Positions 1 through 44,632 of a DNA stretch of 44,632 bases are shown here, piece after piece. Below the pieces are notes generated by a model. That model made no database searches. It was not told the origin of the DNA and saw only the letters and a program-made list of their open reading frames with translations. The position numbers and the translations under genes are program-made. How positions within the stretch are numbered: position 1 is the stretch's first letter; each line of letters begins with the position of its first letter. The stretch is from assembly GCA_903835325.1 (NCBI GenBank), contig CAILMU010000005.1, positions 1 to 44,632 on the forward strand, given 5' to 3'. Source of the DNA: an uncultured Candidatus Micrarchaeota archaeon (GTDB lineage: Archaea > Micrarchaeota > Micrarchaeia > Anstonellales > Bilamarchaeaceae).

Positions 1-944
1 AAACCGAATGATTCGGAACAAAAAGACTCCCCGCGCTCGAGTTCGAGTGGTCTGGTTTGGTCAGCCTCGGCGATACGCTCGGACAGCAGGAGATTGAAGA
101 CGTGGGATTGGACGGCGTGGATGAATAGGAGAAGCATCCCGCGCGGAAGCTGTTTGAATGAGCCGAGATAATCGCCGGGATTTTTTGAAAGATAAGCGAC
201 CATAGAACGCTCGAGGCGGAGATGTTTGGGGAAATAGTTGAGAGCGCGGTTGAAATCAAGGTCAGCTCTCAATTGCTCCCTCGCTTGCCTCGCCTCGTCG
301 TTCTTTTCGCCAACGCTATCGCAGATGTATGAAATGGCTGCGCTTTCGAATTCGTTCTTCAGCAGTTTGAGACCGATTTCGTGGGTGTTTTTCCTGGTCG
401 AGCCGAATCGCTGGGAGCCGAAATAATTCGGGAAAATACCCCCCAAATCCGATTCGATTTCTTTAACGCGCTCGCCCGCTCCAGAATCCGCATCTTTGAT
501 TCTTATCGTGAACCGGTTTCCGAGAAGGCTTCCTATCCGGACTTTGTCTTTCGCCACCCATGCGCCCCGTATCGATATATCCTTTATTTTCAGCGATACG
601 ACCGCGCTCTTTTGGATTCCGCTTGCGGATGCGAGCTGGATGGTTCTGGCAACTTTATCCTTATTTCCCGCTACGCTGAATTGTTTGTGGGTGCAATGGA
701 GGCGCTTCGCGATTTCGGAGATGACTGATGATGTCGACCAGTCACGCTTCTCCAAAATAAAACGAGTGAAACGGCCCCCGGGTTCATCCGGAAACGAAAA
801 TGTTTTCCCAAGTTCAAGCACGGTTCCACCTTCGAGAATCTCCTCTACCAGGAAATCCTCTGGCTGGGATTTGAGATGGCCCCCGATGCCAGGGGTTTTC
901 GAAAAATAGGGAAGGCGGTGCGGCCATATGTCGCTTTCTTCCAT
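1..944 (-). CDS. truD: tRNA pseudouridine synthase TruD/Pus7 family, C-terminus cut by the window edge
   Basis: Absent from the ORF track because the frame runs off the window with no stop. Manual reverse translation from the ATG at 944 gives MEESDIWPHRLPYFSKTPGIGGHLKSQPEDFLVEEILEGG...GGIFPNYFGSQRFGSTRKNTHEIGL.... This matches the TruD N-terminal region and its NYFGxQRFG motif. Confidence 0.8.
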   Translation of the reverse strand, partial: MEESDIWPHRLPYFSKTPGIGGHLKSQPEDFLVEEILEGGTVLELGKTFSFPDEPGGRFTRFILEKRDWSTSSVISEIAKRLHCTHKQFSVAGNKDKVARTIQLASASGIQKSAVVSLKIKDISIRGAWVAKDKVRIGSLLGNRFTIRIKDADSGAGERVKEIESDLGGIFPNYFGSQRFGSTRKNTHEIGLKLLKNEFESAAISYICDSVGEKNDEARQAREQLRADLDFNRALNYFPKHLRLERSMVAYLSKNPGDYLGSFKQLPRGMLLLFIHAVQSHVFNLLLSERIAEADQTRPLELERGESFCSESFG

Positions 945-945
945 G

Positions 946-1491
946 TCAGATCGCCCTCAGAAGATCCGCTTTCGTGATTATCCCGACGACCTTCCCCTGC
1001 CTCTCGACCAGGACAGCGCTGTAGTGGCGGAGCAAATCGATGACGACATCCGAAAGCGAGTTGGCAGGTATCACCGGCAGGCTTTCGCGCATGATCTTGC
1101 TGACAGTGAGCATCTTCACGTCTCCGCTATGGCTCGCGAGGAGATCGACCATCAGGCTGTCTGACAGGCTGCCCACGCACCGCCCGCCTTCCATCACAGG
1201 AAGCTGGGAGATGTTCTTCGAGCGCATTATGGACGATGCACGGTGAAGCGTGTCCGACGGCGAAATCGAGATGAGATCGGGGGTCATGATGTCGGTTGCC
1301 CTCTTCTTGTCCTTGCTCTTCAGCCTTGAAAGCGCATCATTGATCCGTATTACCTTGGAATAGGCAGGGTCTATCTTGCCGCATTCTATCTTCGCGATCA
1401 TAGATTGCGAAACGCCCGCTAGCTTCGCCAGGGCCTTCTGCGTCAGGCCGAGCTGCCTCCTCATCCTCCCGATTCGTTCGATTTCGAGCAT
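946..1491 (-). CDS. Transcription regulator with an XRE-type HTH and a CBS-domain pair
   Basis: The track ORF is 946..1578. The upstream 29 codons are hydrophobic junk, and the ATG at 1491 (MLEIERIGRMRRQLGLTQKALAKLAGVSQSMIAKIECGK) starts a classic XRE HTH. Two CBS-like repeats follow (IMTPDLISISP...ISQLPVME and MRESLPVIPAN...VVGIITKADLL). Confidence 0.8.
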   Translation of the reverse strand: MLEIERIGRMRRQLGLTQKALAKLAGVSQSMIAKIECGKIDPAYSKVIRINDALSRLKSKDKKRATDIMTPDLISISPSDTLHRASSIMRSKNISQLPVMEGGRCVGSLSDSLMVDLLASHSGDVKMLTVSKIMRESLPVIPANSLSDVVIDLLRHYSAVLVERQGKVVGIITKADLLRAI

Positions 1492-1518
1492 AGAAATTCC
1501 GATTAGAATATTGTTTGC

Positions 1519-1535
1519 AAAATAATATAAATATA
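1519..1535. promoter_or_regulatory. A/T block (aaaataatataaatata), candidate bidirectional TATA element
   Basis: This is the only strongly A/T-rich block in the 1492-1569 gap. It lies about 30-40 nt from the ATG at 1491 (minus strand) and from the ATG at 1570 (plus strand). Confidence 0.35.
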
Positions 1536-1569
1536 GGAATGTGGCAGCAACAATCCCTAGGTGGTTTTG

Positions 1570-1812
1570 ATGGTGCATGGATTGGAAACATTAAAGGCAT
1601 TGAACAGCAAGGCATCAGCGCATAAGGAAGTGGCGAAGGTGCCGGTTCCGGATGCCATCGCACTGCACCCGGCGGCTGCAAGGAGATTTGTCAACTCTCC
1701 CTGGCCCAAGGAGTCGCGCGCCAAGAATCAACCGGATGTCTTCGCTACGTACGCGGAGAGTTCGGCCGAGCCGTTCAAAGGGAAGGCGCTCCATGAAGAT
1801 AGGCAGCCCTGA
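1570..1812 (+). CDS. Hypothetical small protein (80 aa); coding status uncertain
   Basis: This is the only sizeable ORF in the 350-bp gap before metG, and its ATG is suitably spaced from the A/T block. The product (MVHGLETLKALNSKASAHKEVAKVPVPD...) has no recognisable motif. Confidence 0.25.
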   Translation: MVHGLETLKALNSKASAHKEVAKVPVPDAIALHPAAARRFVNSPWPKESRAKNQPDVFATYAESSAEPFKGKALHEDRQP

Positions 1813-1929
1813 GCTTCAGGCGCATGAGCGGACGAGCTTTGCGCAATTGTCCCTTTTTTCCTATTCCCGATTTCTCGATTTCCGCTTTCTCTTTAAAACA
1901 TTCGATAGCATACTCTCTTCCGTGGTTCT

Positions 1930-4128
1930 ATGTCGAAGAAGATACTGATTACATCGGCCCTTCCTTATGTCAACAATGTGCCTCATCTTGGCAACATCAT
2001 CGGTTGCGTGCTATCCGCAGACGTTTTCTCCCGCTACTGTCGCTCACGAAAATATGAATGCCTCTACATATGCGGCACGGATGAATATGGCACAGCGACT
2101 GAGATCAAGGCGCTCGAAGAGGGCGTCACGCCTGCCGAGATCTGCTCCAAATACTATAAGATACACAAGGAAATCTACGAATGGTTCGGAATCAGATTCG
2201 ACATCTTCGGCCGGACATCGACCGAGAAGCACACCCAGATAACGCAGGAGATATTCAACGACCTCTACACCAACGGGCATATCATCGCAGAAGAGATAGA
2301 GCAGTTCTATGACGAGAAGGCAGGCATGTTCCTGGCCGACCGATATATAGAAGGCGAATGCCCGCATTGCCACTATGACGGGGCCAGAGGCGACCAGTGC
2401 GACAAGTGCGGGAAACTGCTGCATCCGACAGAGCTTATCGAGCCGCACAGCAAGATCACAAAGACGAAACCGATACTGAGGAAGACCAAGCACCTGTTCA
2501 TAGACCTGCCGGGGATAGAGAAGGAGCTTGCCCCCTGGATAACAGGCAATTCGGTCGCTGGGTTCTGGAGCGAGAACACGAAAAAGATCGCCATGGCCTG
2601 GCTCGCTGAAGGGCTGAAGAAAAGGGCGATAACGCGCGATTTGAAATGGGGCGTCCCGGTCCCCCTCAAGGGATACGAGAATAAGGTTTTCTATGTGTGG
2701 TTTGATGCGCCGATAGGATATATCTCGATCACGGCGAACCTGACAGATAACTGGAAAGACTGGTGGATGAACCCCAAGGGAGTCGACCTCTACCAGTTCA
2801 TGGGGAAGGACAATGTGCCTTTCCACAGCGTCATCTTCCCCTCCACCCTGATGGGCACGCATAAATCATGGACGCTCGTGCATCATATGAGCACTACGGA
2901 ATTCCTGAATTATGAAGACGGCAAGTTCTCGAAATCAAAGCAGATAGGCGTCTTCGGCGACGATGCCATGAAATCCGGGGTGCCTGCGGATGTCTACAGA
3001 TACTACCTCCTGTCCAACCGGCCCGAGCAGGCAGACACTAATTTCAGCTGGGATGATTTCTCGGACAAGAACAACAGCGAACTCCTTGCGAACCTCGGCA
3101 ACCTGGTGAACAGGACGCTCGTTTTCGTGAAGAACAATTTTGACGGGAAGGTGCCTTCAGGAGAGCCCAACGAGAAGGATAAAGTATTCCTGGATGAACA
3201 GAAGAAGGTAAGGGAGGAGATAAGTGCAGACCTCGAGAAGGTGCGTATCAAGGATGGCCTCCACAAGATCATGCATCTCTCGAAGAATACGAACAGGTAT
3301 TTCCAGGACAACAAGCCATGGGAGCTTGTGAAGAGCGACAAGGCGCGCTCTGGCGCTGTGATACGCATACTCGTCTCGCAGGTGAAGGATCTCGCGATAC
3401 TGACAGAACCATACCTTCCTCAGACGAGCAAAGAGATGTTCTCGCAACTCGGGCTCGAGACGCAGAGATGGGATGGACTCGGCATATTGCTTGATGGGGG
3501 GCACGCTATCGGGACCCCGAAAGCGCTCTTCAGGAAGATAGAGCCGAAAGAGACCGCGGAACTGCGATCGCGCTTCTCCGGGAAAGGCGAAAAGAAAGAG
3601 GAAGAAAAGCCTGCGATTCATTTCAAGGACCTGGACCTGGAAATAGGGGAGATTTTAAGCGTCGTGAAGCATCCGAATGCTGAGAAGCTGTTCGTGGAGC
3701 GGGTCAAGCTCGGCGGTGAGGAGAGGCAGATAGTCTCAGGCCTGGTCGGCTATTATCTTGCCGAGGAGCTCGTAGGCAAGAAGGTCGTGATTGTCAAGAA
3801 CCTGAAACCTGCGCTTTTGCGAGGGGTCGAATCTAACGGCATGCTGCTTGCAGCAGAAGGCAGGGAGCTTGTGCCGAACAAGGTGCAGAAAGGCGCAGGT
3901 TTCGAGAAAGGCGCTGTCGAAGTGATATTCTGCGAAGGCTGCACCCCTGGGCAGAAAGTGACGAGATTGGGCGAGAAGAGCGAGCCGAAATCCCTTCTCA
4001 CGATCGATGATTTCAGGAAAGTCAAGATCGAGGTCATGGATTTTCTGATCATGAGCGAAGGGAAAGGATTGGTCTGCGGCGCCCATGAACTGAGATTTCA
4101 TAATGTGAAGGAAGGCATAGTCGGTTGA
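1930..4128 (+). CDS. metG: Methionyl-tRNA synthetase with a C-terminal Trbp111/EMAPII-like tRNA-binding domain
   Basis: Class I motifs are present: PYVNNVPHLGN (HIGH region) and KFSKSK (KMSKS). There is a Zn knuckle, CPHCHYDGARGDQCDKCG. The C-terminal OB domain reads ...GEILSVVKHPNAEKLFVERVKLGGEERQIVSGL.... Confidence 0.95.
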   Translation: MSKKILITSALPYVNNVPHLGNIIGCVLSADVFSRYCRSRKYECLYICGTDEYGTATEIKALEEGVTPAEICSKYYKIHKEIYEWFGIRFDIFGRTSTEKHTQITQEIFNDLYTNGHIIAEEIEQFYDEKAGMFLADRYIEGECPHCHYDGARGDQCDKCGKLLHPTELIEPHSKITKTKPILRKTKHLFIDLPGIEKELAPWITGNSVAGFWSENTKKIAMAWLAEGLKKRAITRDLKWGVPVPLKGYENKVFYVWFDAPIGYISITANLTDNWKDWWMNPKGVDLYQFMGKDNVPFHSVIFPSTLMGTHKSWTLVHHMSTTEFLNYEDGKFSKSKQIGVFGDDAMKSGVPADVYRYYLLSNRPEQADTNFSWDDFSDKNNSELLANLGNLVNRTLVFVKNNFDGKVPSGEPNEKDKVFLDEQKKVREEISADLEKVRIKDGLHKIMHLSKNTNRYFQDNKPWELVKSDKARSGAVIRILVSQVKDLAILTEPYLPQTSKEMFSQLGLETQRWDGLGILLDGGHAIGTPKALFRKIEPKETAELRSRFSGKGEKKEEEKPAIHFKDLDLEIGEILSVVKHPNAEKLFVERVKLGGEERQIVSGLVGYYLAEELVGKKVVIVKNLKPALLRGVESNGMLLAAEGRELVPNKVQKGAGFEKGAVEVIFCEGCTPGQKVTRLGEKSEPKSLLTIDDFRKVKIEVMDFLIMSEGKGLVCGAHELRFHNVKEGIVG

Positions 4129-4164
4129 AGTCGTGATTCGGATGAAGAATTCGGAGTAGGAAAT

Positions 4165-4830
4165 ATGAGACCGCTTTATGCATTTCTGTTTTTCCTTGCC
4201 GGGACGATCATGCTGATGCTCCTCTACCGCAACGAGCTCCTTCTTTTCGGCCTCATGTCTGCATGCGCGCTCGCTTGCCTTCACATGGATAAGTGGAAGA
4301 ATGCCAAACGATTCCTAGCGGCGATGCTGATAGGCGGGACATGTGAGAATATCGCTGTGATGATAGGGGGCTGGCATTATTCTTTTTCGCACTACCTATA
4401 TGCGCCACTCTGGCTCCCTGTCGGATGGGGCATGGCCTATATATTCCTGTGCGACATGGTACCGAAAAAAGCTGAAGGGCGCTACAAGTTCAGGATGGGC
4501 AAGGATGAAGCGATTGGGCTGTTCCTCTCGCTTGGAGGCATCTTCCTCGCATTCAGCGGTTCGTTCTTGACAAGCTATTACCATTTCGACGAGATGGGGG
4601 TCCTTATCGGGTTCATCGGGGTGACTGTCGGGCTTTTCATAATCGGTTTCTACAGACTTTCAGATATCAAGGCAGGGCTGGTGGCTGCATCCCTGGGGAC
4701 CGGCATGGAGAGCTTGTGCATAATAGCAGGGAATTGGCATTACATGAGCGCGGTGTTCAGGACTCCGATGTGGCTTCCGCTATGCTGGTTCAATGCATTC
4801 CTGATAATGAGAAGGATAATAGAAAGATGA
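4165..4830 (+). CDS. Polytopic membrane protein with an internal two-fold duplication; function unknown
   Basis: Both halves carry the same motif: GGTCENIAVMIGGWHYSF...APLWLPVGW and GTGMESLCIIAGNWHYMS...TPMWLPLCW. The protein has several hydrophobic helices. Confidence 0.6.
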   Translation: MRPLYAFLFFLAGTIMLMLLYRNELLLFGLMSACALACLHMDKWKNAKRFLAAMLIGGTCENIAVMIGGWHYSFSHYLYAPLWLPVGWGMAYIFLCDMVPKKAEGRYKFRMGKDEAIGLFLSLGGIFLAFSGSFLTSYYHFDEMGVLIGFIGVTVGLFIIGFYRLSDIKAGLVAASLGTGMESLCIIAGNWHYMSAVFRTPMWLPLCWFNAFLIMRRIIER

Positions 4831-4851
4831 GAAAAAAACTTGGATAAGAAC

Positions 4852-5235
4852 TCAGCTGACCAATACGCCGTTCACTATCCCGTCCTGGCCCACGCGGTTC
4901 GTGACCCTGACTTTCCCCAGCTCGGTCTCCACGACCGCACCGCGGGTCACGACGTTCATACGCACGTACTCGGGATTCGGGCTGTCAAGGACACGGATCA
5001 TCTTCACCTGCTTCATGCCGGTCTTGGAGACGACATTGACCATGGATGCCTTCTTCAGCTTTATACCGAGAGCCCCGCCCCTTCCGCGGACGCTCTCCTT
5101 GACGTCTTTTGCCGCGACTTTCGTGGATGCGAAGACGCCTCCCAGGTGCGCGACCTTCTTGGCCTTGAACTTCCTGGTCCTTCCGCCGGTACCGGCCGTC
5201 ACTTTCTTCCCATAAGGCTGATGATATTGATACAT
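4852..5235 (-). CDS. rps8e: 30S ribosomal protein S8e
   Basis: MYQYHQPYGKKVTAGTGGRTRKFKAKK...VVTRGAVVETELGKVRVTNRVGQDGIVNGVLVS matches the archaeal S8e family end to end. The ATG at 5235 is preferred over the GTG at 5241 used by the track. Confidence 0.9.
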   Translation of the reverse strand: MYQYHQPYGKKVTAGTGGRTRKFKAKKVAHLGGVFASTKVAAKDVKESVRGRGGALGIKLKKASMVNVVSKTGMKQVKMIRVLDSPNPEYVRMNVVTRGAVVETELGKVRVTNRVGQDGIVNGVLVS

Positions 5236-5283
5236 AATCACGCTACCTCTTGAAGTAGATTCATCAAAATAATGACGGGGGGG

Positions 5284-5293
5284 ATTTTAAAAA
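5284..5293 (+). promoter_or_regulatory. TATA-like box (attttaaaaa) for the gene starting at 5315
   Basis: It is centred about 26 nt upstream of the ATG at 5315, the spacing expected for a leaderless archaeal mRNA. Confidence 0.4.
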
Positions 5294-5314
5294 CTATTTG
5301 TTAAAGCGCTTCCC

Positions 5315-5734
5315 ATGCGGATAATCAGGATGAAGAGCGATATCGCGAAAGAGAGGATGCGCGCATTGATGGATGAAATCGATGCGATTGCGATAAAGAG
5401 CGATACCGTACGCTCGGGAGAAGAGACCGAGCTCGCTTATCATCTCGCGAAAAAATCATTCGAAAACAAGAAAAACATCGCGCGTTCGCTCCGATACGAA
5501 TTCCTTCTCTGGCTGACCGGTAAGAACGACATAAAATCCGCCATGGGGATGAGCGCGCCGAAGGATTCGGCGAACACGGAGACGGGGGAGTTCTTGTTGG
5601 TCGTATTCGCGGACGAGCGGAAAAAATCAGATGAGGAAATCGCTGGGATTTTCAACGCAAAACTGCTTCCTCTTGGATTGGAGAAAAAGTCCGATGCCTT
5701 ATCGCTCGAACGGATATCGCTGTCGCGGATCTGA
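5315..5734 (+). CDS. cgi121: KEOPS complex subunit Cgi121-like
   Basis: At 139 aa it is the right size. NIARSLRYEFLLWLTGKNDIKSAMG parallels the conserved Cgi121 core (..EILVRASGQRQIHEAI..), and the C-terminal LERISLSRI parallels LEKIALIEL. The comparison is from memory and was not aligned. Confidence 0.55.
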   Translation: MRIIRMKSDIAKERMRALMDEIDAIAIKSDTVRSGEETELAYHLAKKSFENKKNIARSLRYEFLLWLTGKNDIKSAMGMSAPKDSANTETGEFLLVVFADERKKSDEEIAGIFNAKLLPLGLEKKSDALSLERISLSRI

Positions 5735-5759
5735 AATAAATGTGAAAAAATTCGGGTTT

Positions 5760-7496
5760 TCATATCCCTAGCTGCTTCTTCAGGGCATCCTGGTCTATCG
5801 GTATCTCTATCCCCAGAACCTTGTGGATGAACATGAACATCTCTACGATCTTGGATTTGTCCTTCGTTATCTTCTCCGCCATCTGCTTGATGGTGAGCTC
5901 TTTGCCTATCAGCTCGTAGAACATCAGCCCTTCCTTGCCGTAGCGCTTGTACACGGCATAGCCGTCCTCCCCATACTTCTTGCGCACATCCGCCCGGGGC
6001 GCCGGCTTAATTATGACCATGCCGTTCTGCATCATGAAATCCACGGTCTCTTTCACAGTATAAAGAGGCATGTCGAGGGCGAGCGCGATATCTATCATGT
6101 CGTTCTTGCCATCCATCCGGTCCAGAATCTTGCCCCCCTTTTCCCCGTATTTCAGCATTATCTTGGCTTTCATCTGCATCGATTTCACAAAATCCAGGGG
6201 CGCCTTGATGGGCGTCTCAAGCGGCGATGGCACCGGCCCCGCGCCTTCTGCCATCTCCTCCCCTTCGATCATCGGATTGAAGCCGGCCGCGCTCTCCTTG
6301 GACTCTTCGGCAGGGGGCGGGACCTCGCCCATCGCCGTCCTGCCTGCGGAAGGTTGCGTCCCTCCAGGGGGAGCTTTGGGGTAATCAAGCTTTATGATGC
6401 CCTGCTCGTCCATGAAATCCAATATCTCGACCAGTTTAGATTCGGTCAGGCCCGTCTCGCGCATTATCTCTTCGGCAGTGCGCTGGCCGTCTATGAGCGT
6501 GTACACCTGGAGACCGACGTCCCCGTATTTATCAGATATTATCTTCTCGACCGGGCTCATGCCCCCTGCCTCGGCACCGGAACCTCCGGCGCCGCCGGCT
6601 TCCGGCTGCTCAGAAGGCGTTATCTCCTCTTCCCCGGTGGCAGCTTCCCCGGAGTCTTCAGGCTTCTCGGATTCGATTTCGATCCCGGATTCTTCAGGCG
6701 TCTTTTCTTCCTCTTCCGCCGGAGCTTCTTCCGAGACCTCTTCCTCGTTCGTCTCGCCTTCTTCTTCCTTCCCGCCCCTCTCCGCGCCTTCAGTGGCCTC
6801 TCTTTCGCCTTCGACTTCCTCTCTGTCGCGTTCGGCTTCGGCCCCTTCCTCGTTGCTGATCGGTCTTATCTCGTCCTCTTCTTCGATCGGCCTTATCTCG
6901 ACATCTTGCTCGGCCTTGGCTTTGCCGGCCTCGCGGCCTTTCATGCCCTTCCTGGCAGGTTTCGGCTCCTCCTCTTCTGGGAGTATCGGGGCGATCTCAG
7001 GCGCTAACTCTTCCGAGATACCCTTCTCGGGCGCTTCCTCTTCGCGTTTCTTCACCTTCGCGCCTTTCTTCTTTGAGAACGGGATCTCGGGAGCGGGCTT
7101 TTCGGCTTCGGCCGCCTCTTCCTCCTCGGGAATCTCCGGTCCGACAGGCTGCTCTTCGGCTGGCTGCTCCTCGGCCGGCGTTTCCTCGCCGCCAAGCTCG
7201 AAGCGCTCCTGCGGGATGTTCTGGCCCGGCCCCTCATGCCCGCCTTTTTGTTTCGCGCCTGCAGGCTCCAATTCTATCATGCCGGCATCGCGCATGTAAT
7301 CTATTATCTGGGCGAACAGGCCCTCGTCCATGCCGAGGTCCTTGCGGAGCTCTTCCGTGGTCCTTTTCCCTGTTATCGCCTTGTAGACCTGGAGGCCCAC
7401 TTCGCCGAATTTCTTGAGAAGCATGTTTTGATTCTTGAACCGCTGCAAGGGCCCCTTCTCGTGTTTGATGATCTTATAATCAGCGCCGTCTGCCAT
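5760..7496 (-). CDS. Acidic protein with four winged-helix-like modules and a ~230-aa Glu-rich linker; function unknown
   Basis: Four ~50-aa modules share the pattern YG-x-x-G-x-x-(V/I/F)Y-x-x-I-x-G...(D/E)(F/Y)M-x-x-x-G(I/M)I. Examples are FGEVGLQVYKAITGKRTTEELRKDLGMDEGLFAQIIDYMRDAGMIELE and YGDVGLQVYTLIDGQRTAEEIMRETGLTESKLVEILDFMDEQGIIKLD. The ATG at 7496 (MADGADYKII) is preferred over the GTG at 7511. Confidence 0.75.
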   Translation of the reverse strand: MADGADYKIIKHEKGPLQRFKNQNMLLKKFGEVGLQVYKAITGKRTTEELRKDLGMDEGLFAQIIDYMRDAGMIELEPAGAKQKGGHEGPGQNIPQERFELGGEETPAEEQPAEEQPVGPEIPEEEEAAEAEKPAPEIPFSKKKGAKVKKREEEAPEKGISEELAPEIAPILPEEEEPKPARKGMKGREAGKAKAEQDVEIRPIEEEDEIRPISNEEGAEAERDREEVEGEREATEGAERGGKEEEGETNEEEVSEEAPAEEEEKTPEESGIEIESEKPEDSGEAATGEEEITPSEQPEAGGAGGSGAEAGGMSPVEKIISDKYGDVGLQVYTLIDGQRTAEEIMRETGLTESKLVEILDFMDEQGIIKLDYPKAPPGGTQPSAGRTAMGEVPPPAEESKESAAGFNPMIEGEEMAEGAGPVPSPLETPIKAPLDFVKSMQMKAKIMLKYGEKGGKILDRMDGKNDMIDIALALDMPLYTVKETVDFMMQNGMVIIKPAPRADVRKKYGEDGYAVYKRYGKEGLMFYELIGKELTIKQMAEKITKDKSKIVEMFMFIHKVLGIEIPIDQDALKKQLGI

Positions 7497-7552
7497 CTCA
7501 ACCACTCGCACATCGGGTAAGGATCGTTTGGTAAATGAATATCATCAGAATC

Positions 7553-7560
7553 TTTATTAA
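7553..7560 (+). promoter_or_regulatory. TATA-like box (tttattaa) for the gene starting at 7583
   Basis: It spans -30 to -23 relative to the ATG at 7583, inside the 86-bp divergent intergenic region 7497-7582. Confidence 0.4.
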
Positions 7561-7582
7561 CATACTCAATTTATATAAGCCC

Positions 7583-9310
7583 ATGGAGTTCGACGAGCTA
7601 CTGATAACCACGGGTGTCGATGCGCTCGTGCGCCTGATCCGCGAAAAAGGGAAGATCGAGCTTGATGAGGCTTCGTCGCTCCTGAACATCCCTCCCGAGA
7701 CCCTGCAGGAGTGGGCGCGCGTCCTAGAAGAGGAGGGCATAATCAAGCTGGAGTACAGGCTCACCAAAGTCAACCTTGTCTGGCTGAAGCCGACCGAAGA
7801 GGAGATTATCTCCGAGAAAGAGTCTTTCCGGGAAGAGAAAGGCGGCCTCGAGAAGGAGGTCGATGCATTCCGGGGCAGGACCATCGAGCAGGGGAAAGAG
7901 ATAAGCGACCTGAGGCAGTCGTTCTCCGAGTTCTATTCGAAGGCTTACCCAAGGATCGAGAAGCTGGAGAAGGCGGTATCAAGCGGCTCAGCGCCCTCCG
8001 CATCCGCTCTTCCGGCCGGGCAACGCAGGCCCGAGGAAGTGATCGCCGATTATTCCGGGAGATTGGAGCGCTTCGGCGCGGACATCGATTCCATCAGGGG
8101 AGCCCTCGGCGGCATCAGGAGCGACATCGAGAGCGTGGGGATAGAGCGCAAGGCGAAGGATGCGGCAGACCGGATGGAGAGGATGGATTCCATCAGACAG
8201 GAATTCAGCGCGCTCGAGAAGGAATTTTCTGAAGTCAAGAAGAAATCCGCAGGCGCCACGCCATCCGAAGGCGCTATGCCGAGCTCTGCCGAATTCAGGA
8301 AGAAGTTCGATGGGATAAAGAAGGACGTCGCATCCGTGAAAGCCAAAAGCGCGCAGATCCGCGAGGACATGATAAGCCTGCACGAGAGCTCCGAGATATT
8401 GAAAGGCGTCGCTGAATCGATAATGGGGAGCGAGGAGAAGGTGCAGGGCATCCAGGATGAATTGGATTCATTGAACAAGCAGTCGGATGCTCTCCTGGAG
8501 AAGGCGAATGCCATATCCGAAAAAGTCAAGGAGAGCGCAGATATCTCGGAACGCCTTGCCGGAACCATCACGACGGCCAAAGGCGTCCTGACCCGCTTCC
8601 CCACCCAAGCGAAGGTGATGGAGGAGCTGGACAAGATGAAGGCCATCGAGAGCAATCTGCTCGAGAAGACGGATGCCATGGAGGGCCTCCTCAGCGCCAC
8701 AGGGGGGCGGGCTATGAGCGTCAAACAGCTCACGGATACCACCAAGAAGATGGAGACCAAGGTCGGTGAGATGCGCGCAGAGATAGAAGCGCTCGAATCG
8801 AGCCTCGAGGACGAGAAGGCGACCTATCTCGCGTTCCAGAAAATCAAGGAGCGCATCGTGCCCTCCATAGAAGGATACCAGAAGCAGATAAGCGGAATGG
8901 AGAGCGAAATCGGCAAGATACAGATAGACGCGGTCAAGCAGAAGGAGTCCCTGAAGCAGGACAGCGAGAAGATACAGCAGATGCTCAAGGAGCCCGGCAC
9001 CGTGGAAGCGATGAAGGTCGTCGGGGAGATAGAGGTGAAGAGGAAGGAGCTCGATGAGATAAAGCAGACGCTGGACGAGCTGTCGGACACGTCCGACAAC
9101 CTCACGAAAAGGATAACCCTGCTCTCGCAGCAGGCGAAGCTGGTCGAGATACGCGCAGGCCCGGCGGCTCCGGCAGGACCTGCAGAGACCGAGAACAAGA
9201 AAGAGGAGATCCGCCATCAGCTGGAGCTGAGCGAAGCCGAGGAGCTCGAATTCCGCAGGAAGCGCGAGGAGCTCAAGAACCTCATCAAGAAGCTCTGGGA
9301 GAGCGGATAG
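7583..9310 (+). CDS. Protein with an N-terminal winged-helix module and a long coiled coil; first gene of the pilus-like operon
   Basis: The N-terminus MEFDELLITTGVDALVRLIREKGKIELDEASSLLNIPPETLQEWARVLEEEGIIKLEY resembles the modules of the divergent neighbour (compare ..EQGIIKLDY). The remaining ~500 aa are heptad-like and rich in E, K and S. The ATG at 7583 is preferred over 7535, which would leave only a 23-bp gap. Confidence 0.75.
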   Translation: MEFDELLITTGVDALVRLIREKGKIELDEASSLLNIPPETLQEWARVLEEEGIIKLEYRLTKVNLVWLKPTEEEIISEKESFREEKGGLEKEVDAFRGRTIEQGKEISDLRQSFSEFYSKAYPRIEKLEKAVSSGSAPSASALPAGQRRPEEVIADYSGRLERFGADIDSIRGALGGIRSDIESVGIERKAKDAADRMERMDSIRQEFSALEKEFSEVKKKSAGATPSEGAMPSSAEFRKKFDGIKKDVASVKAKSAQIREDMISLHESSEILKGVAESIMGSEEKVQGIQDELDSLNKQSDALLEKANAISEKVKESADISERLAGTITTAKGVLTRFPTQAKVMEELDKMKAIESNLLEKTDAMEGLLSATGGRAMSVKQLTDTTKKMETKVGEMRAEIEALESSLEDEKATYLAFQKIKERIVPSIEGYQKQISGMESEIGKIQIDAVKQKESLKQDSEKIQQMLKEPGTVEAMKVVGEIEVKRKELDEIKQTLDELSDTSDNLTKRITLLSQQAKLVEIRAGPAAPAGPAETENKKEEIRHQLELSEAEELEFRRKREELKNLIKKLWESG

Positions 9311-9358
9311 GGAGCTAAGTGATAAGGCATATAGCAGGATATCCTGGTGATTATCGAT

Positions 9359-10954
9359 ATGGCCGGTGCAAAAGACAATGAAAAAGCGAGGACGGACAGG
9401 GAGACTGACCCGAATGGCGAGATGCAGGGGCCGGCGGTCGCCGTTCCAGCAGGAACAGGTGGAAAACCAACGCTCACGACCTACTCCTTCAAGAGCGAAG
9501 GCCTTCCGGTCGAAGTGAAGATACTCCGGGGCACTGATTATGTCCCGCATTACGATATCTCGATACCGGGGATCGCCGAAGGCACGAAACTCATCCTCGA
9601 GACGAAGCTGAAAGGCGAGCTCGTCACGGAAGTGAAGCTGGATATCAGCGAGATGCTGGACCCAAAAAGGTTCGAAGAGGTGAAGGCGAGATTCCTGCAA
9701 TCTGCAAAGAGGATAATCACCCGCAACTTCCCCTCCCTGGCAGACGACAAGAAGGAGATACTCGCAGTCTTCATGCTCCAGAACACGCTTGGCCTGGGCG
9801 AGATGGAGGCGCCGCTTGCCGACGAGCAGCTGGAAGAGATAGTGGTCAACAACGCCCATGACCCGGTCTGGGTATACCACAAGACATTCGGATGGTGCAA
9901 GACGAATATCCGGATAAAGAGCGAGGACATGATCTATGATTACGCATCCACGATAGCGAGGAAGGTAGGGCGGCAGATAAACGTCCTCAACCCAACGCTC
10001 GATGCGCACTTGTCCACGGGAGACCGTGTGAACGCGACGCTCTTCCCCATTTCGAGTTTCGGGAACACGATAACGATAAGGAAATTCTCCAAGAACCCCT
10101 GGACGATAACGAGGTTCATCAAATCGAAGACGGTCTCCCCGGAGGTCGCGGGCCTCATATGGCTCTGCATCCAGAACGAGCTCTCCCTGCTGGTCACCGG
10201 AGGCACCGGAAGCGGGAAGACGTCGTTCCTGAATGCCATGTCAGGCCTCATACCTGCCAACCAGCGCATCGTCACTATCGAAGACACGAGAGAGCTCACG
10301 CTCCCGTCCTTCCTCCATTGGGTCCCGATGACGGTGCGCGAGCCGAACCCGGAAGGCAAAGGCGAGGTGACGATGCTGGATTTGATGGTGAACGCGCTCA
10401 GGCAGAGGCCCGACCGCATCATCGTCGGGGAAATCAGGCGCCAGAGGGAAGCCGAGGTCATGTTCGAAGCCATGCACACCGGCCACAGCGTCTATGCGAC
10501 ATTGCATGCGGATAACTCGGACCAGACGATTTCCAGGCTCACCAACCCTCCGATAAACATACCGCGCGAGATGCTGGACGCGCTTGCCGGGCTCGTCGTC
10601 ACGTTTAGGCACAGGAGGCTCAATATCCGCAGGGTGCTCGAGTTCTCCGAAGTGACATCCAAAGGCGATGCGAACGTCATCTACAGGTGGGACCTGAAGA
10701 GCGACAAGATAAAGCTCGTCGGCGAAGCGAGGAGGCTTGTGGACATCCTATCGCTATATGCAGGGATGGACGAGAAGGACATCGAGGAGGATGTCGCCGA
10801 GAAGGCGGCCATCCTGAACTGGATGGTGAAGAACGATTACGACGATGTGGACCAGGTCGGGCGCATCGTTTCGCACTACAACATGGACCCGCAGGAGATA
10901 ATCGATGCGGCGGCAAAGAACAAGCAATGGGATTTCGGCAAGTCGAACTGGTAG
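9359..10954 (+). CDS. Type IV pilus/archaellum-type secretion ATPase (FlaI/ArlI/PilB/TadA superfamily)
   Basis: Walker A is VTGGTGSGKTSFLNA, Walker B/Asp box is RPDRIIVGEIR, and the His box is HTGHSVYATLHA. The N-terminal domain is typical of archaeal FlaI-like ATPases. The track start at 9347 is GTG; the ATG is at 9359. Confidence 0.9.
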   Translation: MAGAKDNEKARTDRETDPNGEMQGPAVAVPAGTGGKPTLTTYSFKSEGLPVEVKILRGTDYVPHYDISIPGIAEGTKLILETKLKGELVTEVKLDISEMLDPKRFEEVKARFLQSAKRIITRNFPSLADDKKEILAVFMLQNTLGLGEMEAPLADEQLEEIVVNNAHDPVWVYHKTFGWCKTNIRIKSEDMIYDYASTIARKVGRQINVLNPTLDAHLSTGDRVNATLFPISSFGNTITIRKFSKNPWTITRFIKSKTVSPEVAGLIWLCIQNELSLLVTGGTGSGKTSFLNAMSGLIPANQRIVTIEDTRELTLPSFLHWVPMTVREPNPEGKGEVTMLDLMVNALRQRPDRIIVGEIRRQREAEVMFEAMHTGHSVYATLHADNSDQTISRLTNPPINIPREMLDALAGLVVTFRHRRLNIRRVLEFSEVTSKGDANVIYRWDLKSDKIKLVGEARRLVDILSLYAGMDEKDIEEDVAEKAAILNWMVKNDYDDVDQVGRIVSHYNMDPQEIIDAAAKNKQWDFGKSNW

Positions 10955-11026
10955 CGTTAAAGGCCATGCAACCGTATATAATATTTGGTTGGGGTATGGT
11001 ATAGCAGTATCAAGGTGCACAAATAG

Positions 11027-12712
11027 ATGTCAAGCGGATTCGAGATGGCGGCCGATGAGGCCAAACGGCTGGAGAGGAAGGCGGTCGGCTACGCCCCGTA
11101 CAAGGGCAGGGGCGAGATAGCCTCGACGATAGACCTCGAGCCGAAGGATTATATCGACCTCACTTACCCCGATCTCCTGAACATGTACGAGCGGACCGAG
11201 AAGATCCTGAGCGCGATGGGGATGCTCACGGCCGCAGCTGGCGCAGCGGCGCCGGGGCAGGGCGCGATCATCGCTCCGAGCGCCAGAAGCGAGGAGGTCG
11301 AGAGCAAGCTCAAGGAGATAACGAGCGAGAGCCTCCAGAAGGCAGAGGAGATGGGGATGGAGCCCCTCTCAATGGCTCCGCCTCCGCAGAAAACCCCTGA
11401 GGAAGAGATCCGCGCGGCAGGCCCGGTGGAAATCGAGAAAGAGCCTGCCAAGATGGAGATAGAGTTCGAAGAGCATGCGGCCAAAGAGACAATCACGCTT
11501 GAGAAAGAAACCGAGAAGCCGTTGCTTCCGGCTCCAGAGAAAGAGATCACGCCCGAGAAGCAGTTTGAGATCCGCGAAGAGGGCAAGGAGACCGGACTCG
11601 AGGAGAAGCAGGTTGCGGAAGAGAAGAGGATGGAGGAGATAGGGAGAACTGAACGCATCAAGCCGGAAGCGCCCGCCCCCGAAACGCAAGAGACCATGGA
11701 GCAACCGAATCAACCTCTTGAGAAACGGATGATAATGGCGGCTGTCCCCCCGGCGCTCCGCGAGAGCCCTGATGAGGCCGCCACCAAAAGATATGACAAG
11801 ATAGAGGAGCAGATAATGGCGACCCTCGGCGGCGCCACGGATGAGGTCACCCTGAAGAAGAGGATGCTCGAGCTGACCAAGGAGCTCTTCAAGGAGAAGA
11901 GCATGAACCGCAGGGAGCAGATAAAACTGGAGATAACCGTCCTCAAGAACATGCTCACCCACGCGCAGGAAGGGGGGATGGGCAAACGGAAAGCCAGGAA
12001 GGATTCCGCTGCGGATGCGCATGGCCATGTCCTGGATACCATCATAAGCTCGCAGCAGGCCGAGATATCCCAGACCAAAGACACGATCATAGATTCCTAC
12101 AAGAAGCAGATAGCGCAGACGAAGAGCAAGTTCTACAGCGAACTTTCAACGCTCGACGACCCGCTCGAACGGAAGGGCGCCCTGGACAGGTTCATCTTCT
12201 CGCTGACTTCGCTCCTCGAGCAGCTTCCTGATGTGATAAAACGGTACGAGGATTTCGCAGCGAAGAAGCACGGGGCCGAGCTCGGGAAGCTCACGGATTC
12301 CCTTGACGAGGGCGAGAAGGATATGAAAGCGCGTGCGCGAGAGCGCATGGAAAGCATCCAGGGGGGATATGTCTCTGAGTTCGGCGTGGTGAAAGCGATC
12401 ATCGGGCGCGAGATAGACAACCTCATGGATGCGGCCGCCATGGATGTCCTTTCAGGGGCGCAGGCCTCTGGAGCGAAGGCGCCGGCCGGAAAGGACGCGG
12501 AGATACGCGAGACGGTCGATGAGATAAACAGGATGGGTGAGAGCGCCCTGCTCAGCTATTTGAACTCCAAAGACGCCGGATATTATAAGGAATACGAAGG
12601 GAAACAGGTATCCAAGGCCGAGGCTGTGATGAAAGCCAAGGCTTTGATCGGCATGGAGAAAGGGCTCGAAAAAGACACAATCGACAAATATTTCGGATTG
12701 GGGGCGATGTGA
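11027..12712 (+). CDS. Acidic, low-complexity and coiled-coil protein between the ATPase and platform genes; function unknown
   Basis: This 561-aa ORF has no TM segment. It has a PEKE-rich middle (EKEPAKMEIEFEEHAAKETITLEKETEKPLLPAPEKEITPEKQFEIREEGKE) and a helical C-terminal half. Its stop overlaps the next gene's start (atgtga/gtg). Confidence 0.7.
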   Translation: MSSGFEMAADEAKRLERKAVGYAPYKGRGEIASTIDLEPKDYIDLTYPDLLNMYERTEKILSAMGMLTAAAGAAAPGQGAIIAPSARSEEVESKLKEITSESLQKAEEMGMEPLSMAPPPQKTPEEEIRAAGPVEIEKEPAKMEIEFEEHAAKETITLEKETEKPLLPAPEKEITPEKQFEIREEGKETGLEEKQVAEEKRMEEIGRTERIKPEAPAPETQETMEQPNQPLEKRMIMAAVPPALRESPDEAATKRYDKIEEQIMATLGGATDEVTLKKRMLELTKELFKEKSMNRREQIKLEITVLKNMLTHAQEGGMGKRKARKDSAADAHGHVLDTIISSQQAEISQTKDTIIDSYKKQIAQTKSKFYSELSTLDDPLERKGALDRFIFSLTSLLEQLPDVIKRYEDFAAKKHGAELGKLTDSLDEGEKDMKARARERMESIQGGYVSEFGVVKAIIGREIDNLMDAAAMDVLSGAQASGAKAPAGKDAEIRETVDEINRMGESALLSYLNSKDAGYYKEYEGKQVSKAEAVMKAKALIGMEKGLEKDTIDKYFGLGAM

Positions 12713-13644
12713 GAGTGGGGGGCATGAGGGCAGGCGCAGTGGCTATAAGCGCGTTATCCAGCTCAGCGGCTGCGCCTCCGAAAAAGAAGAGCCCGCTCTT
12801 CTTCATCGCCGAGCTCCTGGCGCCGAGGTTCCCCGACCTCCGGCAGAAGCTGCGCCTCGCCGACATGAAGTCCGAACCGATCGAATATCTCGACCGGACG
12901 GTGTTCTCTTCTGTGTTCATCTCCGTCGCGCTCATAATCGTATCATATCTATTGTTGAAGGACCAGATACCGGCCTATCTCGCGGGCAACCTATCCCTCT
13001 TCCTGATAACTGTCCTGGGCCCGATAATCATCATTCCGCCGATTGTCTTCGGATACCTCATGCTTTACCCTGATGCCGCGATCATGAGAAGGCAGAAGGA
13101 GATAGATTATGAGATAGTATTCGCATGCAGGCATATCGCGATAGCCCTGAAATCTGGGATGCCCCTCTTCGACTCTTTCGTCGGGGCCAGTTCCGGATAC
13201 GGCGTGGTGAGCAAGGAGTTCGCAAAGATAGCGGACAAGGTGGTCCTCGGGGTCCCTGCCGCGCAGGCGATACGGGAGACCACGCAGGACAACCCTTCCA
13301 GATATTTCACCAGGGTCATGATGCAGATAGCCAACTCGCTCTCGAGCGGGGCGGATGTCGGCGGGTCCCTGGACAGCGTGCTGGACCAGATATCCAAGGA
13401 GCAGATGATATCGCTCCGGGAATACAGCCAGAAGCTGACGCCGGTGGTCATGTTCTACATGGTCTTCGGCATAATCGTGCCATCCCTCGGCGTGGTGCTG
13501 GCGACCGTGATATTCTCGGCCCTCAGCGGAGGGAGTTTCGGGTTCTCACGCGTGGTGCTCGTGCTGGTGTTCCTGCTGATAGCGGTCATCCAGTTCCTTT
13601 TCCTCGGCTACATAGACAGCTCGAGGCCGAAATACCTGATATGA
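12709..13644 (+). CDS. Pilus platform membrane protein with a single T2SSF domain (TadB/TadC/FlaJ-half-like)
   Basis: The T2SSF-type core is IALKSGMPLFDSFVGASSGYGVVSKEFAKIADKVVLGVPAAQAIRE...SLSSGADVGGSLDSVLDQISKEQ, flanked by TM helices. The GTG at 12709 overlaps the upstream stop; an alternative ATG is at 12724. Confidence 0.85.
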   Translation: MRVGGMRAGAVAISALSSSAAAPPKKKSPLFFIAELLAPRFPDLRQKLRLADMKSEPIEYLDRTVFSSVFISVALIIVSYLLLKDQIPAYLAGNLSLFLITVLGPIIIIPPIVFGYLMLYPDAAIMRRQKEIDYEIVFACRHIAIALKSGMPLFDSFVGASSGYGVVSKEFAKIADKVVLGVPAAQAIRETTQDNPSRYFTRVMMQIANSLSSGADVGGSLDSVLDQISKEQMISLREYSQKLTPVVMFYMVFGIIVPSLGVVLATVIFSALSGGSFGFSRVVLVLVFLLIAVIQFLFLGYIDSSRPKYLI

Positions 13645-13651
13645 TGGATTG

Positions 13652-14755
13652 ATGGAAATGAGCAGCGACAACGTTTTCGAGAAGGCCGGCAGGGTGTTCT
13701 TCAGCCGGGAGCGCATACGCGAGCTCGAGCGAGACCTGAACGCAGCGGGCATCAACATGCCTGCGGATTCGTTCGCAGGTTTCGCTGCCCTCGAGATAGT
13801 CATAATATCGGTCGTCCTGACGCTCCTGTTCCTCGTCTACCAGCCGGTCTATGGTTTCATCTCCGGTTCCATCCTCCAATTCATCCCGCTCGACAATCCG
13901 GCGATACTCGGGATCATACTCGCTTTGCTCGCGTTCATCCTGTCCATGATGATCGTGTATCTATCCACCATGACCTTGATCGCCACGTTCCTGACCATGA
14001 AGACCGAGGATCGGCGCAACAAGCTCGAGACGATGCTCCCGGATTTCCTGGGCCTCGTATCCTCCAACATCAAGGCCGGGATGACGCTGGACCAGGCGAT
14101 GTGGTACTCGGCCAAACCTGAGTTCGGGCTTCTGGCCGATGAGACCAAGTCCGCGATCAAGGGAAGCTTCAGCGGAGAATCGCTTGGCGTGTCGCTGGAC
14201 CGGCTGGCTATGAGGTTCGACTCCCGTACCTTCAGGCGGACCGTGCTCCTGCTGAAACAGGCATCAGCGACAGGCGGCCAGCTGACCGATGTATTGGAGC
14301 GCACATCGGAGGATGTCCGGAACACGAACACGGTGAAGAAGGAGATAGCCGCCTCGCTTGTGATGTACGAGATATTCGTGCTTTTCGCTTCCGTCGTCGG
14401 GACGCCTTTCCTTTTCGCCGTCGCTTATAAACTCGTCGAGATATTCGAGAAGATCGCCCCCCAGGCAGGCGCCGGATTGAGCGGAGGGGCGGGCGTAGGA
14501 GCTATCGGCGGGGTTTTCTCGTCCATCGCCTCCATAAAGGTGAGCGGCGGGATAATCAGCTCGGGCGATTTCCTTCTGTTCACGATACCGACGATATTCA
14601 TCACGGCCCTGATATCGTCTTTCATAGTGAGCGTGATTCGGACAGGGACAAGGAACCAGGGGATGAAGTATTTCCCGTTCGTCCTGGTGTGCTCCTATCT
14701 CGTCTACTGGTTGGCCGTAACGGTTATAACAGCATTGTTCTCATCATTTGCATAA
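13652..14755 (+). CDS. Second pilus platform membrane protein with a single T2SSF domain
   Basis: The core is LVSSNIKAGMTLDQAMWYSAKPEFGLLADETKSAIKGSFSGESLGVSLDRLAMRFDSRTFRRTVLLLKQASATGGQLTDVLERTSEDV, with flanking TM helices. The track start at 13649 is TTG; the ATG is at 13652. Confidence 0.85.
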   Translation: MEMSSDNVFEKAGRVFFSRERIRELERDLNAAGINMPADSFAGFAALEIVIISVVLTLLFLVYQPVYGFISGSILQFIPLDNPAILGIILALLAFILSMMIVYLSTMTLIATFLTMKTEDRRNKLETMLPDFLGLVSSNIKAGMTLDQAMWYSAKPEFGLLADETKSAIKGSFSGESLGVSLDRLAMRFDSRTFRRTVLLLKQASATGGQLTDVLERTSEDVRNTNTVKKEIAASLVMYEIFVLFASVVGTPFLFAVAYKLVEIFEKIAPQAGAGLSGGAGVGAIGGVFSSIASIKVSGGIISSGDFLLFTIPTIFITALISSFIVSVIRTGTRNQGMKYFPFVLVCSYLVYWLAVTVITALFSSFA

Positions 14756-14827
14756 TGATATTGATCAAGAGGTTTTGATATGGTTAGGAAGGAGAAAAAG
14801 GCTTCACGATCCGGAAACGGCGCGCGC

Positions 14828-15412
14828 ATGCCAAAGGCAGGGGGATACAGGAAGGGCCAGGCCATGATGGAATACCTGATGACCTACGGCCTCGCATTGT
14901 TCATCATTGTCGTAGTCATCGGCATTCTGGTGGCTGTGGTGCTTCCGATGCTGAACCCGCCGGACTCGTGCAACTTCACGCAGCCGGGCTTCAGCTGCAA
15001 GAAGGTCGTGGTGGCTGATAATCAGTCCTCGACGGCCGGAGATACAAAGATCGTCTTCCAGCTCAACAACGAAGCAGGGCGTGGTGTCAGCATATTCAAG
15101 GTCCTGTGCACCGAAGCGCCTATCGGGAATGTCCAGATGGGCATGATGAGCGTGCCGCCGTACACCTGGAGCATCTCTGACCCGGGCCTGGCGATTGCTG
15201 CCGGGGGATCGAAGAGCTTCGGCAGCCTGACAGCGAGCGATGTGAAGGCGAAAATCATCTGCCTCAAGCAGGACAACACTCCCGTCACCCTGGCTGTGAA
15301 CTCCAATTTCAAGGGGACCTTGGCGATCGAGTACAAATACGACGATGATGTGACTGGCGCACCGCACAGGATCGCGACAGCCACCATCACGGGAACCGTG
15401 CTCGGCGAGTGA
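14828..15412 (+). CDS. Archaeal type IV pilin-like protein (class III signal peptide)
   Basis: MPKAGGYRKGQAMMEYLMTYGLALFIIVVVIGILVAVVLP has a basic leader, G-Q at the predicted cleavage region, Glu at +5 from Q (QxxxE, DUF361-like) and then a hydrophobic helix. The ~150-aa beta-rich C-terminal domain has four Cys. The ATG at 14828 is preferred over 14780. Confidence 0.75.
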   Translation: MPKAGGYRKGQAMMEYLMTYGLALFIIVVVIGILVAVVLPMLNPPDSCNFTQPGFSCKKVVVADNQSSTAGDTKIVFQLNNEAGRGVSIFKVLCTEAPIGNVQMGMMSVPPYTWSISDPGLAIAAGGSKSFGSLTASDVKAKIICLKQDNTPVTLAVNSNFKGTLAIEYKYDDDVTGAPHRIATATITGTVLGE

Positions 15413-15423
15413 TGAACCGGACG

Positions 15424-15478
15424 CTTTTTGGTTTTTTATTATTTTTCTATTTTTTCTATTATTTATTTTTTTCATTTT
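15424..15478 (+). terminator. Oligo-T terminator tract after the pilin gene
   Basis: Five T5-T7 runs sit within 55 nt immediately after the stop (ctttttggttttttattatttttctattttttctattatttattttttt). A-runs at about 15552-15567 would give T-runs on the minus strand for the convergent gene. Confidence 0.5.
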
Positions 15479-15606
15479 AATTCGATATTTCTTGTTTTCC
15501 CAGCACTCCGAAAGCAGGGCTAGAGGCAGTATAGGGTCTTAAAGTATTCAGAAAAAATATAGAAAAAGCGCCATATCGAGCGCTTTCGCCCGCGTCGCAT
15601 GGCGCC

Positions 15607-16398
15607 TCACTTGCCGCATTGCTTCCCTTTGGGCTCCGGGGATGGGGGCTCGCTCGACCCGCACCTGAGATGGGATATCGTCCATGGCGAGACCGAAACA
15701 GACACTCTGCAGGCGCTTGGAAGATTGTGGGGGTTGAACGAGGGTTTCTTGTCATCCCAACCATGAACATTGCCTGGAATCGGGAACGTCTCTTCGTTGC
15801 CATCCCTCCGTTCCGCAGCCTGTTCCCCACTCTTGCAATAGACCCTCATGGGGGTCAGATGTCCGATGACCGTGCCGACCACATCGCCGCTTGGTGATAC
15901 CATGAATTCAGCGCTCGCACCGAAAGTGAAATGTCCGGTGGGAGTCGCCTGCAGGGGAAGTCCCATCTGATCTATGGCGCTATTTACATAGAAAGCTGCC
16001 ACTGAACCTTTGAGTACATATGACGGGCACTGCGGGATTGGAACCGGGGCTTTGGCAGACGCTTCTGGAGAAGTTGCTGCGGGCTTGAACGCCGCATACG
16101 CGTATCCGCCGCTCTTCTTGCTTTCGGTGGTTGTCTCAAGCGGGACATCCGATTTGATTTCCATGCCCTCGTTCTTCGGGCATAACGCATCCTGGCCCGA
16201 TTTGATGGAATTGACTTCTCGTTCGAGGCGGTCGAGTTTTTGATTCGCGCTCGCAAGGACGGCTGATTGGGTGCGCAACGTCTCGTTCAGGGTTTTATTC
16301 GATCTGCAGGATCCATAGGTGCTTGCAGCAGAACCTGCCAGAGAAATCGCTAAAACAGAACCGACTAATCGACTTGTCTTTCTAGTGTTTTCAACCAT
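15607..16398 (-). CDS. Secreted or membrane-anchored hypothetical protein
   Basis: It has an N-terminal hydrophobic segment (RLVGSVLAISLAGSAASTYGSC), a short coiled coil (NQKLDRLEREVNSIK), and a Cys-containing C-terminal domain. No family was recognised. Confidence 0.6.
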   Translation of the reverse strand: MVENTRKTSRLVGSVLAISLAGSAASTYGSCRSNKTLNETLRTQSAVLASANQKLDRLEREVNSIKSGQDALCPKNEGMEIKSDVPLETTTESKKSGGYAYAAFKPAATSPEASAKAPVPIPQCPSYVLKGSVAAFYVNSAIDQMGLPLQATPTGHFTFGASAEFMVSPSGDVVGTVIGHLTPMRVYCKSGEQAAERRDGNEETFPIPGNVHGWDDKKPSFNPHNLPSACRVSVSVSPWTISHLRCGSSEPPSPEPKGKQCGK

Positions 16399-16550
16399 AC
16401 CATCCCCTCTCTAGCAATCTATTATTGAAATATGATTAAAAATGTATCTTTCTGGGTAAGAAGTGTTTTTGAAGGCGGGAGGATGGATACGAAAAAGACT
16501 ATTAGAAAAAATCGCATACGGCGGAAAAGAGTGGAACACCAGAAGAAAAC

Positions 16551-17744
16551 CTAACTGCCGTATTTCTCAGCCTTCGCTATCAAATTCAGGATCAGCGGCA
16601 CGATATCCTGGCCGTTCAGGTGGCCGAGGCCCCCATGCATGCACGCGAGCTCGTCGAAACGGCCGACCTCGTCCCTGCGCTCCTGATCGCAAGAGACCAA
16701 TAACGGGACCTCATGGCCCGAGTGGGCCTTCCTGGCGCATGGCGTGGAATGATCGCCGGTGACTATCAGGCAGGCTCCGCTTTTCACAAGAATCGGGATC
16801 ATCTCCTTGTCTATCCGCTCGAGGAACGCCTTCTTGCCAATGAAATCCCCGTCATGCCCGGCATTGTCGCACGCTTTCACATGCAGGAAGACCATGTCAT
16901 AATCGCCTTTTATCGCCTTCACGGCAGCATCCGCCTTGCCCTTTAGATTGGTGGTCTTGGTCCCTGTGGCCCCAGGCACGATGAAAACGTCCATGCCCAG
17001 ATAACGGGCGACCCCGCGGTATAGAGCGCCGCCTGCTACGCAAGCCGCTTTCAGGCCGAAACGGTCATAGAACGAAGGGACTCGTTTGAATGTCCCTGCT
17101 CCGCGAAGGAGAAGAGTGTTCGCCGGCAATGACCTGCCCTGGTTCTCAGGGGCGGCGGCGAGTATCCCTTGGATCACCTGGGTGTATTTGTTCACTATAT
17201 CCGCCGTCTTATCGCCTTCGCTTGTTATCGCCGAACAAGGCTCGAGCGCGCCTGAAGATGCGTGGATGTCTGTGCCGGTGACAAAATGGCTGAGGCCAGG
17301 CCCGCGCAACACAAGGACGCCCCGGTGCTCGACCGAGTTGCGGAAAATGGCTTCGACATGGTCGATGCGCAATGATAACCTGGATGCGAGCTTCGTTGCT
17401 GTCTCCGTATCAATACGCCCTGCCCTGCGGTCCACTATCTTCCCGTTCTTCATGGTCGCGAAATTCGCCCGGAAAGCGACATCGCCTTCCTGGAGGTCGA
17501 TCCCCAAACCGAGCGCCTCGAGGGGCCCGCGGCCTGGATAGAAGATCTCAGGGTCGTAGCCGAGGATATTGAGATGAGATGTATCGCTCCCAGGGACCAC
17601 GAAACGCTTCACCGATGACAGCATGCCTGTGATGCCGTTCTTCGCTGCCTTGTGCAGGTTCGGGATTTTCGCCGCCTGCAGGGGCGTCTTCGGGGTCGGA
17701 AGGTCTCCTAACCCGTCTATGATGAGAAGGATGGCTTTTTTCAT
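16551..17744 (-). CDS. apgM: 2,3-bisphosphoglycerate-independent phosphoglycerate mutase, archaeal ApgM type
   Basis: MKKAILLIIDGLGDLP..., ...FLHVKACDNAGHDGDF... and ...VTGDHSTPC... are characteristic ApgM/alkaline-phosphatase-superfamily motifs. The length is 397 aa. Confidence 0.9.
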   Translation of the reverse strand: MKKAILLIIDGLGDLPTPKTPLQAAKIPNLHKAAKNGITGMLSSVKRFVVPGSDTSHLNILGYDPEIFYPGRGPLEALGLGIDLQEGDVAFRANFATMKNGKIVDRRAGRIDTETATKLASRLSLRIDHVEAIFRNSVEHRGVLVLRGPGLSHFVTGTDIHASSGALEPCSAITSEGDKTADIVNKYTQVIQGILAAAPENQGRSLPANTLLLRGAGTFKRVPSFYDRFGLKAACVAGGALYRGVARYLGMDVFIVPGATGTKTTNLKGKADAAVKAIKGDYDMVFLHVKACDNAGHDGDFIGKKAFLERIDKEMIPILVKSGACLIVTGDHSTPCARKAHSGHEVPLLVSCDQERRDEVGRFDELACMHGGLGHLNGQDIVPLILNLIAKAEKYGS

Positions 17745-17803
17745 GATGTAGACTCGCGAACAAACAATAAAAATCTGCGCTCGGACGGGTCATTTTTGGT
17801 TTT

Positions 17804-18583
17804 TTAGACGGATGCGCGGGAACCCGGGCCCTTCTGGGATTTGTTGATGGCTTCCATGTTCATCCGCGTGTATTTGAGCAGCATATGCAGGTCGTGCGCG
17901 CCTATCTTCTGCACTATCTGGCCCCAGTGGACCGTCACGATATCACGGGGCCGCAATCGCTCTTGGACAAGGCGCACATCAGCCGGCTCCAGGTGGAGGC
18001 GCTCGCTTTTCTGCCTCAGGATCAGTGCCGGCTGGTTGGGATGCGCCCGAGTTATCGAGTATCGGTTCACCAGAGGGCGGTTTAGCGAAGAGACGACCAC
18101 CCTCCCGAATGTCACGCAGCAGGAGTCGTAGTTCTCGATTCTGCGCTCGACCTTGTCTGTCACGAAATTCACATAGAGGGAGTTGAAACTGTGGTGAGGG
18201 ACCATCCCCTCCGGGAGATTCTCTCTCAACGCGTCTATTCGTTTCCTGTTTTTTCCAGCGAGGAGGTCTTTTGAAAGGAACCTGCGGAGCGCATCTGAAG
18301 AGATATTATCCAGCAGATGGTTCCCTATCCAGAAAGCCCTGACGACATCAAGGTCGAACGGCTCGCGGTCGTTCTCGCGCGAGATGAGTTTGAGATAAGC
18401 GTAATGGGTATGGAAATCCTTCAAGGCGCGCTCGAGCTCGCGGACAGTGGAAGCGTCGCGCTCGCCGTGAATATATCGTTTAAGCGTTGCCGAAAAAGAT
18501 TTCTTTCCGCAATAGCCATGCCTGTTCGGAGGATAGGCATAGAGGGCCGCGAGGACAGCCCCGGGTATCTTCTCCCCGGGCAT
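17804..18583 (-). CDS. Conserved hypothetical protein (259 aa)
   Basis: The ORF is clean and its ATG directly abuts the stop of the upstream EamA gene (18583/18584). The N-terminal motif is LYAYPPNRHGYCG. I cannot name the family with confidence. Confidence 0.6.
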   Translation of the reverse strand: MPGEKIPGAVLAALYAYPPNRHGYCGKKSFSATLKRYIHGERDASTVRELERALKDFHTHYAYLKLISRENDREPFDLDVVRAFWIGNHLLDNISSDALRRFLSKDLLAGKNRKRIDALRENLPEGMVPHHSFNSLYVNFVTDKVERRIENYDSCCVTFGRVVVSSLNRPLVNRYSITRAHPNQPALILRQKSERLHLEPADVRLVQERLRPRDIVTVHWGQIVQKIGAHDLHMLLKYTRMNMEAINKSQKGPGSRASV

Positions 18584-19567
18584 TCAATCTACTCCGAAAA
18601 TCAGCTTCCTTGATTCGGTGCGGGCATGGTCGAGCGCTTCCAGGATGCCGGATATGCGCGTCGCCATCACTGCCCCGAAAAGGATGAGCGCGAGGCCGAG
18701 ACCCGCTGTCAGCGAAATACCCTTCCCCATGAATGCGAGCTCGAGGAGAGCTGTCACGACGCCTCCGATTGTGAAGATGCTTGCCGCTTTCAGGACGGGC
18801 AGGTATCTAAGCGTCGTATACCAAGCGAGCACGAAGACTGAGAGCAGCGATGATGTCACGAACAGCCAGGCGAGCATCGATGGTTCAGCTGCGAGTTGCG
18901 CTATCGCGCCCAGATCCCCAGCGAATGCCATGAATGCGATAAGTATCGACGAACCAATCAAAAGGCGCGAAATCATCACGATTCTCGGATCGATCGAGAC
19001 GGCGGTCATGGCTTTTCTCGAAATCGTATATTCGAGAGCCCATAGCATCGTCGCACCCAGGACCAGGGCCTGGGGCAAACCGAAACCAAGATTGCCCGAG
19101 ATAAGCAATGCGTTCCCGGCAAGGATGATGAACCCTGCGATGATATCTTTCGGTTCAGGCCTCTCTGCCAGGACCAGATAGCCGAACACGCCTGCGAACA
19201 CGAAGAGCGAGCGGTATATGAACGAGCTGACGGCAGCGCCTCCGAGTTTCAAACCCCAGAAGAACATGGCGAATGGTACTCCTCCGCCTATAATCCCGAT
19301 CGCAACGAGGTAGAGTAATTGTTTTTTGGAAAGCGAGCGGATCGTCTTGATTTCCTTGAAAGCGAAAACGCAGGCGAGAACCACGAGAAATAGAACCGCG
19401 ACCAAATTCTTCGCGAGTGTATACGCCGTCGCATCCGCGAGCTTCAGGGCGCTGTCGTTCGCGAAAACCGAGATCCCGCTGACAAGCGCGGTTATCAGCG
19501 CAAGAATGACCCCTTTGCTCAAATCGCTTCCCCTATCCTCTGGAATGGATTTCCCGTTGGTTGGCAC
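18584..19567 (-). CDS. EamA/DMT-superfamily transporter
   Basis: About 10 TM helices form two EamA-like halves. The only in-frame start near the N-terminus is the GTG at 19567. Confidence 0.8.
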   Translation of the reverse strand: MPTNGKSIPEDRGSDLSKGVILALITALVSGISVFANDSALKLADATAYTLAKNLVAVLFLVVLACVFAFKEIKTIRSLSKKQLLYLVAIGIIGGGVPFAMFFWGLKLGGAAVSSFIYRSLFVFAGVFGYLVLAERPEPKDIIAGFIILAGNALLISGNLGFGLPQALVLGATMLWALEYTISRKAMTAVSIDPRIVMISRLLIGSSILIAFMAFAGDLGAIAQLAAEPSMLAWLFVTSSLLSVFVLAWYTTLRYLPVLKAASIFTIGGVVTALLELAFMGKGISLTAGLGLALILFGAVMATRISGILEALDHARTESRKLIFGVD

Positions 19568-19705
19568 ATCCGGGCTTTCTCGAAAAAAGGTTATAAATCA
19601 GTAAGGGCAGCAGCCAAGGCAGGACAAAATGAAAAAAGATATAAACAGGGGAGTGGCTAATCAATATGTATATTACTTGCCTAGTGGCAGGATTGGTCAG
19701 ATGAT

Positions 19706-20653
19706 ATGGTCCTTTGCATAATCGCATTCGCCGTATTCGCAATAATGTCGATATTCTCGGCAAAGTACAGGCCTCTTGCTAAACAAGGCTTCGAATGCGT
19801 GTTCAGGACAGTAACGCTCAGGCCGTGCAACACAGGCCTGGACGACCATATCAAGGCCGAGCTGGTGTCAGGGGTTTTGAAATATTCCCCGAGCGGGGCG
19901 CGCATCCTGAACAAGCATTATGTCCTGTTCTCATGGATAATAGTCATCCTGAGCCTCGGAAGCCTCGCTTATACTGCTTATGGGATCTACAATTTCTATG
20001 TATACGGCAATTGCGACGGCCCGGCAGCCACCACAGCCTGCGTCCTGAACACCATCACAGGCGATTACGGCAGGTTCAGCGAGCCGACGCAGCTGGTCGC
20101 CCCTACCGATTACAGCGGCATATCGCAAGGCGATATCAACGCGCCGATAAAGATAATCGAGTTCGGCTGCTTCACCTGCCCGTACACCAAAGAGGCCGGG
20201 CCCACGATGAGCCAGGTCCTCTCGAAATACAACGGCTCTGTCTATTACGCGTTCAAGCCTTTCCCGCTCCCGAACCACAACAACAGCTACGATGCTGCGA
20301 GGGCGGTTCTCTGCGCCAGGGACCAGGGGAGACAATACGAGCTCCAGAACCTCATCTTCAGGCAGCAGGACGTATGCAGGGAGAGCGGGAGCATGGAGAT
20401 AAAGACCCTCGCCCAGGACGCTGGCCTGAATATGAGCGCATTCGACCAGTGCTATGACAACAAAATGACGAACGCCGAACTGGATAGATACATCCAGCAG
20501 GGCAAGGACGCCCACATCTATGCCACGCCGACATTCTTCGTGAACGGCAAAGCTGTGGTTGGGCCGAAATCCCTTGAGCAGTTCGAGTGCGTCCTCAACG
20601 ATAAAAAGGACTTTGTAACACAAGTGAAGTGCTTCATAGACGGGATGGGTTGA
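19706..20653 (+). CDS. DsbA-like thiol:disulfide oxidoreductase fused to an N-terminal two-TM, Cys-containing membrane domain
   Basis: The thioredoxin-fold region has the CxxC motif IIEFGCFTCPYTK and the cis-Pro-type motif ATPTFFVNGK. The N-terminal ~110 aa have two hydrophobic helices plus the Cys pairs CVFRTVTLRPC and CDGPAATTAC. Confidence 0.8.
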   Translation: MVLCIIAFAVFAIMSIFSAKYRPLAKQGFECVFRTVTLRPCNTGLDDHIKAELVSGVLKYSPSGARILNKHYVLFSWIIVILSLGSLAYTAYGIYNFYVYGNCDGPAATTACVLNTITGDYGRFSEPTQLVAPTDYSGISQGDINAPIKIIEFGCFTCPYTKEAGPTMSQVLSKYNGSVYYAFKPFPLPNHNNSYDAARAVLCARDQGRQYELQNLIFRQQDVCRESGSMEIKTLAQDAGLNMSAFDQCYDNKMTNAELDRYIQQGKDAHIYATPTFFVNGKAVVGPKSLEQFECVLNDKKDFVTQVKCFIDGMG

Positions 20654-20657
20654 ACAA

Positions 20658-21860
20658 ATGGCTGATTTGAGGAATGTTCGGAAGGATTTCCCGATACTCT
20701 CCAGATACCCTGAACTCGTCTATCTGGACAGCGCCTGCACTTCCCTGAAACCTAACCAGGTGATAGACGCCGAGATGTCATATTACAGGGAATACGGGGC
20801 CTGCGGAAGCAGGAGCTCGCACTTCCTCGGAAGAAGGACCAACGAGAAGGTGGAGGCTGCCAAGGAGAACGTGGCGAAATTCGTCAATGCAGACCCCAAG
20901 GGCCTGATATGGACAAAGAACACTTCGGAGGCCATGAATCTCGTCGCGAACGCGTTCGATTTTTCGAAGCGGAGAAAGGTCGTGACTACGGCCATGGAGC
21001 ACCACTCCGTGCTTCTTCCATTCATCAATTTGCGGGACCAAGGGAAGATAGATTTGGAAGTCATCCCCTGCGATCCGGACGGAGAGATACCGCTCGAGCG
21101 CTGGGAAAGCGCGATAGACAAGGAGACCGCGTTAGTGGTATGCCACAGCTGGAACAATACCACCGGAACCGGCAGGGATATCCGCGCCATATCCCGCATC
21201 GCGCATGATGAGGGCGCGCTTGTTTGCATAGACGGCGCCCAAGGGGTTCCCCACCACAAGGCAGACCAGAAATCCGAAGGGGTGGATTTCCTCGCTTTCT
21301 CTGGCCATAAGATGCTGGGGCCCACAGGCATCGGAGTGCTCACAGTGCGTCCCGACCTTCTCCCGAAATTGGGCAATTTCGTGGTGGGAGGCGGAACGAT
21401 ATCCAATATGAGAATCGAAAAGCCCCAGTACCAGCTCGACACCTCGCGCTTCGAAGCAGGGGTGCAGCATTATTCTGGGATGTTCGGCCTGGCCGCAGCA
21501 TGCGATTATCTGCGGAACCTCGGGATGGACAACATCGCCCATCATGAGAAAATGCTGGCAAAACCGATGAGAGAGGCGATCGAAGCATCAGGCGCCGTCG
21601 TTTACGGCCCAAAACAGACAGACAGCCACGGGGCGCTCTTCTCGTTCAATTTCAAAGGCGCGAAACCGCAGGATGTGGCCTTGATGCTGGATAAGCTCAA
21701 TATCGCCGTCCGGGGCGGGTTCTTCTGCGCGCAGCCCGGGATGGAAGCCCTTGGAGCGAATGAAGGCGCAATCAGGGCAAGCGCTTATCTCTATACCAGC
21801 ATAGAAGACATAAGGAAATTCGATGACGCTATGAGGAAAGCTGGCGCTCTCTACTCATGA
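20658..21860 (+). CDS. sufS: Cysteine desulfurase (class V aminotransferase, SufS/CsdA-like)
   Basis: LDSACTSLKP is present. The PLP-lysine motif is FLAFSGHKMLGPTGIG. The C-terminal ...AVRGGFFCAQP... carries the catalytic Cys loop. Confidence 0.9.
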   Translation: MADLRNVRKDFPILSRYPELVYLDSACTSLKPNQVIDAEMSYYREYGACGSRSSHFLGRRTNEKVEAAKENVAKFVNADPKGLIWTKNTSEAMNLVANAFDFSKRRKVVTTAMEHHSVLLPFINLRDQGKIDLEVIPCDPDGEIPLERWESAIDKETALVVCHSWNNTTGTGRDIRAISRIAHDEGALVCIDGAQGVPHHKADQKSEGVDFLAFSGHKMLGPTGIGVLTVRPDLLPKLGNFVVGGGTISNMRIEKPQYQLDTSRFEAGVQHYSGMFGLAAACDYLRNLGMDNIAHHEKMLAKPMREAIEASGAVVYGPKQTDSHGALFSFNFKGAKPQDVALMLDKLNIAVRGGFFCAQPGMEALGANEGAIRASAYLYTSIEDIRKFDDAMRKAGALYS

Positions 21861-22088
21861 TTACGGGTCTTGTTTTCGCGGAAATAAGGCCTCTGCCGAA
21901 AACCATACTGATTATGCTGCTCATCAACAGAGCGGTGTCTTTATGGAAGAGGAATGCTTTGTTCTGGATGAAGGGGATGTGGATCTCCTGGCCGAGATTT
22001 TGAGGTACAGGAGGATGGCTGTGATGCAGGAAAAAAAGGGAGATGGGAATCGAGGCGCGAACCCGATGGCGTATTGATTCCATATTTC

Positions 22089-22469
22089 TTATAGCACCGA
22101 CCAGCTGACTGACCGCACTCCCTTGTCTTTTTTCAGCATGCTGAAGAGGTCCCTGATCCTTTTCGCCTCTGCGCAGACAATGAGGACTTCAAGGCAGATC
22201 CCGACGTGGTGGCGGTGGATCGTGGTTTCGATGCTGTCCTCGAACTTATGCAGGAGGTCGGATACTCGGTGCTTTTCGGATTCCTTATAGGAGACAACGA
22301 AGACCCCGTCGATGTGGCCCTTGAGGGACTCCATGGCGGAGTATTCATTCACGAGCGATTTTATCGTCGCGCGGATGAGTTTCGAGCGGCTCTTGAAACC
22401 CAGGTGCTCCTGAGTCTTGTCAAGCTCATCCAATGTGTCCTTGTCCAGTGACATGCTGATTATTTCCAT
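22089..22469 (-). CDS. nikR: NikR-type ribbon-helix-helix metal-responsive regulator
   Basis: The RHH N-terminus is MEIISMSLDKDTLDELDKTQEHLGFKSRSKLIRATI. The C-terminal metal-site signature is ETTIHRHHVGICLEVLIV (HxHH...C followed by LEV). The track ORF 22089..22583 carries an implausible N-terminal extension. Confidence 0.85.
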   Translation of the reverse strand: MEIISMSLDKDTLDELDKTQEHLGFKSRSKLIRATIKSLVNEYSAMESLKGHIDGVFVVSYKESEKHRVSDLLHKFEDSIETTIHRHHVGICLEVLIVCAEAKRIRDLFSMLKKDKGVRSVSWSVL

Positions 22470-22480
22470 CGATGAAACAC

Positions 22481-22639
22481 CTATCTGTCTGAAATCTTCT
22501 CGCGTACTCCGTTGAGGATGAGCGCGGCTGTCGAGAGGATGCATACGGGGCAGGGGCAGACCGATAGCGAGCCGATGCCCCAAAGTGCGCCGAGCGCAAG
22601 GCTTTCGTTGCCTTTCTTGAGCAGATTCTCTTTTTTCAT
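22481..22639 (-). CDS. Small (52 aa) hydrophobic protein with a CPCPVC motif; candidate metal-binding/transport peptide
   Basis: It falls below the ORF-track length cut-off. Manual translation gives MKKENLLKKGNESLALGALWGIGSLSVCPCPVCILSTAALILNGVREKISDR*. The start is ATG and the TAG stop lies 11 nt before the nikR ATG on the same strand. Confidence 0.5.
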   Translation of the reverse strand: MKKENLLKKGNESLALGALWGIGSLSVCPCPVCILSTAALILNGVREKISDR

Positions 22640-22686
22640 CGGTTTTCCCGTTCCATTAATAACATTTCCCGGATATAAAACAATAG

Positions 22687-22715
22687 TTAATAATATTTAT
22701 CGAAATATTTATTAA
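22687..22715. promoter_or_regulatory. Imperfect 29-bp inverted repeat (ttaataatatttatcgaaatatttattaa) in the divergent promoter
   Basis: The half-sites TTAATAATATTTATCG and CGAAATATTTATTAA are near reverse complements. The repeat sits 19-47 nt upstream of the transporter ATG (22734), so it overlaps the expected TATA/TSS region. Confidence 0.35.
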
Positions 22716-22733
22716 CATATCCAGAGCCAGGAT

Positions 22734-23675
22734 ATGTGTGGTACGATGATAGGCAGGAGCCCTGCGCCAGCTTTCGTTTTCCTTGCGCTATCGGCAGCAA
22801 TGCTTCTTGCCGGTTGTTCGAACACTGAGGCGAAGAAGAGCGGCCTTCAGGTCTCCGCGACTTTTTTTCCGTTCTATGACGCCGCCAAGGAGATAGCGGG
22901 CGACAGGGCGACCGTTACGAGCATAGTCCCTAACGGCGTGGAACCGCATGACTACGACCCGACGAGCGGCGACATCACAGGCATCGGCAACGCCGACGTC
23001 TTCATCGAGGCAGGAGTCGGATTCGGAAGCCTCGAGCAGAAGCTCTCGAACGGGCTTGGAAGCAGGGCCGTCATCGTGAACGCGAGCAGGGGAATAGATT
23101 TATTGCCTGGCGGCCAGGATGCTTCTGCAAGCCCAGGGCAAGACGGTTCCGCTGGCACCGTGGTCGACCCGCATTTCTGGCTATCCCCGAAACGGATGAT
23201 GACCGTAGCGGATAATATCAAGGCGGGGCTCGAGAGAGCGGATCCAGGCAATGCCAAGGCTTACGAAACGAACGCAGCGGATTTCAAAACCAAACTGCAG
23301 GCGCTCGATTCGGAATACCGCTCAGACTTGTCACATTGCAAAAAGGACACCATACTCACATCCCATGATGCGTTCGGATACCTCGCATCGGATTACGGGT
23401 TTAAGCAAATCTATATCTCAGGGTTATCGCCTGACGCTGAACCCACGCCACAAGCGCTTGCCCAGCTCGTGGATACGGCGAAGAGGGATAATATCACGAT
23501 AATCTTCTTCGAGAATCTTGTGGATCCAAGGGTTGCCCAGACCATAGCCGGCGAGGTCGGGGCCCAGACCATGGAGCTCAGCCCCCTGGAAGGCTCTAAA
23601 AACCAGAGCGACGACTATTTCTCGATTGCCAGGAAGAATCTCCATAACCTGGAGATGGCATTGGAGTGCGATTAG
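22734..23675 (+). CDS. Metal ABC transporter substrate-binding lipoprotein (ZnuA/TroA family)
   Basis: There is a lipobox (MLLAGCS). Family-typical segments include ...VPNGVEPHDYDPT..., ...DPHFWLSP... and ...SHDAFGYLA.... An acidic/Ser-rich loop (GGQDASASPGQDGSAG) occupies the position of the ZnuA His-rich loop. Confidence 0.85.
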   Translation: MCGTMIGRSPAPAFVFLALSAAMLLAGCSNTEAKKSGLQVSATFFPFYDAAKEIAGDRATVTSIVPNGVEPHDYDPTSGDITGIGNADVFIEAGVGFGSLEQKLSNGLGSRAVIVNASRGIDLLPGGQDASASPGQDGSAGTVVDPHFWLSPKRMMTVADNIKAGLERADPGNAKAYETNAADFKTKLQALDSEYRSDLSHCKKDTILTSHDAFGYLASDYGFKQIYISGLSPDAEPTPQALAQLVDTAKRDNITIIFFENLVDPRVAQTIAGEVGAQTMELSPLEGSKNQSDDYFSIARKNLHNLEMALECD

Positions 23676-24368
23676 ATGAAAGCGGTTGACATGGACGAGG
23701 TGTCTTTCTCATACGATGGGAATTCGGTGTTCCGGGACGTCACCATCCATATCGATGAAGGCGATTTCGTCGCAGTGATTGGACCGAACGGTTCCGGCAA
23801 GACAACCCTGATTAAGATAGCGCTCGGCTTGCTCAGGCCTCAGGCAGGCGGGATCAGGCTTTTCGGCACCCCTATCGAATCGTTCAAGTCCTGGGAGCTC
23901 GTGGGATATATCCCCCAAAAAGGCGATTTCGAGAGGAATTTCCCCGGCAGTGTGGATGAGGTCCTCGCCCTTAAAGGCGGCGCTATAGATAAGAAAACCT
24001 TGGAGCTCCTCGAGATAGAGCGCCTCGGGAAACGCAGGTTCTCGGAATTGTCCGGAGGCCAGCAGCAGAAGGTACTGATAGCGCTCGCATTGAGCTCGAA
24101 ACCGAAGCTGTTGATACTGGATGAACCCACAGTCGGCGTCGATGTCCAGGCGCTCCAGAATTTCTATTCCATATTGAAAAAACTGAACAAGGAACGGGGG
24201 GTCACGATACTCCTGGTCACGCACGAAGTGGGCATGATACAGAGCTATGTCAAATCCGTTCTCTGCGTGAGCAGGGAGTTCAGCTGCCAGGGCAAGCCTG
24301 AGAATCTGGAGGACATCCTGAAGGAAGCGTACGGGAAAAGCTTTGATATACATCATCACAAGCATTGA
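23676..24368 (+). CDS. Metal ABC transporter ATP-binding protein (ZnuC-like)
   Basis: Walker A is GPNGSGKTT, the signature is LSGGQQQK, and Walker B is LLILDEP. Confidence 0.9.
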   Translation: MKAVDMDEVSFSYDGNSVFRDVTIHIDEGDFVAVIGPNGSGKTTLIKIALGLLRPQAGGIRLFGTPIESFKSWELVGYIPQKGDFERNFPGSVDEVLALKGGAIDKKTLELLEIERLGKRRFSELSGGQQQKVLIALALSSKPKLLILDEPTVGVDVQALQNFYSILKKLNKERGVTILLVTHEVGMIQSYVKSVLCVSREFSCQGKPENLEDILKEAYGKSFDIHHHKH

Positions 24369-24390
24369 TCGGGCATTCAAGAGGAATAGC

Positions 24391-25233
24391 ATGGTTGGAA
24401 GCATATTAGGTTACGAGTTCATGCAACGCGCGCTTGTCGGCGGAGCGCTTGTCGCGCTCACCTGCGCTTCCTTAGGCGTATTCCTCGTGCTTAAGAGGCT
24501 CTCGCTACTTGGCGACGGCCTTGCGCACGTCGCGCTTGCTGGGGTGGCCGTCGGATTGCTGACCGGCATCGATACCGTCCTTTCCTCGCTCGTGCTGACA
24601 GTGCTCGGCGCCCTCGGTGTGAACGAGACCATAAAACGGACGAAAGTCTACGGCGAGACGGCGACAGCGATAGTCCTGTCTGTCGGGCTCGGGCTCGCGG
24701 TGCTGTTGATAGGGATAGCGAAAGGGTTCAACGCAGACCTGCTCAGCTATCTTTTCGGAAGCATCCTCGCGCTGAATACATCGGACCTGACGATAATGGC
24801 TATCGTACTCGCGATCTCGCTCGTATCCCTCGCTATCTTCTACCGCAAGCTCGTCCTCATGTCGTTCAACGAGGACATAGCGCTCACCAGCGGGATAGAC
24901 GCCCAGTTCATCGACAAGATTTTCATAATAGTTGTCGCGATGGCGGTTGTCGTCGGCATGCGGGCGGTGGGGATACTCCTTGTGAGCGCGCTCCTTGTCA
25001 TGCCCGCTTCGGCCGCGTTCCAGCTCGCTGGCTCGTTCAAGAAAACGATATTGTATTCCATCTTGATTTCCCTCGCATGTGTCGAAGGCGGGATAATTTC
25101 CGCATTCTATTTGAACTTGCCGCCGTCCGGAGCGATAGTGATGCTGCTGTTCGCGGCTTTCGTTCTTTCGGCGCTGTGGAGAAAGATATCCAGCAAGAAA
25201 GCTGATAGGGCCGTGTCGATGACGCGCGCTTGA
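24391..25233 (+). CDS. Metal ABC transporter permease (ZnuB/ABC-3 family)
   Basis: It is polytopic, with an N-terminus typical of the family (MVGSILGYEFMQRALVGGALVAL). The ATG at 24391 is preferred; the track start at 24343 overlaps the ATPase gene. Confidence 0.9.
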   Translation: MVGSILGYEFMQRALVGGALVALTCASLGVFLVLKRLSLLGDGLAHVALAGVAVGLLTGIDTVLSSLVLTVLGALGVNETIKRTKVYGETATAIVLSVGLGLAVLLIGIAKGFNADLLSYLFGSILALNTSDLTIMAIVLAISLVSLAIFYRKLVLMSFNEDIALTSGIDAQFIDKIFIIVVAMAVVVGMRAVGILLVSALLVMPASAAFQLAGSFKKTILYSILISLACVEGGIISAFYLNLPPSGAIVMLLFAAFVLSALWRKISSKKADRAVSMTRA

Positions 25234-25278
25234 TTCCTGATAATCAGAATAATAAACTTTCACTGGTTTTACGGCACC

Positions 25279-26028
25279 ATGGGAGCCAAAGCGAAACCGA
25301 AGGGAAAAAGCAAGGCTGATTCTGAAACTGCGATGAAAATCAAGGTCACGGAAAACGGCCCGTATATCATATCCGGCGGAGTGCCGATGGATACGCAGAT
25401 AATCTCGACCGAAGGGACAGACACGCCCCTCTGTTACAGGAAGGCTGAGGATTACCCCAAGCAGCAGGCATATGCGCTCTGCAGATGCGGGCACAGCACC
25501 GGACACCCGTTCTGCACAGGGAAGCATACCGAGATCGGATTCGTCGGAACCGAAACGGCTTCCAACAAAAAGTTCCAAGAGCAGGCAGACACCATCAAAG
25601 GCCCGCAGTTAGACCTCAAGGACGCGGTGGTTTTCTGCGCATCGGGAAGGTTCTGCGATGCCGGGAAAGGCGCATGGGAATACACCAAGGAATCGGACAA
25701 TCCTAAATCCAAGAAACTGGCGACCGAGCAGGCATGCAACTGCCCGGCAGGAAGGCTGGTCATTATAGACAAGAAGACCGGGAAAGCGATAGAGCCGGAT
25801 TTCAAACCGTCCATCAGCCTCCTCGAAGACCCCCAGGCGAACAGCAGCGGGCCGATAATGGTCAAGGGCGGGATACCTGTCGAATCCGCATCAGGAAAGA
25901 AGTATGAGACACGCAATCGCGTCACTTTGTGCAGATGCGGACATTCCCAGAACAAGCCGTTCTGCGACGGGACGCACCTCCAGGTATTTTTCAATGACGG
26001 GGACAAGCGGATAAAAAGGCAGGAATGA
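25279..26028 (+). CDS. Iron-sulfur protein with two CDGSH-type domains flanking a Cys-rich ferredoxin-like middle domain
   Basis: The two CDGSH signatures are CRCGHSTGHPFCTGKH and CRCGHSQNKPFCDGTH. The middle region is FCASGRFCDAGKGAWEY...ACNCPAGRL. Confidence 0.8.
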   Translation: MGAKAKPKGKSKADSETAMKIKVTENGPYIISGGVPMDTQIISTEGTDTPLCYRKAEDYPKQQAYALCRCGHSTGHPFCTGKHTEIGFVGTETASNKKFQEQADTIKGPQLDLKDAVVFCASGRFCDAGKGAWEYTKESDNPKSKKLATEQACNCPAGRLVIIDKKTGKAIEPDFKPSISLLEDPQANSSGPIMVKGGIPVESASGKKYETRNRVTLCRCGHSQNKPFCDGTHLQVFFNDGDKRIKRQE

Positions 26029-26861
26029 AACTGGAAAAGAAGGTCGTCTGCGTTATGGCATCACGTGTGAAGAAAACCGAATCCTCGGAGTACCACGACC
26101 GTATCGCCGAGCAGTACGAATCCGATTACAGCAGCCCTTACTGGCAGCTTTACGATGAGATAACCTGGAGGAACATGAAGAGGTTCCTCCCAAAAAAGAA
26201 AAAGGCGGTAATCCTGGATGTCGGCGGGGGGACCGGCCATTGGTCCAGGGCTTTGGCGAAACTCGGCTACTGCGTGGTTTGCTCGGACCTTTCCGAGAAG
26301 ATGCTCCAGGTGGCAAAGAAAAAAGCCAATGAGGAAGGTTTGGATGGATGCATCAGCTTCATCCAGGCGGATATCACGGATATGCGATGCTTCAAGGGCG
26401 GATTCTTCGACATGGTGATAGCCCAGGGCGACCCGGTCGGGTTCTGCGATGACCCGGAGAAAGCAATTGCAGAACTGTCACGGGTCGCGAAAAAGGGCGC
26501 GCATGTGTGCGTCTCGATCGACGGGTTCTTTTCCACCCTCTCGGATTTGATAGCCGCGAAAAAACACAAAGATATCGACCGATTCGAAAAAACCAAAATC
26601 ACGGAATTCCACGGCTCTTTTCCGGTGCATCATTTCACGCCGGAAGACCTGCGCCGGCTGTTCAAGGAAAACGACCTCGAGATGGTGACGATTATAGGGA
26701 AACCAGCCATCAATTTCGATCTGCACCAGGATGAAGTCGAGAAGCTGCTCTCGGATAAGAAAATCTTCAAGCGCGTCCTTGCTCTCGAGATGAAGCACAA
26801 TTCTGAACCTTCTATTGTCGGCTACGGCAGGCATATCGAGGCGATAGGGAAGAAGGTTTGA
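26025..26861 (+). CDS. Class I SAM-dependent methyltransferase
   Basis: Motif I is VLDVGGGTGHWS, with downstream D-L-S and acidic-loop motifs. The start overlaps the upstream stop (ATGA), which suggests translational coupling. Confidence 0.85.
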   Translation: MKLEKKVVCVMASRVKKTESSEYHDRIAEQYESDYSSPYWQLYDEITWRNMKRFLPKKKKAVILDVGGGTGHWSRALAKLGYCVVCSDLSEKMLQVAKKKANEEGLDGCISFIQADITDMRCFKGGFFDMVIAQGDPVGFCDDPEKAIAELSRVAKKGAHVCVSIDGFFSTLSDLIAAKKHKDIDRFEKTKITEFHGSFPVHHFTPEDLRRLFKENDLEMVTIIGKPAINFDLHQDEVEKLLSDKKIFKRVLALEMKHNSEPSIVGYGRHIEAIGKKV

Positions 26862-26868
26862 GATATGC

Positions 26869-28077
26869 ATGATAGTGACACGGATGTTCAGCGTTGAAGA
26901 ATTGTCAGACCTGAAAAGGTCGTATAAGCGCCTTGCCGATGAGATAGATAGAATCGGGAAGGGCAGATTCGAGAGCGCCCTGAGGCTTTCAGGGAAGCTC
27001 AAGGATTTGATGGCTGAGATAGAGGAGACGAATGAAAGGGAGAAAAGCCTGTACAACCCGGCCATGATAACCCGGATGAAGATAGCGAAGAGGGGCTTCG
27101 AGCTCTCCAAAAGCCTGCGGGAATTCGAGATAGAGGTGGCGGCCGGGTTCGAGAAGGGCGAAGTCAGCGAGGATGCCGGAAAACGGTTCATGTCGATAAC
27201 CAAGCTGATAAAGGTCGGGAATATCCAGAAAGCGAAGGATGAGTTCCGTTATTTCGAGAAGATAAACGAACTTGACAGAGACTATAAGGCGGCGGGGGAA
27301 GAGATACAGGATAAAGAAAAGCAGCTCCGGCGGGAGCAGGTCAGGGTCGAGAAGATGCTGGCTGAGATGGCTGAGATTGAGAAATCGGCCATTGATACCG
27401 GAAAGGCAATCCGGTACGAAGAGCTGTCGAAGGAGCTCGAGGAGATACAGGAGGTCAGGAAAAGATACGTCCATTCGGTACTCACGACCCCGGTCGCTGA
27501 GCTCCTTGGAAACCCGCAAAGATATCCCCTCAAAGAAGCCATATCTTCATACCCTGCAAAAGAGCAGCTAGATGAGCTGGTGGGATTTTTATCAGAATAC
27601 CCTGATTTCGGAAAATGCGATGCCGGGCAGCTCTGCGGATTCTTCGGGTACAGCGAAAAAAAGCTTTCGCATATCTGCCCTGAGACAACGAGATTCAAGA
27701 AGGCGGTGCTCGGGAACAGAGAATTTTTCGAAACGATATCCTCCCTGGATAAGAATGCATCCCTTATCACGAATGCGGAGGACCAGAAGATCCTTGACCT
27801 CATCGCCGGGATGGAAGAAGGCGCCGAAGAGATTGTCGGACGGATCGCTGTGATAAGCAAGGAGAAGGATGCGTGCAGGGAGGAATACGAGAAAAATGAG
27901 AGGATTAGGAAGAAAAGGGAGGAATTATCCGGATACCCCAAGGATGGATTGGAGGCCGAGCTGAAAGATATCGCGCGGCTTCTCGATGTGTTGCATTCGG
28001 ATAATCCTAAAACTGGCGATGAGAATAGGGGAGGGCTGTTCTCGATTTTCGGGCGATTATTGAAAAAAGGGGCATGA
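26869..28077 (+). CDS. Coiled-coil hypothetical protein (402 aa)
   Basis: The ORF starts 8 nt after the methyltransferase stop. It is helical and E/K-rich, with no recognised domain. Confidence 0.65.
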   Translation: MIVTRMFSVEELSDLKRSYKRLADEIDRIGKGRFESALRLSGKLKDLMAEIEETNEREKSLYNPAMITRMKIAKRGFELSKSLREFEIEVAAGFEKGEVSEDAGKRFMSITKLIKVGNIQKAKDEFRYFEKINELDRDYKAAGEEIQDKEKQLRREQVRVEKMLAEMAEIEKSAIDTGKAIRYEELSKELEEIQEVRKRYVHSVLTTPVAELLGNPQRYPLKEAISSYPAKEQLDELVGFLSEYPDFGKCDAGQLCGFFGYSEKKLSHICPETTRFKKAVLGNREFFETISSLDKNASLITNAEDQKILDLIAGMEEGAEEIVGRIAVISKEKDACREEYEKNERIRKKREELSGYPKDGLEAELKDIARLLDVLHSDNPKTGDENRGGLFSIFGRLLKKGA

Positions 28078-28110
28078 GCGAGGTTTATGCTCTGATACGG
28101 CGGAGCGGGA

Positions 28111-28725
28111 TCACCAGAACTTGACTTTGTTTATTCCGCGCTCGAAAACCTTTTCAACCTGCTCGAGCCGTCCGGGTTTTGTGGGCGTCACCGCACTAGT
28201 CTTCTGTTTGGATTCAGGGAAAATGGACTTGATGTCTTTCACCTTCCAATCATTTTCTTCGCGCTCGTACTGGATGCTGATTTCTCGCTTGAGATCCATC
28301 GGTTTGGAGCCTTTCTTTGCATAATCATCAAGAAGCGGAAGTTTGACGGTCAAAGTCATGCGGCAGCCATTTATATCGGCCTTCTCGAAATCGCAGCTTT
28401 TGATGCGCAATAGCTTCTTAGGCAGATCGGCATCGCCCTGATCGATTTCGAGCAATTGCCCGTTCAGAGCTTCACAATAACTTGCCTCATAATCCTTCAG
28501 GGTGCTCTTCATAGTATTTAGCATATCCGGCGGATTATGATACGATTTTGGATCCGATATCGATTCCTTGATTTCTTTCTGCGCGTATTTGACCCAGGAT
28601 TCGCAATCCTGGAACTCTTTCTCTTCTTTCGATTTGGCAATGCTGTCTTCGTATATGACTAACGCGGATGAAATGCCGATCGAACCACCAAAAAGAATCA
28701 TAAGTACTTTTGTTGATTTATCCAT
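28111..28725 (-). CDS. Membrane-anchored hypothetical protein (204 aa)
   Basis: The N-terminal anchor is KVLMILFGGSIGISSALVIY. The soluble Cys-containing domain is unrecognised. Local sequence is more AT-rich than the window average. Confidence 0.6.
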   Translation of the reverse strand: MDKSTKVLMILFGGSIGISSALVIYEDSIAKSKEEKEFQDCESWVKYAQKEIKESISDPKSYHNPPDMLNTMKSTLKDYEASYCEALNGQLLEIDQGDADLPKKLLRIKSCDFEKADINGCRMTLTVKLPLLDDYAKKGSKPMDLKREISIQYEREENDWKVKDIKSIFPESKQKTSAVTPTKPGRLEQVEKVFERGINKVKFW

Positions 28726-28824
28726 GCTAGGTCATCTCAAGTTACTATTTAGTATAACTGATTTATAAATCATAGGCCAGATGAAAGAGGTCTGATATCG
28801 TATCCGCGTGCCTGATATGGAGTA

Positions 28825-28834
28825 TTTATAAATA
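28825..28834 (+). promoter_or_regulatory. TATA-like box (tttataaata) for the gene starting at 28857
   Basis: It is centred about 27 nt upstream of the ATG at 28857. Confidence 0.4.
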
Positions 28835-28856
28835 TTAATACATAAATATCCTGTTC

Positions 28857-29969
28857 ATGACACAATATGACGGAAAGCTCTCGCTAGACTTAAGACTCAG
28901 CATATCAAGAGAAAGGGACCATACGGGTTCCCACGGATCATTCAAACTGGATATCAAGCAGGAGGACGGCACAGCGAAGACTTTCGAGGTATTCATCGTC
29001 CCGAAGGGGGATGTGATTGGCCTGGGAGAAGTGCGTCCGGACGGGATTTACGCCCAGAGCGGGATACCTGCGATACTCATGCCGATAGTCCTTCAGAAGA
29101 TATACTACCGCTCCAAGGGATATGACGATGAAGCCACGACATCCGCAGCGATGGTCTATGGCTCCGCAGTCCTGACCTCCGAGGATTACAGCAGGCTCGC
29201 AACTCTTCTCGGCCAGAAGACCGATGTCCTGGCGACGACATGCTCTTTGGAGGGCAACCAGGAATATTACCTTGAATGCCTCGGTTCCTATACCTCGAGT
29301 TACGCGGGCAACCGCTGGGTCAAGCTGGCCAGATCCTACGATAATATGGGCATGACCAGCGTATCATACGAGCTCGGAAGGGGGGTTCATGTCAGCAGGA
29401 CGGTCCTGGAGGAAGGGCCGATACTGAAGAGGGATTCGAACGGCGTCAAGACGGAGGTCGAACCCGCGCTCCGAGACGTTCTTCCGGAAGTCGTCAGCGG
29501 CCTCGAGACCATTGCGCATTCGCTCGAAAACCAGAAAGGAACGATTTGCGTCAGTGTCCGAGACCATGCGCTGATGCGCGCGCTTTACCTGTTATCCGAT
29601 GATCTCGTAGAAGGAAGCCCAGTCGTGTTCCGGGACGGCAATTATGGCAAAGGCGGTTCCGATATCGAATTCCATTGCAACAGCGCCAGGTATATCAATT
29701 CGGTCCTGAAAAACCTGCGCGTCGATCTCACCCGCGAGCATGATGCGGTCAAGCAGGTGCTCACCGCAGCGAAGAAGGTCTATGGGGAGCTCAGCGGCGG
29801 GATGTCGTTCCGCGGACTTCTTGAATCAGGTAAGGATATCACCCCTGAGGAGGCCAAGGGAGTCATCAACCAGATGGAGCGCCTTCAGCGGATGAATGAG
29901 CATTATCGTAGGGCAATAACCGGTGTGCCGAAAAAAACCCCCGGAGTATCACGTCAAAATTCCCCATGA
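28857..29969 (+). CDS. Hypothetical protein (370 aa)
   Basis: The ORF is long and clean, with no recognisable motif. Its last 104 nt overlap the 3' end of the convergent J-domain gene. Confidence 0.6.
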   Translation: MTQYDGKLSLDLRLSISRERDHTGSHGSFKLDIKQEDGTAKTFEVFIVPKGDVIGLGEVRPDGIYAQSGIPAILMPIVLQKIYYRSKGYDDEATTSAAMVYGSAVLTSEDYSRLATLLGQKTDVLATTCSLEGNQEYYLECLGSYTSSYAGNRWVKLARSYDNMGMTSVSYELGRGVHVSRTVLEEGPILKRDSNGVKTEVEPALRDVLPEVVSGLETIAHSLENQKGTICVSVRDHALMRALYLLSDDLVEGSPVVFRDGNYGKGGSDIEFHCNSARYINSVLKNLRVDLTREHDAVKQVLTAAKKVYGELSGGMSFRGLLESGKDITPEEAKGVINQMERLQRMNEHYRRAITGVPKKTPGVSRQNSP

Positions 29970-31923
29970 ATCCTTTTTTTTCAGATTTCGTGTCCATTGC
30001 GATGCGCGCATCTAGCATTTCTTCGGTCCAGTATCGGCCCATGGCTTTGGGCCTGAGGAGGTATCTCAGTTTCGCAACGGCCTCATCGGGCTGCATCCCG
30101 GATTTTTTTGCCTCATCGAAGAATCGACTTGTGATATCGGCTATCTCAGTAACATCTGGCTTCCGGTTGAACCTGCCGATTATCTGGATGAATTCGTTCG
30201 TGCAGTCTTCGCTACGTCCGCCTGCATGAGCGCGGATTTTAGCAACTTCGAGGGTGCTGGTCTCGAGAGGCGCAGTCCGAAACGGATGCAGCCAGAATAT
30301 TTCGTCCGGGATGCGATCATATGTCTCGAAGAAAGCATTCACCACAGCTCCCATATTTTCCCGGAAATGGCTTTCGAACTGCTCTTGCGGATTCTTTTTA
30401 TCGGGGTAATAGCGGTTCTCGGCTTCGAGGGCTTGGTGCACTTTCCTAAGTTCATCGTTCCAACCCAGGCCGCCATTCACCATGGATTTCGTGAGGAACA
30501 CAGCGAAGAGCTCGTTCACGCGTTCGTGGTCCGCTGATCGCGAAACGGCCTTGCTGTGGAAAAGGGCTGCTGTCTCGGCCAATTCGATCGGCGAGGCATT
30601 CTTGCCTATTTTGAGCATGATGTTAACCGACTTGACAACTGTCTCGACAGTTGCAGGACGGGTTCCGTAATACATGCGTTCCATGGCGTCGAAGTTGGAT
30701 TCAGGCTGATTCATTCGGAAAGGCCGGGACCAGGATAAAATAGATGTCAATGAACCGATCTGGGCGATATCGTCCCCATGCTGAAGAACTCTGCATGCGA
30801 TTCTCAGGATTTTGTCTGTGTCTTTCTTCTGCTCTGGAAGCAAGAACAGGTTGTGCGCTATCGACAGGGCGCGATCGCCATTTTTTGTGAGAAGGAATGG
30901 AAGGACCGTGAGGTATGAGTCGATCGGCTTATTCGGGTCGATATAATTCCGCACAATCCTTTTCTTGCAGACACGCTCGATTCCATTCGTATATGATGCG
31001 GTTTCTGATACGACCCTATCGAGCTGCTTATGGTCGGTGATGAAAACGTTGTTCGATTCGAGGTATCTCGAAAATTGGCTGAGTTGCTTGATATCCAGGC
31101 CTTCGATGACTGACAGCGGGCCGTAGGAAGCTGCTTTCTCCTTCATGGAAAGGCATTCGAAAGCGGAAATCCCTTCGATGATGGATTCCATCATCTCAAG
31201 GGAATCATCGCCGGAAGCAACGCAAAGCGCCCCGACTGCTTCGACAGCCTCACTGCCAGTCACCTTGCCGATGTTCTTCTTGATGAGTGTGAGAGCCAGC
31301 ATCTTCCGGTCCTGATCGAATTCCAAGGCCGCAAGATTCTTCGCTTCTTCGACATACCCTGCGGGGTTCATGCGGAGCTTGTCGCTCGACCGGAGGGAGT
31401 GTAATTCAACGAGATACGGTTTAGCTTCATCAGGAACATTTTCCATGTCCTTTTCCAGCAATTCGCGGTCCTCTTTTTCCTTCATCTTCTTCTCAGCATC
31501 GAGCCGCCGGATCTCGGCCTGCATCCTGCGCGCGGCCGCTTCCCGATGCTTTTTCTCCTGGGCGATCTGTTCGGCGCGGAGGCGCTCGGCCTGGGCGTTC
31601 ATGCGCTCGTTATCGGCCCGCTCCTGCTCTCTCCTGCGCTCTTCCGGAGTCGTATCGGAGCGGATCTTCATCAATGTTGAGATGAAATCCGGACCTGCGA
31701 TCGGGGCTTCTTCGGCAATCTCGTCGTTGAGGACCTTCGCGGCCTCCACGATATCCTTGAAAGTCTTCTCGAGCTCGGTTTTCTCCGAACCGCTGAGACC
31801 GGGATGCTTGTCAGGGTGGTACTTCTGGGCCAAGGTGCGGAATGCCCTTTTGACGTCGTCTGGCCCACAACCTTCGTTAAGGTTGAGCACTTTTATCGCT
31901 AGTTTCCTGTCCACGTTTTCCAT
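29866..31923 (-). CDS. J-domain (DnaJ-like) protein with a charged coiled coil and a ~480-aa uncharacterised C-terminal region
   Basis: The N-terminal J-domain is ...DVKRAFRTLAQKYHPDKHPGLSGSEKTELEKTFKDIVEAAKVL (HPD motif). An Arg/Glu-rich helix follows (EERRREQERADNERMNAQAERLRAEQIAQEKKHREAAARRMQAEIRRLDAEKK). There is no Zn-finger/CTD of canonical DnaJ. Confidence 0.8.
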   Translation of the reverse strand: MENVDRKLAIKVLNLNEGCGPDDVKRAFRTLAQKYHPDKHPGLSGSEKTELEKTFKDIVEAAKVLNDEIAEEAPIAGPDFISTLMKIRSDTTPEERRREQERADNERMNAQAERLRAEQIAQEKKHREAAARRMQAEIRRLDAEKKMKEKEDRELLEKDMENVPDEAKPYLVELHSLRSSDKLRMNPAGYVEEAKNLAALEFDQDRKMLALTLIKKNIGKVTGSEAVEAVGALCVASGDDSLEMMESIIEGISAFECLSMKEKAASYGPLSVIEGLDIKQLSQFSRYLESNNVFITDHKQLDRVVSETASYTNGIERVCKKRIVRNYIDPNKPIDSYLTVLPFLLTKNGDRALSIAHNLFLLPEQKKDTDKILRIACRVLQHGDDIAQIGSLTSILSWSRPFRMNQPESNFDAMERMYYGTRPATVETVVKSVNIMLKIGKNASPIELAETAALFHSKAVSRSADHERVNELFAVFLTKSMVNGGLGWNDELRKVHQALEAENRYYPDKKNPQEQFESHFRENMGAVVNAFFETYDRIPDEIFWLHPFRTAPLETSTLEVAKIRAHAGGRSEDCTNEFIQIIGRFNRKPDVTEIADITSRFFDEAKKSGMQPDEAVAKLRYLLRPKAMGRYWTEEMLDARIAMDTKSEKKGFMGNFDVILRGFFSAHRLLPYDNAHSSAEGAPSG

Positions 31924-32011
31924 TTGTGTGATTGGATTTAAAAGTGTGTTGTTTGAGCGGATTTCGTGGGGTTGATGGTAGCCAACGATTTTCGGATGAA
32001 TGATATGAAAA

Positions 32012-32033
32012 GATTGAGATTCGGGGCTTGGGC
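32012..32033. repeat. Weak, degenerate copy of the tRNA-His T-arm region
   Basis: gattgagattcggggcttgggc aligns with tRNA-gene plus-strand positions 33730-33750 (gaccgagaatcggactcgggc). That gives 16 matches, 5 mismatches (mostly transitions) and a 1-nt gap. It lies in the intergenic gap before the DUF4256 gene. Confidence 0.25.
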
Positions 32034-32080
32034 AGCGTACAAATCGGCAAGTTTATTTAGATGATCCGGATAGGTAATTC

Positions 32081-32665
32081 ATGCCGCAAGGAGCATCTAA
32101 AGGCAGAACTAAAATGGGATTGCTGCCAGAACAGCGTGAAGGACTGCTCAGGGCATTGAAAGCCCGTTTTGAGAAAAATATGTCCCGTCATACAGGCTTT
32201 GAATGGGCAAAAATACAAGCAAGGCTGGAAGCTGATACTGAAATATTATGGTCCCTCAATGAGATGGAAAGAACCGGCGGCGAGCCGGATGTGGTTGGTT
32301 TTGACAAAAAGACGGGCGAGTACATTTTTTATGATTGTTCGGCGGAAAGCCCTGAAGGCCGCAGAAGCGTCTGTTACGACCGTGAAGCGTTAGAGGCAAG
32401 AAAGGAGAATAAACCGAAGAATAACGCGATTGATATGGCGGCTGCCATGGGAATCGAGCTTGTGACTGAAGAACAATATAGGGAGTTGCAGAAACTTGGA
32501 GATTTCGATACGAAAACGCAGAGCTGGCTGAAAACACCAACTGACATTAGAAAACTCGGCGGCGCCATCTTCGCCGATCGTCGCTACGGCCATGTATTCG
32601 TGTATCACAACGGCGCAGAATCCTACTATGCCGCTAGGGGGTTCCGCGGCTCGATACAGGTTTGA
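32081..32665 (+). CDS. DUF4256-family protein
   Basis: LKARFEKNMSRHTGFEWAKIQARLEA...LWSLNEMERTGGEPDVVGFDKKTGEYIFYDCSAESPEGRRSVCYDREALEARKENKP...GAESYYAARGFRGS matches my memory of the mainly bacterial DUF4256 family closely. An alternative start is at 32114. Confidence 0.8.
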   Translation: MPQGASKGRTKMGLLPEQREGLLRALKARFEKNMSRHTGFEWAKIQARLEADTEILWSLNEMERTGGEPDVVGFDKKTGEYIFYDCSAESPEGRRSVCYDREALEARKENKPKNNAIDMAAAMGIELVTEEQYRELQKLGDFDTKTQSWLKTPTDIRKLGGAIFADRRYGHVFVYHNGAESYYAARGFRGSIQV

Positions 32666-32673
32666 ATTTGATA

Positions 32674-32692
32674 ATAAGGGTCATGACTGAGA
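32674..32692. repeat. Degenerate direct repeat of the tRNA-His 3' end plus flank (att-like)
   Basis: ataagggTcatgacTgaga matches 33719-33737 (ataagggCcatgacCgaga) at 17 of 19 positions. Both differences are C/T transitions and the orientation is the same. Confidence 0.45.
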
Positions 32693-32735
32693 GATATAAA
32701 AATATTTATGTGACTACTTTTGTGCAAATTCTGCT

Positions 32736-32775
32736 TTGCCCCCTAAATGTTTAAAAATGCTTGCCCCCTAATTGT
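32736..32775 (+). promoter_or_regulatory. Two 15-bp direct repeats (ttgccccctaaatgt / ttgccccctaattgt) just upstream of fic
   Basis: They match at 14 of 15 positions, start 25 bp apart (32736 and 32761), and end 5 nt before the ATG at 32780. Confidence 0.3.
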
Positions 32776-32779
32776 AATC

Positions 32780-33652
32780 ATGAGCCAGTATATAGAAAAG
32801 AAGGTCATCAAAGGCAGAACTTACTACTATTTTACTGAAAACAAATATATGAATGGAAAATGGAAAAAAAATAGAAAATATCTTGGTGTCGCGACTCCCT
32901 CCGGTTTTGAAAAACCGAGAAGAAAAAAACCCAAACAGATCCTAACCGATAAAGAGATCAAAATCATAGAACTGATCAGAAAAAATTATAGCAAAGCCCA
33001 TCATCTAGATTCTAGATTATGGAGGGAGGAACGTGAGCGTTTCGTGAGCTTTATTTTCAATACCAATGCGATTGAGGGCAACCCCATCACATATGAAGAT
33101 ACCGACACAGTTCTTCGGGGCGGGAAGATAAAGGCAAAGAAGAAAGACGTCCGTGAAATTATGAATATGAAGAAATGCATCGATTTTCTTTTCGGTTATT
33201 CAGGACCGATTGATGAAAGACTTGTATTGAAGCTGCACATAATGCAGATGAGAGGGGTATTGGATGGGGCTGGGCGATATCGTGATGTTGATGTCAGCGT
33301 AGGTAGATACGTCTGTCCATCTAACAGTGAAGTACCGGCTCTCATGAGAAGATTTTTTGTCTGGTTCAAGGAATCGGAAAGCAATATGCATCCATTTGAG
33401 CTTGCTGTGCTAACTCATCTCAAATTTGTGAGAATACATCCTTTTAGGGACGGGAATGGAAGAATGTCAAGACTTCTGATGAACCTGGTCCTGCTGAAGA
33501 GAGGATACCCTCTCCTGAATATCTTCAATGATGAGAAACTGCTCTACTACCTGGTCCTTAGAAAAGTCGATGCAACCAAGAGGCCGAAATCATTTGTCGA
33601 GTATCTGTTTAGCACCTATATTCGGCAGTACGAAGATTATGTGAAGAAGTAA
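32780..33652 (+). CDS. fic: Fic-family protein (AMPylase-type) with an intramolecular inhibitory motif
   Basis: The canonical Fic motif is HPFRDGNGRMSRLL. The upstream TNAIEGN fits the (S/T)xxxE(G/N) inhibitory-helix motif. The ATG at 32780 (MSQYIEKKV) is preferred over 32747. Confidence 0.9.
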   Translation: MSQYIEKKVIKGRTYYYFTENKYMNGKWKKNRKYLGVATPSGFEKPRRKKPKQILTDKEIKIIELIRKNYSKAHHLDSRLWREERERFVSFIFNTNAIEGNPITYEDTDTVLRGGKIKAKKKDVREIMNMKKCIDFLFGYSGPIDERLVLKLHIMQMRGVLDGAGRYRDVDVSVGRYVCPSNSEVPALMRRFFVWFKESESNMHPFELAVLTHLKFVRIHPFRDGNGRMSRLLMNLVLLKRGYPLLNIFNDEKLLYYLVLRKVDATKRPKSFVEYLFSTYIRQYEDYVKK

Positions 33653-33671
33653 AATATTCCCATATTGGATT

Positions 33672-33695
33672 AAAACTACATTTTTATGTAGTTTT
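33672..33695. terminator. Perfect 10-bp hairpin with flanking A/T tracts (aaaactacat-tttt-atgtagtttt)
   Basis: It sits 20 nt after the fic stop. The symmetric A-tract/T-tract stem-loop resembles a bacterial-style bidirectional intrinsic terminator. Confidence 0.45.
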
Positions 33696-33723
33696 GAAGG
33701 TAATATTGGATAAGGAAGATAAG

Positions 33724-33795
33724 GGCCATGACCGAGAATCGGACTCGGGCCTAGAGGGCCACAGCCTCTCACGCTACCATTACGCCATCATGGCC
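33724..33795 (-). tRNA. tRNA-His: tRNA-His (anticodon GUG) with genomically encoded G-1
   Basis: The manually folded sequence is GGCCATGATGGCGTAATGGTAGCGTGAGAGGCTGTGGCCCTCTAGGCCCGAGTCCGATTCTCGGTCATGGCC. An 8-bp acceptor includes G-1:C73, the His identity element. The D-stem is GCGU/GCGU with two G-U pairs. The anticodon arm is AGAGG-CUGUGGC-CCUCU. The T-arm is CCGAG-UCCGAUU-CUCGG. No CCA is encoded. Confidence 0.85.
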
Positions 33796-33870
33796 ATGAA
33801 TAAACTATTTCTAACGAACAAAACTCGCTTGTTAGCTGTGCCTAGCAAGTTTATCAGATAATTGAAGCGC

Positions 33871-34767
33871 TCAACTATTTATAATCGCTCCACTTTTTGC
33901 TGAAACAGCCTTCAACACCCTGCTCCCGTCCCCGCAAAAGAATTCCACCTGCTTCGCCCCGCTTTCTTCGACGTATCTCACAAGGTCGTCGAAATCGGCG
34001 TGGTCGCTCATGGGGAACGCGGCATCCGTGTCGAAACTGAAATTCAGCGCCCATCCGGTCGCCGCCGCGCAGAGCGTCTTGCGGTTGAAGGCAGTTGCAA
34101 GACGAGAAGCGAAATATCTTTTGGCTTTCCCCATCGGGACAATCGCGACGAATCGCTTCGACATCGCCTCTTCCGCCTCTTCGCTCCCTACAACTATGCG
34201 CTCGAGCGGGATGCCGAACGATTCGTAGACCGAACAGAAGAATTCCGCCTCCTCTGTCACGATGGGCGCGACTCCTGCCTCGTTGAGTATCTTGATGACC
34301 TCCTGAGTCTTCCCGAGGGAATACGCGCCGATAACTATATTGCTCGAATCGTTCGCCTTCACGAACCGCTCTAACTGCATTCGCACTTCGTTTAGCGGAG
34401 GGAAATGATAGGCCGGGTCGCCATATGTCGCTTCCATGATGAGCCGGTCGCACTGCTCTATCTTCGCGCTCATTCCGAAGACATTCGGTTTGAGCGAGAT
34501 ATCCCCGGTGTAAACCGTCTTCTCCCCATCGCTTTCGATGACAAGCTGCCGGGAGCCGAGTATATGGCCGGCATCTATCATCCGGGCGGCTGGATGGGAA
34601 TACGGCTCGGTTGGTATATCCGCGAGGGCGAGCGTCTCGCGCGATGCGATGATGTTTTTCTGCTTTTTTATCCCGGATGTGTGGTCCGAGTGCGCATGCG
34701 AGAGGAACGAGAAATCGCCGTTAGGGTGATCGAGGCCTATCCGTAGGCCGTTCCGGTCATAGTGCAT
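33871..34767 (-). CDS. Metallo-beta-lactamase-fold, beta-CASP-type nuclease (COG1236-like, short form)
   Basis: The HxHxDH motif is LSHAHSDHTSG. The C-terminal motif is FPMSDHADFDDLVRYVEESGAKQV (beta-CASP motif C region). The ATG at 34767 is preferred over the GTG at 34782. Confidence 0.8.
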   Translation of the reverse strand: MHYDRNGLRIGLDHPNGDFSFLSHAHSDHTSGIKKQKNIIASRETLALADIPTEPYSHPAARMIDAGHILGSRQLVIESDGEKTVYTGDISLKPNVFGMSAKIEQCDRLIMEATYGDPAYHFPPLNEVRMQLERFVKANDSSNIVIGAYSLGKTQEVIKILNEAGVAPIVTEEAEFFCSVYESFGIPLERIVVGSEEAEEAMSKRFVAIVPMGKAKRYFASRLATAFNRKTLCAAATGWALNFSFDTDAAFPMSDHADFDDLVRYVEESGAKQVEFFCGDGSRVLKAVSAKSGAIINS

Positions 34768-34816
34768 GCGCTGTACTCGCACTCAAAGAATAAAAATGGT
34801 TGGACTGGTCACCGGG

Positions 34817-35146
34817 TCATTGCGCGATCTTGACGTCGCTTGCCAGGATGTAATAACCCAAGACAGTATCCTTCACGACCGTTCCGCTGACAGTGACGTT
34901 CTTGCCTTCAGGGGGGAGCATCTCGCTCGAGACTCCCATCGTGCCGGTCCCGTCATTCAAGCTGAACGCGGAGAGCCTGCCGAGCTTAATGGATTTCTCC
35001 ACAGCCCCCTGGACATTCACTTTCTGGCCCACGAATTTGTCGGGGTTGGCCTTGATGTCGGATAATTTGGTCATGCTGGGACCGAGGCATCCGAAAATGA
35101 GCATCGAGACGAATGCGATAACAAACAGGATGGAGATGGTTTTCAT
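34817..35146 (-). CDS. Small lipoprotein-like protein with an OB-fold-like domain
   Basis: The signal/lipobox-like N-terminus is MKTISILFVIAFVSMLIFGC. FVGQKVNVQGAVEKS...GKNVTVSGTVVKD is typical of small OB-fold domains. Confidence 0.6.
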   Translation of the reverse strand: MKTISILFVIAFVSMLIFGCLGPSMTKLSDIKANPDKFVGQKVNVQGAVEKSIKLGRLSAFSLNDGTGTMGVSSEMLPPEGKNVTVSGTVVKDTVLGYYILASDVKIAQ

Positions 35147-35205
35147 GGAGTCCCTTGACCAGGGAAAAAATATAAAACAATATACTATATCCCTTACCCC
35201 TTTTC

Positions 35206-35886
35206 CTAGTCCTTGTAATGGTGCCTCAATATCGCGCGTATGAGCTTCGCCCGCTTCGGACCGAGTCCTTCCACTTCAGACAGCTCCTGCTCGGATGCCG
35301 ACATCACCTTTTCTACCGTCCCGAAATGCCTGAGCAGGGATTTCGCGCTTTTAGGCCCGATCAGTGGAAGCATCTCGACAATAGAGCGCATCGTATCGTC
35401 GGGTGTTAGCGTCTTGCGCTTCGCGAACACGCGCATCGCGACTTTCTTAGCGAGCTGTTCGTGCTTGGCGAAACTGAAGACGAGCTCCGCAGTCGCTTCC
35501 TTGTCCCGGGTGAACATCATTGATGCGCCGAAATCCGCGATTATGGCGGCGTATGCGCCAAGCAATGCGTTCCGGCTTATCCTTTCCTCATCGCTGACCC
35601 CTTCCACGACGACAACAACCCGTTCGAAATTGGTTGTCATGTTCTGCAGCTGGGAAAAAAGCCTGCCATCCATTATCGACTGCTCGAAATCAGAGCGCGT
35701 CTTCCTCTCGACCACAAGCCGCTCCGAGCATAGGAAATCGCCCACTTCCAAGACCTGCCGCTCGACATCCGCCCCCATGCCTTCCAGAAGCTCCTCGAAG
35801 AGCTCGTCCTCGCGCTGATCGATCACTATTTTCGCCTTTTTTGGAGGTTCCGGTGGTCCGGAATATTTGTCAAGGGATTGCTGCAC
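35206..35886 (-). CDS. xpf: Short-form XPF/ERCC4-type structure-specific endonuclease with a C-terminal (HhH)2 domain
   Basis: ERCC4 nuclease motifs are IVIDQRE and VGDFLCSERLVVERKTRSDF. The HhH motifs are LPLIGPKSAKSLLRHFGTVEKV...VEGLGPKRAKLI. The start is GTG. Confidence 0.85.
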   Translation of the reverse strand: MQQSLDKYSGPPEPPKKAKIVIDQREDELFEELLEGMGADVERQVLEVGDFLCSERLVVERKTRSDFEQSIMDGRLFSQLQNMTTNFERVVVVVEGVSDEERISRNALLGAYAAIIADFGASMMFTRDKEATAELVFSFAKHEQLAKKVAMRVFAKRKTLTPDDTMRSIVEMLPLIGPKSAKSLLRHFGTVEKVMSASEQELSEVEGLGPKRAKLIRAILRHHYKD

Positions 35887-35934
35887 GAAATCACCGAAAG
35901 GAAATAATCAACGGGATTCGGATGAACTTACGTT

Positions 35935-36630
35935 TCAGACGACCTTGTTGGCGACGGAATCCATGTAGGACTTGATATCGTCGAAACTTATCGAGCAGCC
36001 GGAATATTTCATCTTATATAAGGCGGCCTCCAGCATCTCGTTCTTGCGGTTGTCGCTGACATCGAAATACCCTTTCTCGAAAGCGAGCATGGCAAGCTCG
36101 CTGCTCCGCAATGTGCGGAGACCCGATATCTCGGATGTCAACTGCCTCAGGTTCTCCTTGTTCACCATCGCATGGACGCCGAACTCGTTCTCCAGGTGCG
36201 TCTTGAGCCGGATAGGCGCCTCGATCAGCATGCGCGTCGTGCGCTCGTCCATCAGCAGGTACTCGACCTGGCTAGAGCGCGAGAGAGCAAGCATCTCGGC
36301 TTCACCCTGCTGAATGAGCATCAGGGGTTTGCCTTTCAGATAGAACAGGTTGTTCGCGTAATTCATGAGCCTTTTTCCTGCAACCGAATAATCGCCCTGC
36401 GCCCGGACAAGGACGCCGTCTTCGATGGCCTGGCGGATGCGGAGGGCCGAATACATGTGCTTGCGTATGTTCTCGTCCAGCACGCGCCCGACGGTCTCGT
36501 ATTCCACGGCAGGCGGTATCATGAAGCGCATGTGCTGCTTCTCATGGAAGAAATACAAAAGCCGGTCGAGGCAGCTCGATGTGAGCGTTATCAAGGATCC
36601 TGAATCGCACACTATGTCATGGGTCTTCAT
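35935..36630 (-). CDS. PIN-domain-like protein (231 aa)
   Basis: Acidic residues follow a PIN-like pattern: IVCDSGSLI (D), QQGEAEMLAL (E) and YLLMDERTTR (D/E). A ~90-aa C-terminal extension is present. Confidence 0.55.
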   Translation of the reverse strand: MKTHDIVCDSGSLITLTSSCLDRLLYFFHEKQHMRFMIPPAVEYETVGRVLDENIRKHMYSALRIRQAIEDGVLVRAQGDYSVAGKRLMNYANNLFYLKGKPLMLIQQGEAEMLALSRSSQVEYLLMDERTTRMLIEAPIRLKTHLENEFGVHAMVNKENLRQLTSEISGLRTLRSSELAMLAFEKGYFDVSDNRKNEMLEAALYKMKYSGCSISFDDIKSYMDSVANKVV

Positions 36631-36634
36631 AGCA

Positions 36635-37171
36635 TCATTCTTCGATGAGCTTCCTGGCCAGTTTCATCCTCTCCTTGATATCCTTCTCGTCTTTCACCCG
36701 GTCGAACATCATGGTCGCTCCGGCGTAATCAAGGACCTCCTGCTTCTCCTGGCCGCTGAACTCGCAGGCGACCCCGAGGCTCATGCCCTGGGCATAGAGC
36801 GTCGCCGCCATCTTGAGTTTCGCTTTCGTCATCATATTGATTATGAAACGGGGGTCCTCCTTCTCGAGCGATGTGATCGATTTCTCCGCAGACTGGATGG
36901 ATTTGGATACGCGCTCATCCTCATCGTTCGAGATATAGACCAGGTCGGCCAGCGCCCCCTCTATCGCGCGCAGCCTGCCTTCGTATTCGCGCTCCAGGAA
37001 ACGGGGCTTCGAAACTATCTTGGACAATGCGTATGAAAGGACGGCCAGGTCGAATAGAGGCTTGCTGAGTTCCGTCGCTGCGGCGGAAAGCACCTCGTCG
37101 TTGAGCTTCCTTAGCGCCCTCTGGTTCCTTTTGCGGAACGCCGAGAGAATCATCTGGGAAAATTCGCGCAT
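36635..37171 (-). CDS. Helical hypothetical protein (178 aa), upstream partner of the PIN-like gene
   Basis: The ATG at 37171 (MREFSQMILSAF...) is preferred. The longer track ORF (to 37513) would overlap the divergent gene and its promoter. Its stop lies 4 nt before the PIN-like start. Confidence 0.55.
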   Translation of the reverse strand: MREFSQMILSAFRKRNQRALRKLNDEVLSAAATELSKPLFDLAVLSYALSKIVSKPRFLEREYEGRLRAIEGALADLVYISNDEDERVSKSIQSAEKSITSLEKEDPRFIINMMTKAKLKMAATLYAQGMSLGVACEFSGQEKQEVLDYAGATMMFDRVKDEKDIKERMKLARKLIEE

Positions 37172-37232
37172 GTACCTCAAAATGGTCACCAATGGAGGAA
37201 AAACGGCGATAGCTTTATAAACCTTACACTTA

Positions 37233-37254
37233 TATATCATGATATAATCATGAT
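37233..37254. promoter_or_regulatory. Palindromic operator candidate containing two ATCATGAT octamers 11 bp apart
   Basis: TATATCATGATATA is a perfect 14-bp palindrome (37233-37246). It is followed by a second ATCATGAT (37247-37254). Both lie in the 120-bp divergent intergenic region between 37171 and 37292. Confidence 0.3.
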
Positions 37255-37291
37255 AGTTGCGTGATTTCATCGCAACGGTGTTGGTGATGTC

Positions 37292-37717
37292 ATGGAAGAC
37301 AAGCAATTTAAACCTACTGACAATGCGCTCGCCCGTGAAATCCGCAGCGATCTCGATTTGAACATGGATAAATTCCGGGATCCGGTGGTGCTCGGCGAGC
37401 TCGTTTACCGCCTCCTCGAGGAGCGCGAGAACACGAACAGGCTGCTGAAGAACATCCTGGCGAAGCTGGAGGCCCTTGAGATCAAAGGGACCCAACCGGC
37501 GCTTCCGGTTCATGCCAAGGAGACCATGCTCCCTGAGATAGACGAGCAGATAATCTCGTTCCTCAAGGGCGCTGGCAAAGTCACAGCAGAAGAGGTCCGT
37601 GTGAAGTTCAACTACCGTGGCAAGAACGCCGCATGCGCCCGATTGAACCGTTTGTTCGACCAGGGCCTGATACAGAAGAGACAGGTGGGGAAGAAGATGT
37701 TCTTCTTTCCCGTATAG
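37292..37717 (+). CDS. Small winged-helix DNA-binding protein with an N-terminal helical region
   Basis: The C-terminal part EIDEQIISFLKGAGKVTAEEVRVKFNYRGKNAACARLNRLFDQGLIQKRQVGKKMFFFP has wHTH character (helix-turn-helix followed by a beta-wing). Confidence 0.65.
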   Translation: MEDKQFKPTDNALAREIRSDLDLNMDKFRDPVVLGELVYRLLEERENTNRLLKNILAKLEALEIKGTQPALPVHAKETMLPEIDEQIISFLKGAGKVTAEEVRVKFNYRGKNAACARLNRLFDQGLIQKRQVGKKMFFFPV

Positions 37718-37861
37718 CCGCTATGATATTGCGGCTGATTTATGCTGATGGCAAGGCCGGGAACGGGTCCACCTCCCGCCTCTCAACTTATTGAGATCCG
37801 TTCCCGACTTGTTATCCTCCCACAAAATATATAGAAAAAAAGAAGCGTGAAAAGAAAGTCA
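37716..37861. repeat. Structured tandem repeat, unit A (candidate ncRNA or MITE-like element)
   Basis: The unit begins with the hairpin AGCCGC-9nt-GCGGCT. The 78-nt core at 37745-37822 is identical to 37989-38066. The tail is caaaat...gaagcgtgaa..gaaagtca. Confidence 0.6.
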
Positions 37862-37961
37862 TGCCCAGAGGCTCCGACCAGGGTTTTTGGGCACCTCTCT
37901 TCTTTTCGAAGAGAGTTATGATAGAAAGTCGGGGAAGAGATTTTTTCCCTTTCCCGATGGC

Positions 37962-38181
37962 GGCCGCAGATATTGCGGCCAATTAATACTGATGGCAAGG
38001 CCGGGAACGGGTCCACCTCCCGCCTCTCAACTTATTGAGATCCGTTCCCGACTTGTTATCCTCCCAACAAGGGCTAGCTCCCTGAGCACCATCTCAGGGT
38101 AGCGAGGCTAGCTTCTAATGGAGCTAGACCTTGTTGCCCACAAAATTAAGCAAAAAAGAAGCGTGAATATAGAAAAAGTCA
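37962..38181. repeat. Structured tandem repeat, unit B (interrupted by a 74-nt insertion)
   Basis: The unit begins with the hairpin GGCCGC-7nt-GCGGCC. The identical 78-nt core is at 37989-38066 and the insertion is at 38067-38140. A homologous tail (38141-38181) follows. Confidence 0.6.
38065..38140. mobile_element. Miniature palindromic insertion (MITE-like) with ~15-17 nt terminal inverted repeats
   Basis: It is present in unit B and absent at the equivalent point of unit A. The ends CAACAAGGGCTAGCTCC...GGAGCTAGACCTTGTTG are inverted repeats with one mismatch. CC/CCCA is duplicated at the junctions. Confidence 0.45.
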
Positions 38182-38266
38182 GGAGCTAGAGACTCTTCGT
38201 ATGATTGGTTTCTAGAAATCCTCTCTTTATTATTCTCGGCGCGAAACAGCCCCGGCTATGGCCTGC

Positions 38267-38275
38267 TATTATAAA
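38267..38275 (+). promoter_or_regulatory. TATA-like box (tattataaa) for the gene starting at 38299
   Basis: It is centred about 28 nt upstream of the ATG at 38299, which supports that start over 38278. Confidence 0.4.
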
Positions 38276-38298
38276 CAATGAGATGGAAACCTTTATTT

Positions 38299-39741
38299 AT
38301 GCTTAAACCTTTCGATTTCTCGAGCACCGCTGAGATAGCCATCCCGAAAGACCCGTTCGAACGGATAATCGGACAGGAAGAGGCTGTCCGGATAGCCCGC
38401 ATGGTGCCCTACCAGAGGAGGCACCTCCTACTCGTCGGACCGCCGGGGACCGGGAAAAGCATGATAGCCCAGGCCATCTCGAGCGGGCTCCCTAAACCGA
38501 AATACGAGATTTCGGTGCTGGAGAATCCGGAGATACCAGAGCGGCCGATCATAGAAATCCGCGATTCCGGCCAAATCAATAAGGACAAGAGCGAAGAGAA
38601 GAGGATAGGGCGCGAGATATCCCCGTTCGATGTCCCTTCTTTCGTGGCGGAGAGGCTGGGCCTGCGATGCAGGAGATGCGGGGGCATGAGCGCGTTCACG
38701 GATAATATCTGCCCGCACTGCGGAGCCACGAAGAGCCCGGGGGGGAGCATGTTCGAAAGATACGGGATGCCGCCCCAGAGCCCGGTGCCCCAGGAAGGCG
38801 ATAAGGTCAGGGTCGCCACAACCAGAAGGATGCCGGACGGAAAAGAGGAGGTCATCATCTACGAGCGGACCTCTGATGGAAGGATCACGATACTCACGCA
38901 GGAGGAGATCAAGAAGATAGAGGAGAAGAGCAAGAAATCCAAGCGGAAGGTCCTAGTGCCCCTCACCCGCACCACGTTCGTGCAGGCTGGCGGAGGCACA
39001 GAGACAGAGCTCCTGGGCGACATCAGGCACGACCCATATGGCGGCCATCCGAACCTGGGGACCCCGGTCTACGCCAGGGTGGTCCCTGGAGCGGTGCATG
39101 AGGCGCACGAAGGGGTCCTGTTCATAGACGAGCTTTCCACCCTCGGGAACATCCAGCGCTACATCCTCACAGCGATGCAGGACCGCAGTTTCCCGATAGT
39201 CGGGCGCAACCCCATGAGCAGCGGGGCAGCGGTCAGGGTCGACAGCGTCCCCTGCGATTTCATCCTGGTCGGCGCATGCAACATCAATGATACCAAGAAC
39301 ATCATCCCGGCCATGCGATCCAGGATCCGGGGCGACGGCTACGAGGTGCTCATGAACGCATACATGGAAGACACCAAGGACAACCAGTACAAGCTCGTGC
39401 AGTTCATCGCCCAGGAGATAAAGAAGGATGGCAAGATACCGCAAGCAGATAAGGCCGCCGTGGCTTTATTGCTTGAGGAGGCCAGGAACATAACGCGGAA
39501 AATCGACAACGCCAAAGGCCTGACGCTGCGCCTGCGCAACCTGATAGGGATAATCAAGATGGCCGGCGACATCGCGGCCATGGAGAAAGCCCAGTTCATA
39601 ACCAAGAAGGACATCACCGTCGCGATAAAGGAGTCGAAGACCATCGAGGAGAAGGTCAAGGAGAAATACGGCAACTGGTGGGCGAGCGAAGCGGCCGACC
39701 ACGGCATAAAGAGCGAGAAGGCAGGCCCCGAGACCGCGTGA
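38299..39741 (+). CDS. Lon-like AAA+ ATPase without a recognisable protease domain; carries a Zn-ribbon insertion
   Basis: The LonB-like N-terminus is FERIIGQEEAVRIARMVPYQRRHLLLVGPPGTGKSM (Walker A). Walker B is GVLFIDELSTL, and RSRIRGDGYEV is the sensor/arginine region. CRRCGG...CPHCG is inserted between the Walker motifs. The protein ends shortly after the AAA lid. Confidence 0.75.
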   Translation: MLKPFDFSSTAEIAIPKDPFERIIGQEEAVRIARMVPYQRRHLLLVGPPGTGKSMIAQAISSGLPKPKYEISVLENPEIPERPIIEIRDSGQINKDKSEEKRIGREISPFDVPSFVAERLGLRCRRCGGMSAFTDNICPHCGATKSPGGSMFERYGMPPQSPVPQEGDKVRVATTRRMPDGKEEVIIYERTSDGRITILTQEEIKKIEEKSKKSKRKVLVPLTRTTFVQAGGGTETELLGDIRHDPYGGHPNLGTPVYARVVPGAVHEAHEGVLFIDELSTLGNIQRYILTAMQDRSFPIVGRNPMSSGAAVRVDSVPCDFILVGACNINDTKNIIPAMRSRIRGDGYEVLMNAYMEDTKDNQYKLVQFIAQEIKKDGKIPQADKAAVALLLEEARNITRKIDNAKGLTLRLRNLIGIIKMAGDIAAMEKAQFITKKDITVAIKESKTIEEKVKEKYGNWWASEAADHGIKSEKAGPETA

Positions 39742-39752
39742 ATTGGAGACAA

Positions 39753-41018
39753 TCACCTGTTTCGGGTCCGGTTGAACAGGAAGAATACCAGGCCGATGCC
39801 GATCACGACTATCTGCATCAACCATAACCTCGCCTCGAAATTCGCGAGCATGAACAAAGTCGACAGGACCCCGAGCCAAGCAAGAACAGGGATCCCAAAG
39901 ATCCTCGGGCTGAAGAACGAGCGCTTATCATCGCTATTTGCAAGGATTATCAGGGATGCGTTCACGGCCAGGTATGCGAAGAAAACGGCGAGATTGGCAA
40001 GCTGGGCGACAGTCTTGATATCGAATGCCGATGCGAAAAGCGCGGCGAGCACTCCTACGATAGCGACTGATATCATCGGCGTCTTCCTGGAACCCGTCAC
40101 CGAAAGGAATTTCGGGAGCGAACCTCCTTTGGACATGCCGTAGAATATCCTTGATGGGACGATGAGGAACATCAGGACCGTGTTCGCTGTAGCGAAAAGC
40201 GCGATATATGAAAGCAATGACGAATACCTGCCAAGGGTCGCGGATACGACAAGCGTGAGCGGAGCGTTAGATTGCGAGAGTGCCGACCACCCGACCTCCC
40301 GGACCGCGGCGACAGCAACCAAAATGTAGATGATTGTGGAGATCCCGAGCGAAAGCATCAACGCCATGGGAATCGTTTTCCTGCTGTCCTTGACCTCTTC
40401 CGAGAGGTTGGTGAGGTTCTCGAAACCTATATAGGCGAAAAAGACGACCGATACTGCTGCTATGATGCCTGAGATGCCGTTCGATGGCAGTTCGAGCAGA
40501 TTGCTCTCGATTGTCGGGTGCGAGATGAAACCGATGACGATAACAGCCAGAAGCCCGAGCACCTCGAAAGAGGTCGCGATGTTGTTGAATTTCGCGGATT
40601 CGTTGATTCCGATGTAGTTCAGGATAGACATGGCGATGATTATCGCTAGCGCTCCGATGACAGGGTCTATCCCGCTGAGCGCTTGCAGATACCCTCCGAA
40701 TCCGATAGCGACGGTCGCTGCGGCTATCATCGTCCCGATAGCGATCACCCATCCTATCGCGAACGAGAACGTCTCGCTGTGGAATGCCTTGCGCGTATAG
40801 GTATATTCGGCAGCCTCTTTCGGGAACGCGGATGAGAGCTCGGCATAGCTGAATGCCGTGAATATCGCGATGAGCGCTGAAAGAAAAAATGCGAGCCAGA
40901 GCGTATTGCCGGCAAGCCCGGCTCCGATCGAGATGAGGGCGAAAATCCCTGCCCCGAATATGACGCCGAGGCCATACATAGTCGTGCTGAACAGGCCGAG
41001 CCCGCGCTTCAAACCCAT
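39753..41018 (-). CDS. APC-superfamily amino acid/polyamine permease
   Basis: It has about 12 TM helices. The N-terminal motif is LGLFSTTMYGLGVIFGAGIFALIS. The length is 421 aa. Confidence 0.85.
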   Translation of the reverse strand: MGLKRGLGLFSTTMYGLGVIFGAGIFALISIGAGLAGNTLWLAFFLSALIAIFTAFSYAELSSAFPKEAAEYTYTRKAFHSETFSFAIGWVIAIGTMIAAATVAIGFGGYLQALSGIDPVIGALAIIIAMSILNYIGINESAKFNNIATSFEVLGLLAVIVIGFISHPTIESNLLELPSNGISGIIAAVSVVFFAYIGFENLTNLSEEVKDSRKTIPMALMLSLGISTIIYILVAVAAVREVGWSALSQSNAPLTLVVSATLGRYSSLLSYIALFATANTVLMFLIVPSRIFYGMSKGGSLPKFLSVTGSRKTPMISVAIVGVLAALFASAFDIKTVAQLANLAVFFAYLAVNASLIILANSDDKRSFFSPRIFGIPVLAWLGVLSTLFMLANFEARLWLMQIVVIGIGLVFFLFNRTRNR

Positions 41019-41041
41019 GATATCACAATCGCGTGACGGAA

Positions 41042-42535
41042 CTATCTATTCTTCCCGCCAACCGCCCCTCTTTCGGCCGATTCGGCCAACCGCGATAAAG
41101 CCTCGACCACCAGGCGCACGCCTATCCCGCTCGCGCCTTTCGAGAGGTATGGGTGTTTTTCGGTCATGTTGTCCACGCCTGCGATATCCAGGTGGGCCCA
41201 TCTGCATTCGCCGATGAATTCACCCAAGAAGCATGCTGCTGTTATGGAACTCGCCTCCCCGGTCTCGCTCCCCATGTTCTTGATGTCCGCGAAATCGCCC
41301 TTGTTCATCTCCTTGTATTCGCTGTCCATGGGGAAGCGCCATACCCGCTCGAACACGCTTTCGCCGGAATCAGATATAGTCTTGGCGAGCTGGTCGTCAT
41401 TGGAGAAGAGGCCTATCCTGTTGTGGCCCAGGCAGGTTATCATAGCTCCGGTGAGCGTGGCCAGGTCTATCATGGCATCCGGTTTCATTTCTGAGATATA
41501 TGCGAGCGAATCGGCTAGGATCAGGCGGCCTTCGGCATCCGTGTTGAGAATTTCGATGGTCTTGCCGGAATATGCGGTTATGATATCCCCGGGTTTCTGC
41601 GCCGAGCCGGAGGGGAGATTCTCTGTGGCTGCGAAGGCGCCGAGAAGCCGGACCGGGAGCTTCATCTCGCTCGCCGCTTTCATGATGCCGAGAACGCAGA
41701 CTGCCCCGGACTTATCGTATTTCATCTCCTGCATGCCTTTGGATGGTTTCAGGGATATGCCGCCGCTGTCGAAGGTTATGCCTTTTCCCACAACAGCGTA
41801 GAACGGGAGGTCTTTCCGGCCTTTGTTGTGCTCAAGCATGACGAAGACCGGAGGCAGGGCGCTCCCCTGGTTGACAGCGAGGATAGCGTTCATCTTCAGC
41901 TTCTTCAGCTCCTCCTTTCCCAAGACCGTCACTGCGAGGCTGCTGCTTTTCGCGAGCTTCCTTGCCTCCTCTTCGAGCCTCTGGGGCGTCGCGATGTTGG
42001 CGGGATTCTCGTCTATATCGCGGACGTAATTCTGCGCGCCTGCGAGAATGATGGCTTTGCCCAACGGAACGCGCGAATCGGATGCATCCAGCTTGGATAT
42101 TATCGTCGCTTCCGGTACATCGAAGAAATCGTCTTTCTTGGTCTTGAATTTCGTCGGCTTGTAATCAGCCAGGAGGATCCCTTCGGCCACGGCTTGGACA
42201 GCGCCCTCTGGAGCGAAGCATTCGTTGAGCGCCGATATCGTGAAGGAAGGGCATCTGGATGCAGATGCCGCCCGGCATGCCGCGCCACCGAACCTGCGGA
42301 GATTGTCAAGGGTCAAGTCCTTCTTCTCGCCCAACCCGTATAGGAGCAGCTTCCTGAACCCGGCTTTGCCTTGCGTATCCGTGATATAGAACTGGCCGGC
42401 CTTGCCTTCGAAAGATTTCTTCATTATGCCCTTCGTCAACTCGGGAAATGGTATCAAATCCCCCTGCGCGATCGCTATCGCCAAAAGCTCGTCCTTGACT
42501 TCATTCACATCGGCGTTCTTCAGTTTAAGCTGCAT
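41042..42535 (-). CDS. pepA: Leucyl aminopeptidase (M17 family)
   Basis: The M17 signature NTDAEGRLILAD is present, with VGKGITFDSGGISLKP (metal and active-site residues). The length is 497 aa. Confidence 0.9.
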   Translation of the reverse strand: MQLKLKNADVNEVKDELLAIAIAQGDLIPFPELTKGIMKKSFEGKAGQFYITDTQGKAGFRKLLLYGLGEKKDLTLDNLRRFGGAACRAASASRCPSFTISALNECFAPEGAVQAVAEGILLADYKPTKFKTKKDDFFDVPEATIISKLDASDSRVPLGKAIILAGAQNYVRDIDENPANIATPQRLEEEARKLAKSSSLAVTVLGKEELKKLKMNAILAVNQGSALPPVFVMLEHNKGRKDLPFYAVVGKGITFDSGGISLKPSKGMQEMKYDKSGAVCVLGIMKAASEMKLPVRLLGAFAATENLPSGSAQKPGDIITAYSGKTIEILNTDAEGRLILADSLAYISEMKPDAMIDLATLTGAMITCLGHNRIGLFSNDDQLAKTISDSGESVFERVWRFPMDSEYKEMNKGDFADIKNMGSETGEASSITAACFLGEFIGECRWAHLDIAGVDNMTEKHPYLSKGASGIGVRLVVEALSRLAESAERGAVGGKNR

Positions 42536-42610
42536 ATCGTCACCTTGGATAAGATATCGGTATGCATCCAGATTCGCGAATAAGGTTAAAAAATCAGCAT
42601 TTGCGCCCCA

Positions 42611-44353
42611 TCACTCCGGGTTTTGCGGGAACACGAGATCCCTAAGAGTCATCGCGGAATCCGTGAAATGGGCCTGCGCCATCCTGAGGCTTTCAAAGAC
42701 CTGCTTTTTGTCATCAGTTTTGAGCGCAGACTCGAAATACGCGACCGCGCCCGAAAGTTCCGATATCGTCGTTCCAAGATATCGATCGGGCGACTTGGAG
42801 AGTTCGTCCAGGATAAAACGGGGGTCAAAGTCATCAAGCTCCTGCACTTTTCCCGTGATTTTTTCTCTGGCGAGTGCGATATTACCTTCCTTTATGTGGT
42901 GGTGTATCGAGCCATAATTACCCGGAAGGAATTCCGGTTTCTTTTCCACCATGCAGAAGAGGGCCCAGTTCGCCCAGAGGCAGCGCATCGCTTCGGTGCT
43001 CTTCACTGAGAACGCGTTTTCAGCAGATTCGAGCAGTACGATGTTATTCTCGTGCTCGTCTCTCTTCTTCTGGAGGGTGCGGATCATTTGCCCGAGTTCC
43101 CGGAGCTTTCCGGAGTTTTCGGAATCGAATGTTTTCGCTTCCCATTTCATGCCTTCAATGGTTGACTCAAGACCCGCGAGCCTGGCTTCCTCTTCCGGAG
43201 CCGGATTCTCCTTTTTCTTCAGCCGGCGTATAGAACCTTGAACACTCGACCTCTCTTTTTGGTCATGCCAAGGCAGGGCTTTGCATGCCGCCTTGATGGA
43301 TTCGAATTCATCCAGCTTCGACTCCAATGCGGTTTCGTCCGAATCAGACCAGCCGGCCTTTTTCCTGAATCTTTCGATATCTTTCTGCAGATGCGCCAGC
43401 TCGTCGGCCATTCCCAGCACCCGGGTCAAAACATCCCTGCGCCGCAAATCCGATAAAGCGTCTTCCCTCGCTCTGTTGATCCCTGAAGAGAATCTTGATA
43501 GTTGCGAATACAGCCACCGATCTCGCACCAGCCTGAGGGCATCTTCCCTGTATTTTGCCACCCGCATCAAATGGGCGATGCCGAGCTGCCTCGAATGCAG
43601 CCTGTTGCGAACTGCAGTGAGCTGCGCCGTTGCCATGCTGAGCGGAGCCGCCCTTTTTTCGGGTGGAAGAGCGCGGATGCCTTTGAAAGCGCTGAGCGTC
43701 TCTTCAACCCTGCCAGCCGCAACGATATGCAGCAAAGCGAGATCTTTTTCAGACAAGGCCGAGCGCAAATCAGACAAAGATTCGATGAGCCGATCAAGCC
43801 CGGAATCTGTTTTCAACCCTTCCAAAATATTCCTCCAGCGTTGATTCGGGTCGGCATTGCCAGGCGCGCCCTTCTCTTGCGGTTCGATGGATTGGATCTT
43901 CTTTTCCAGCACCAGGAGCTCTGAACGATAGTTCGCCCTCATATCCTTGAATGAGCGGACAGCACGGATGAGATGCGTGGATGATTCGACATCTTTTTTC
44001 GCAAGCGGGCTGTGCTTCATCTCCTGCTCGACCTCTTTCCAGCAGCCGTTTATCTGCTTCTTGTCCTCCTTCCTGAAGAACACGGTCACCCTGGGGCAGC
44101 TGGGCTCAAGCACCATCTTGAGCGCTTTGAAACCGGGGTTCTCCACAGGAAGGCCCATATCGTCCCTTCCGGCAAAACGATAGCCTGATTTCCCAGGGCC
44201 GAATATCCTCTTAGCCCGCTCGTCGGCTTGTGTGAATTCGAGCCAACGTTGCTGCTGATGGGATACTGAAAGAGGAAGGCTGCCCCTAGATGAGGCGTGA
44301 GCTTCCGGGATATCTTTGGAATGCGTTGAGAATGCTGTTTTTCTGTCGTTCAT
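42611..44353 (-). CDS. Large helical hypothetical protein (580 aa)
   Basis: The ORF is long and clean and lies 75 nt upstream of pepA on the same strand. It is predominantly helical and Arg/Glu/Leu-rich, with no recognised motif. Confidence 0.65.
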   Translation of the reverse strand: MNDRKTAFSTHSKDIPEAHASSRGSLPLSVSHQQQRWLEFTQADERAKRIFGPGKSGYRFAGRDDMGLPVENPGFKALKMVLEPSCPRVTVFFRKEDKKQINGCWKEVEQEMKHSPLAKKDVESSTHLIRAVRSFKDMRANYRSELLVLEKKIQSIEPQEKGAPGNADPNQRWRNILEGLKTDSGLDRLIESLSDLRSALSEKDLALLHIVAAGRVEETLSAFKGIRALPPEKRAAPLSMATAQLTAVRNRLHSRQLGIAHLMRVAKYREDALRLVRDRWLYSQLSRFSSGINRAREDALSDLRRRDVLTRVLGMADELAHLQKDIERFRKKAGWSDSDETALESKLDEFESIKAACKALPWHDQKERSSVQGSIRRLKKKENPAPEEEARLAGLESTIEGMKWEAKTFDSENSGKLRELGQMIRTLQKKRDEHENNIVLLESAENAFSVKSTEAMRCLWANWALFCMVEKKPEFLPGNYGSIHHHIKEGNIALAREKITGKVQELDDFDPRFILDELSKSPDRYLGTTISELSGAVAYFESALKTDDKKQVFESLRMAQAHFTDSAMTLRDLVFPQNPE

Positions 44354-44399
44354 GATAATAAGATGTGATGATTATATTAAAAAGATTCTGGACCCGCTT

Positions 44400-44549
44400 T
44401 CATCTGCGCCTCATGATGCGCAGTAGCTTCTTCACTTTCGTGAGCTTGCTCTTGAGGCTCGGGCGGCGGGAGTGTTTTTTCTTGGGCTTTTTCGCGATGG
44501 CTTTTTTTCTTTTTATGGCCCTGTCCCTCTTCGTTCTCTTCATCTTCAT
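44400..44549 (-). CDS. Possible small, highly basic protein (49 aa)
   Basis: Manual translation gives MKMKRTKRDRAIKRKKAIAKKPKKKHSRRPSLKSKLTKVKKLLRIMRRR*. Its ATG overlaps the stop of the upstream partial ORF (ATGA). It is below the track cut-off, and the opposite-strand track ORF 44365..44571 looks like junk. Confidence 0.3.
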   Translation of the reverse strand: MKMKRTKRDRAIKRKKAIAKKPKKKHSRRPSLKSKLTKVKKLLRIMRRR

Positions 44550-44632
44550 GAGCGAATCACCTTGGAACTGAGGACCGATGGACCCAGTTGATGTCTGGAC
44601 TCGGTGGAGAAGTTCCTCAAACGATTACAGAT
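44546..44632 (-). CDS. 3' end of an unidentified gene (N-terminus outside the window)
   Basis: The frame is open from the window edge: ...ICNRLRNFSTESRHQLGPSVLSSKVIRS*. It is too short to identify. Confidence 0.25.
   Translation of the reverse strand: MCNRLRNFSTESRHQLGPSVLSSKVIRS

Follow-up and report, generated by a model that had tools for sequence, protein, structure and literature searches.

We conclude from sequence comparison that the region 5760-15480 holds a conserved set of type IV pilus-like genes, in which an ordinary motor, platform and pilin are accompanied by three large acidic protein families (g1, g2 and g4) that have no known relatives and so far appear in Micrarchaeota only. 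The region lies in a 44,632-nucleotide stretch of DNA from an uncultured Candidatus Micrarchaeota archaeon (contig CAILMU010000005.1), the whole of which is referred to as the window. The three differ in standing: g4 appears to be integral to the machine, and g1 and g2 are probably accessory. With a probability of roughly 55%, we interpret the cluster as a Micrarchaeota filament machine of the Tad/Epd-like type IV kind, equipped with cytoplasmic scaffold or regulator proteins peculiar to this lineage.

An ORF check confirmed seven ORFs at 5760-15412, all exactly where an earlier note on this DNA had placed them, and an independent public gene call on the identical contig gives the same seven genes, with products of 578, 591, 531, 561, 309, 365 and 210 aa. 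The features of the locus are:

5760-7511, minus strand: g1, acidic soluble protein with four winged-helix-like modules; 583 aa from a GTG start, 578-579 aa from the ATG at 7499
7512-7582, between the divergent genes g1 and g2: intergenic region of 71 bp, AT-rich, read from the sequence
7553-7560, within this intergenic region: TATA-like element TTTATTAA
7570-7578, within the same region: TATA-like element TTTATATAA
7583-9310, plus strand: g2, acidic soluble protein, 575 aa; the ORF opens at 7535
9359-10954, plus strand: g3, assembly ATPase of type IV filaments, FlaI/CpaF/archaeal GspE clade, 531 aa
11027-12712, plus strand: g4, acidic soluble protein, 561 aa; family so far found in Micrarchaeota only
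12709-13644, plus strand: g5 (T2SSFa), platform protein with one T2SSF domain, corresponding to the N-terminal half of ArlJ/UpsF (TadB-like)
13649-14755, plus strand: g6 (T2SSFb), platform protein with one T2SSF domain, corresponding to the C-terminal half of UpsF/ArlJ (TadC-like)
14780-15412, plus strand: g7, class III signal-peptide prepilin, from a motif scan
15413-15480, plus strand: T-rich stretch behind the pilin stop, with T runs 5-7 long in several places (T-rich at about 15425-15475)

Genes g2 to g7 are co-directional and g1 is read from the opposite strand. From g2 to the pilin gene the intergenic gaps are, in order, 48, 72, -4, 4 and 24 nt, which bears out the co-directional string with tiny or overlapping gaps and an oligo-T end that had been described before. 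Judging by archaeal TATA-box spacing, the g1/g2 intergenic region is a putative promoter, and the T-rich tract is likely an archaeal oligo-T terminator of the operon. No prepilin peptidase (PibD/FlaK/EppA, Peptidase_A24) was detected among the proteins of the window, including the 30 encoded outside the locus, and none of those 30 is a further pilin, in agreement with the earlier reading that the window holds neither a prepilin peptidase nor minor pilins.

The assignment of the core machine, already proposed in the earlier note, is borne out by T2SSE, T2SSF and class III pilin matches. The ATPase g3 scored 132.6 bits against Pfam T2SSE (PF00437; cutoff 24.9), which places it among the hexameric secretion ATPases (T2SSE/PilB/FlaI); against NCBIfam it reached 275 bits for FlaI, below the cutoff of 550, and 196 bits for the TadA-like family. 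In the PDB it matched A. fulgidus GspE2 (1.6e-61), FlaI (1e-56) and CpaF (1e-50; CpaF structures at 175 bits). The 80 relatives of g3 that were fetched are 60-81% identical, and almost all are labelled as Micrarchaeota or its sublineages, a few just as 'archaeon'. Both g5 and g6 match Pfam T2SSF (PF00482; 63 and 49 bits, cutoff 25.2) and have five and six predicted TM segments, respectively, as in the polytopic platform of the type IV filament superfamily. While g5 covers positions 5-249 of 555 of NCBIfam ArlJ, g6 covers positions 237-437 of 484 of UpsF, and the two are present in 72 and 71 of the 80 loci. We take this split platform to be the known TadB/TadC or EpdJ/K arrangement; with the CpaF/FlaI-like ATPase g3, it assigns the machine to the Tad/Epd-like subclass.

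The remaining core component, g7, has one TM segment and the class III signal peptide expected of a pilin of the type IV filament superfamily, and had no Pfam match. Its signal peptide reads ...YRKG|QAMMEYLMTYGLALFII, with cleavage predicted between G26 and Q27 (between 14857 and 14858), and the mature N-terminus, QAMMEYLMTYGLALFIIVVV, carries Glu at +5 and is followed, after the helix, by a conserved Cys pair. A scan of the window for class III signal peptides returned g7 alone, besides one false positive inside a permease. Across 64 ORFs homologous to g7, the motif KGQ|A(A/V)MEYL(M/I)TYG(L/W)A is near-invariant, with a few variants.

In the AF2 model of g4, which is encoded between the ATPase and platform genes, an N-terminal helical domain (about residues 1-110) is connected by a disordered acidic linker (112-237) to a helical bundle at the C-terminus (248-556). 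Within the family, the N-terminal ~70 aa, which bear the motif F.E...AK.LEKK...P.EY.D.TY.DLLN.YER..KI, are conserved and the remainder is variable, with lengths from 210 to >1,100 aa; the N-terminal domain can be aligned across 72 loci. A family member lies directly 3' of the ATPase gene in 67 of 71 related loci. The stop of g4 overlaps the start of the platform gene (-4 nt) and overlaps or abuts it in relatives, and the two genes appear to be translationally coupled. An exhaustive search of 1.84 billion (1.84e9) representative proteins returned only 131 relatives of g4, and each of the five distant ones examined directly follows a T2SSE gene; at one of these distant loci the platform genes have moved upstream, with the ATPase gene and g4 still together. 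Since g4 shares its N-terminal domain and its position among these loci, overlaps the platform gene and follows T2SSE even in distant members, we regard it as integral, and its gene order indicates an essentially obligatory member of the operon. It has no Pfam or NCBIfam match and no PDB sequence match, and Foldseek found no fold match for it (best E 0.6).

The N-terminus of g2 is a canonical winged helix (residues 2-67), followed by ~500 aa of long helices and coiled coil. In the AF2 model, which is of low confidence as a monomer (pTM 0.31), an H-b-H-H-b-b topology leads into helices of 50-90 residues. Foldseek likened the winged helix to those of ROK, ArsR, MarR and AspA and the rest to the coiled coils of Rad50 and MukB, none of these matches being significant (E 0.02-0.1). 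We collected 165 homologues of 560-598 aa, and every source that names an organism is Micrarchaeota (including Bilamarchaeum and 'ainarchaeum'). Their alignment shows conservation at both ends, with an invariant basic amphipathic helix at the C-terminus (residues 553-573); its hydrophobic moment ranks among the highest 2% of windows, which could reflect mere coiled-coil periodicity. The match of g2 to Pfam DUF7310 (21 bits, cutoff 40) is a coiled-coil-level similarity. An identity as an SMC, Rad50 or ASRP coiled-coil ATPase was rejected: scores reach 40-43 bits against cutoffs of 300-730 and cover coiled-coil regions only, no P-loop or ATPase head is present, and the N-terminus is a winged helix.

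In g1, winged-helix modules at about residues 20-85, 316-374, 440-505 and 509-579 are joined by variable, disordered Glu/Pro-rich linkers. The modules are internal repeats, as an HMM of module 1 detects modules 2, 3 and 4 at 7e-20, 7e-8 and 2e-6, which confirms the four modules counted before. Module 2 is nearly invariant in the alignment of 30 Micrarchaeota sequences. The protein has a pI of 4.57, 18% Glu and no TM segment; weak Pfam wHTH matches over three modules all stay below gathering cutoffs, and no PDB relative was found.

As a group, g1, g2 and g4 have pI values of 4.6-5.1 and 14-18% Glu. With no TM segment and a pI of about 5, they are probably cytoplasmic. Pfam and NCBIfam gave no family or coiled-coil noise only, PDB sequence profiles gave nothing and Foldseek nothing significant, so the profile searches by which the earlier note wished its claim of novelty to be judged place none of the three in a characterised pilus or archaellum accessory family. 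That note had described all three as acidic coiled-coil/winged-helix proteins. They are indeed acidic and soluble; coiled coil is limited to g2, g1 being winged-helix beads on disordered acidic linkers and g4 having no winged helix in its AF2 model. In family alignments every member has recognition helices of net negative charge (-3 to -5 in g2, -2 to -4 in module 2 of g1), and DNA binding by the winged helices is therefore unlikely. With sub-cutoff Pfam scores and such helices, g1 and g2 were rejected as wHTH transcription factors of the MarR, ArsR or TrmB type.

Gene order sets g1 and g2 apart from g4. In 41 of 67 loci, among which ATPase identities spanned 62 to 81%, g2 lies directly 5' of the ATPase gene and co-directional with it, and g1 divergently adjoins g2 in 40 of the 49 loci having g2. 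About a third of the loci, close relatives included (L008, L024, L035, L040, L044), lack both within 10 kb upstream of the ATPase gene, and in five others (L026, L067, L071, L076, L077) g1/g2 lie 4-8 kb from it. Three loci (L083, L085, L087) have ATPase, g4 and platform genes without g1 or g2. Since they are missing or displaced in many loci, g1 and g2 are not obligatory neighbours and might act elsewhere; conserved synteny across Micrarchaeota, by which the proposed module was to be checked, thus holds for g4 and only in part for the other two. The conserved order also takes in the housekeeping genes S8e, MetRS and ApgM, so inherited synteny explains part of the signal. One locus (L086) carries the six-gene cluster in another flanking context, with Thy1/KaiC-like and DCD/PTH2 genes instead of S8e/MetRS and ApgM, and in another (L081) the cluster holds together through a local rearrangement. 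At two loci, giant secreted proteins of 2,541 aa (L008) and 1,875 aa (L026) are inserted right beside the ATPase gene; these could be cargo or adhesins.

In the machine that we propose, a g3 hexamer would drive the split membrane platform of g5 and g6, a core assigned by homology, and the platform would polymerise one major pilin, g7, after cleavage of its class III signal peptide by a prepilin peptidase presumably encoded elsewhere in the genome. As an integral subunit, g4 would dock on the ATPase or the platform through its conserved N-terminal ~70-aa domain, with its variable acidic linker and the helical bundle reaching into the cytoplasm. We picture g2 as a possible long oligomeric coiled-coil strut or ring, maybe held at the membrane or motor via its C-terminal helix, and g1 as a candidate flexible, multivalent adaptor whose four acidic modules would bind proteins, not DNA. 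Together the three may scaffold, position or regulate the motor, in the manner of ArlX/ArlCDE in the archaellum or UpsX in the Ups system; such a cytoplasmic role, suggested in the earlier note, is the reading that best fits their co-occurrence with ATPase and platform genes. The putative filament would most likely serve these small archaea for attachment to host cells or surfaces. Our literature search found no paper showing Micrarchaeota pilus formation from this locus.

It is possible, though on balance unlikely, that g1 and g2 are unrelated to the pilus and form a separate Micrarchaeota module, for example in chromosome organisation, cytoskeleton or division, their adjacency reflecting conserved gene order and only g4 belonging to the machine. 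The 26 of 67 loci in which g2 is not directly upstream, the loci with ATPase, g4 and platform alone, the co-conserved housekeeping neighbours and the weak g2 matches to SMC, Rad50 and ASRP coiled coils all speak for this, as does the g1-g2 pair that stays at S8e, inverted, when displaced (L067 and L076; L071 and L077 by g1 alone). However, g2 lies 36-48 nt 5' of the ATPase gene, no obvious terminator separates these two co-directional genes, the six genes are found together in another context (L086) and clustered after rearrangement (L081), and the SMC/Rad50 scores are far sub-cutoff (43 vs 300+ bits) with no ATPase head. Conversely, the three proteins might do more than scaffold: they could build a Micrarchaeota-only cytoplasmic super-structure that turns a Tad-like motor into a host-contact organelle, in which a membrane-tethered g2 coiled-coil cage and the g1 winged-helix adaptor recruit cargo or signalling partners and g4 is a new type of obligatory subunit. 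We hold this bolder version to be doubtful.

Three further explanations concern what the machine or its winged helices do. Since there is one pilin gene and no minor pilin in the operon, and giant secreted proteins sit beside the ATPase at two loci, the product of the machine might be a short pseudopilus or a piston that serves secretion or uptake across the S-layer (T2SS-/Com-like), a task to which the accessory proteins would adapt it; yet no conserved secretion substrate is present in the locus, and single-pilin operons make true pili in archaea too. We consider this improbable. Competence pili import DNA, and DPANN archaea often lack nucleotide biosynthesis. The winged-helix proteins might couple the machine to nucleic acid, as the earlier note had considered, for example in DNA uptake or exchange feeding a nucleotide-poor symbiont. 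The superposition of the g2 winged helix on ROK, ArsR, MarR and AspA DNA-binding domains is in keeping with this, as is the DNA exchange promoted by UpsX, a positional analogue (PMC3892339), but the Foldseek matches reach only E 0.02-0.1, the recognition helices of all family members carry net negative charge, the whole proteins are acidic too, and the operon has no ComEC-like channel or DNA-processing gene. We therefore disfavour this idea and consider it quite improbable. Even less probable is that g1 acts as a divergent transcriptional regulator of the g2-pilin operon. A winged-helix regulator divergent from its target is a classic arrangement, and the shared AT-rich intergenic region and the weak matches of g1 to winged helices of the TrmB, ArsR, MarR and TFIIE-alpha type would suit it; against it stand the acidic recognition helices, the sub-cutoff scores of all Pfam matches and four tandem modules with up to 230 residues of acidic disorder between them, which is no known regulator architecture.

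Micrarchaeota are tiny symbiotic DPANN archaea and one of the few lineages of that group for which host-symbiont pairs are in culture. Near the window, few non-housekeeping clusters of their small genomes are as conserved as this operon, which combines a standard pilus motor with three families without known relatives, of which g4 looks like a fixed subunit. To our knowledge, the scaffolding and regulation of archaeal type IV filament motors have so far been addressed only by ArlX, ArlH and ArlCDE of the archaellum. If g1, g2 and g4 build the cytoplasmic face of the machine as we propose, they would be a new answer to this problem and would offer defined proteins to tag, knock down and follow by cryo-ET in Micrarchaeota co-cultures. 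Should they form the larger super-structure, it would be a previously unseen architectural solution for that face and a handle on host engagement by cluster-1 DPANN.

Among known systems, the locus is closest in its core to bacterial Tad (CpaF/TadB/TadC) and archaeal Epd (EpdL/EpdJ/EpdK), with which it shares the FlaI/CpaF-type ATPase, the split platform and a short pilin with a class III signal peptide and Glu at +5. It differs from both in lacking TadZ/CpaE, a secretin and pseudopilins, and in adding one soluble protein between ATPase and platform and two more upstream. An archaellum (Arl/Fla) identity was rejected on the FlaI score (275 vs 550 bits), the split platform and the lack of Arl accessory proteins and archaellins in locus and window; archaellins, ArlF/G and ArlH were not found in the locus, and g1, g2 and g4 had no Pfam or NCBIfam match to Arl families. 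ArlX (FlaX) and ArlC/D/E are coiled-coil or soluble proteins that form a cytoplasmic ring or scaffold around the FlaI-type ATPase (PMC5019145) and are, by analogy, our functional model for g2, g4 and g1. ArlX has an N-terminal TM anchor, however, whereas g2 and g4 have none, and with neither anchor nor family match an ArlX/FlaX identity for g1, g2 and g4 was rejected.

The Ups operon of Sulfolobales (upsX-upsE-upsF-upsA-upsB) starts with UpsX, a cytoplasmic, domain-less, lineage-restricted protein of 79 kDa. Pilus assembly does not require UpsX, which promotes DNA transfer in Sulfolobus and becomes partly membrane-associated on induction (PMC3892339). Like g2, UpsX is encoded directly 5' of the ATPase, but we detected no sequence relationship to g1, g2 or g4; it has no reported winged helix or coiled coil, the Ups platform is fused and nothing lies between ATPase and platform. 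Several cytoplasmic arCOGs occur in pilus loci, among them arCOG07564, a coiled coil from the clade 4F loci of halobacteria (Makarova et al. 2016, PMC4858521). Like g2, whose DUF7310 match was considered alongside, arCOG07564 is an intracellular coiled coil of one lineage's pilus locus with a presumed regulatory role. Hamm et al. 2024 described a CpaF-like ATPase, TadC and large coiled-coil proteins (CCPs) in pilus loci of cluster-2 DPANN and Undinarchaeota (Nanohaloarchaeota, Woesearchaeota, Pacearchaeota, Nanoarchaeota, Aenigmarchaeota and Undinarchaeota; not Micrarchaeota, which are cluster 1); the CCPs were detected in proteomes, proposed to act in host interaction and described as nucleoporin- or sigma-1-like, with no mention of a winged helix (PMC11291902). 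Because of these three precedents, UpsX, arCOG07564 and the CCPs, the earlier claim that no described locus has three large, soluble, Glu-rich coiled-coil proteins was too strong, large or coiled-coil cytoplasmic proteins being known from pilus loci. The CCP orthogroups (NAR1_03220, NAR1_01690) were compared with g2 and g4 through their published description. With the coiled-coil g2 5' and the helical g4 3' of the ATPase gene, the Micrarchaeota locus has what defines a CCP, a coiled coil next to CpaF/TadC in a DPANN genome, and extends the observation of large coiled-coil proteins in DPANN pilus loci to cluster-1 DPANN.

The seven genes described in the earlier note were recovered in full in our ORF list, and the same seven products appear in the public gene call of the identical contig:

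5760-7511, minus strand: g1, four-winged-helix acidic protein (583 aa from GTG, 578-579 aa from the ATG at 7499)
7583-9310, plus strand: g2, winged helix plus coiled coil (frame already open from 7535)
9359-10954, plus strand: g3, T2SSE ATPase
11027-12712, plus strand: g4, 561-aa acidic protein
12709-13644, plus strand: g5, T2SSF platform protein
13649-14755, plus strand: g6, T2SSF platform protein
14780-15412, plus strand: g7, pilin

The spacers from g2 to g7 measure, in order, 48, 72, -4, 4 and 24 nt, and by sequence reading a T-rich tract lies downstream of the g7 stop. The g1/g2 intergenic region is AT-rich, spans 71 bp and carries two TATA-like elements, and a TATATAATA element at 10974-10982, 5' of g4, is a candidate internal promoter site. 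The surroundings are those of a normal chromosomal stretch, with genes for MetRS, ribosomal protein S8e, phosphoglycerate mutase, transporters and the like.

A Pfam scan identified g3 as a T2SSE ATPase (132.6 bits), and the closest structures in a PDB search were A. fulgidus GspE2, FlaI and CpaF. Its score against the NCBIfam FlaI equivalog, 275 bits, lies well below the cutoff of 550. One T2SSF domain each was found in g5 and g6, matching the N- and C-terminal halves of ArlJ and UpsF, and the two together are a split platform of the TadB/TadC or EpdJ/K kind. In the window, g7 alone encodes a protein with a class III signal peptide (YRKG/QAMMEYLMTYGLALFII, Glu in position +5), and its N-terminus is near-invariant, with a few variants, over 64 homologous ORFs. 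The other 30 window proteins include no prepilin peptidase, as had been remarked before, and no archaellin or Arl accessory protein. An archaellum was considered and set aside, since the ATPase falls under the FlaI cutoff and the Arl genes are absent. Judged by homology, the ATPase, split platform and pilin make up a type IV filament machine, and this core is an ordinary Tad/Epd-like set, in line with the initial description of a type IV pilus-like locus.

The remaining proteins, g1, g2 and g4, are all soluble, with a pI of 4.6-5.1 and 14-18% Glu. All three had been described as coiled-coil proteins; they are indeed large and acidic, but a coiled coil is found in g2 only. Four homologous winged-helix-like modules make up g1, their HMMs cross-detecting one another at 7e-20, 7e-8 and 2e-6; the linkers between them are variable, acidic and of low complexity, and module 2 is almost invariant throughout the family. 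The predicted model of g2 shows a canonical winged helix at the N-terminus followed by helices of 50-90 residues; conservation is found in the winged helix and in the ~20 C-terminal residues. This C-terminus (residues 555-575, window 9245-9310) reads EFRRKREELKNLIKKLWESG, with F, L, I, L and W invariant, and its helix is net basic within an acidic protein and strongly amphipathic, with a hydrophobic moment in the top 2% of windows; it resembles a membrane-targeting or docking helix. In the model of g4, a disordered acidic linker of ~125 residues separates an N-terminal helical domain from a C-terminal helical bundle predicted with confidence (pLDDT above 90). In divergent lineages the members of its family vary in length between 210 and more than 1,100 aa and keep the N-terminal motif F.E...A+.LEK...P.E...Y..L.N.Y.+..KI.

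Searches of g1, g2 and g4 against Pfam and NCBIfam gave no significant match. Sub-threshold wHTH matches were not accepted as family assignments, and matches to SMC, Rad50, ASRP, Snapin, DUF7310 and CCDC39 were dismissed as coiled-coil noise, as were the precomputed CCDC39 match of the window's g2 and the labels "chromosome segregation ATPase", "SbcCD" and "FlaC" carried by g2 homologues. PDB profile searches with the three alignments returned nothing, or low-complexity and coiled-coil matches. Foldseek searches of the predicted models against the PDB gave no significant hit for g4 (best E 0.6) and generic winged-helix or coiled-coil matches alone for g2 (E ≥ 0.01). Comparison of the g2 and g1 profiles by hhalign (E 0.018, probability 2.6%, over 32 residues) and of the g1 module HMMs with g2 (i-E 0.004 over 16 residues) does not establish a common origin of their winged helices. 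Run exhaustively with HMMER over 1.84 billion representative proteins, the g4 profile yielded only 131 hits, and an extended profile (A4) aimed outside Micrarchaeota recovered the same family only. All homologues with an organism named in their source belong to Candidatus Micrarchaeota, among them Bilamarchaeaceae, Anstonellales and "ainarchaeum" bins.

Linkage was assessed in 80 related loci carrying orthologues of the ATPase (60-81% identity; L numbers below), searched with tblastn and profile HMMs. The proposed co-occurrence of the three proteins with the ATPase and platform genes stood for g4, whose family has a member immediately 3' of the ATPase in 67 of the 71 loci with enough flank, but less so for g2, which is directly 5' and co-directional in just 41/67. 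Five distant g4 family members from the exhaustive search each directly follow a T2SSE gene, and in L081 the ATPase-g4 unit is intact although the platform genes have been relocated upstream. Because of this adjacency, the kept motif, the five distant pairs and the intact L081 unit, we treat g4 as an integral, obligatory operon member.

The divergent partner of g2 is g1 in 40 of 49 g2-bearing loci. The pair is absent from the upstream 10 kb in the close relatives L008 (OY970229.1), L024, L035, L040 and L044; in L067 and L076 it is inverted and lies 4-8 kb from the ATPase, still adjoining the S8e gene, and in L071 and L077 g1 alone was detected at that S8e-side site, 4-8 kb away. Plain synteny accounts for some of this conservation, since S8e, MetRS and ApgM are co-conserved. 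Against pure synteny, L086 has g1 (minus strand), g2, the ATPase, g4 and both platform genes in another context, between KaiC-like/Thy1 and DCD/PTH2 flanks, and L081, in the same context, shows the order platform genes, ATPase, g4, g2 (minus strand), g1 (plus strand), with the six genes still adjacent. Thus, g1 and g2 are often associated and form a module that is probably functional but can be dispensed with or relocated. Taken together, the cluster is real and strongly conserved; to a standard Tad/Epd-like core it adds g4, a new and obligatory family of subunits, and g2 and g1, two new cytoplasmic families that commonly accompany it.

Other genes were seen beside the cluster in related loci. 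In the divergent L068 (7017-9980) and L072 (5487-9911), where no g2 was detectable, a Glu/Lys-rich ORF of 987 or 1,474 aa stands directly 5' of the ATPase and co-directional with it, and could be a replacement for g2 or a very divergent form of it. Giant predicted secreted proteins low in Glu/Lys are encoded directly 5' of the ATPase in L008 (2152-9777; 2,541 aa) and L026 (3878-9505; 1,875 aa, inserted between g2 and the ATPase); possible roles are as adhesins or as cargo linked to the filament system. A KaiC/RecA-like ATPase of ~220 aa (PF06745), recalling the archaellum protein ArlH in size and family, is encoded three genes from the cluster in L081 (12628-13287, minus strand) and L086 (690-1358, plus strand); none is found near the window's cluster.

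Elsewhere in the window, GC falls to 0.43-0.44 at 32000-34000 and 28001-29000, compared to about 0.54 outside these stretches, and the following features were recorded:

5315-5734, plus strand: 139-aa ORF between the S8e gene and g1, without a Pfam match, its position kept in 31 related loci
15607-16398, minus strand: 263-aa ORF with a hydrophobic N-terminus, between the pilin and phosphoglycerate mutase genes
26869-28077, plus strand: DUF7118 protein, 402 aa, in a stretch where GC and AT skew are unusually strong
28111-28725, minus strand: orphan ORF, 204 aa, in the 28001-29000 low-GC stretch
29866-31923, minus strand: 685-aa protein, an N-terminal DnaJ domain its sole recognised part
32081-32665: DUF4256 gene (E 2e-91), in the 32000-34000 low-GC stretch
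32747-33652: Fic-domain gene, in the same stretch
33723-33794, minus strand: tRNA-His, directly beside the Fic-domain and DUF4256 genes

The 32000-34000 stretch is possibly an islet gained by horizontal transfer beside a tRNA gene. The 263-aa ORF, with no family match and no homologue in the 80 related loci, appears to be a genome-specific insertion.

Regarding function, the invariant adjacency, start/stop overlap and conserved motif suggest that the N-domain of g4 docks on the motor or platform. g2 would be a coiled-coil oligomer that serves as a scaffold and has functional ends, and g1 a multivalent protein-binding adaptor. The winged helices had also raised the possibility of coupling to nucleic acid, but DNA binding by g1 and g2 seems unlikely, since the putative recognition helices carry a net negative charge across both families (means of -3.8 for g2 and -3.5 for g1 module 2). 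A cytoplasmic scaffold or regulator, as first suggested, remains the best available reading of the three large proteins. The filament itself likely acts in adhesion to a host or surface, the role usually put forward for pili of DPANN archaea (PMC11291902).

By position, the nearest counterpart of g2 is UpsX, the product of the first gene in the ups operon; this cytoplasmic protein of 79 kDa has no recognisable domain, promotes DNA exchange, moves partially to the membrane and is dispensable for assembling the pilus (PMC3892339). In function, the nearest model is the cytoplasmic scaffold that ArlX/ArlCDE form in the archaellum (PMC5019145), whose TM anchor and family signatures, the features that define it, are lacking in g1, g2 and g4. 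Micrarchaeota genome papers go no further than the remark that "type IV pili are present", and our literature search found no description of these accessory proteins, the main value of which is as a concrete set of testable candidates for how a surface-filament machine of DPANN archaea is built on its cytoplasmic side. Lineage-specific cytoplasmic proteins in archaeal pilus loci, including the coiled-coil arCOG07564, were reported by Makarova et al. 2016, and conserved pilus loci with coiled-coil proteins, to which g2 and g4 are likened here by published description, were found by Hamm et al. 2024 in cluster-2 DPANN and Undinarchaeota, not in Micrarchaeota (PMC11291902). The statement in the earlier note that no locus with such proteins had been described was too strong, since UpsX, arCOG07564 and the loci of Hamm et al. 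2024 precede the present one.

Follow-up and report, generated by a model that had tools for sequence, protein, structure and literature searches.

Tandem modules of a candidate structured RNA family downstream of a winged-helix gene in Micrarchaeota

DPANN archaea have tiny genomes and are mostly uncultured, and to our knowledge almost no regulatory RNAs have been described in them. The 44.6-kb stretch of Micrarchaeota DNA analysed here (the window) carries a hairpin-rich direct repeat between a winged-helix (wHTH) gene and a Lon-like AAA+ ATPase gene, which raises the question of what this repeat is and what might read it. An earlier note on this DNA had offered a novel structured RNA, possibly one that sequesters Shine-Dalgarno (SD) sequences, a cis-regulatory leader, or a pair of MITEs. 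The best explanation is that the repeat represents a structured RNA family not described before, present here as two tandem genes or modules and confined to one lineage of Micrarchaeota (class Micrarchaeia, Bilamarchaeum/Anstonellales-type relatives). As to its candidate role, our best overall reading, which we hold to be reasonably probable, is that the new family presents C/U-rich recognition elements to a partner in trans. The comparative support for the family is unusually clear, as all pairs covary, three single-stranded or terminal elements are invariant, and a second hairpin is conserved. One locus kept across a whole Micrarchaeia lineage, with repeated tandem amplification, offers a handle on RNA-based regulation in DPANN archaea: the family now has a covariance model and defined boundaries, and its possible partners form a set that can be tested.

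Organization of the repeat in the window

The direct repeat joins positions 37725-37822 to 37969-38066 (98 nt at 96% identity, spacing 244). All four mismatches lie at or 5′ of 37744, so that 37745-37822 and 37989-38066 agree at 78 of 78 positions, exactly the perfect core and offset that had been reported from inspection. The core motifs have exactly two occurrences in the window, where 0 are expected by chance. The flanking 6-bp hairpins with their compensatory closing pair (H1 and H1′, Table 1) were both seen, and the first indeed overlaps the wHTH stop codon (TAG at 37715-37717). The H1 stem is kept through compensatory changes in the related loci L001 (GCCGTG/CACGGC), L003 and L004. The core stem CGGGAACGGGTC/GATCCGTTCCCG is present as described, and so is H4, the CTCTCTTC-ttttc-GAAGAGAG hairpin. 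An apical TCTCAA/TTGAGA hairpin, described at the same time, is not conserved. The duplication is not an assembly artefact, because close relatives that were assembled independently (L001, L003/L008 and L004/L005/L009) also have both copies.

An A-rich tail does follow both units, but the tail repeat (37823-37851 and 38139-38167, 83% identical) has a spacing of 316 rather than 244, reflecting a 72-nt insertion in the second copy that the earlier inventory had missed, together with a second module composed of hairpin H3 and a T-run. The insertion (fold z = -4.6) is shared only with the closest relative, L003/L008, and is thus lineage-specific; its ends are 8-bp inverted repeats, CAACAAGG/CCTTGTTG. 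It was rejected as a BHB intron, as a bulge-helix-bulge cannot be drawn at its ends. The L003 counterpart of the degenerate H3′ position reads CCTCTCTTTTTTATTTTC. In unit 1, the T6 run within H5 is likely to mark the end of the unit. Elsewhere in the window, a second CTCCCGCC site at 16474 on the - strand lies outside any hairpin context, and we treat it as a chance occurrence.

Table 1. Features of the repeat region and its flanking genes (window coordinates)
Feature	Positions	Strand	Evidence or remarks
wHTH gene (141 aa)	37292-37717	+	Translation; RNA always 3′ of it, same strand
Hairpin H1, unit 1	37716-37736	+	AGCCGC-9 nt-GCGGCT; overlaps stop codon
Core hairpin, unit 1	37747-37824	+	Covariance-model score 95.5 bits
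P1, unit 1	37748-37755 with 37808-37815	+	8/8 pairs recovered in MFE fold
P2, unit 1	37758-37769 with 37795-37806	+	12/12 pairs recovered in MFE fold
Loop motif ACCUCCCGCCUCUC, unit 1	37771-37784	+	Invariant; alignments of relatives
3′ tail UCCUCCCA, unit 1	37815-37822	+	Invariant, single-stranded; alignments of relatives
A-rich linker, unit 1	37823-37862	+	
Hairpin H3, unit 1	37863-37892	+	CUCC-GACC-AGGG apex conserved; covariation
Hairpin H4, unit 1	37895-37915	+	Conserved in L001, L003 and L004
Hairpin H5, unit 1	37930-37956	+	Contains T6 run (37941-37946); conserved in L001, L003 and L004
Hairpin H1′, unit 2	37962-37980	+	GGCCGC-7 nt-GCGGCC
Core hairpin, unit 2	37991-38068	+	Covariance-model score 94.5 bits; core identical to unit 1
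Loop motif, unit 2	38015-38028	+	
Tail, unit 2	38059-38066	+	
72-nt insertion, unit 2	38067-38138	+	Stable hairpin module, first part resembling H3
A-rich tail, degenerate H3′ and U-rich end, unit 2	38139-38237	+	
H3′ (degenerate), unit 2	38186-38215	+	CTAGAGAC/GTTTCTAG
Lon-like AAA+ ATPase gene with TATA box (38268-38276)	38268-39741	+	Pfam; not part of the RNA

Fold, covariation and distribution of the RNA

Each module (~130-150 nt) comprises a long hairpin, the single-stranded tail UCCUCCCA, an A-rich linker, H3 with its GACC apex, and a U-run. The long hairpin is built from P1 (AUGGCAAG/CUUGUUAU, in which two G.U pairs are conserved), P2 (10-13 bp) and a large pyrimidine-rich loop that starts with an invariant (A)CCUCCCGCCUCUC. 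This loop segment, the 5′ element AUGGCAAGG and the tail are the three near-invariant parts of the RNA. The loop motif ACCUCCCGCCUCUC carries at most two mismatches in nearly all relatives, occupies invariant columns in alignments A1 and A4, and is unchanged down to 55% wHTH protein identity; the tail is absent from some secondary copies. Neither loop nor tail is paired in the consensus structure or in minimum free energy (MFE) folds. The two CCUCC-type tracts singled out in the earlier note proved to be the most conserved parts of the RNA in alignments of relatives.

Folding of unit 1 gives -49.4 kcal/mol (z = -4.7) on the + strand and z = -1.7 on the - strand. In an alignment of 29 sequences, every one of the 20 core pairs shows double-sided changes, and 94.6% of cells are paired, compared with 35-44% when the partners are slid. 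The corresponding covariation score of 0.51 (0.06-0.08 in the controls) was reached by none of 500 shuffles. The two G.U pairs of P1, present in 23 and 25 of the 29 sequences, would be A.C mismatches if read on the other strand, and so identify + as the strand of the RNA. When the sequences are folded singly, the MFE structure contains P2 in 26 of 29 cases and P1 likewise in 26. An alignment made with MAFFT alone and passed to RNAalifold recovered only P1, because stem lengths vary, and covariance-model-guided alignment was needed. For H3, an ungapped alignment is 86.8% paired, compared with 28-59% in slid controls, with one U.G pair conserved. Expansion hairpins have been accommodated at one junction in L010, L031 and L032 with the core retained. 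That the repeat is a structured RNA of the + strand is very probable.

The covariance model built in this analysis (R1) finds the same ~80-nt hairpin in 24 distinct relatives. It returned 31 + strand instances (25-98 bits) at 22 loci in 216 kb, with further instances in Ca. Bilamarchaeum dharawalense and one other MAG; minus-strand matches are weak mirror images of at most 23.5 bits. Every instance lies directly 3′ of the same wHTH gene, on its strand, in one to three tandem copies, and none was found away from this site in ~270 kb of relatives. Position and orientation are constant across the 24 lineages, and the flanks are orthologous hairpins and linkers. Three motif hairpins stand in a row in L006, two of them bare, that is, without tail or H3. 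The copies within a locus differ at no position in the window and in L004 and at seven in L001, where one copy resembles that of L004 (three differences) and the other that of the window (five differences). The family has undergone tandem amplification with concerted evolution of its copies.

An Rfam scan, which the earlier note had proposed, places the repeat in no family. Rfam 15 at the gathering score reports only tRNAs in the window and 14 related loci, and in E-value mode over the region it yields noise with E above 3. Together with the covariation across 24 lineages and the strand-specific G.U pairs, this strongly supports the proposal of a novel structured RNA. ARAGORN detects neither a tRNA nor a tmRNA in the region, blastn against plasmid and phage collections gives no match, and two pattern scans of viral contigs found none. 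A scan of GTDB species genomes with the 18-mer CCCGACTTGTTATCCTCC, a pattern that spans 4 nt of the variable P2 stem and so detects near-identical copies only, produced a single chance match in a Clostridia MAG.

Transcript context and assignment to known classes

The wHTH gene has 401 homologues, all of Micrarchaeota type. Profile and structure searches assign its product a long N-terminal helix and a C-terminal MarR/BlaI/ArsR-like winged helix; because they return only ordinary DNA-binding winged helices of the MarR/ArsR/BlaI type, we rejected the idea that the protein is a specialised RNA binder. Across 23 loci, the core lies -2 to 147 nt (median 29) beyond the wHTH stop codon, and at none of them does a run of five or more T residues intervene. 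Such runs occur 27-60 nt 3′ of the core in 15 of the 23 first units. In seven first units a T5 run falls within the loop itself, where it could cause premature termination. No TATA box is found at promoter distance upstream of the units. Their A/T boxes cluster at -15 to -8, unlike the -34 to -27 of the neighbouring ATPase gene, and the units thus appear to have no canonical promoter.

With neither a terminator after the wHTH stop codon nor a TATA box, the RNA is most likely a structured 3′ part of the wHTH transcript. Its position is that of a 3′UTR-embedded small RNA: it lies on the same strand, adjoins the ORF, and has no intervening terminator and no promoter of its own. From this sequence context we consider co-transcription, and hence a 3′UTR origin, likely. 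The RNA would be made as the 3′ portion of the wHTH mRNA and would end at the U-run after H3, and trimming of this 3′ part may leave a stable small RNA. Bacterial 3′UTR-derived or embedded sRNAs such as CpxQ, DapZ and SroC likewise adjoin an ORF on the same strand, apparently share the mRNA terminator, and have no promoter of their own at canonical distance. The present RNA differs from them in its tandem amplification to as many as three modules, which is unusual, and in being archaeal (DPANN).

The suggestion that the array forms a leader for the Lon-like gene did not hold up, and with it any riboswitch or leader assignment was rejected. The true start of that gene is 38299, since the 480-aa product from this position is on record and the product from 38278 is not. 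The gene appears to be of the leaderless type. A TATA box of its own lies at -31, every orthologue has an A/T box at -34 to -27, and in L006 a HEAT-repeat gene, not the ATPase gene, lies 3′ of the RNA.

Several known classes were considered and rejected. A small ORF starting from AUGGCAAGG is incompatible with an invariant motif that appears in all three frames, with stop codons in several copies and with the absence of AUG from some. Archaeal C/D box and H/ACA guide sRNAs are small too, and they are often co-transcribed with an upstream gene, as is likely here. The present RNA, in contrast, has no C/D pair, K-turn, two-sided pseudouridylation pocket or spaced ACA. UGAUGG occurs only in a subset of sequences (consensus AUGG) with no 3′ CUGA, the loop is one-sided or terminal with no GA/AG K-turn, and the CAC/CAA after the tail is variable and provides no correctly spaced ACA. 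None of the Rfam snoRNA models scored at threshold. An archaeal SECIS element was rejected as the wHTH ORF has no internal stop codon and no Rfam SECIS model matches.

Candidate partners and competing explanations

Recognition in trans through the C/U-rich elements is the more probable mode of action, with an RNA as the partner being a tentative possibility and a protein a fainter one. The hairpins may act as scaffolds that show two invariant C/U-rich segments to a trans-acting partner, which is the weakest step of the scheme. The most likely mode would be base pairing with a G/A-rich, GAGAGGCGGGAGG-like site in another RNA, and the number of copies would set the dose. When the complement of the loop was sought as a trans target with G.U pairs allowed, only self matches appeared in 241 kb of related sequence, and targets in the window were at about chance level. 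At 13 nt, the invariant loop is longer than expected of a seed that pairs with mRNA, and a protein or an rRNA partner would suit it just as well. An 8-bp match of the loop to a segment that we take to be archaeal 16S rRNA, GGCGGGGG, is too short to mean anything.

The repeat is not a mobile element, and there is next to no chance that it represents two MITE copies or palindromes that proteins bind at the DNA level, for example operators or iterons. The unit is certainly rich in inverted repeats, and the 72-nt insertion has its inverted ends, but the searches described above revealed two tandem copies in the window, one syntenic site in the relatives and the lone Clostridia match. The unit has neither terminal inverted repeats nor target-site duplications, its place and orientation are fixed in all lineages, and the conserved G.U pairs and strand asymmetry (95 versus 23 bits) favour RNA over duplex DNA. 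A further proposal, that the CCUCC tracts pair with SD sequences and block translation, has a basis in the two exposed tracts themselves and in the C-rich, SD-targeting sRNAs that are well documented in bacteria (PMC5419742, PMC9410917). The Firmicutes RNAs RsaE/RoxS, whose C-rich regions block translation in this manner, and IsrR are likewise small and structured, with several unpaired C-rich tracts in loops or linkers and a terminal hairpin with a U-run, and are sometimes duplicated; they differ in having no sequence or structure homology to the present RNA, which has no Rfam match, an archaeal host and a longer conserved tract (12-14 nt). Of the 71 genes called at six related loci, SDs of the GGUGA type precede 18 and those of the GGAGG type only 3, and another 34 look leaderless; the window is similar. 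Because SDs in this lineage are rare and of the GGUGA type, pairing of the bacterial GGAGG kind is unlikely here. Moreover, the invariant part is CUCCCGCCUCUC, not AUCACC, and is not complementary to the SDs in use, and relatives do not keep the CACC seen in the window copy. We therefore regard SD sequestration, which the earlier note had favoured among regulatory roles, as highly improbable. Invariant CCUCC-containing tracts in a lineage that hardly uses GGAGG SDs pose the question of what reads them.

One answer that needs no partner in trans is a purely cis-acting 3′UTR, in which the modules protect the wHTH mRNA from 3′ exonucleases, set where it ends, or feed back on its translation or decay. 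The RNA directly adjoins the wHTH ORF, H3 and its U-run resemble a transcript end, and the gene is otherwise heavily controlled, with a conserved palindrome at its promoter, a 5′UTR hairpin and an SD. Stabilising hairpins, however, need no 13-nt invariant loop and invariant tail across 55-90% protein identity, and additional copies with their own H3 and U-run would add little. Complementarity to the wHTH 5′UTR was not convincing by inspection and is too short to mean anything. We consider a purely cis-acting function quite unlikely. A protein decoy or scaffold, in which CCUCCC-type tracts, two in each of as many as three units, would titrate or recruit a protein that binds RNA, is also unlikely, although less strikingly so. 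The candidates are a KH-domain protein or another factor that reads the CCUCC 3′ end of 16S rRNA (Pno1/Dim2, Nob1, KsgA), or the wHTH protein, which speaks against itself by its ordinary DNA-binding fold. One motif is displayed repeatedly in hairpin loops, three times in L006, and the invariant stretch of 12-14 nt exceeds the usual seed length. In P2 the GAA/UUC pairs are near-invariant amid freely covarying neighbours, as would be expected if a partner read their sequence. The likeness of the 5′ half to the 3′ end of 16S rRNA, set out below, also counts in favour of this reading. CsrB/RsmZ sponges also present the same short loop motif in several hairpins whose copy number varies among lineages; their motif is GGA, in contrast to CCUCCCGCCUCUC here, and we know of no CsrA in archaea.

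A more specific conjecture, which we rate as very unlikely, is that the RNA mimics the 3′ end of the organism's own 16S rRNA (h44 end, h45-like GAAC, CCUCC tail and Nob1 D-site trailer). It would derive from the message of a transcription factor that regulates itself, and would bind small-subunit maturation or initiation factors (Pno1/Dim2, Nob1, KsgA) or the free CCUCC-recognising site, and so couple ribosome maturation to a regulatory circuit in these DPANN archaea with their reduced genomes. A 16S trailer in this clade reading ...CACCUCC(N)CGCCUCUC would be strong support. If the partner were a ribosome-maturation factor or rRNA, the family would connect a transcription-factor gene with the translation apparatus in a way that is new. 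The likeness is one of short words that need three gaps, no h45 hairpin forms, since GAAC here belongs to one strand of P2, and the 16S sequence compared, from P. horikoshii, may not match that of the host lineage. The 5′ half of the RNA follows the order CAAGG, G(G/A)GAAC, (C)ACCUCC and then CGCC, as in P. horikoshii pre-16S rRNA, and its layout is similar to that of the P. horikoshii Nob1 substrate GAUCACCUCCUAUCGCCGG (PMC3326319). The second tract, the tail, also holds CCUCC.

The RNA family and its structure

Both copies in the window belong to a newly recognised family of structured RNAs in Micrarchaeota, and we established its fold, strand and boundaries as well as its distribution across the phylogeny. 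Homologues of the wHTH protein encoded upstream and of the Lon-like AAA+ ATPase encoded downstream all come from DPANN archaea of the Micrarchaeota type, among them Candidatus Bilamarchaeum (class Micrarchaeia, order Anstonellales). Syntenic loci were gathered by looking up identical proteins and by scanning metagenomes once with the wHTH protein. The motif ACCTCCCGCCTCTC, allowing at most two mismatches, lies directly 3′ of the wHTH gene and on the same strand at almost all of these loci. A covariance model of nine copies, with the structure set by hand (P1, 8 bp; P2, 12 bp), identified 31 plus-strand instances of 25-98 bits at 22 loci in 216 kb, and it recovered more from Ca. Bilamarchaeum dharawalense and one other MAG; minus-strand matches were weak mirror images of at most 23.5 bits. 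The RNA is carried by 24 distinct lineages, with wHTH identities to the window of 55% to 90%. Two remoter loci (48% and 42%) gave no match even with filters off, and none was seen away from the wHTH-adjacent site in approximately 270 kb. Most lineages have one unit per locus; two are present in the window, L001, L003, L004, L010, L011, L023, L031 and L032, and three in L006, a Bilamarchaeum MAG.

In a model-guided alignment, all 20 core pairs show double-sided changes, standard pairs fill 94.6% of cells versus 35-44% with the 3′ partners slid by 1-3 columns, and the covariation score is 0.51 versus 0.06-0.08; none of 500 shuffles reached any of these measures. Because this alignment is fitted to the structure, the 29 distinct sequences were also folded singly, and their MFE folds contained P2 in 26 and P1 in 26 cases. 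Two P1 pairs are G·U in 23 and 25 of the 29 sequences, giving A·C mismatches on the opposite strand. These pairs and the strand asymmetry of model scores (95 versus 23 bits) assign the functional molecule to the strand that encodes the wHTH protein and favour RNA over duplex DNA. Covariation, single-sequence folds and the G·U signal thus bear out the novel structured RNA suspected in the earlier note. The MITE pair offered there as an alternative can be set aside, as there are no dispersed copies in the window or in approximately 270 kb of relatives, no TIR or TSD, and the site is fixed. The Rfam scan it proposed was run, and no Rfam 15 family fits. A tRNA-like gene, C/D and H/ACA guide RNAs (boxes absent), a SECIS element and a small ORF (motif in all three frames, stops in several copies) were likewise ruled out.

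Near-invariant parts of the core are AUGGCAAGG on the 5′ side, (A)CCUCCCGCCUCUC in the loop and CUUGUUAUCCUCCCA on the 3′ side; the remaining loop is variable, 8-25 nt long and rich in pyrimidines. The apical hairpin TCTCAA/TTGAGA noted previously exists in the window and is not conserved in relatives. Toward its 3′ side, where it varies, the loop often contains AUUUUUG or AUUUUUA (L010, L015, L021, L022, L025, L027 and L031). This word is Sm-site-like, and its T5 run could cause termination inside the RNA.

An A-rich linker separates the core tail from a second hairpin (H3), in which a variable stem (GCCCA/TGGGC, GCCGG/CCGGC, CTAGAAAC/GTTTCTAG, GAAATCC/GGATTTC) carries the conserved apex C-U-C-Y-GACC-A-G-G-G. 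In an ungapped MAFFT alignment of 19 copies, H3 is paired in 86.8% of cells versus 28-59% in slid controls, with a covariation score of 0.53 versus at most 0.29, and one U·G pair is conserved. Most units have five or more consecutive T residues after H3; an oligo-T tract is the usual archaeal intrinsic termination signal. L010, L031 and L032 carry extra hairpins between the 3′ strands of P2 and P1, with the word ACUUG duplicated at the insertion junction, and these behave like expansion segments of functional RNAs.

Tandem copies in the window

The units share a direct repeat (Table) whose four mismatches all lie at or before 37744, so that the remaining 78 nt are identical, as had been claimed from inspection. 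Two distinct core sub-patterns each occur exactly twice in the window versus 0 expected. Other elements described earlier are also present, namely the flanking hairpins with differing closing pairs, the long core stem (12-bp CGGGAACGGGTC/GATCCGTTCCCG) and a hairpin between the units. The wider spacing of the tail repeat reveals an insertion between core and tail in copy 2, common only to the window and its closest relative. This insertion is a stable hairpin module (fold z = -4.6), and its first part (GCUAGCUCC CUGA...CAGGG UAGC) is H3-like. Unit 1 itself folds with z = -4.7 on the plus strand and -1.7 on the minus strand.

Coordinates of features in the window and in syntenic loci
Feature	Sequence	Position	Remark
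Low-GC segment	window	32000-34000	GC drops to 0.43
Fic/DOC-family gene	window	32747-33652	
tRNA-His	window	33723-33794	minus strand
wHTH promoter and 5′UTR	window	37213-37291	
Coding-end hairpin	window	37687-37711	
wHTH TAG stop	window	37715-37717	
Hairpin AGCCGC..GCGGCT	window	37716-37736	overlaps wHTH stop
Direct repeat	window	37725-37822; 37969-38066	98 nt, 96% identity, spacing 244
Identical core	window	37745-37822; 37989-38066	78 nt
Tail repeat	window	37823-37851; 38139-38167	spacing 316
Inter-unit hairpin H4	window	37895-37915	
Inter-unit hairpin H5	window	37930-37956	
Hairpin GGCCGC..GCGGCC	window	37962-37980	
Insertion of copy 2	window	38067-38138	72 nt
ATPase start (ATG)	window	38299	mechanical ORF start 38278
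GC-rich stretch	L004	10650-10760	
GC-rich stretch	L001	4220-4310	
GC-rich stretch	L032	3730-3975	
Further hairpins	L006	5351-5470; 5535-5690	in 580-nt gap

Copy-specific flanks and hairpins H4 and H5 are orthologous among the window, L001, L003 and L004, and the duplication is therefore older than their split. The two cores differ at 0 positions in the window, 0 in L004 and 7 in L001, where one copy is near that of L004 (3 differences) and the other near that of the window (5 differences). The window copies evolve concertedly, and such a pattern would be expected if tandem copies undergo gene conversion on top of purifying selection.

In two public ENA contigs that carry an identical ATPase, the sequence begins 505 nt and 45 nt before the ATPase gene, within or just past the array, so the perfect 78-nt repeat seems to interrupt short-read assembly.

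Synthesis and possible function of the RNA

In none of 23 first units do five or more consecutive T residues lie between the wHTH stop and the core, a gap of -2 to 147 nt (median 29). In 15 loci the first T-run is found 27-60 nt past the core, and in 7 it falls within the loop. A/T-rich 8-mers upstream of units gather at -15 to -8 from GGCAAGG, too near for an archaeal TATA box, whereas the ATPase box is always at -34 to -27. We strongly infer co-transcription with the wHTH gene, so that the RNA would form the 3′ portion of the wHTH mRNA. A stable small RNA cut from this mRNA is one option, and second and third units may be expressed via read-through or processing.

The ATPase gene starts at an ATG downstream of the mechanical ORF start, the only product on record having 480 aa, and it looks leaderless because a TATA-like box lies approximately 31 nt upstream of the start in every orthologue. 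As this gene has its own promoter and a different gene lies downstream in L006, the array is not the cis-regulatory leader once envisaged. Sequestration of SD sequences, also suggested by the earlier note, misfits a lineage with GGUGA-type SDs and many seemingly leaderless genes: of the 71 genes called in six related loci, GGUGA-type SDs precede 18 (the wHTH gene with GGUGAU among them), GGAGG-type SDs precede 3, and another 34 look leaderless; ORF starts in the window agree. Moreover, the invariant loop part is CUCCCGCCUCUC, and the anti-SD-like CACC of the window copy is not conserved. Across the six loci and the window, roughly one gene in two looks leaderless, and existing SDs are of the GGUGA(U) rather than the GGAGG type.

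The two hairpins may instead be scaffolds that hold two invariant, unpaired C/U-rich segments. Given such segments and the repeated increase of module number across lineages, the RNA would best be read as one that acts by trans recognition. We tentatively suggest that it could pair with a G/A-rich RNA site, although the limited stretch searched (the window and 241 kb of relatives) contained no complementary site beyond chance; somewhat less probably, it may bind a protein that reads CCUCC-type tracts. Were its role only in cis, as a 3′UTR that stabilises or terminates the transcript, the invariant loop and tail would be left unexplained, and we regard this reading as improbable. The 5′ half has short words in the same order as the 3′ end of 16S rRNA: CAAGG, GAAC, (C)ACCUCC, then CGCC. 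The equivalent sequence in the P. horikoshii Nob1 substrate is GAUCACCUCCUAUCGCCGG (PMC3326319); this likeness, drawn to 16S rRNA from outside the lineage, is a lead and not a test.

The wHTH gene and neighbouring regions

The wHTH protein is highly conserved, with 39 invariant residues across 33 sequences. A long helix at the N terminus precedes a MarR/ArsR/BlaI-like winged helix at the C terminus; no RNA-binding hallmark was seen in the protein. Its promoter and 5′UTR, compared among the window, L001, L003, L004, L006, L010-L014, L017, L020, L024, L031 and L032, are almost invariant across the clade and comprise CTTTATAAA, the palindrome TATCATGAT-N3-ATCATGA(C/T)A, the 5′UTR hairpin GTTGCGTGATTTCATCGCAAC and, after it, the SD GGTGAT. 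The palindrome is probably an operator common to the wHTH gene and the divergent gene. A perfect hairpin, GGGGAAGAAGA/TTCTTCTTTCCC, spans the final wHTH codons (G-K-K-M-F-F-F-P); this inverted repeat is present in every homologue and may be RNA structure laid over coding sequence or a by-product of the KK..FF codons.

Between the last unit and the ATPase promoter, L004, L001 and L032 have a further GC-rich, hairpin-rich non-coding stretch with the common words GCRAAGCCAU, CCRCCAGGG and GGACCGG; it is missing from the window and L003 and has no Rfam match. The gap in L006 holds more hairpins with GAAA/GUAA-type loops and CCUCC/GGAGG stems, and a GAUGGCAUAAGG...CCUUGGUUCCUU domain ahead of the first motif hairpin; L011 and L031 have comparable hairpins upstream. 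Elsewhere in the window, the low-GC segment around the Fic/DOC-family gene, which adjoins tRNA-His, may represent a short piece of DNA acquired at a tRNA gene.
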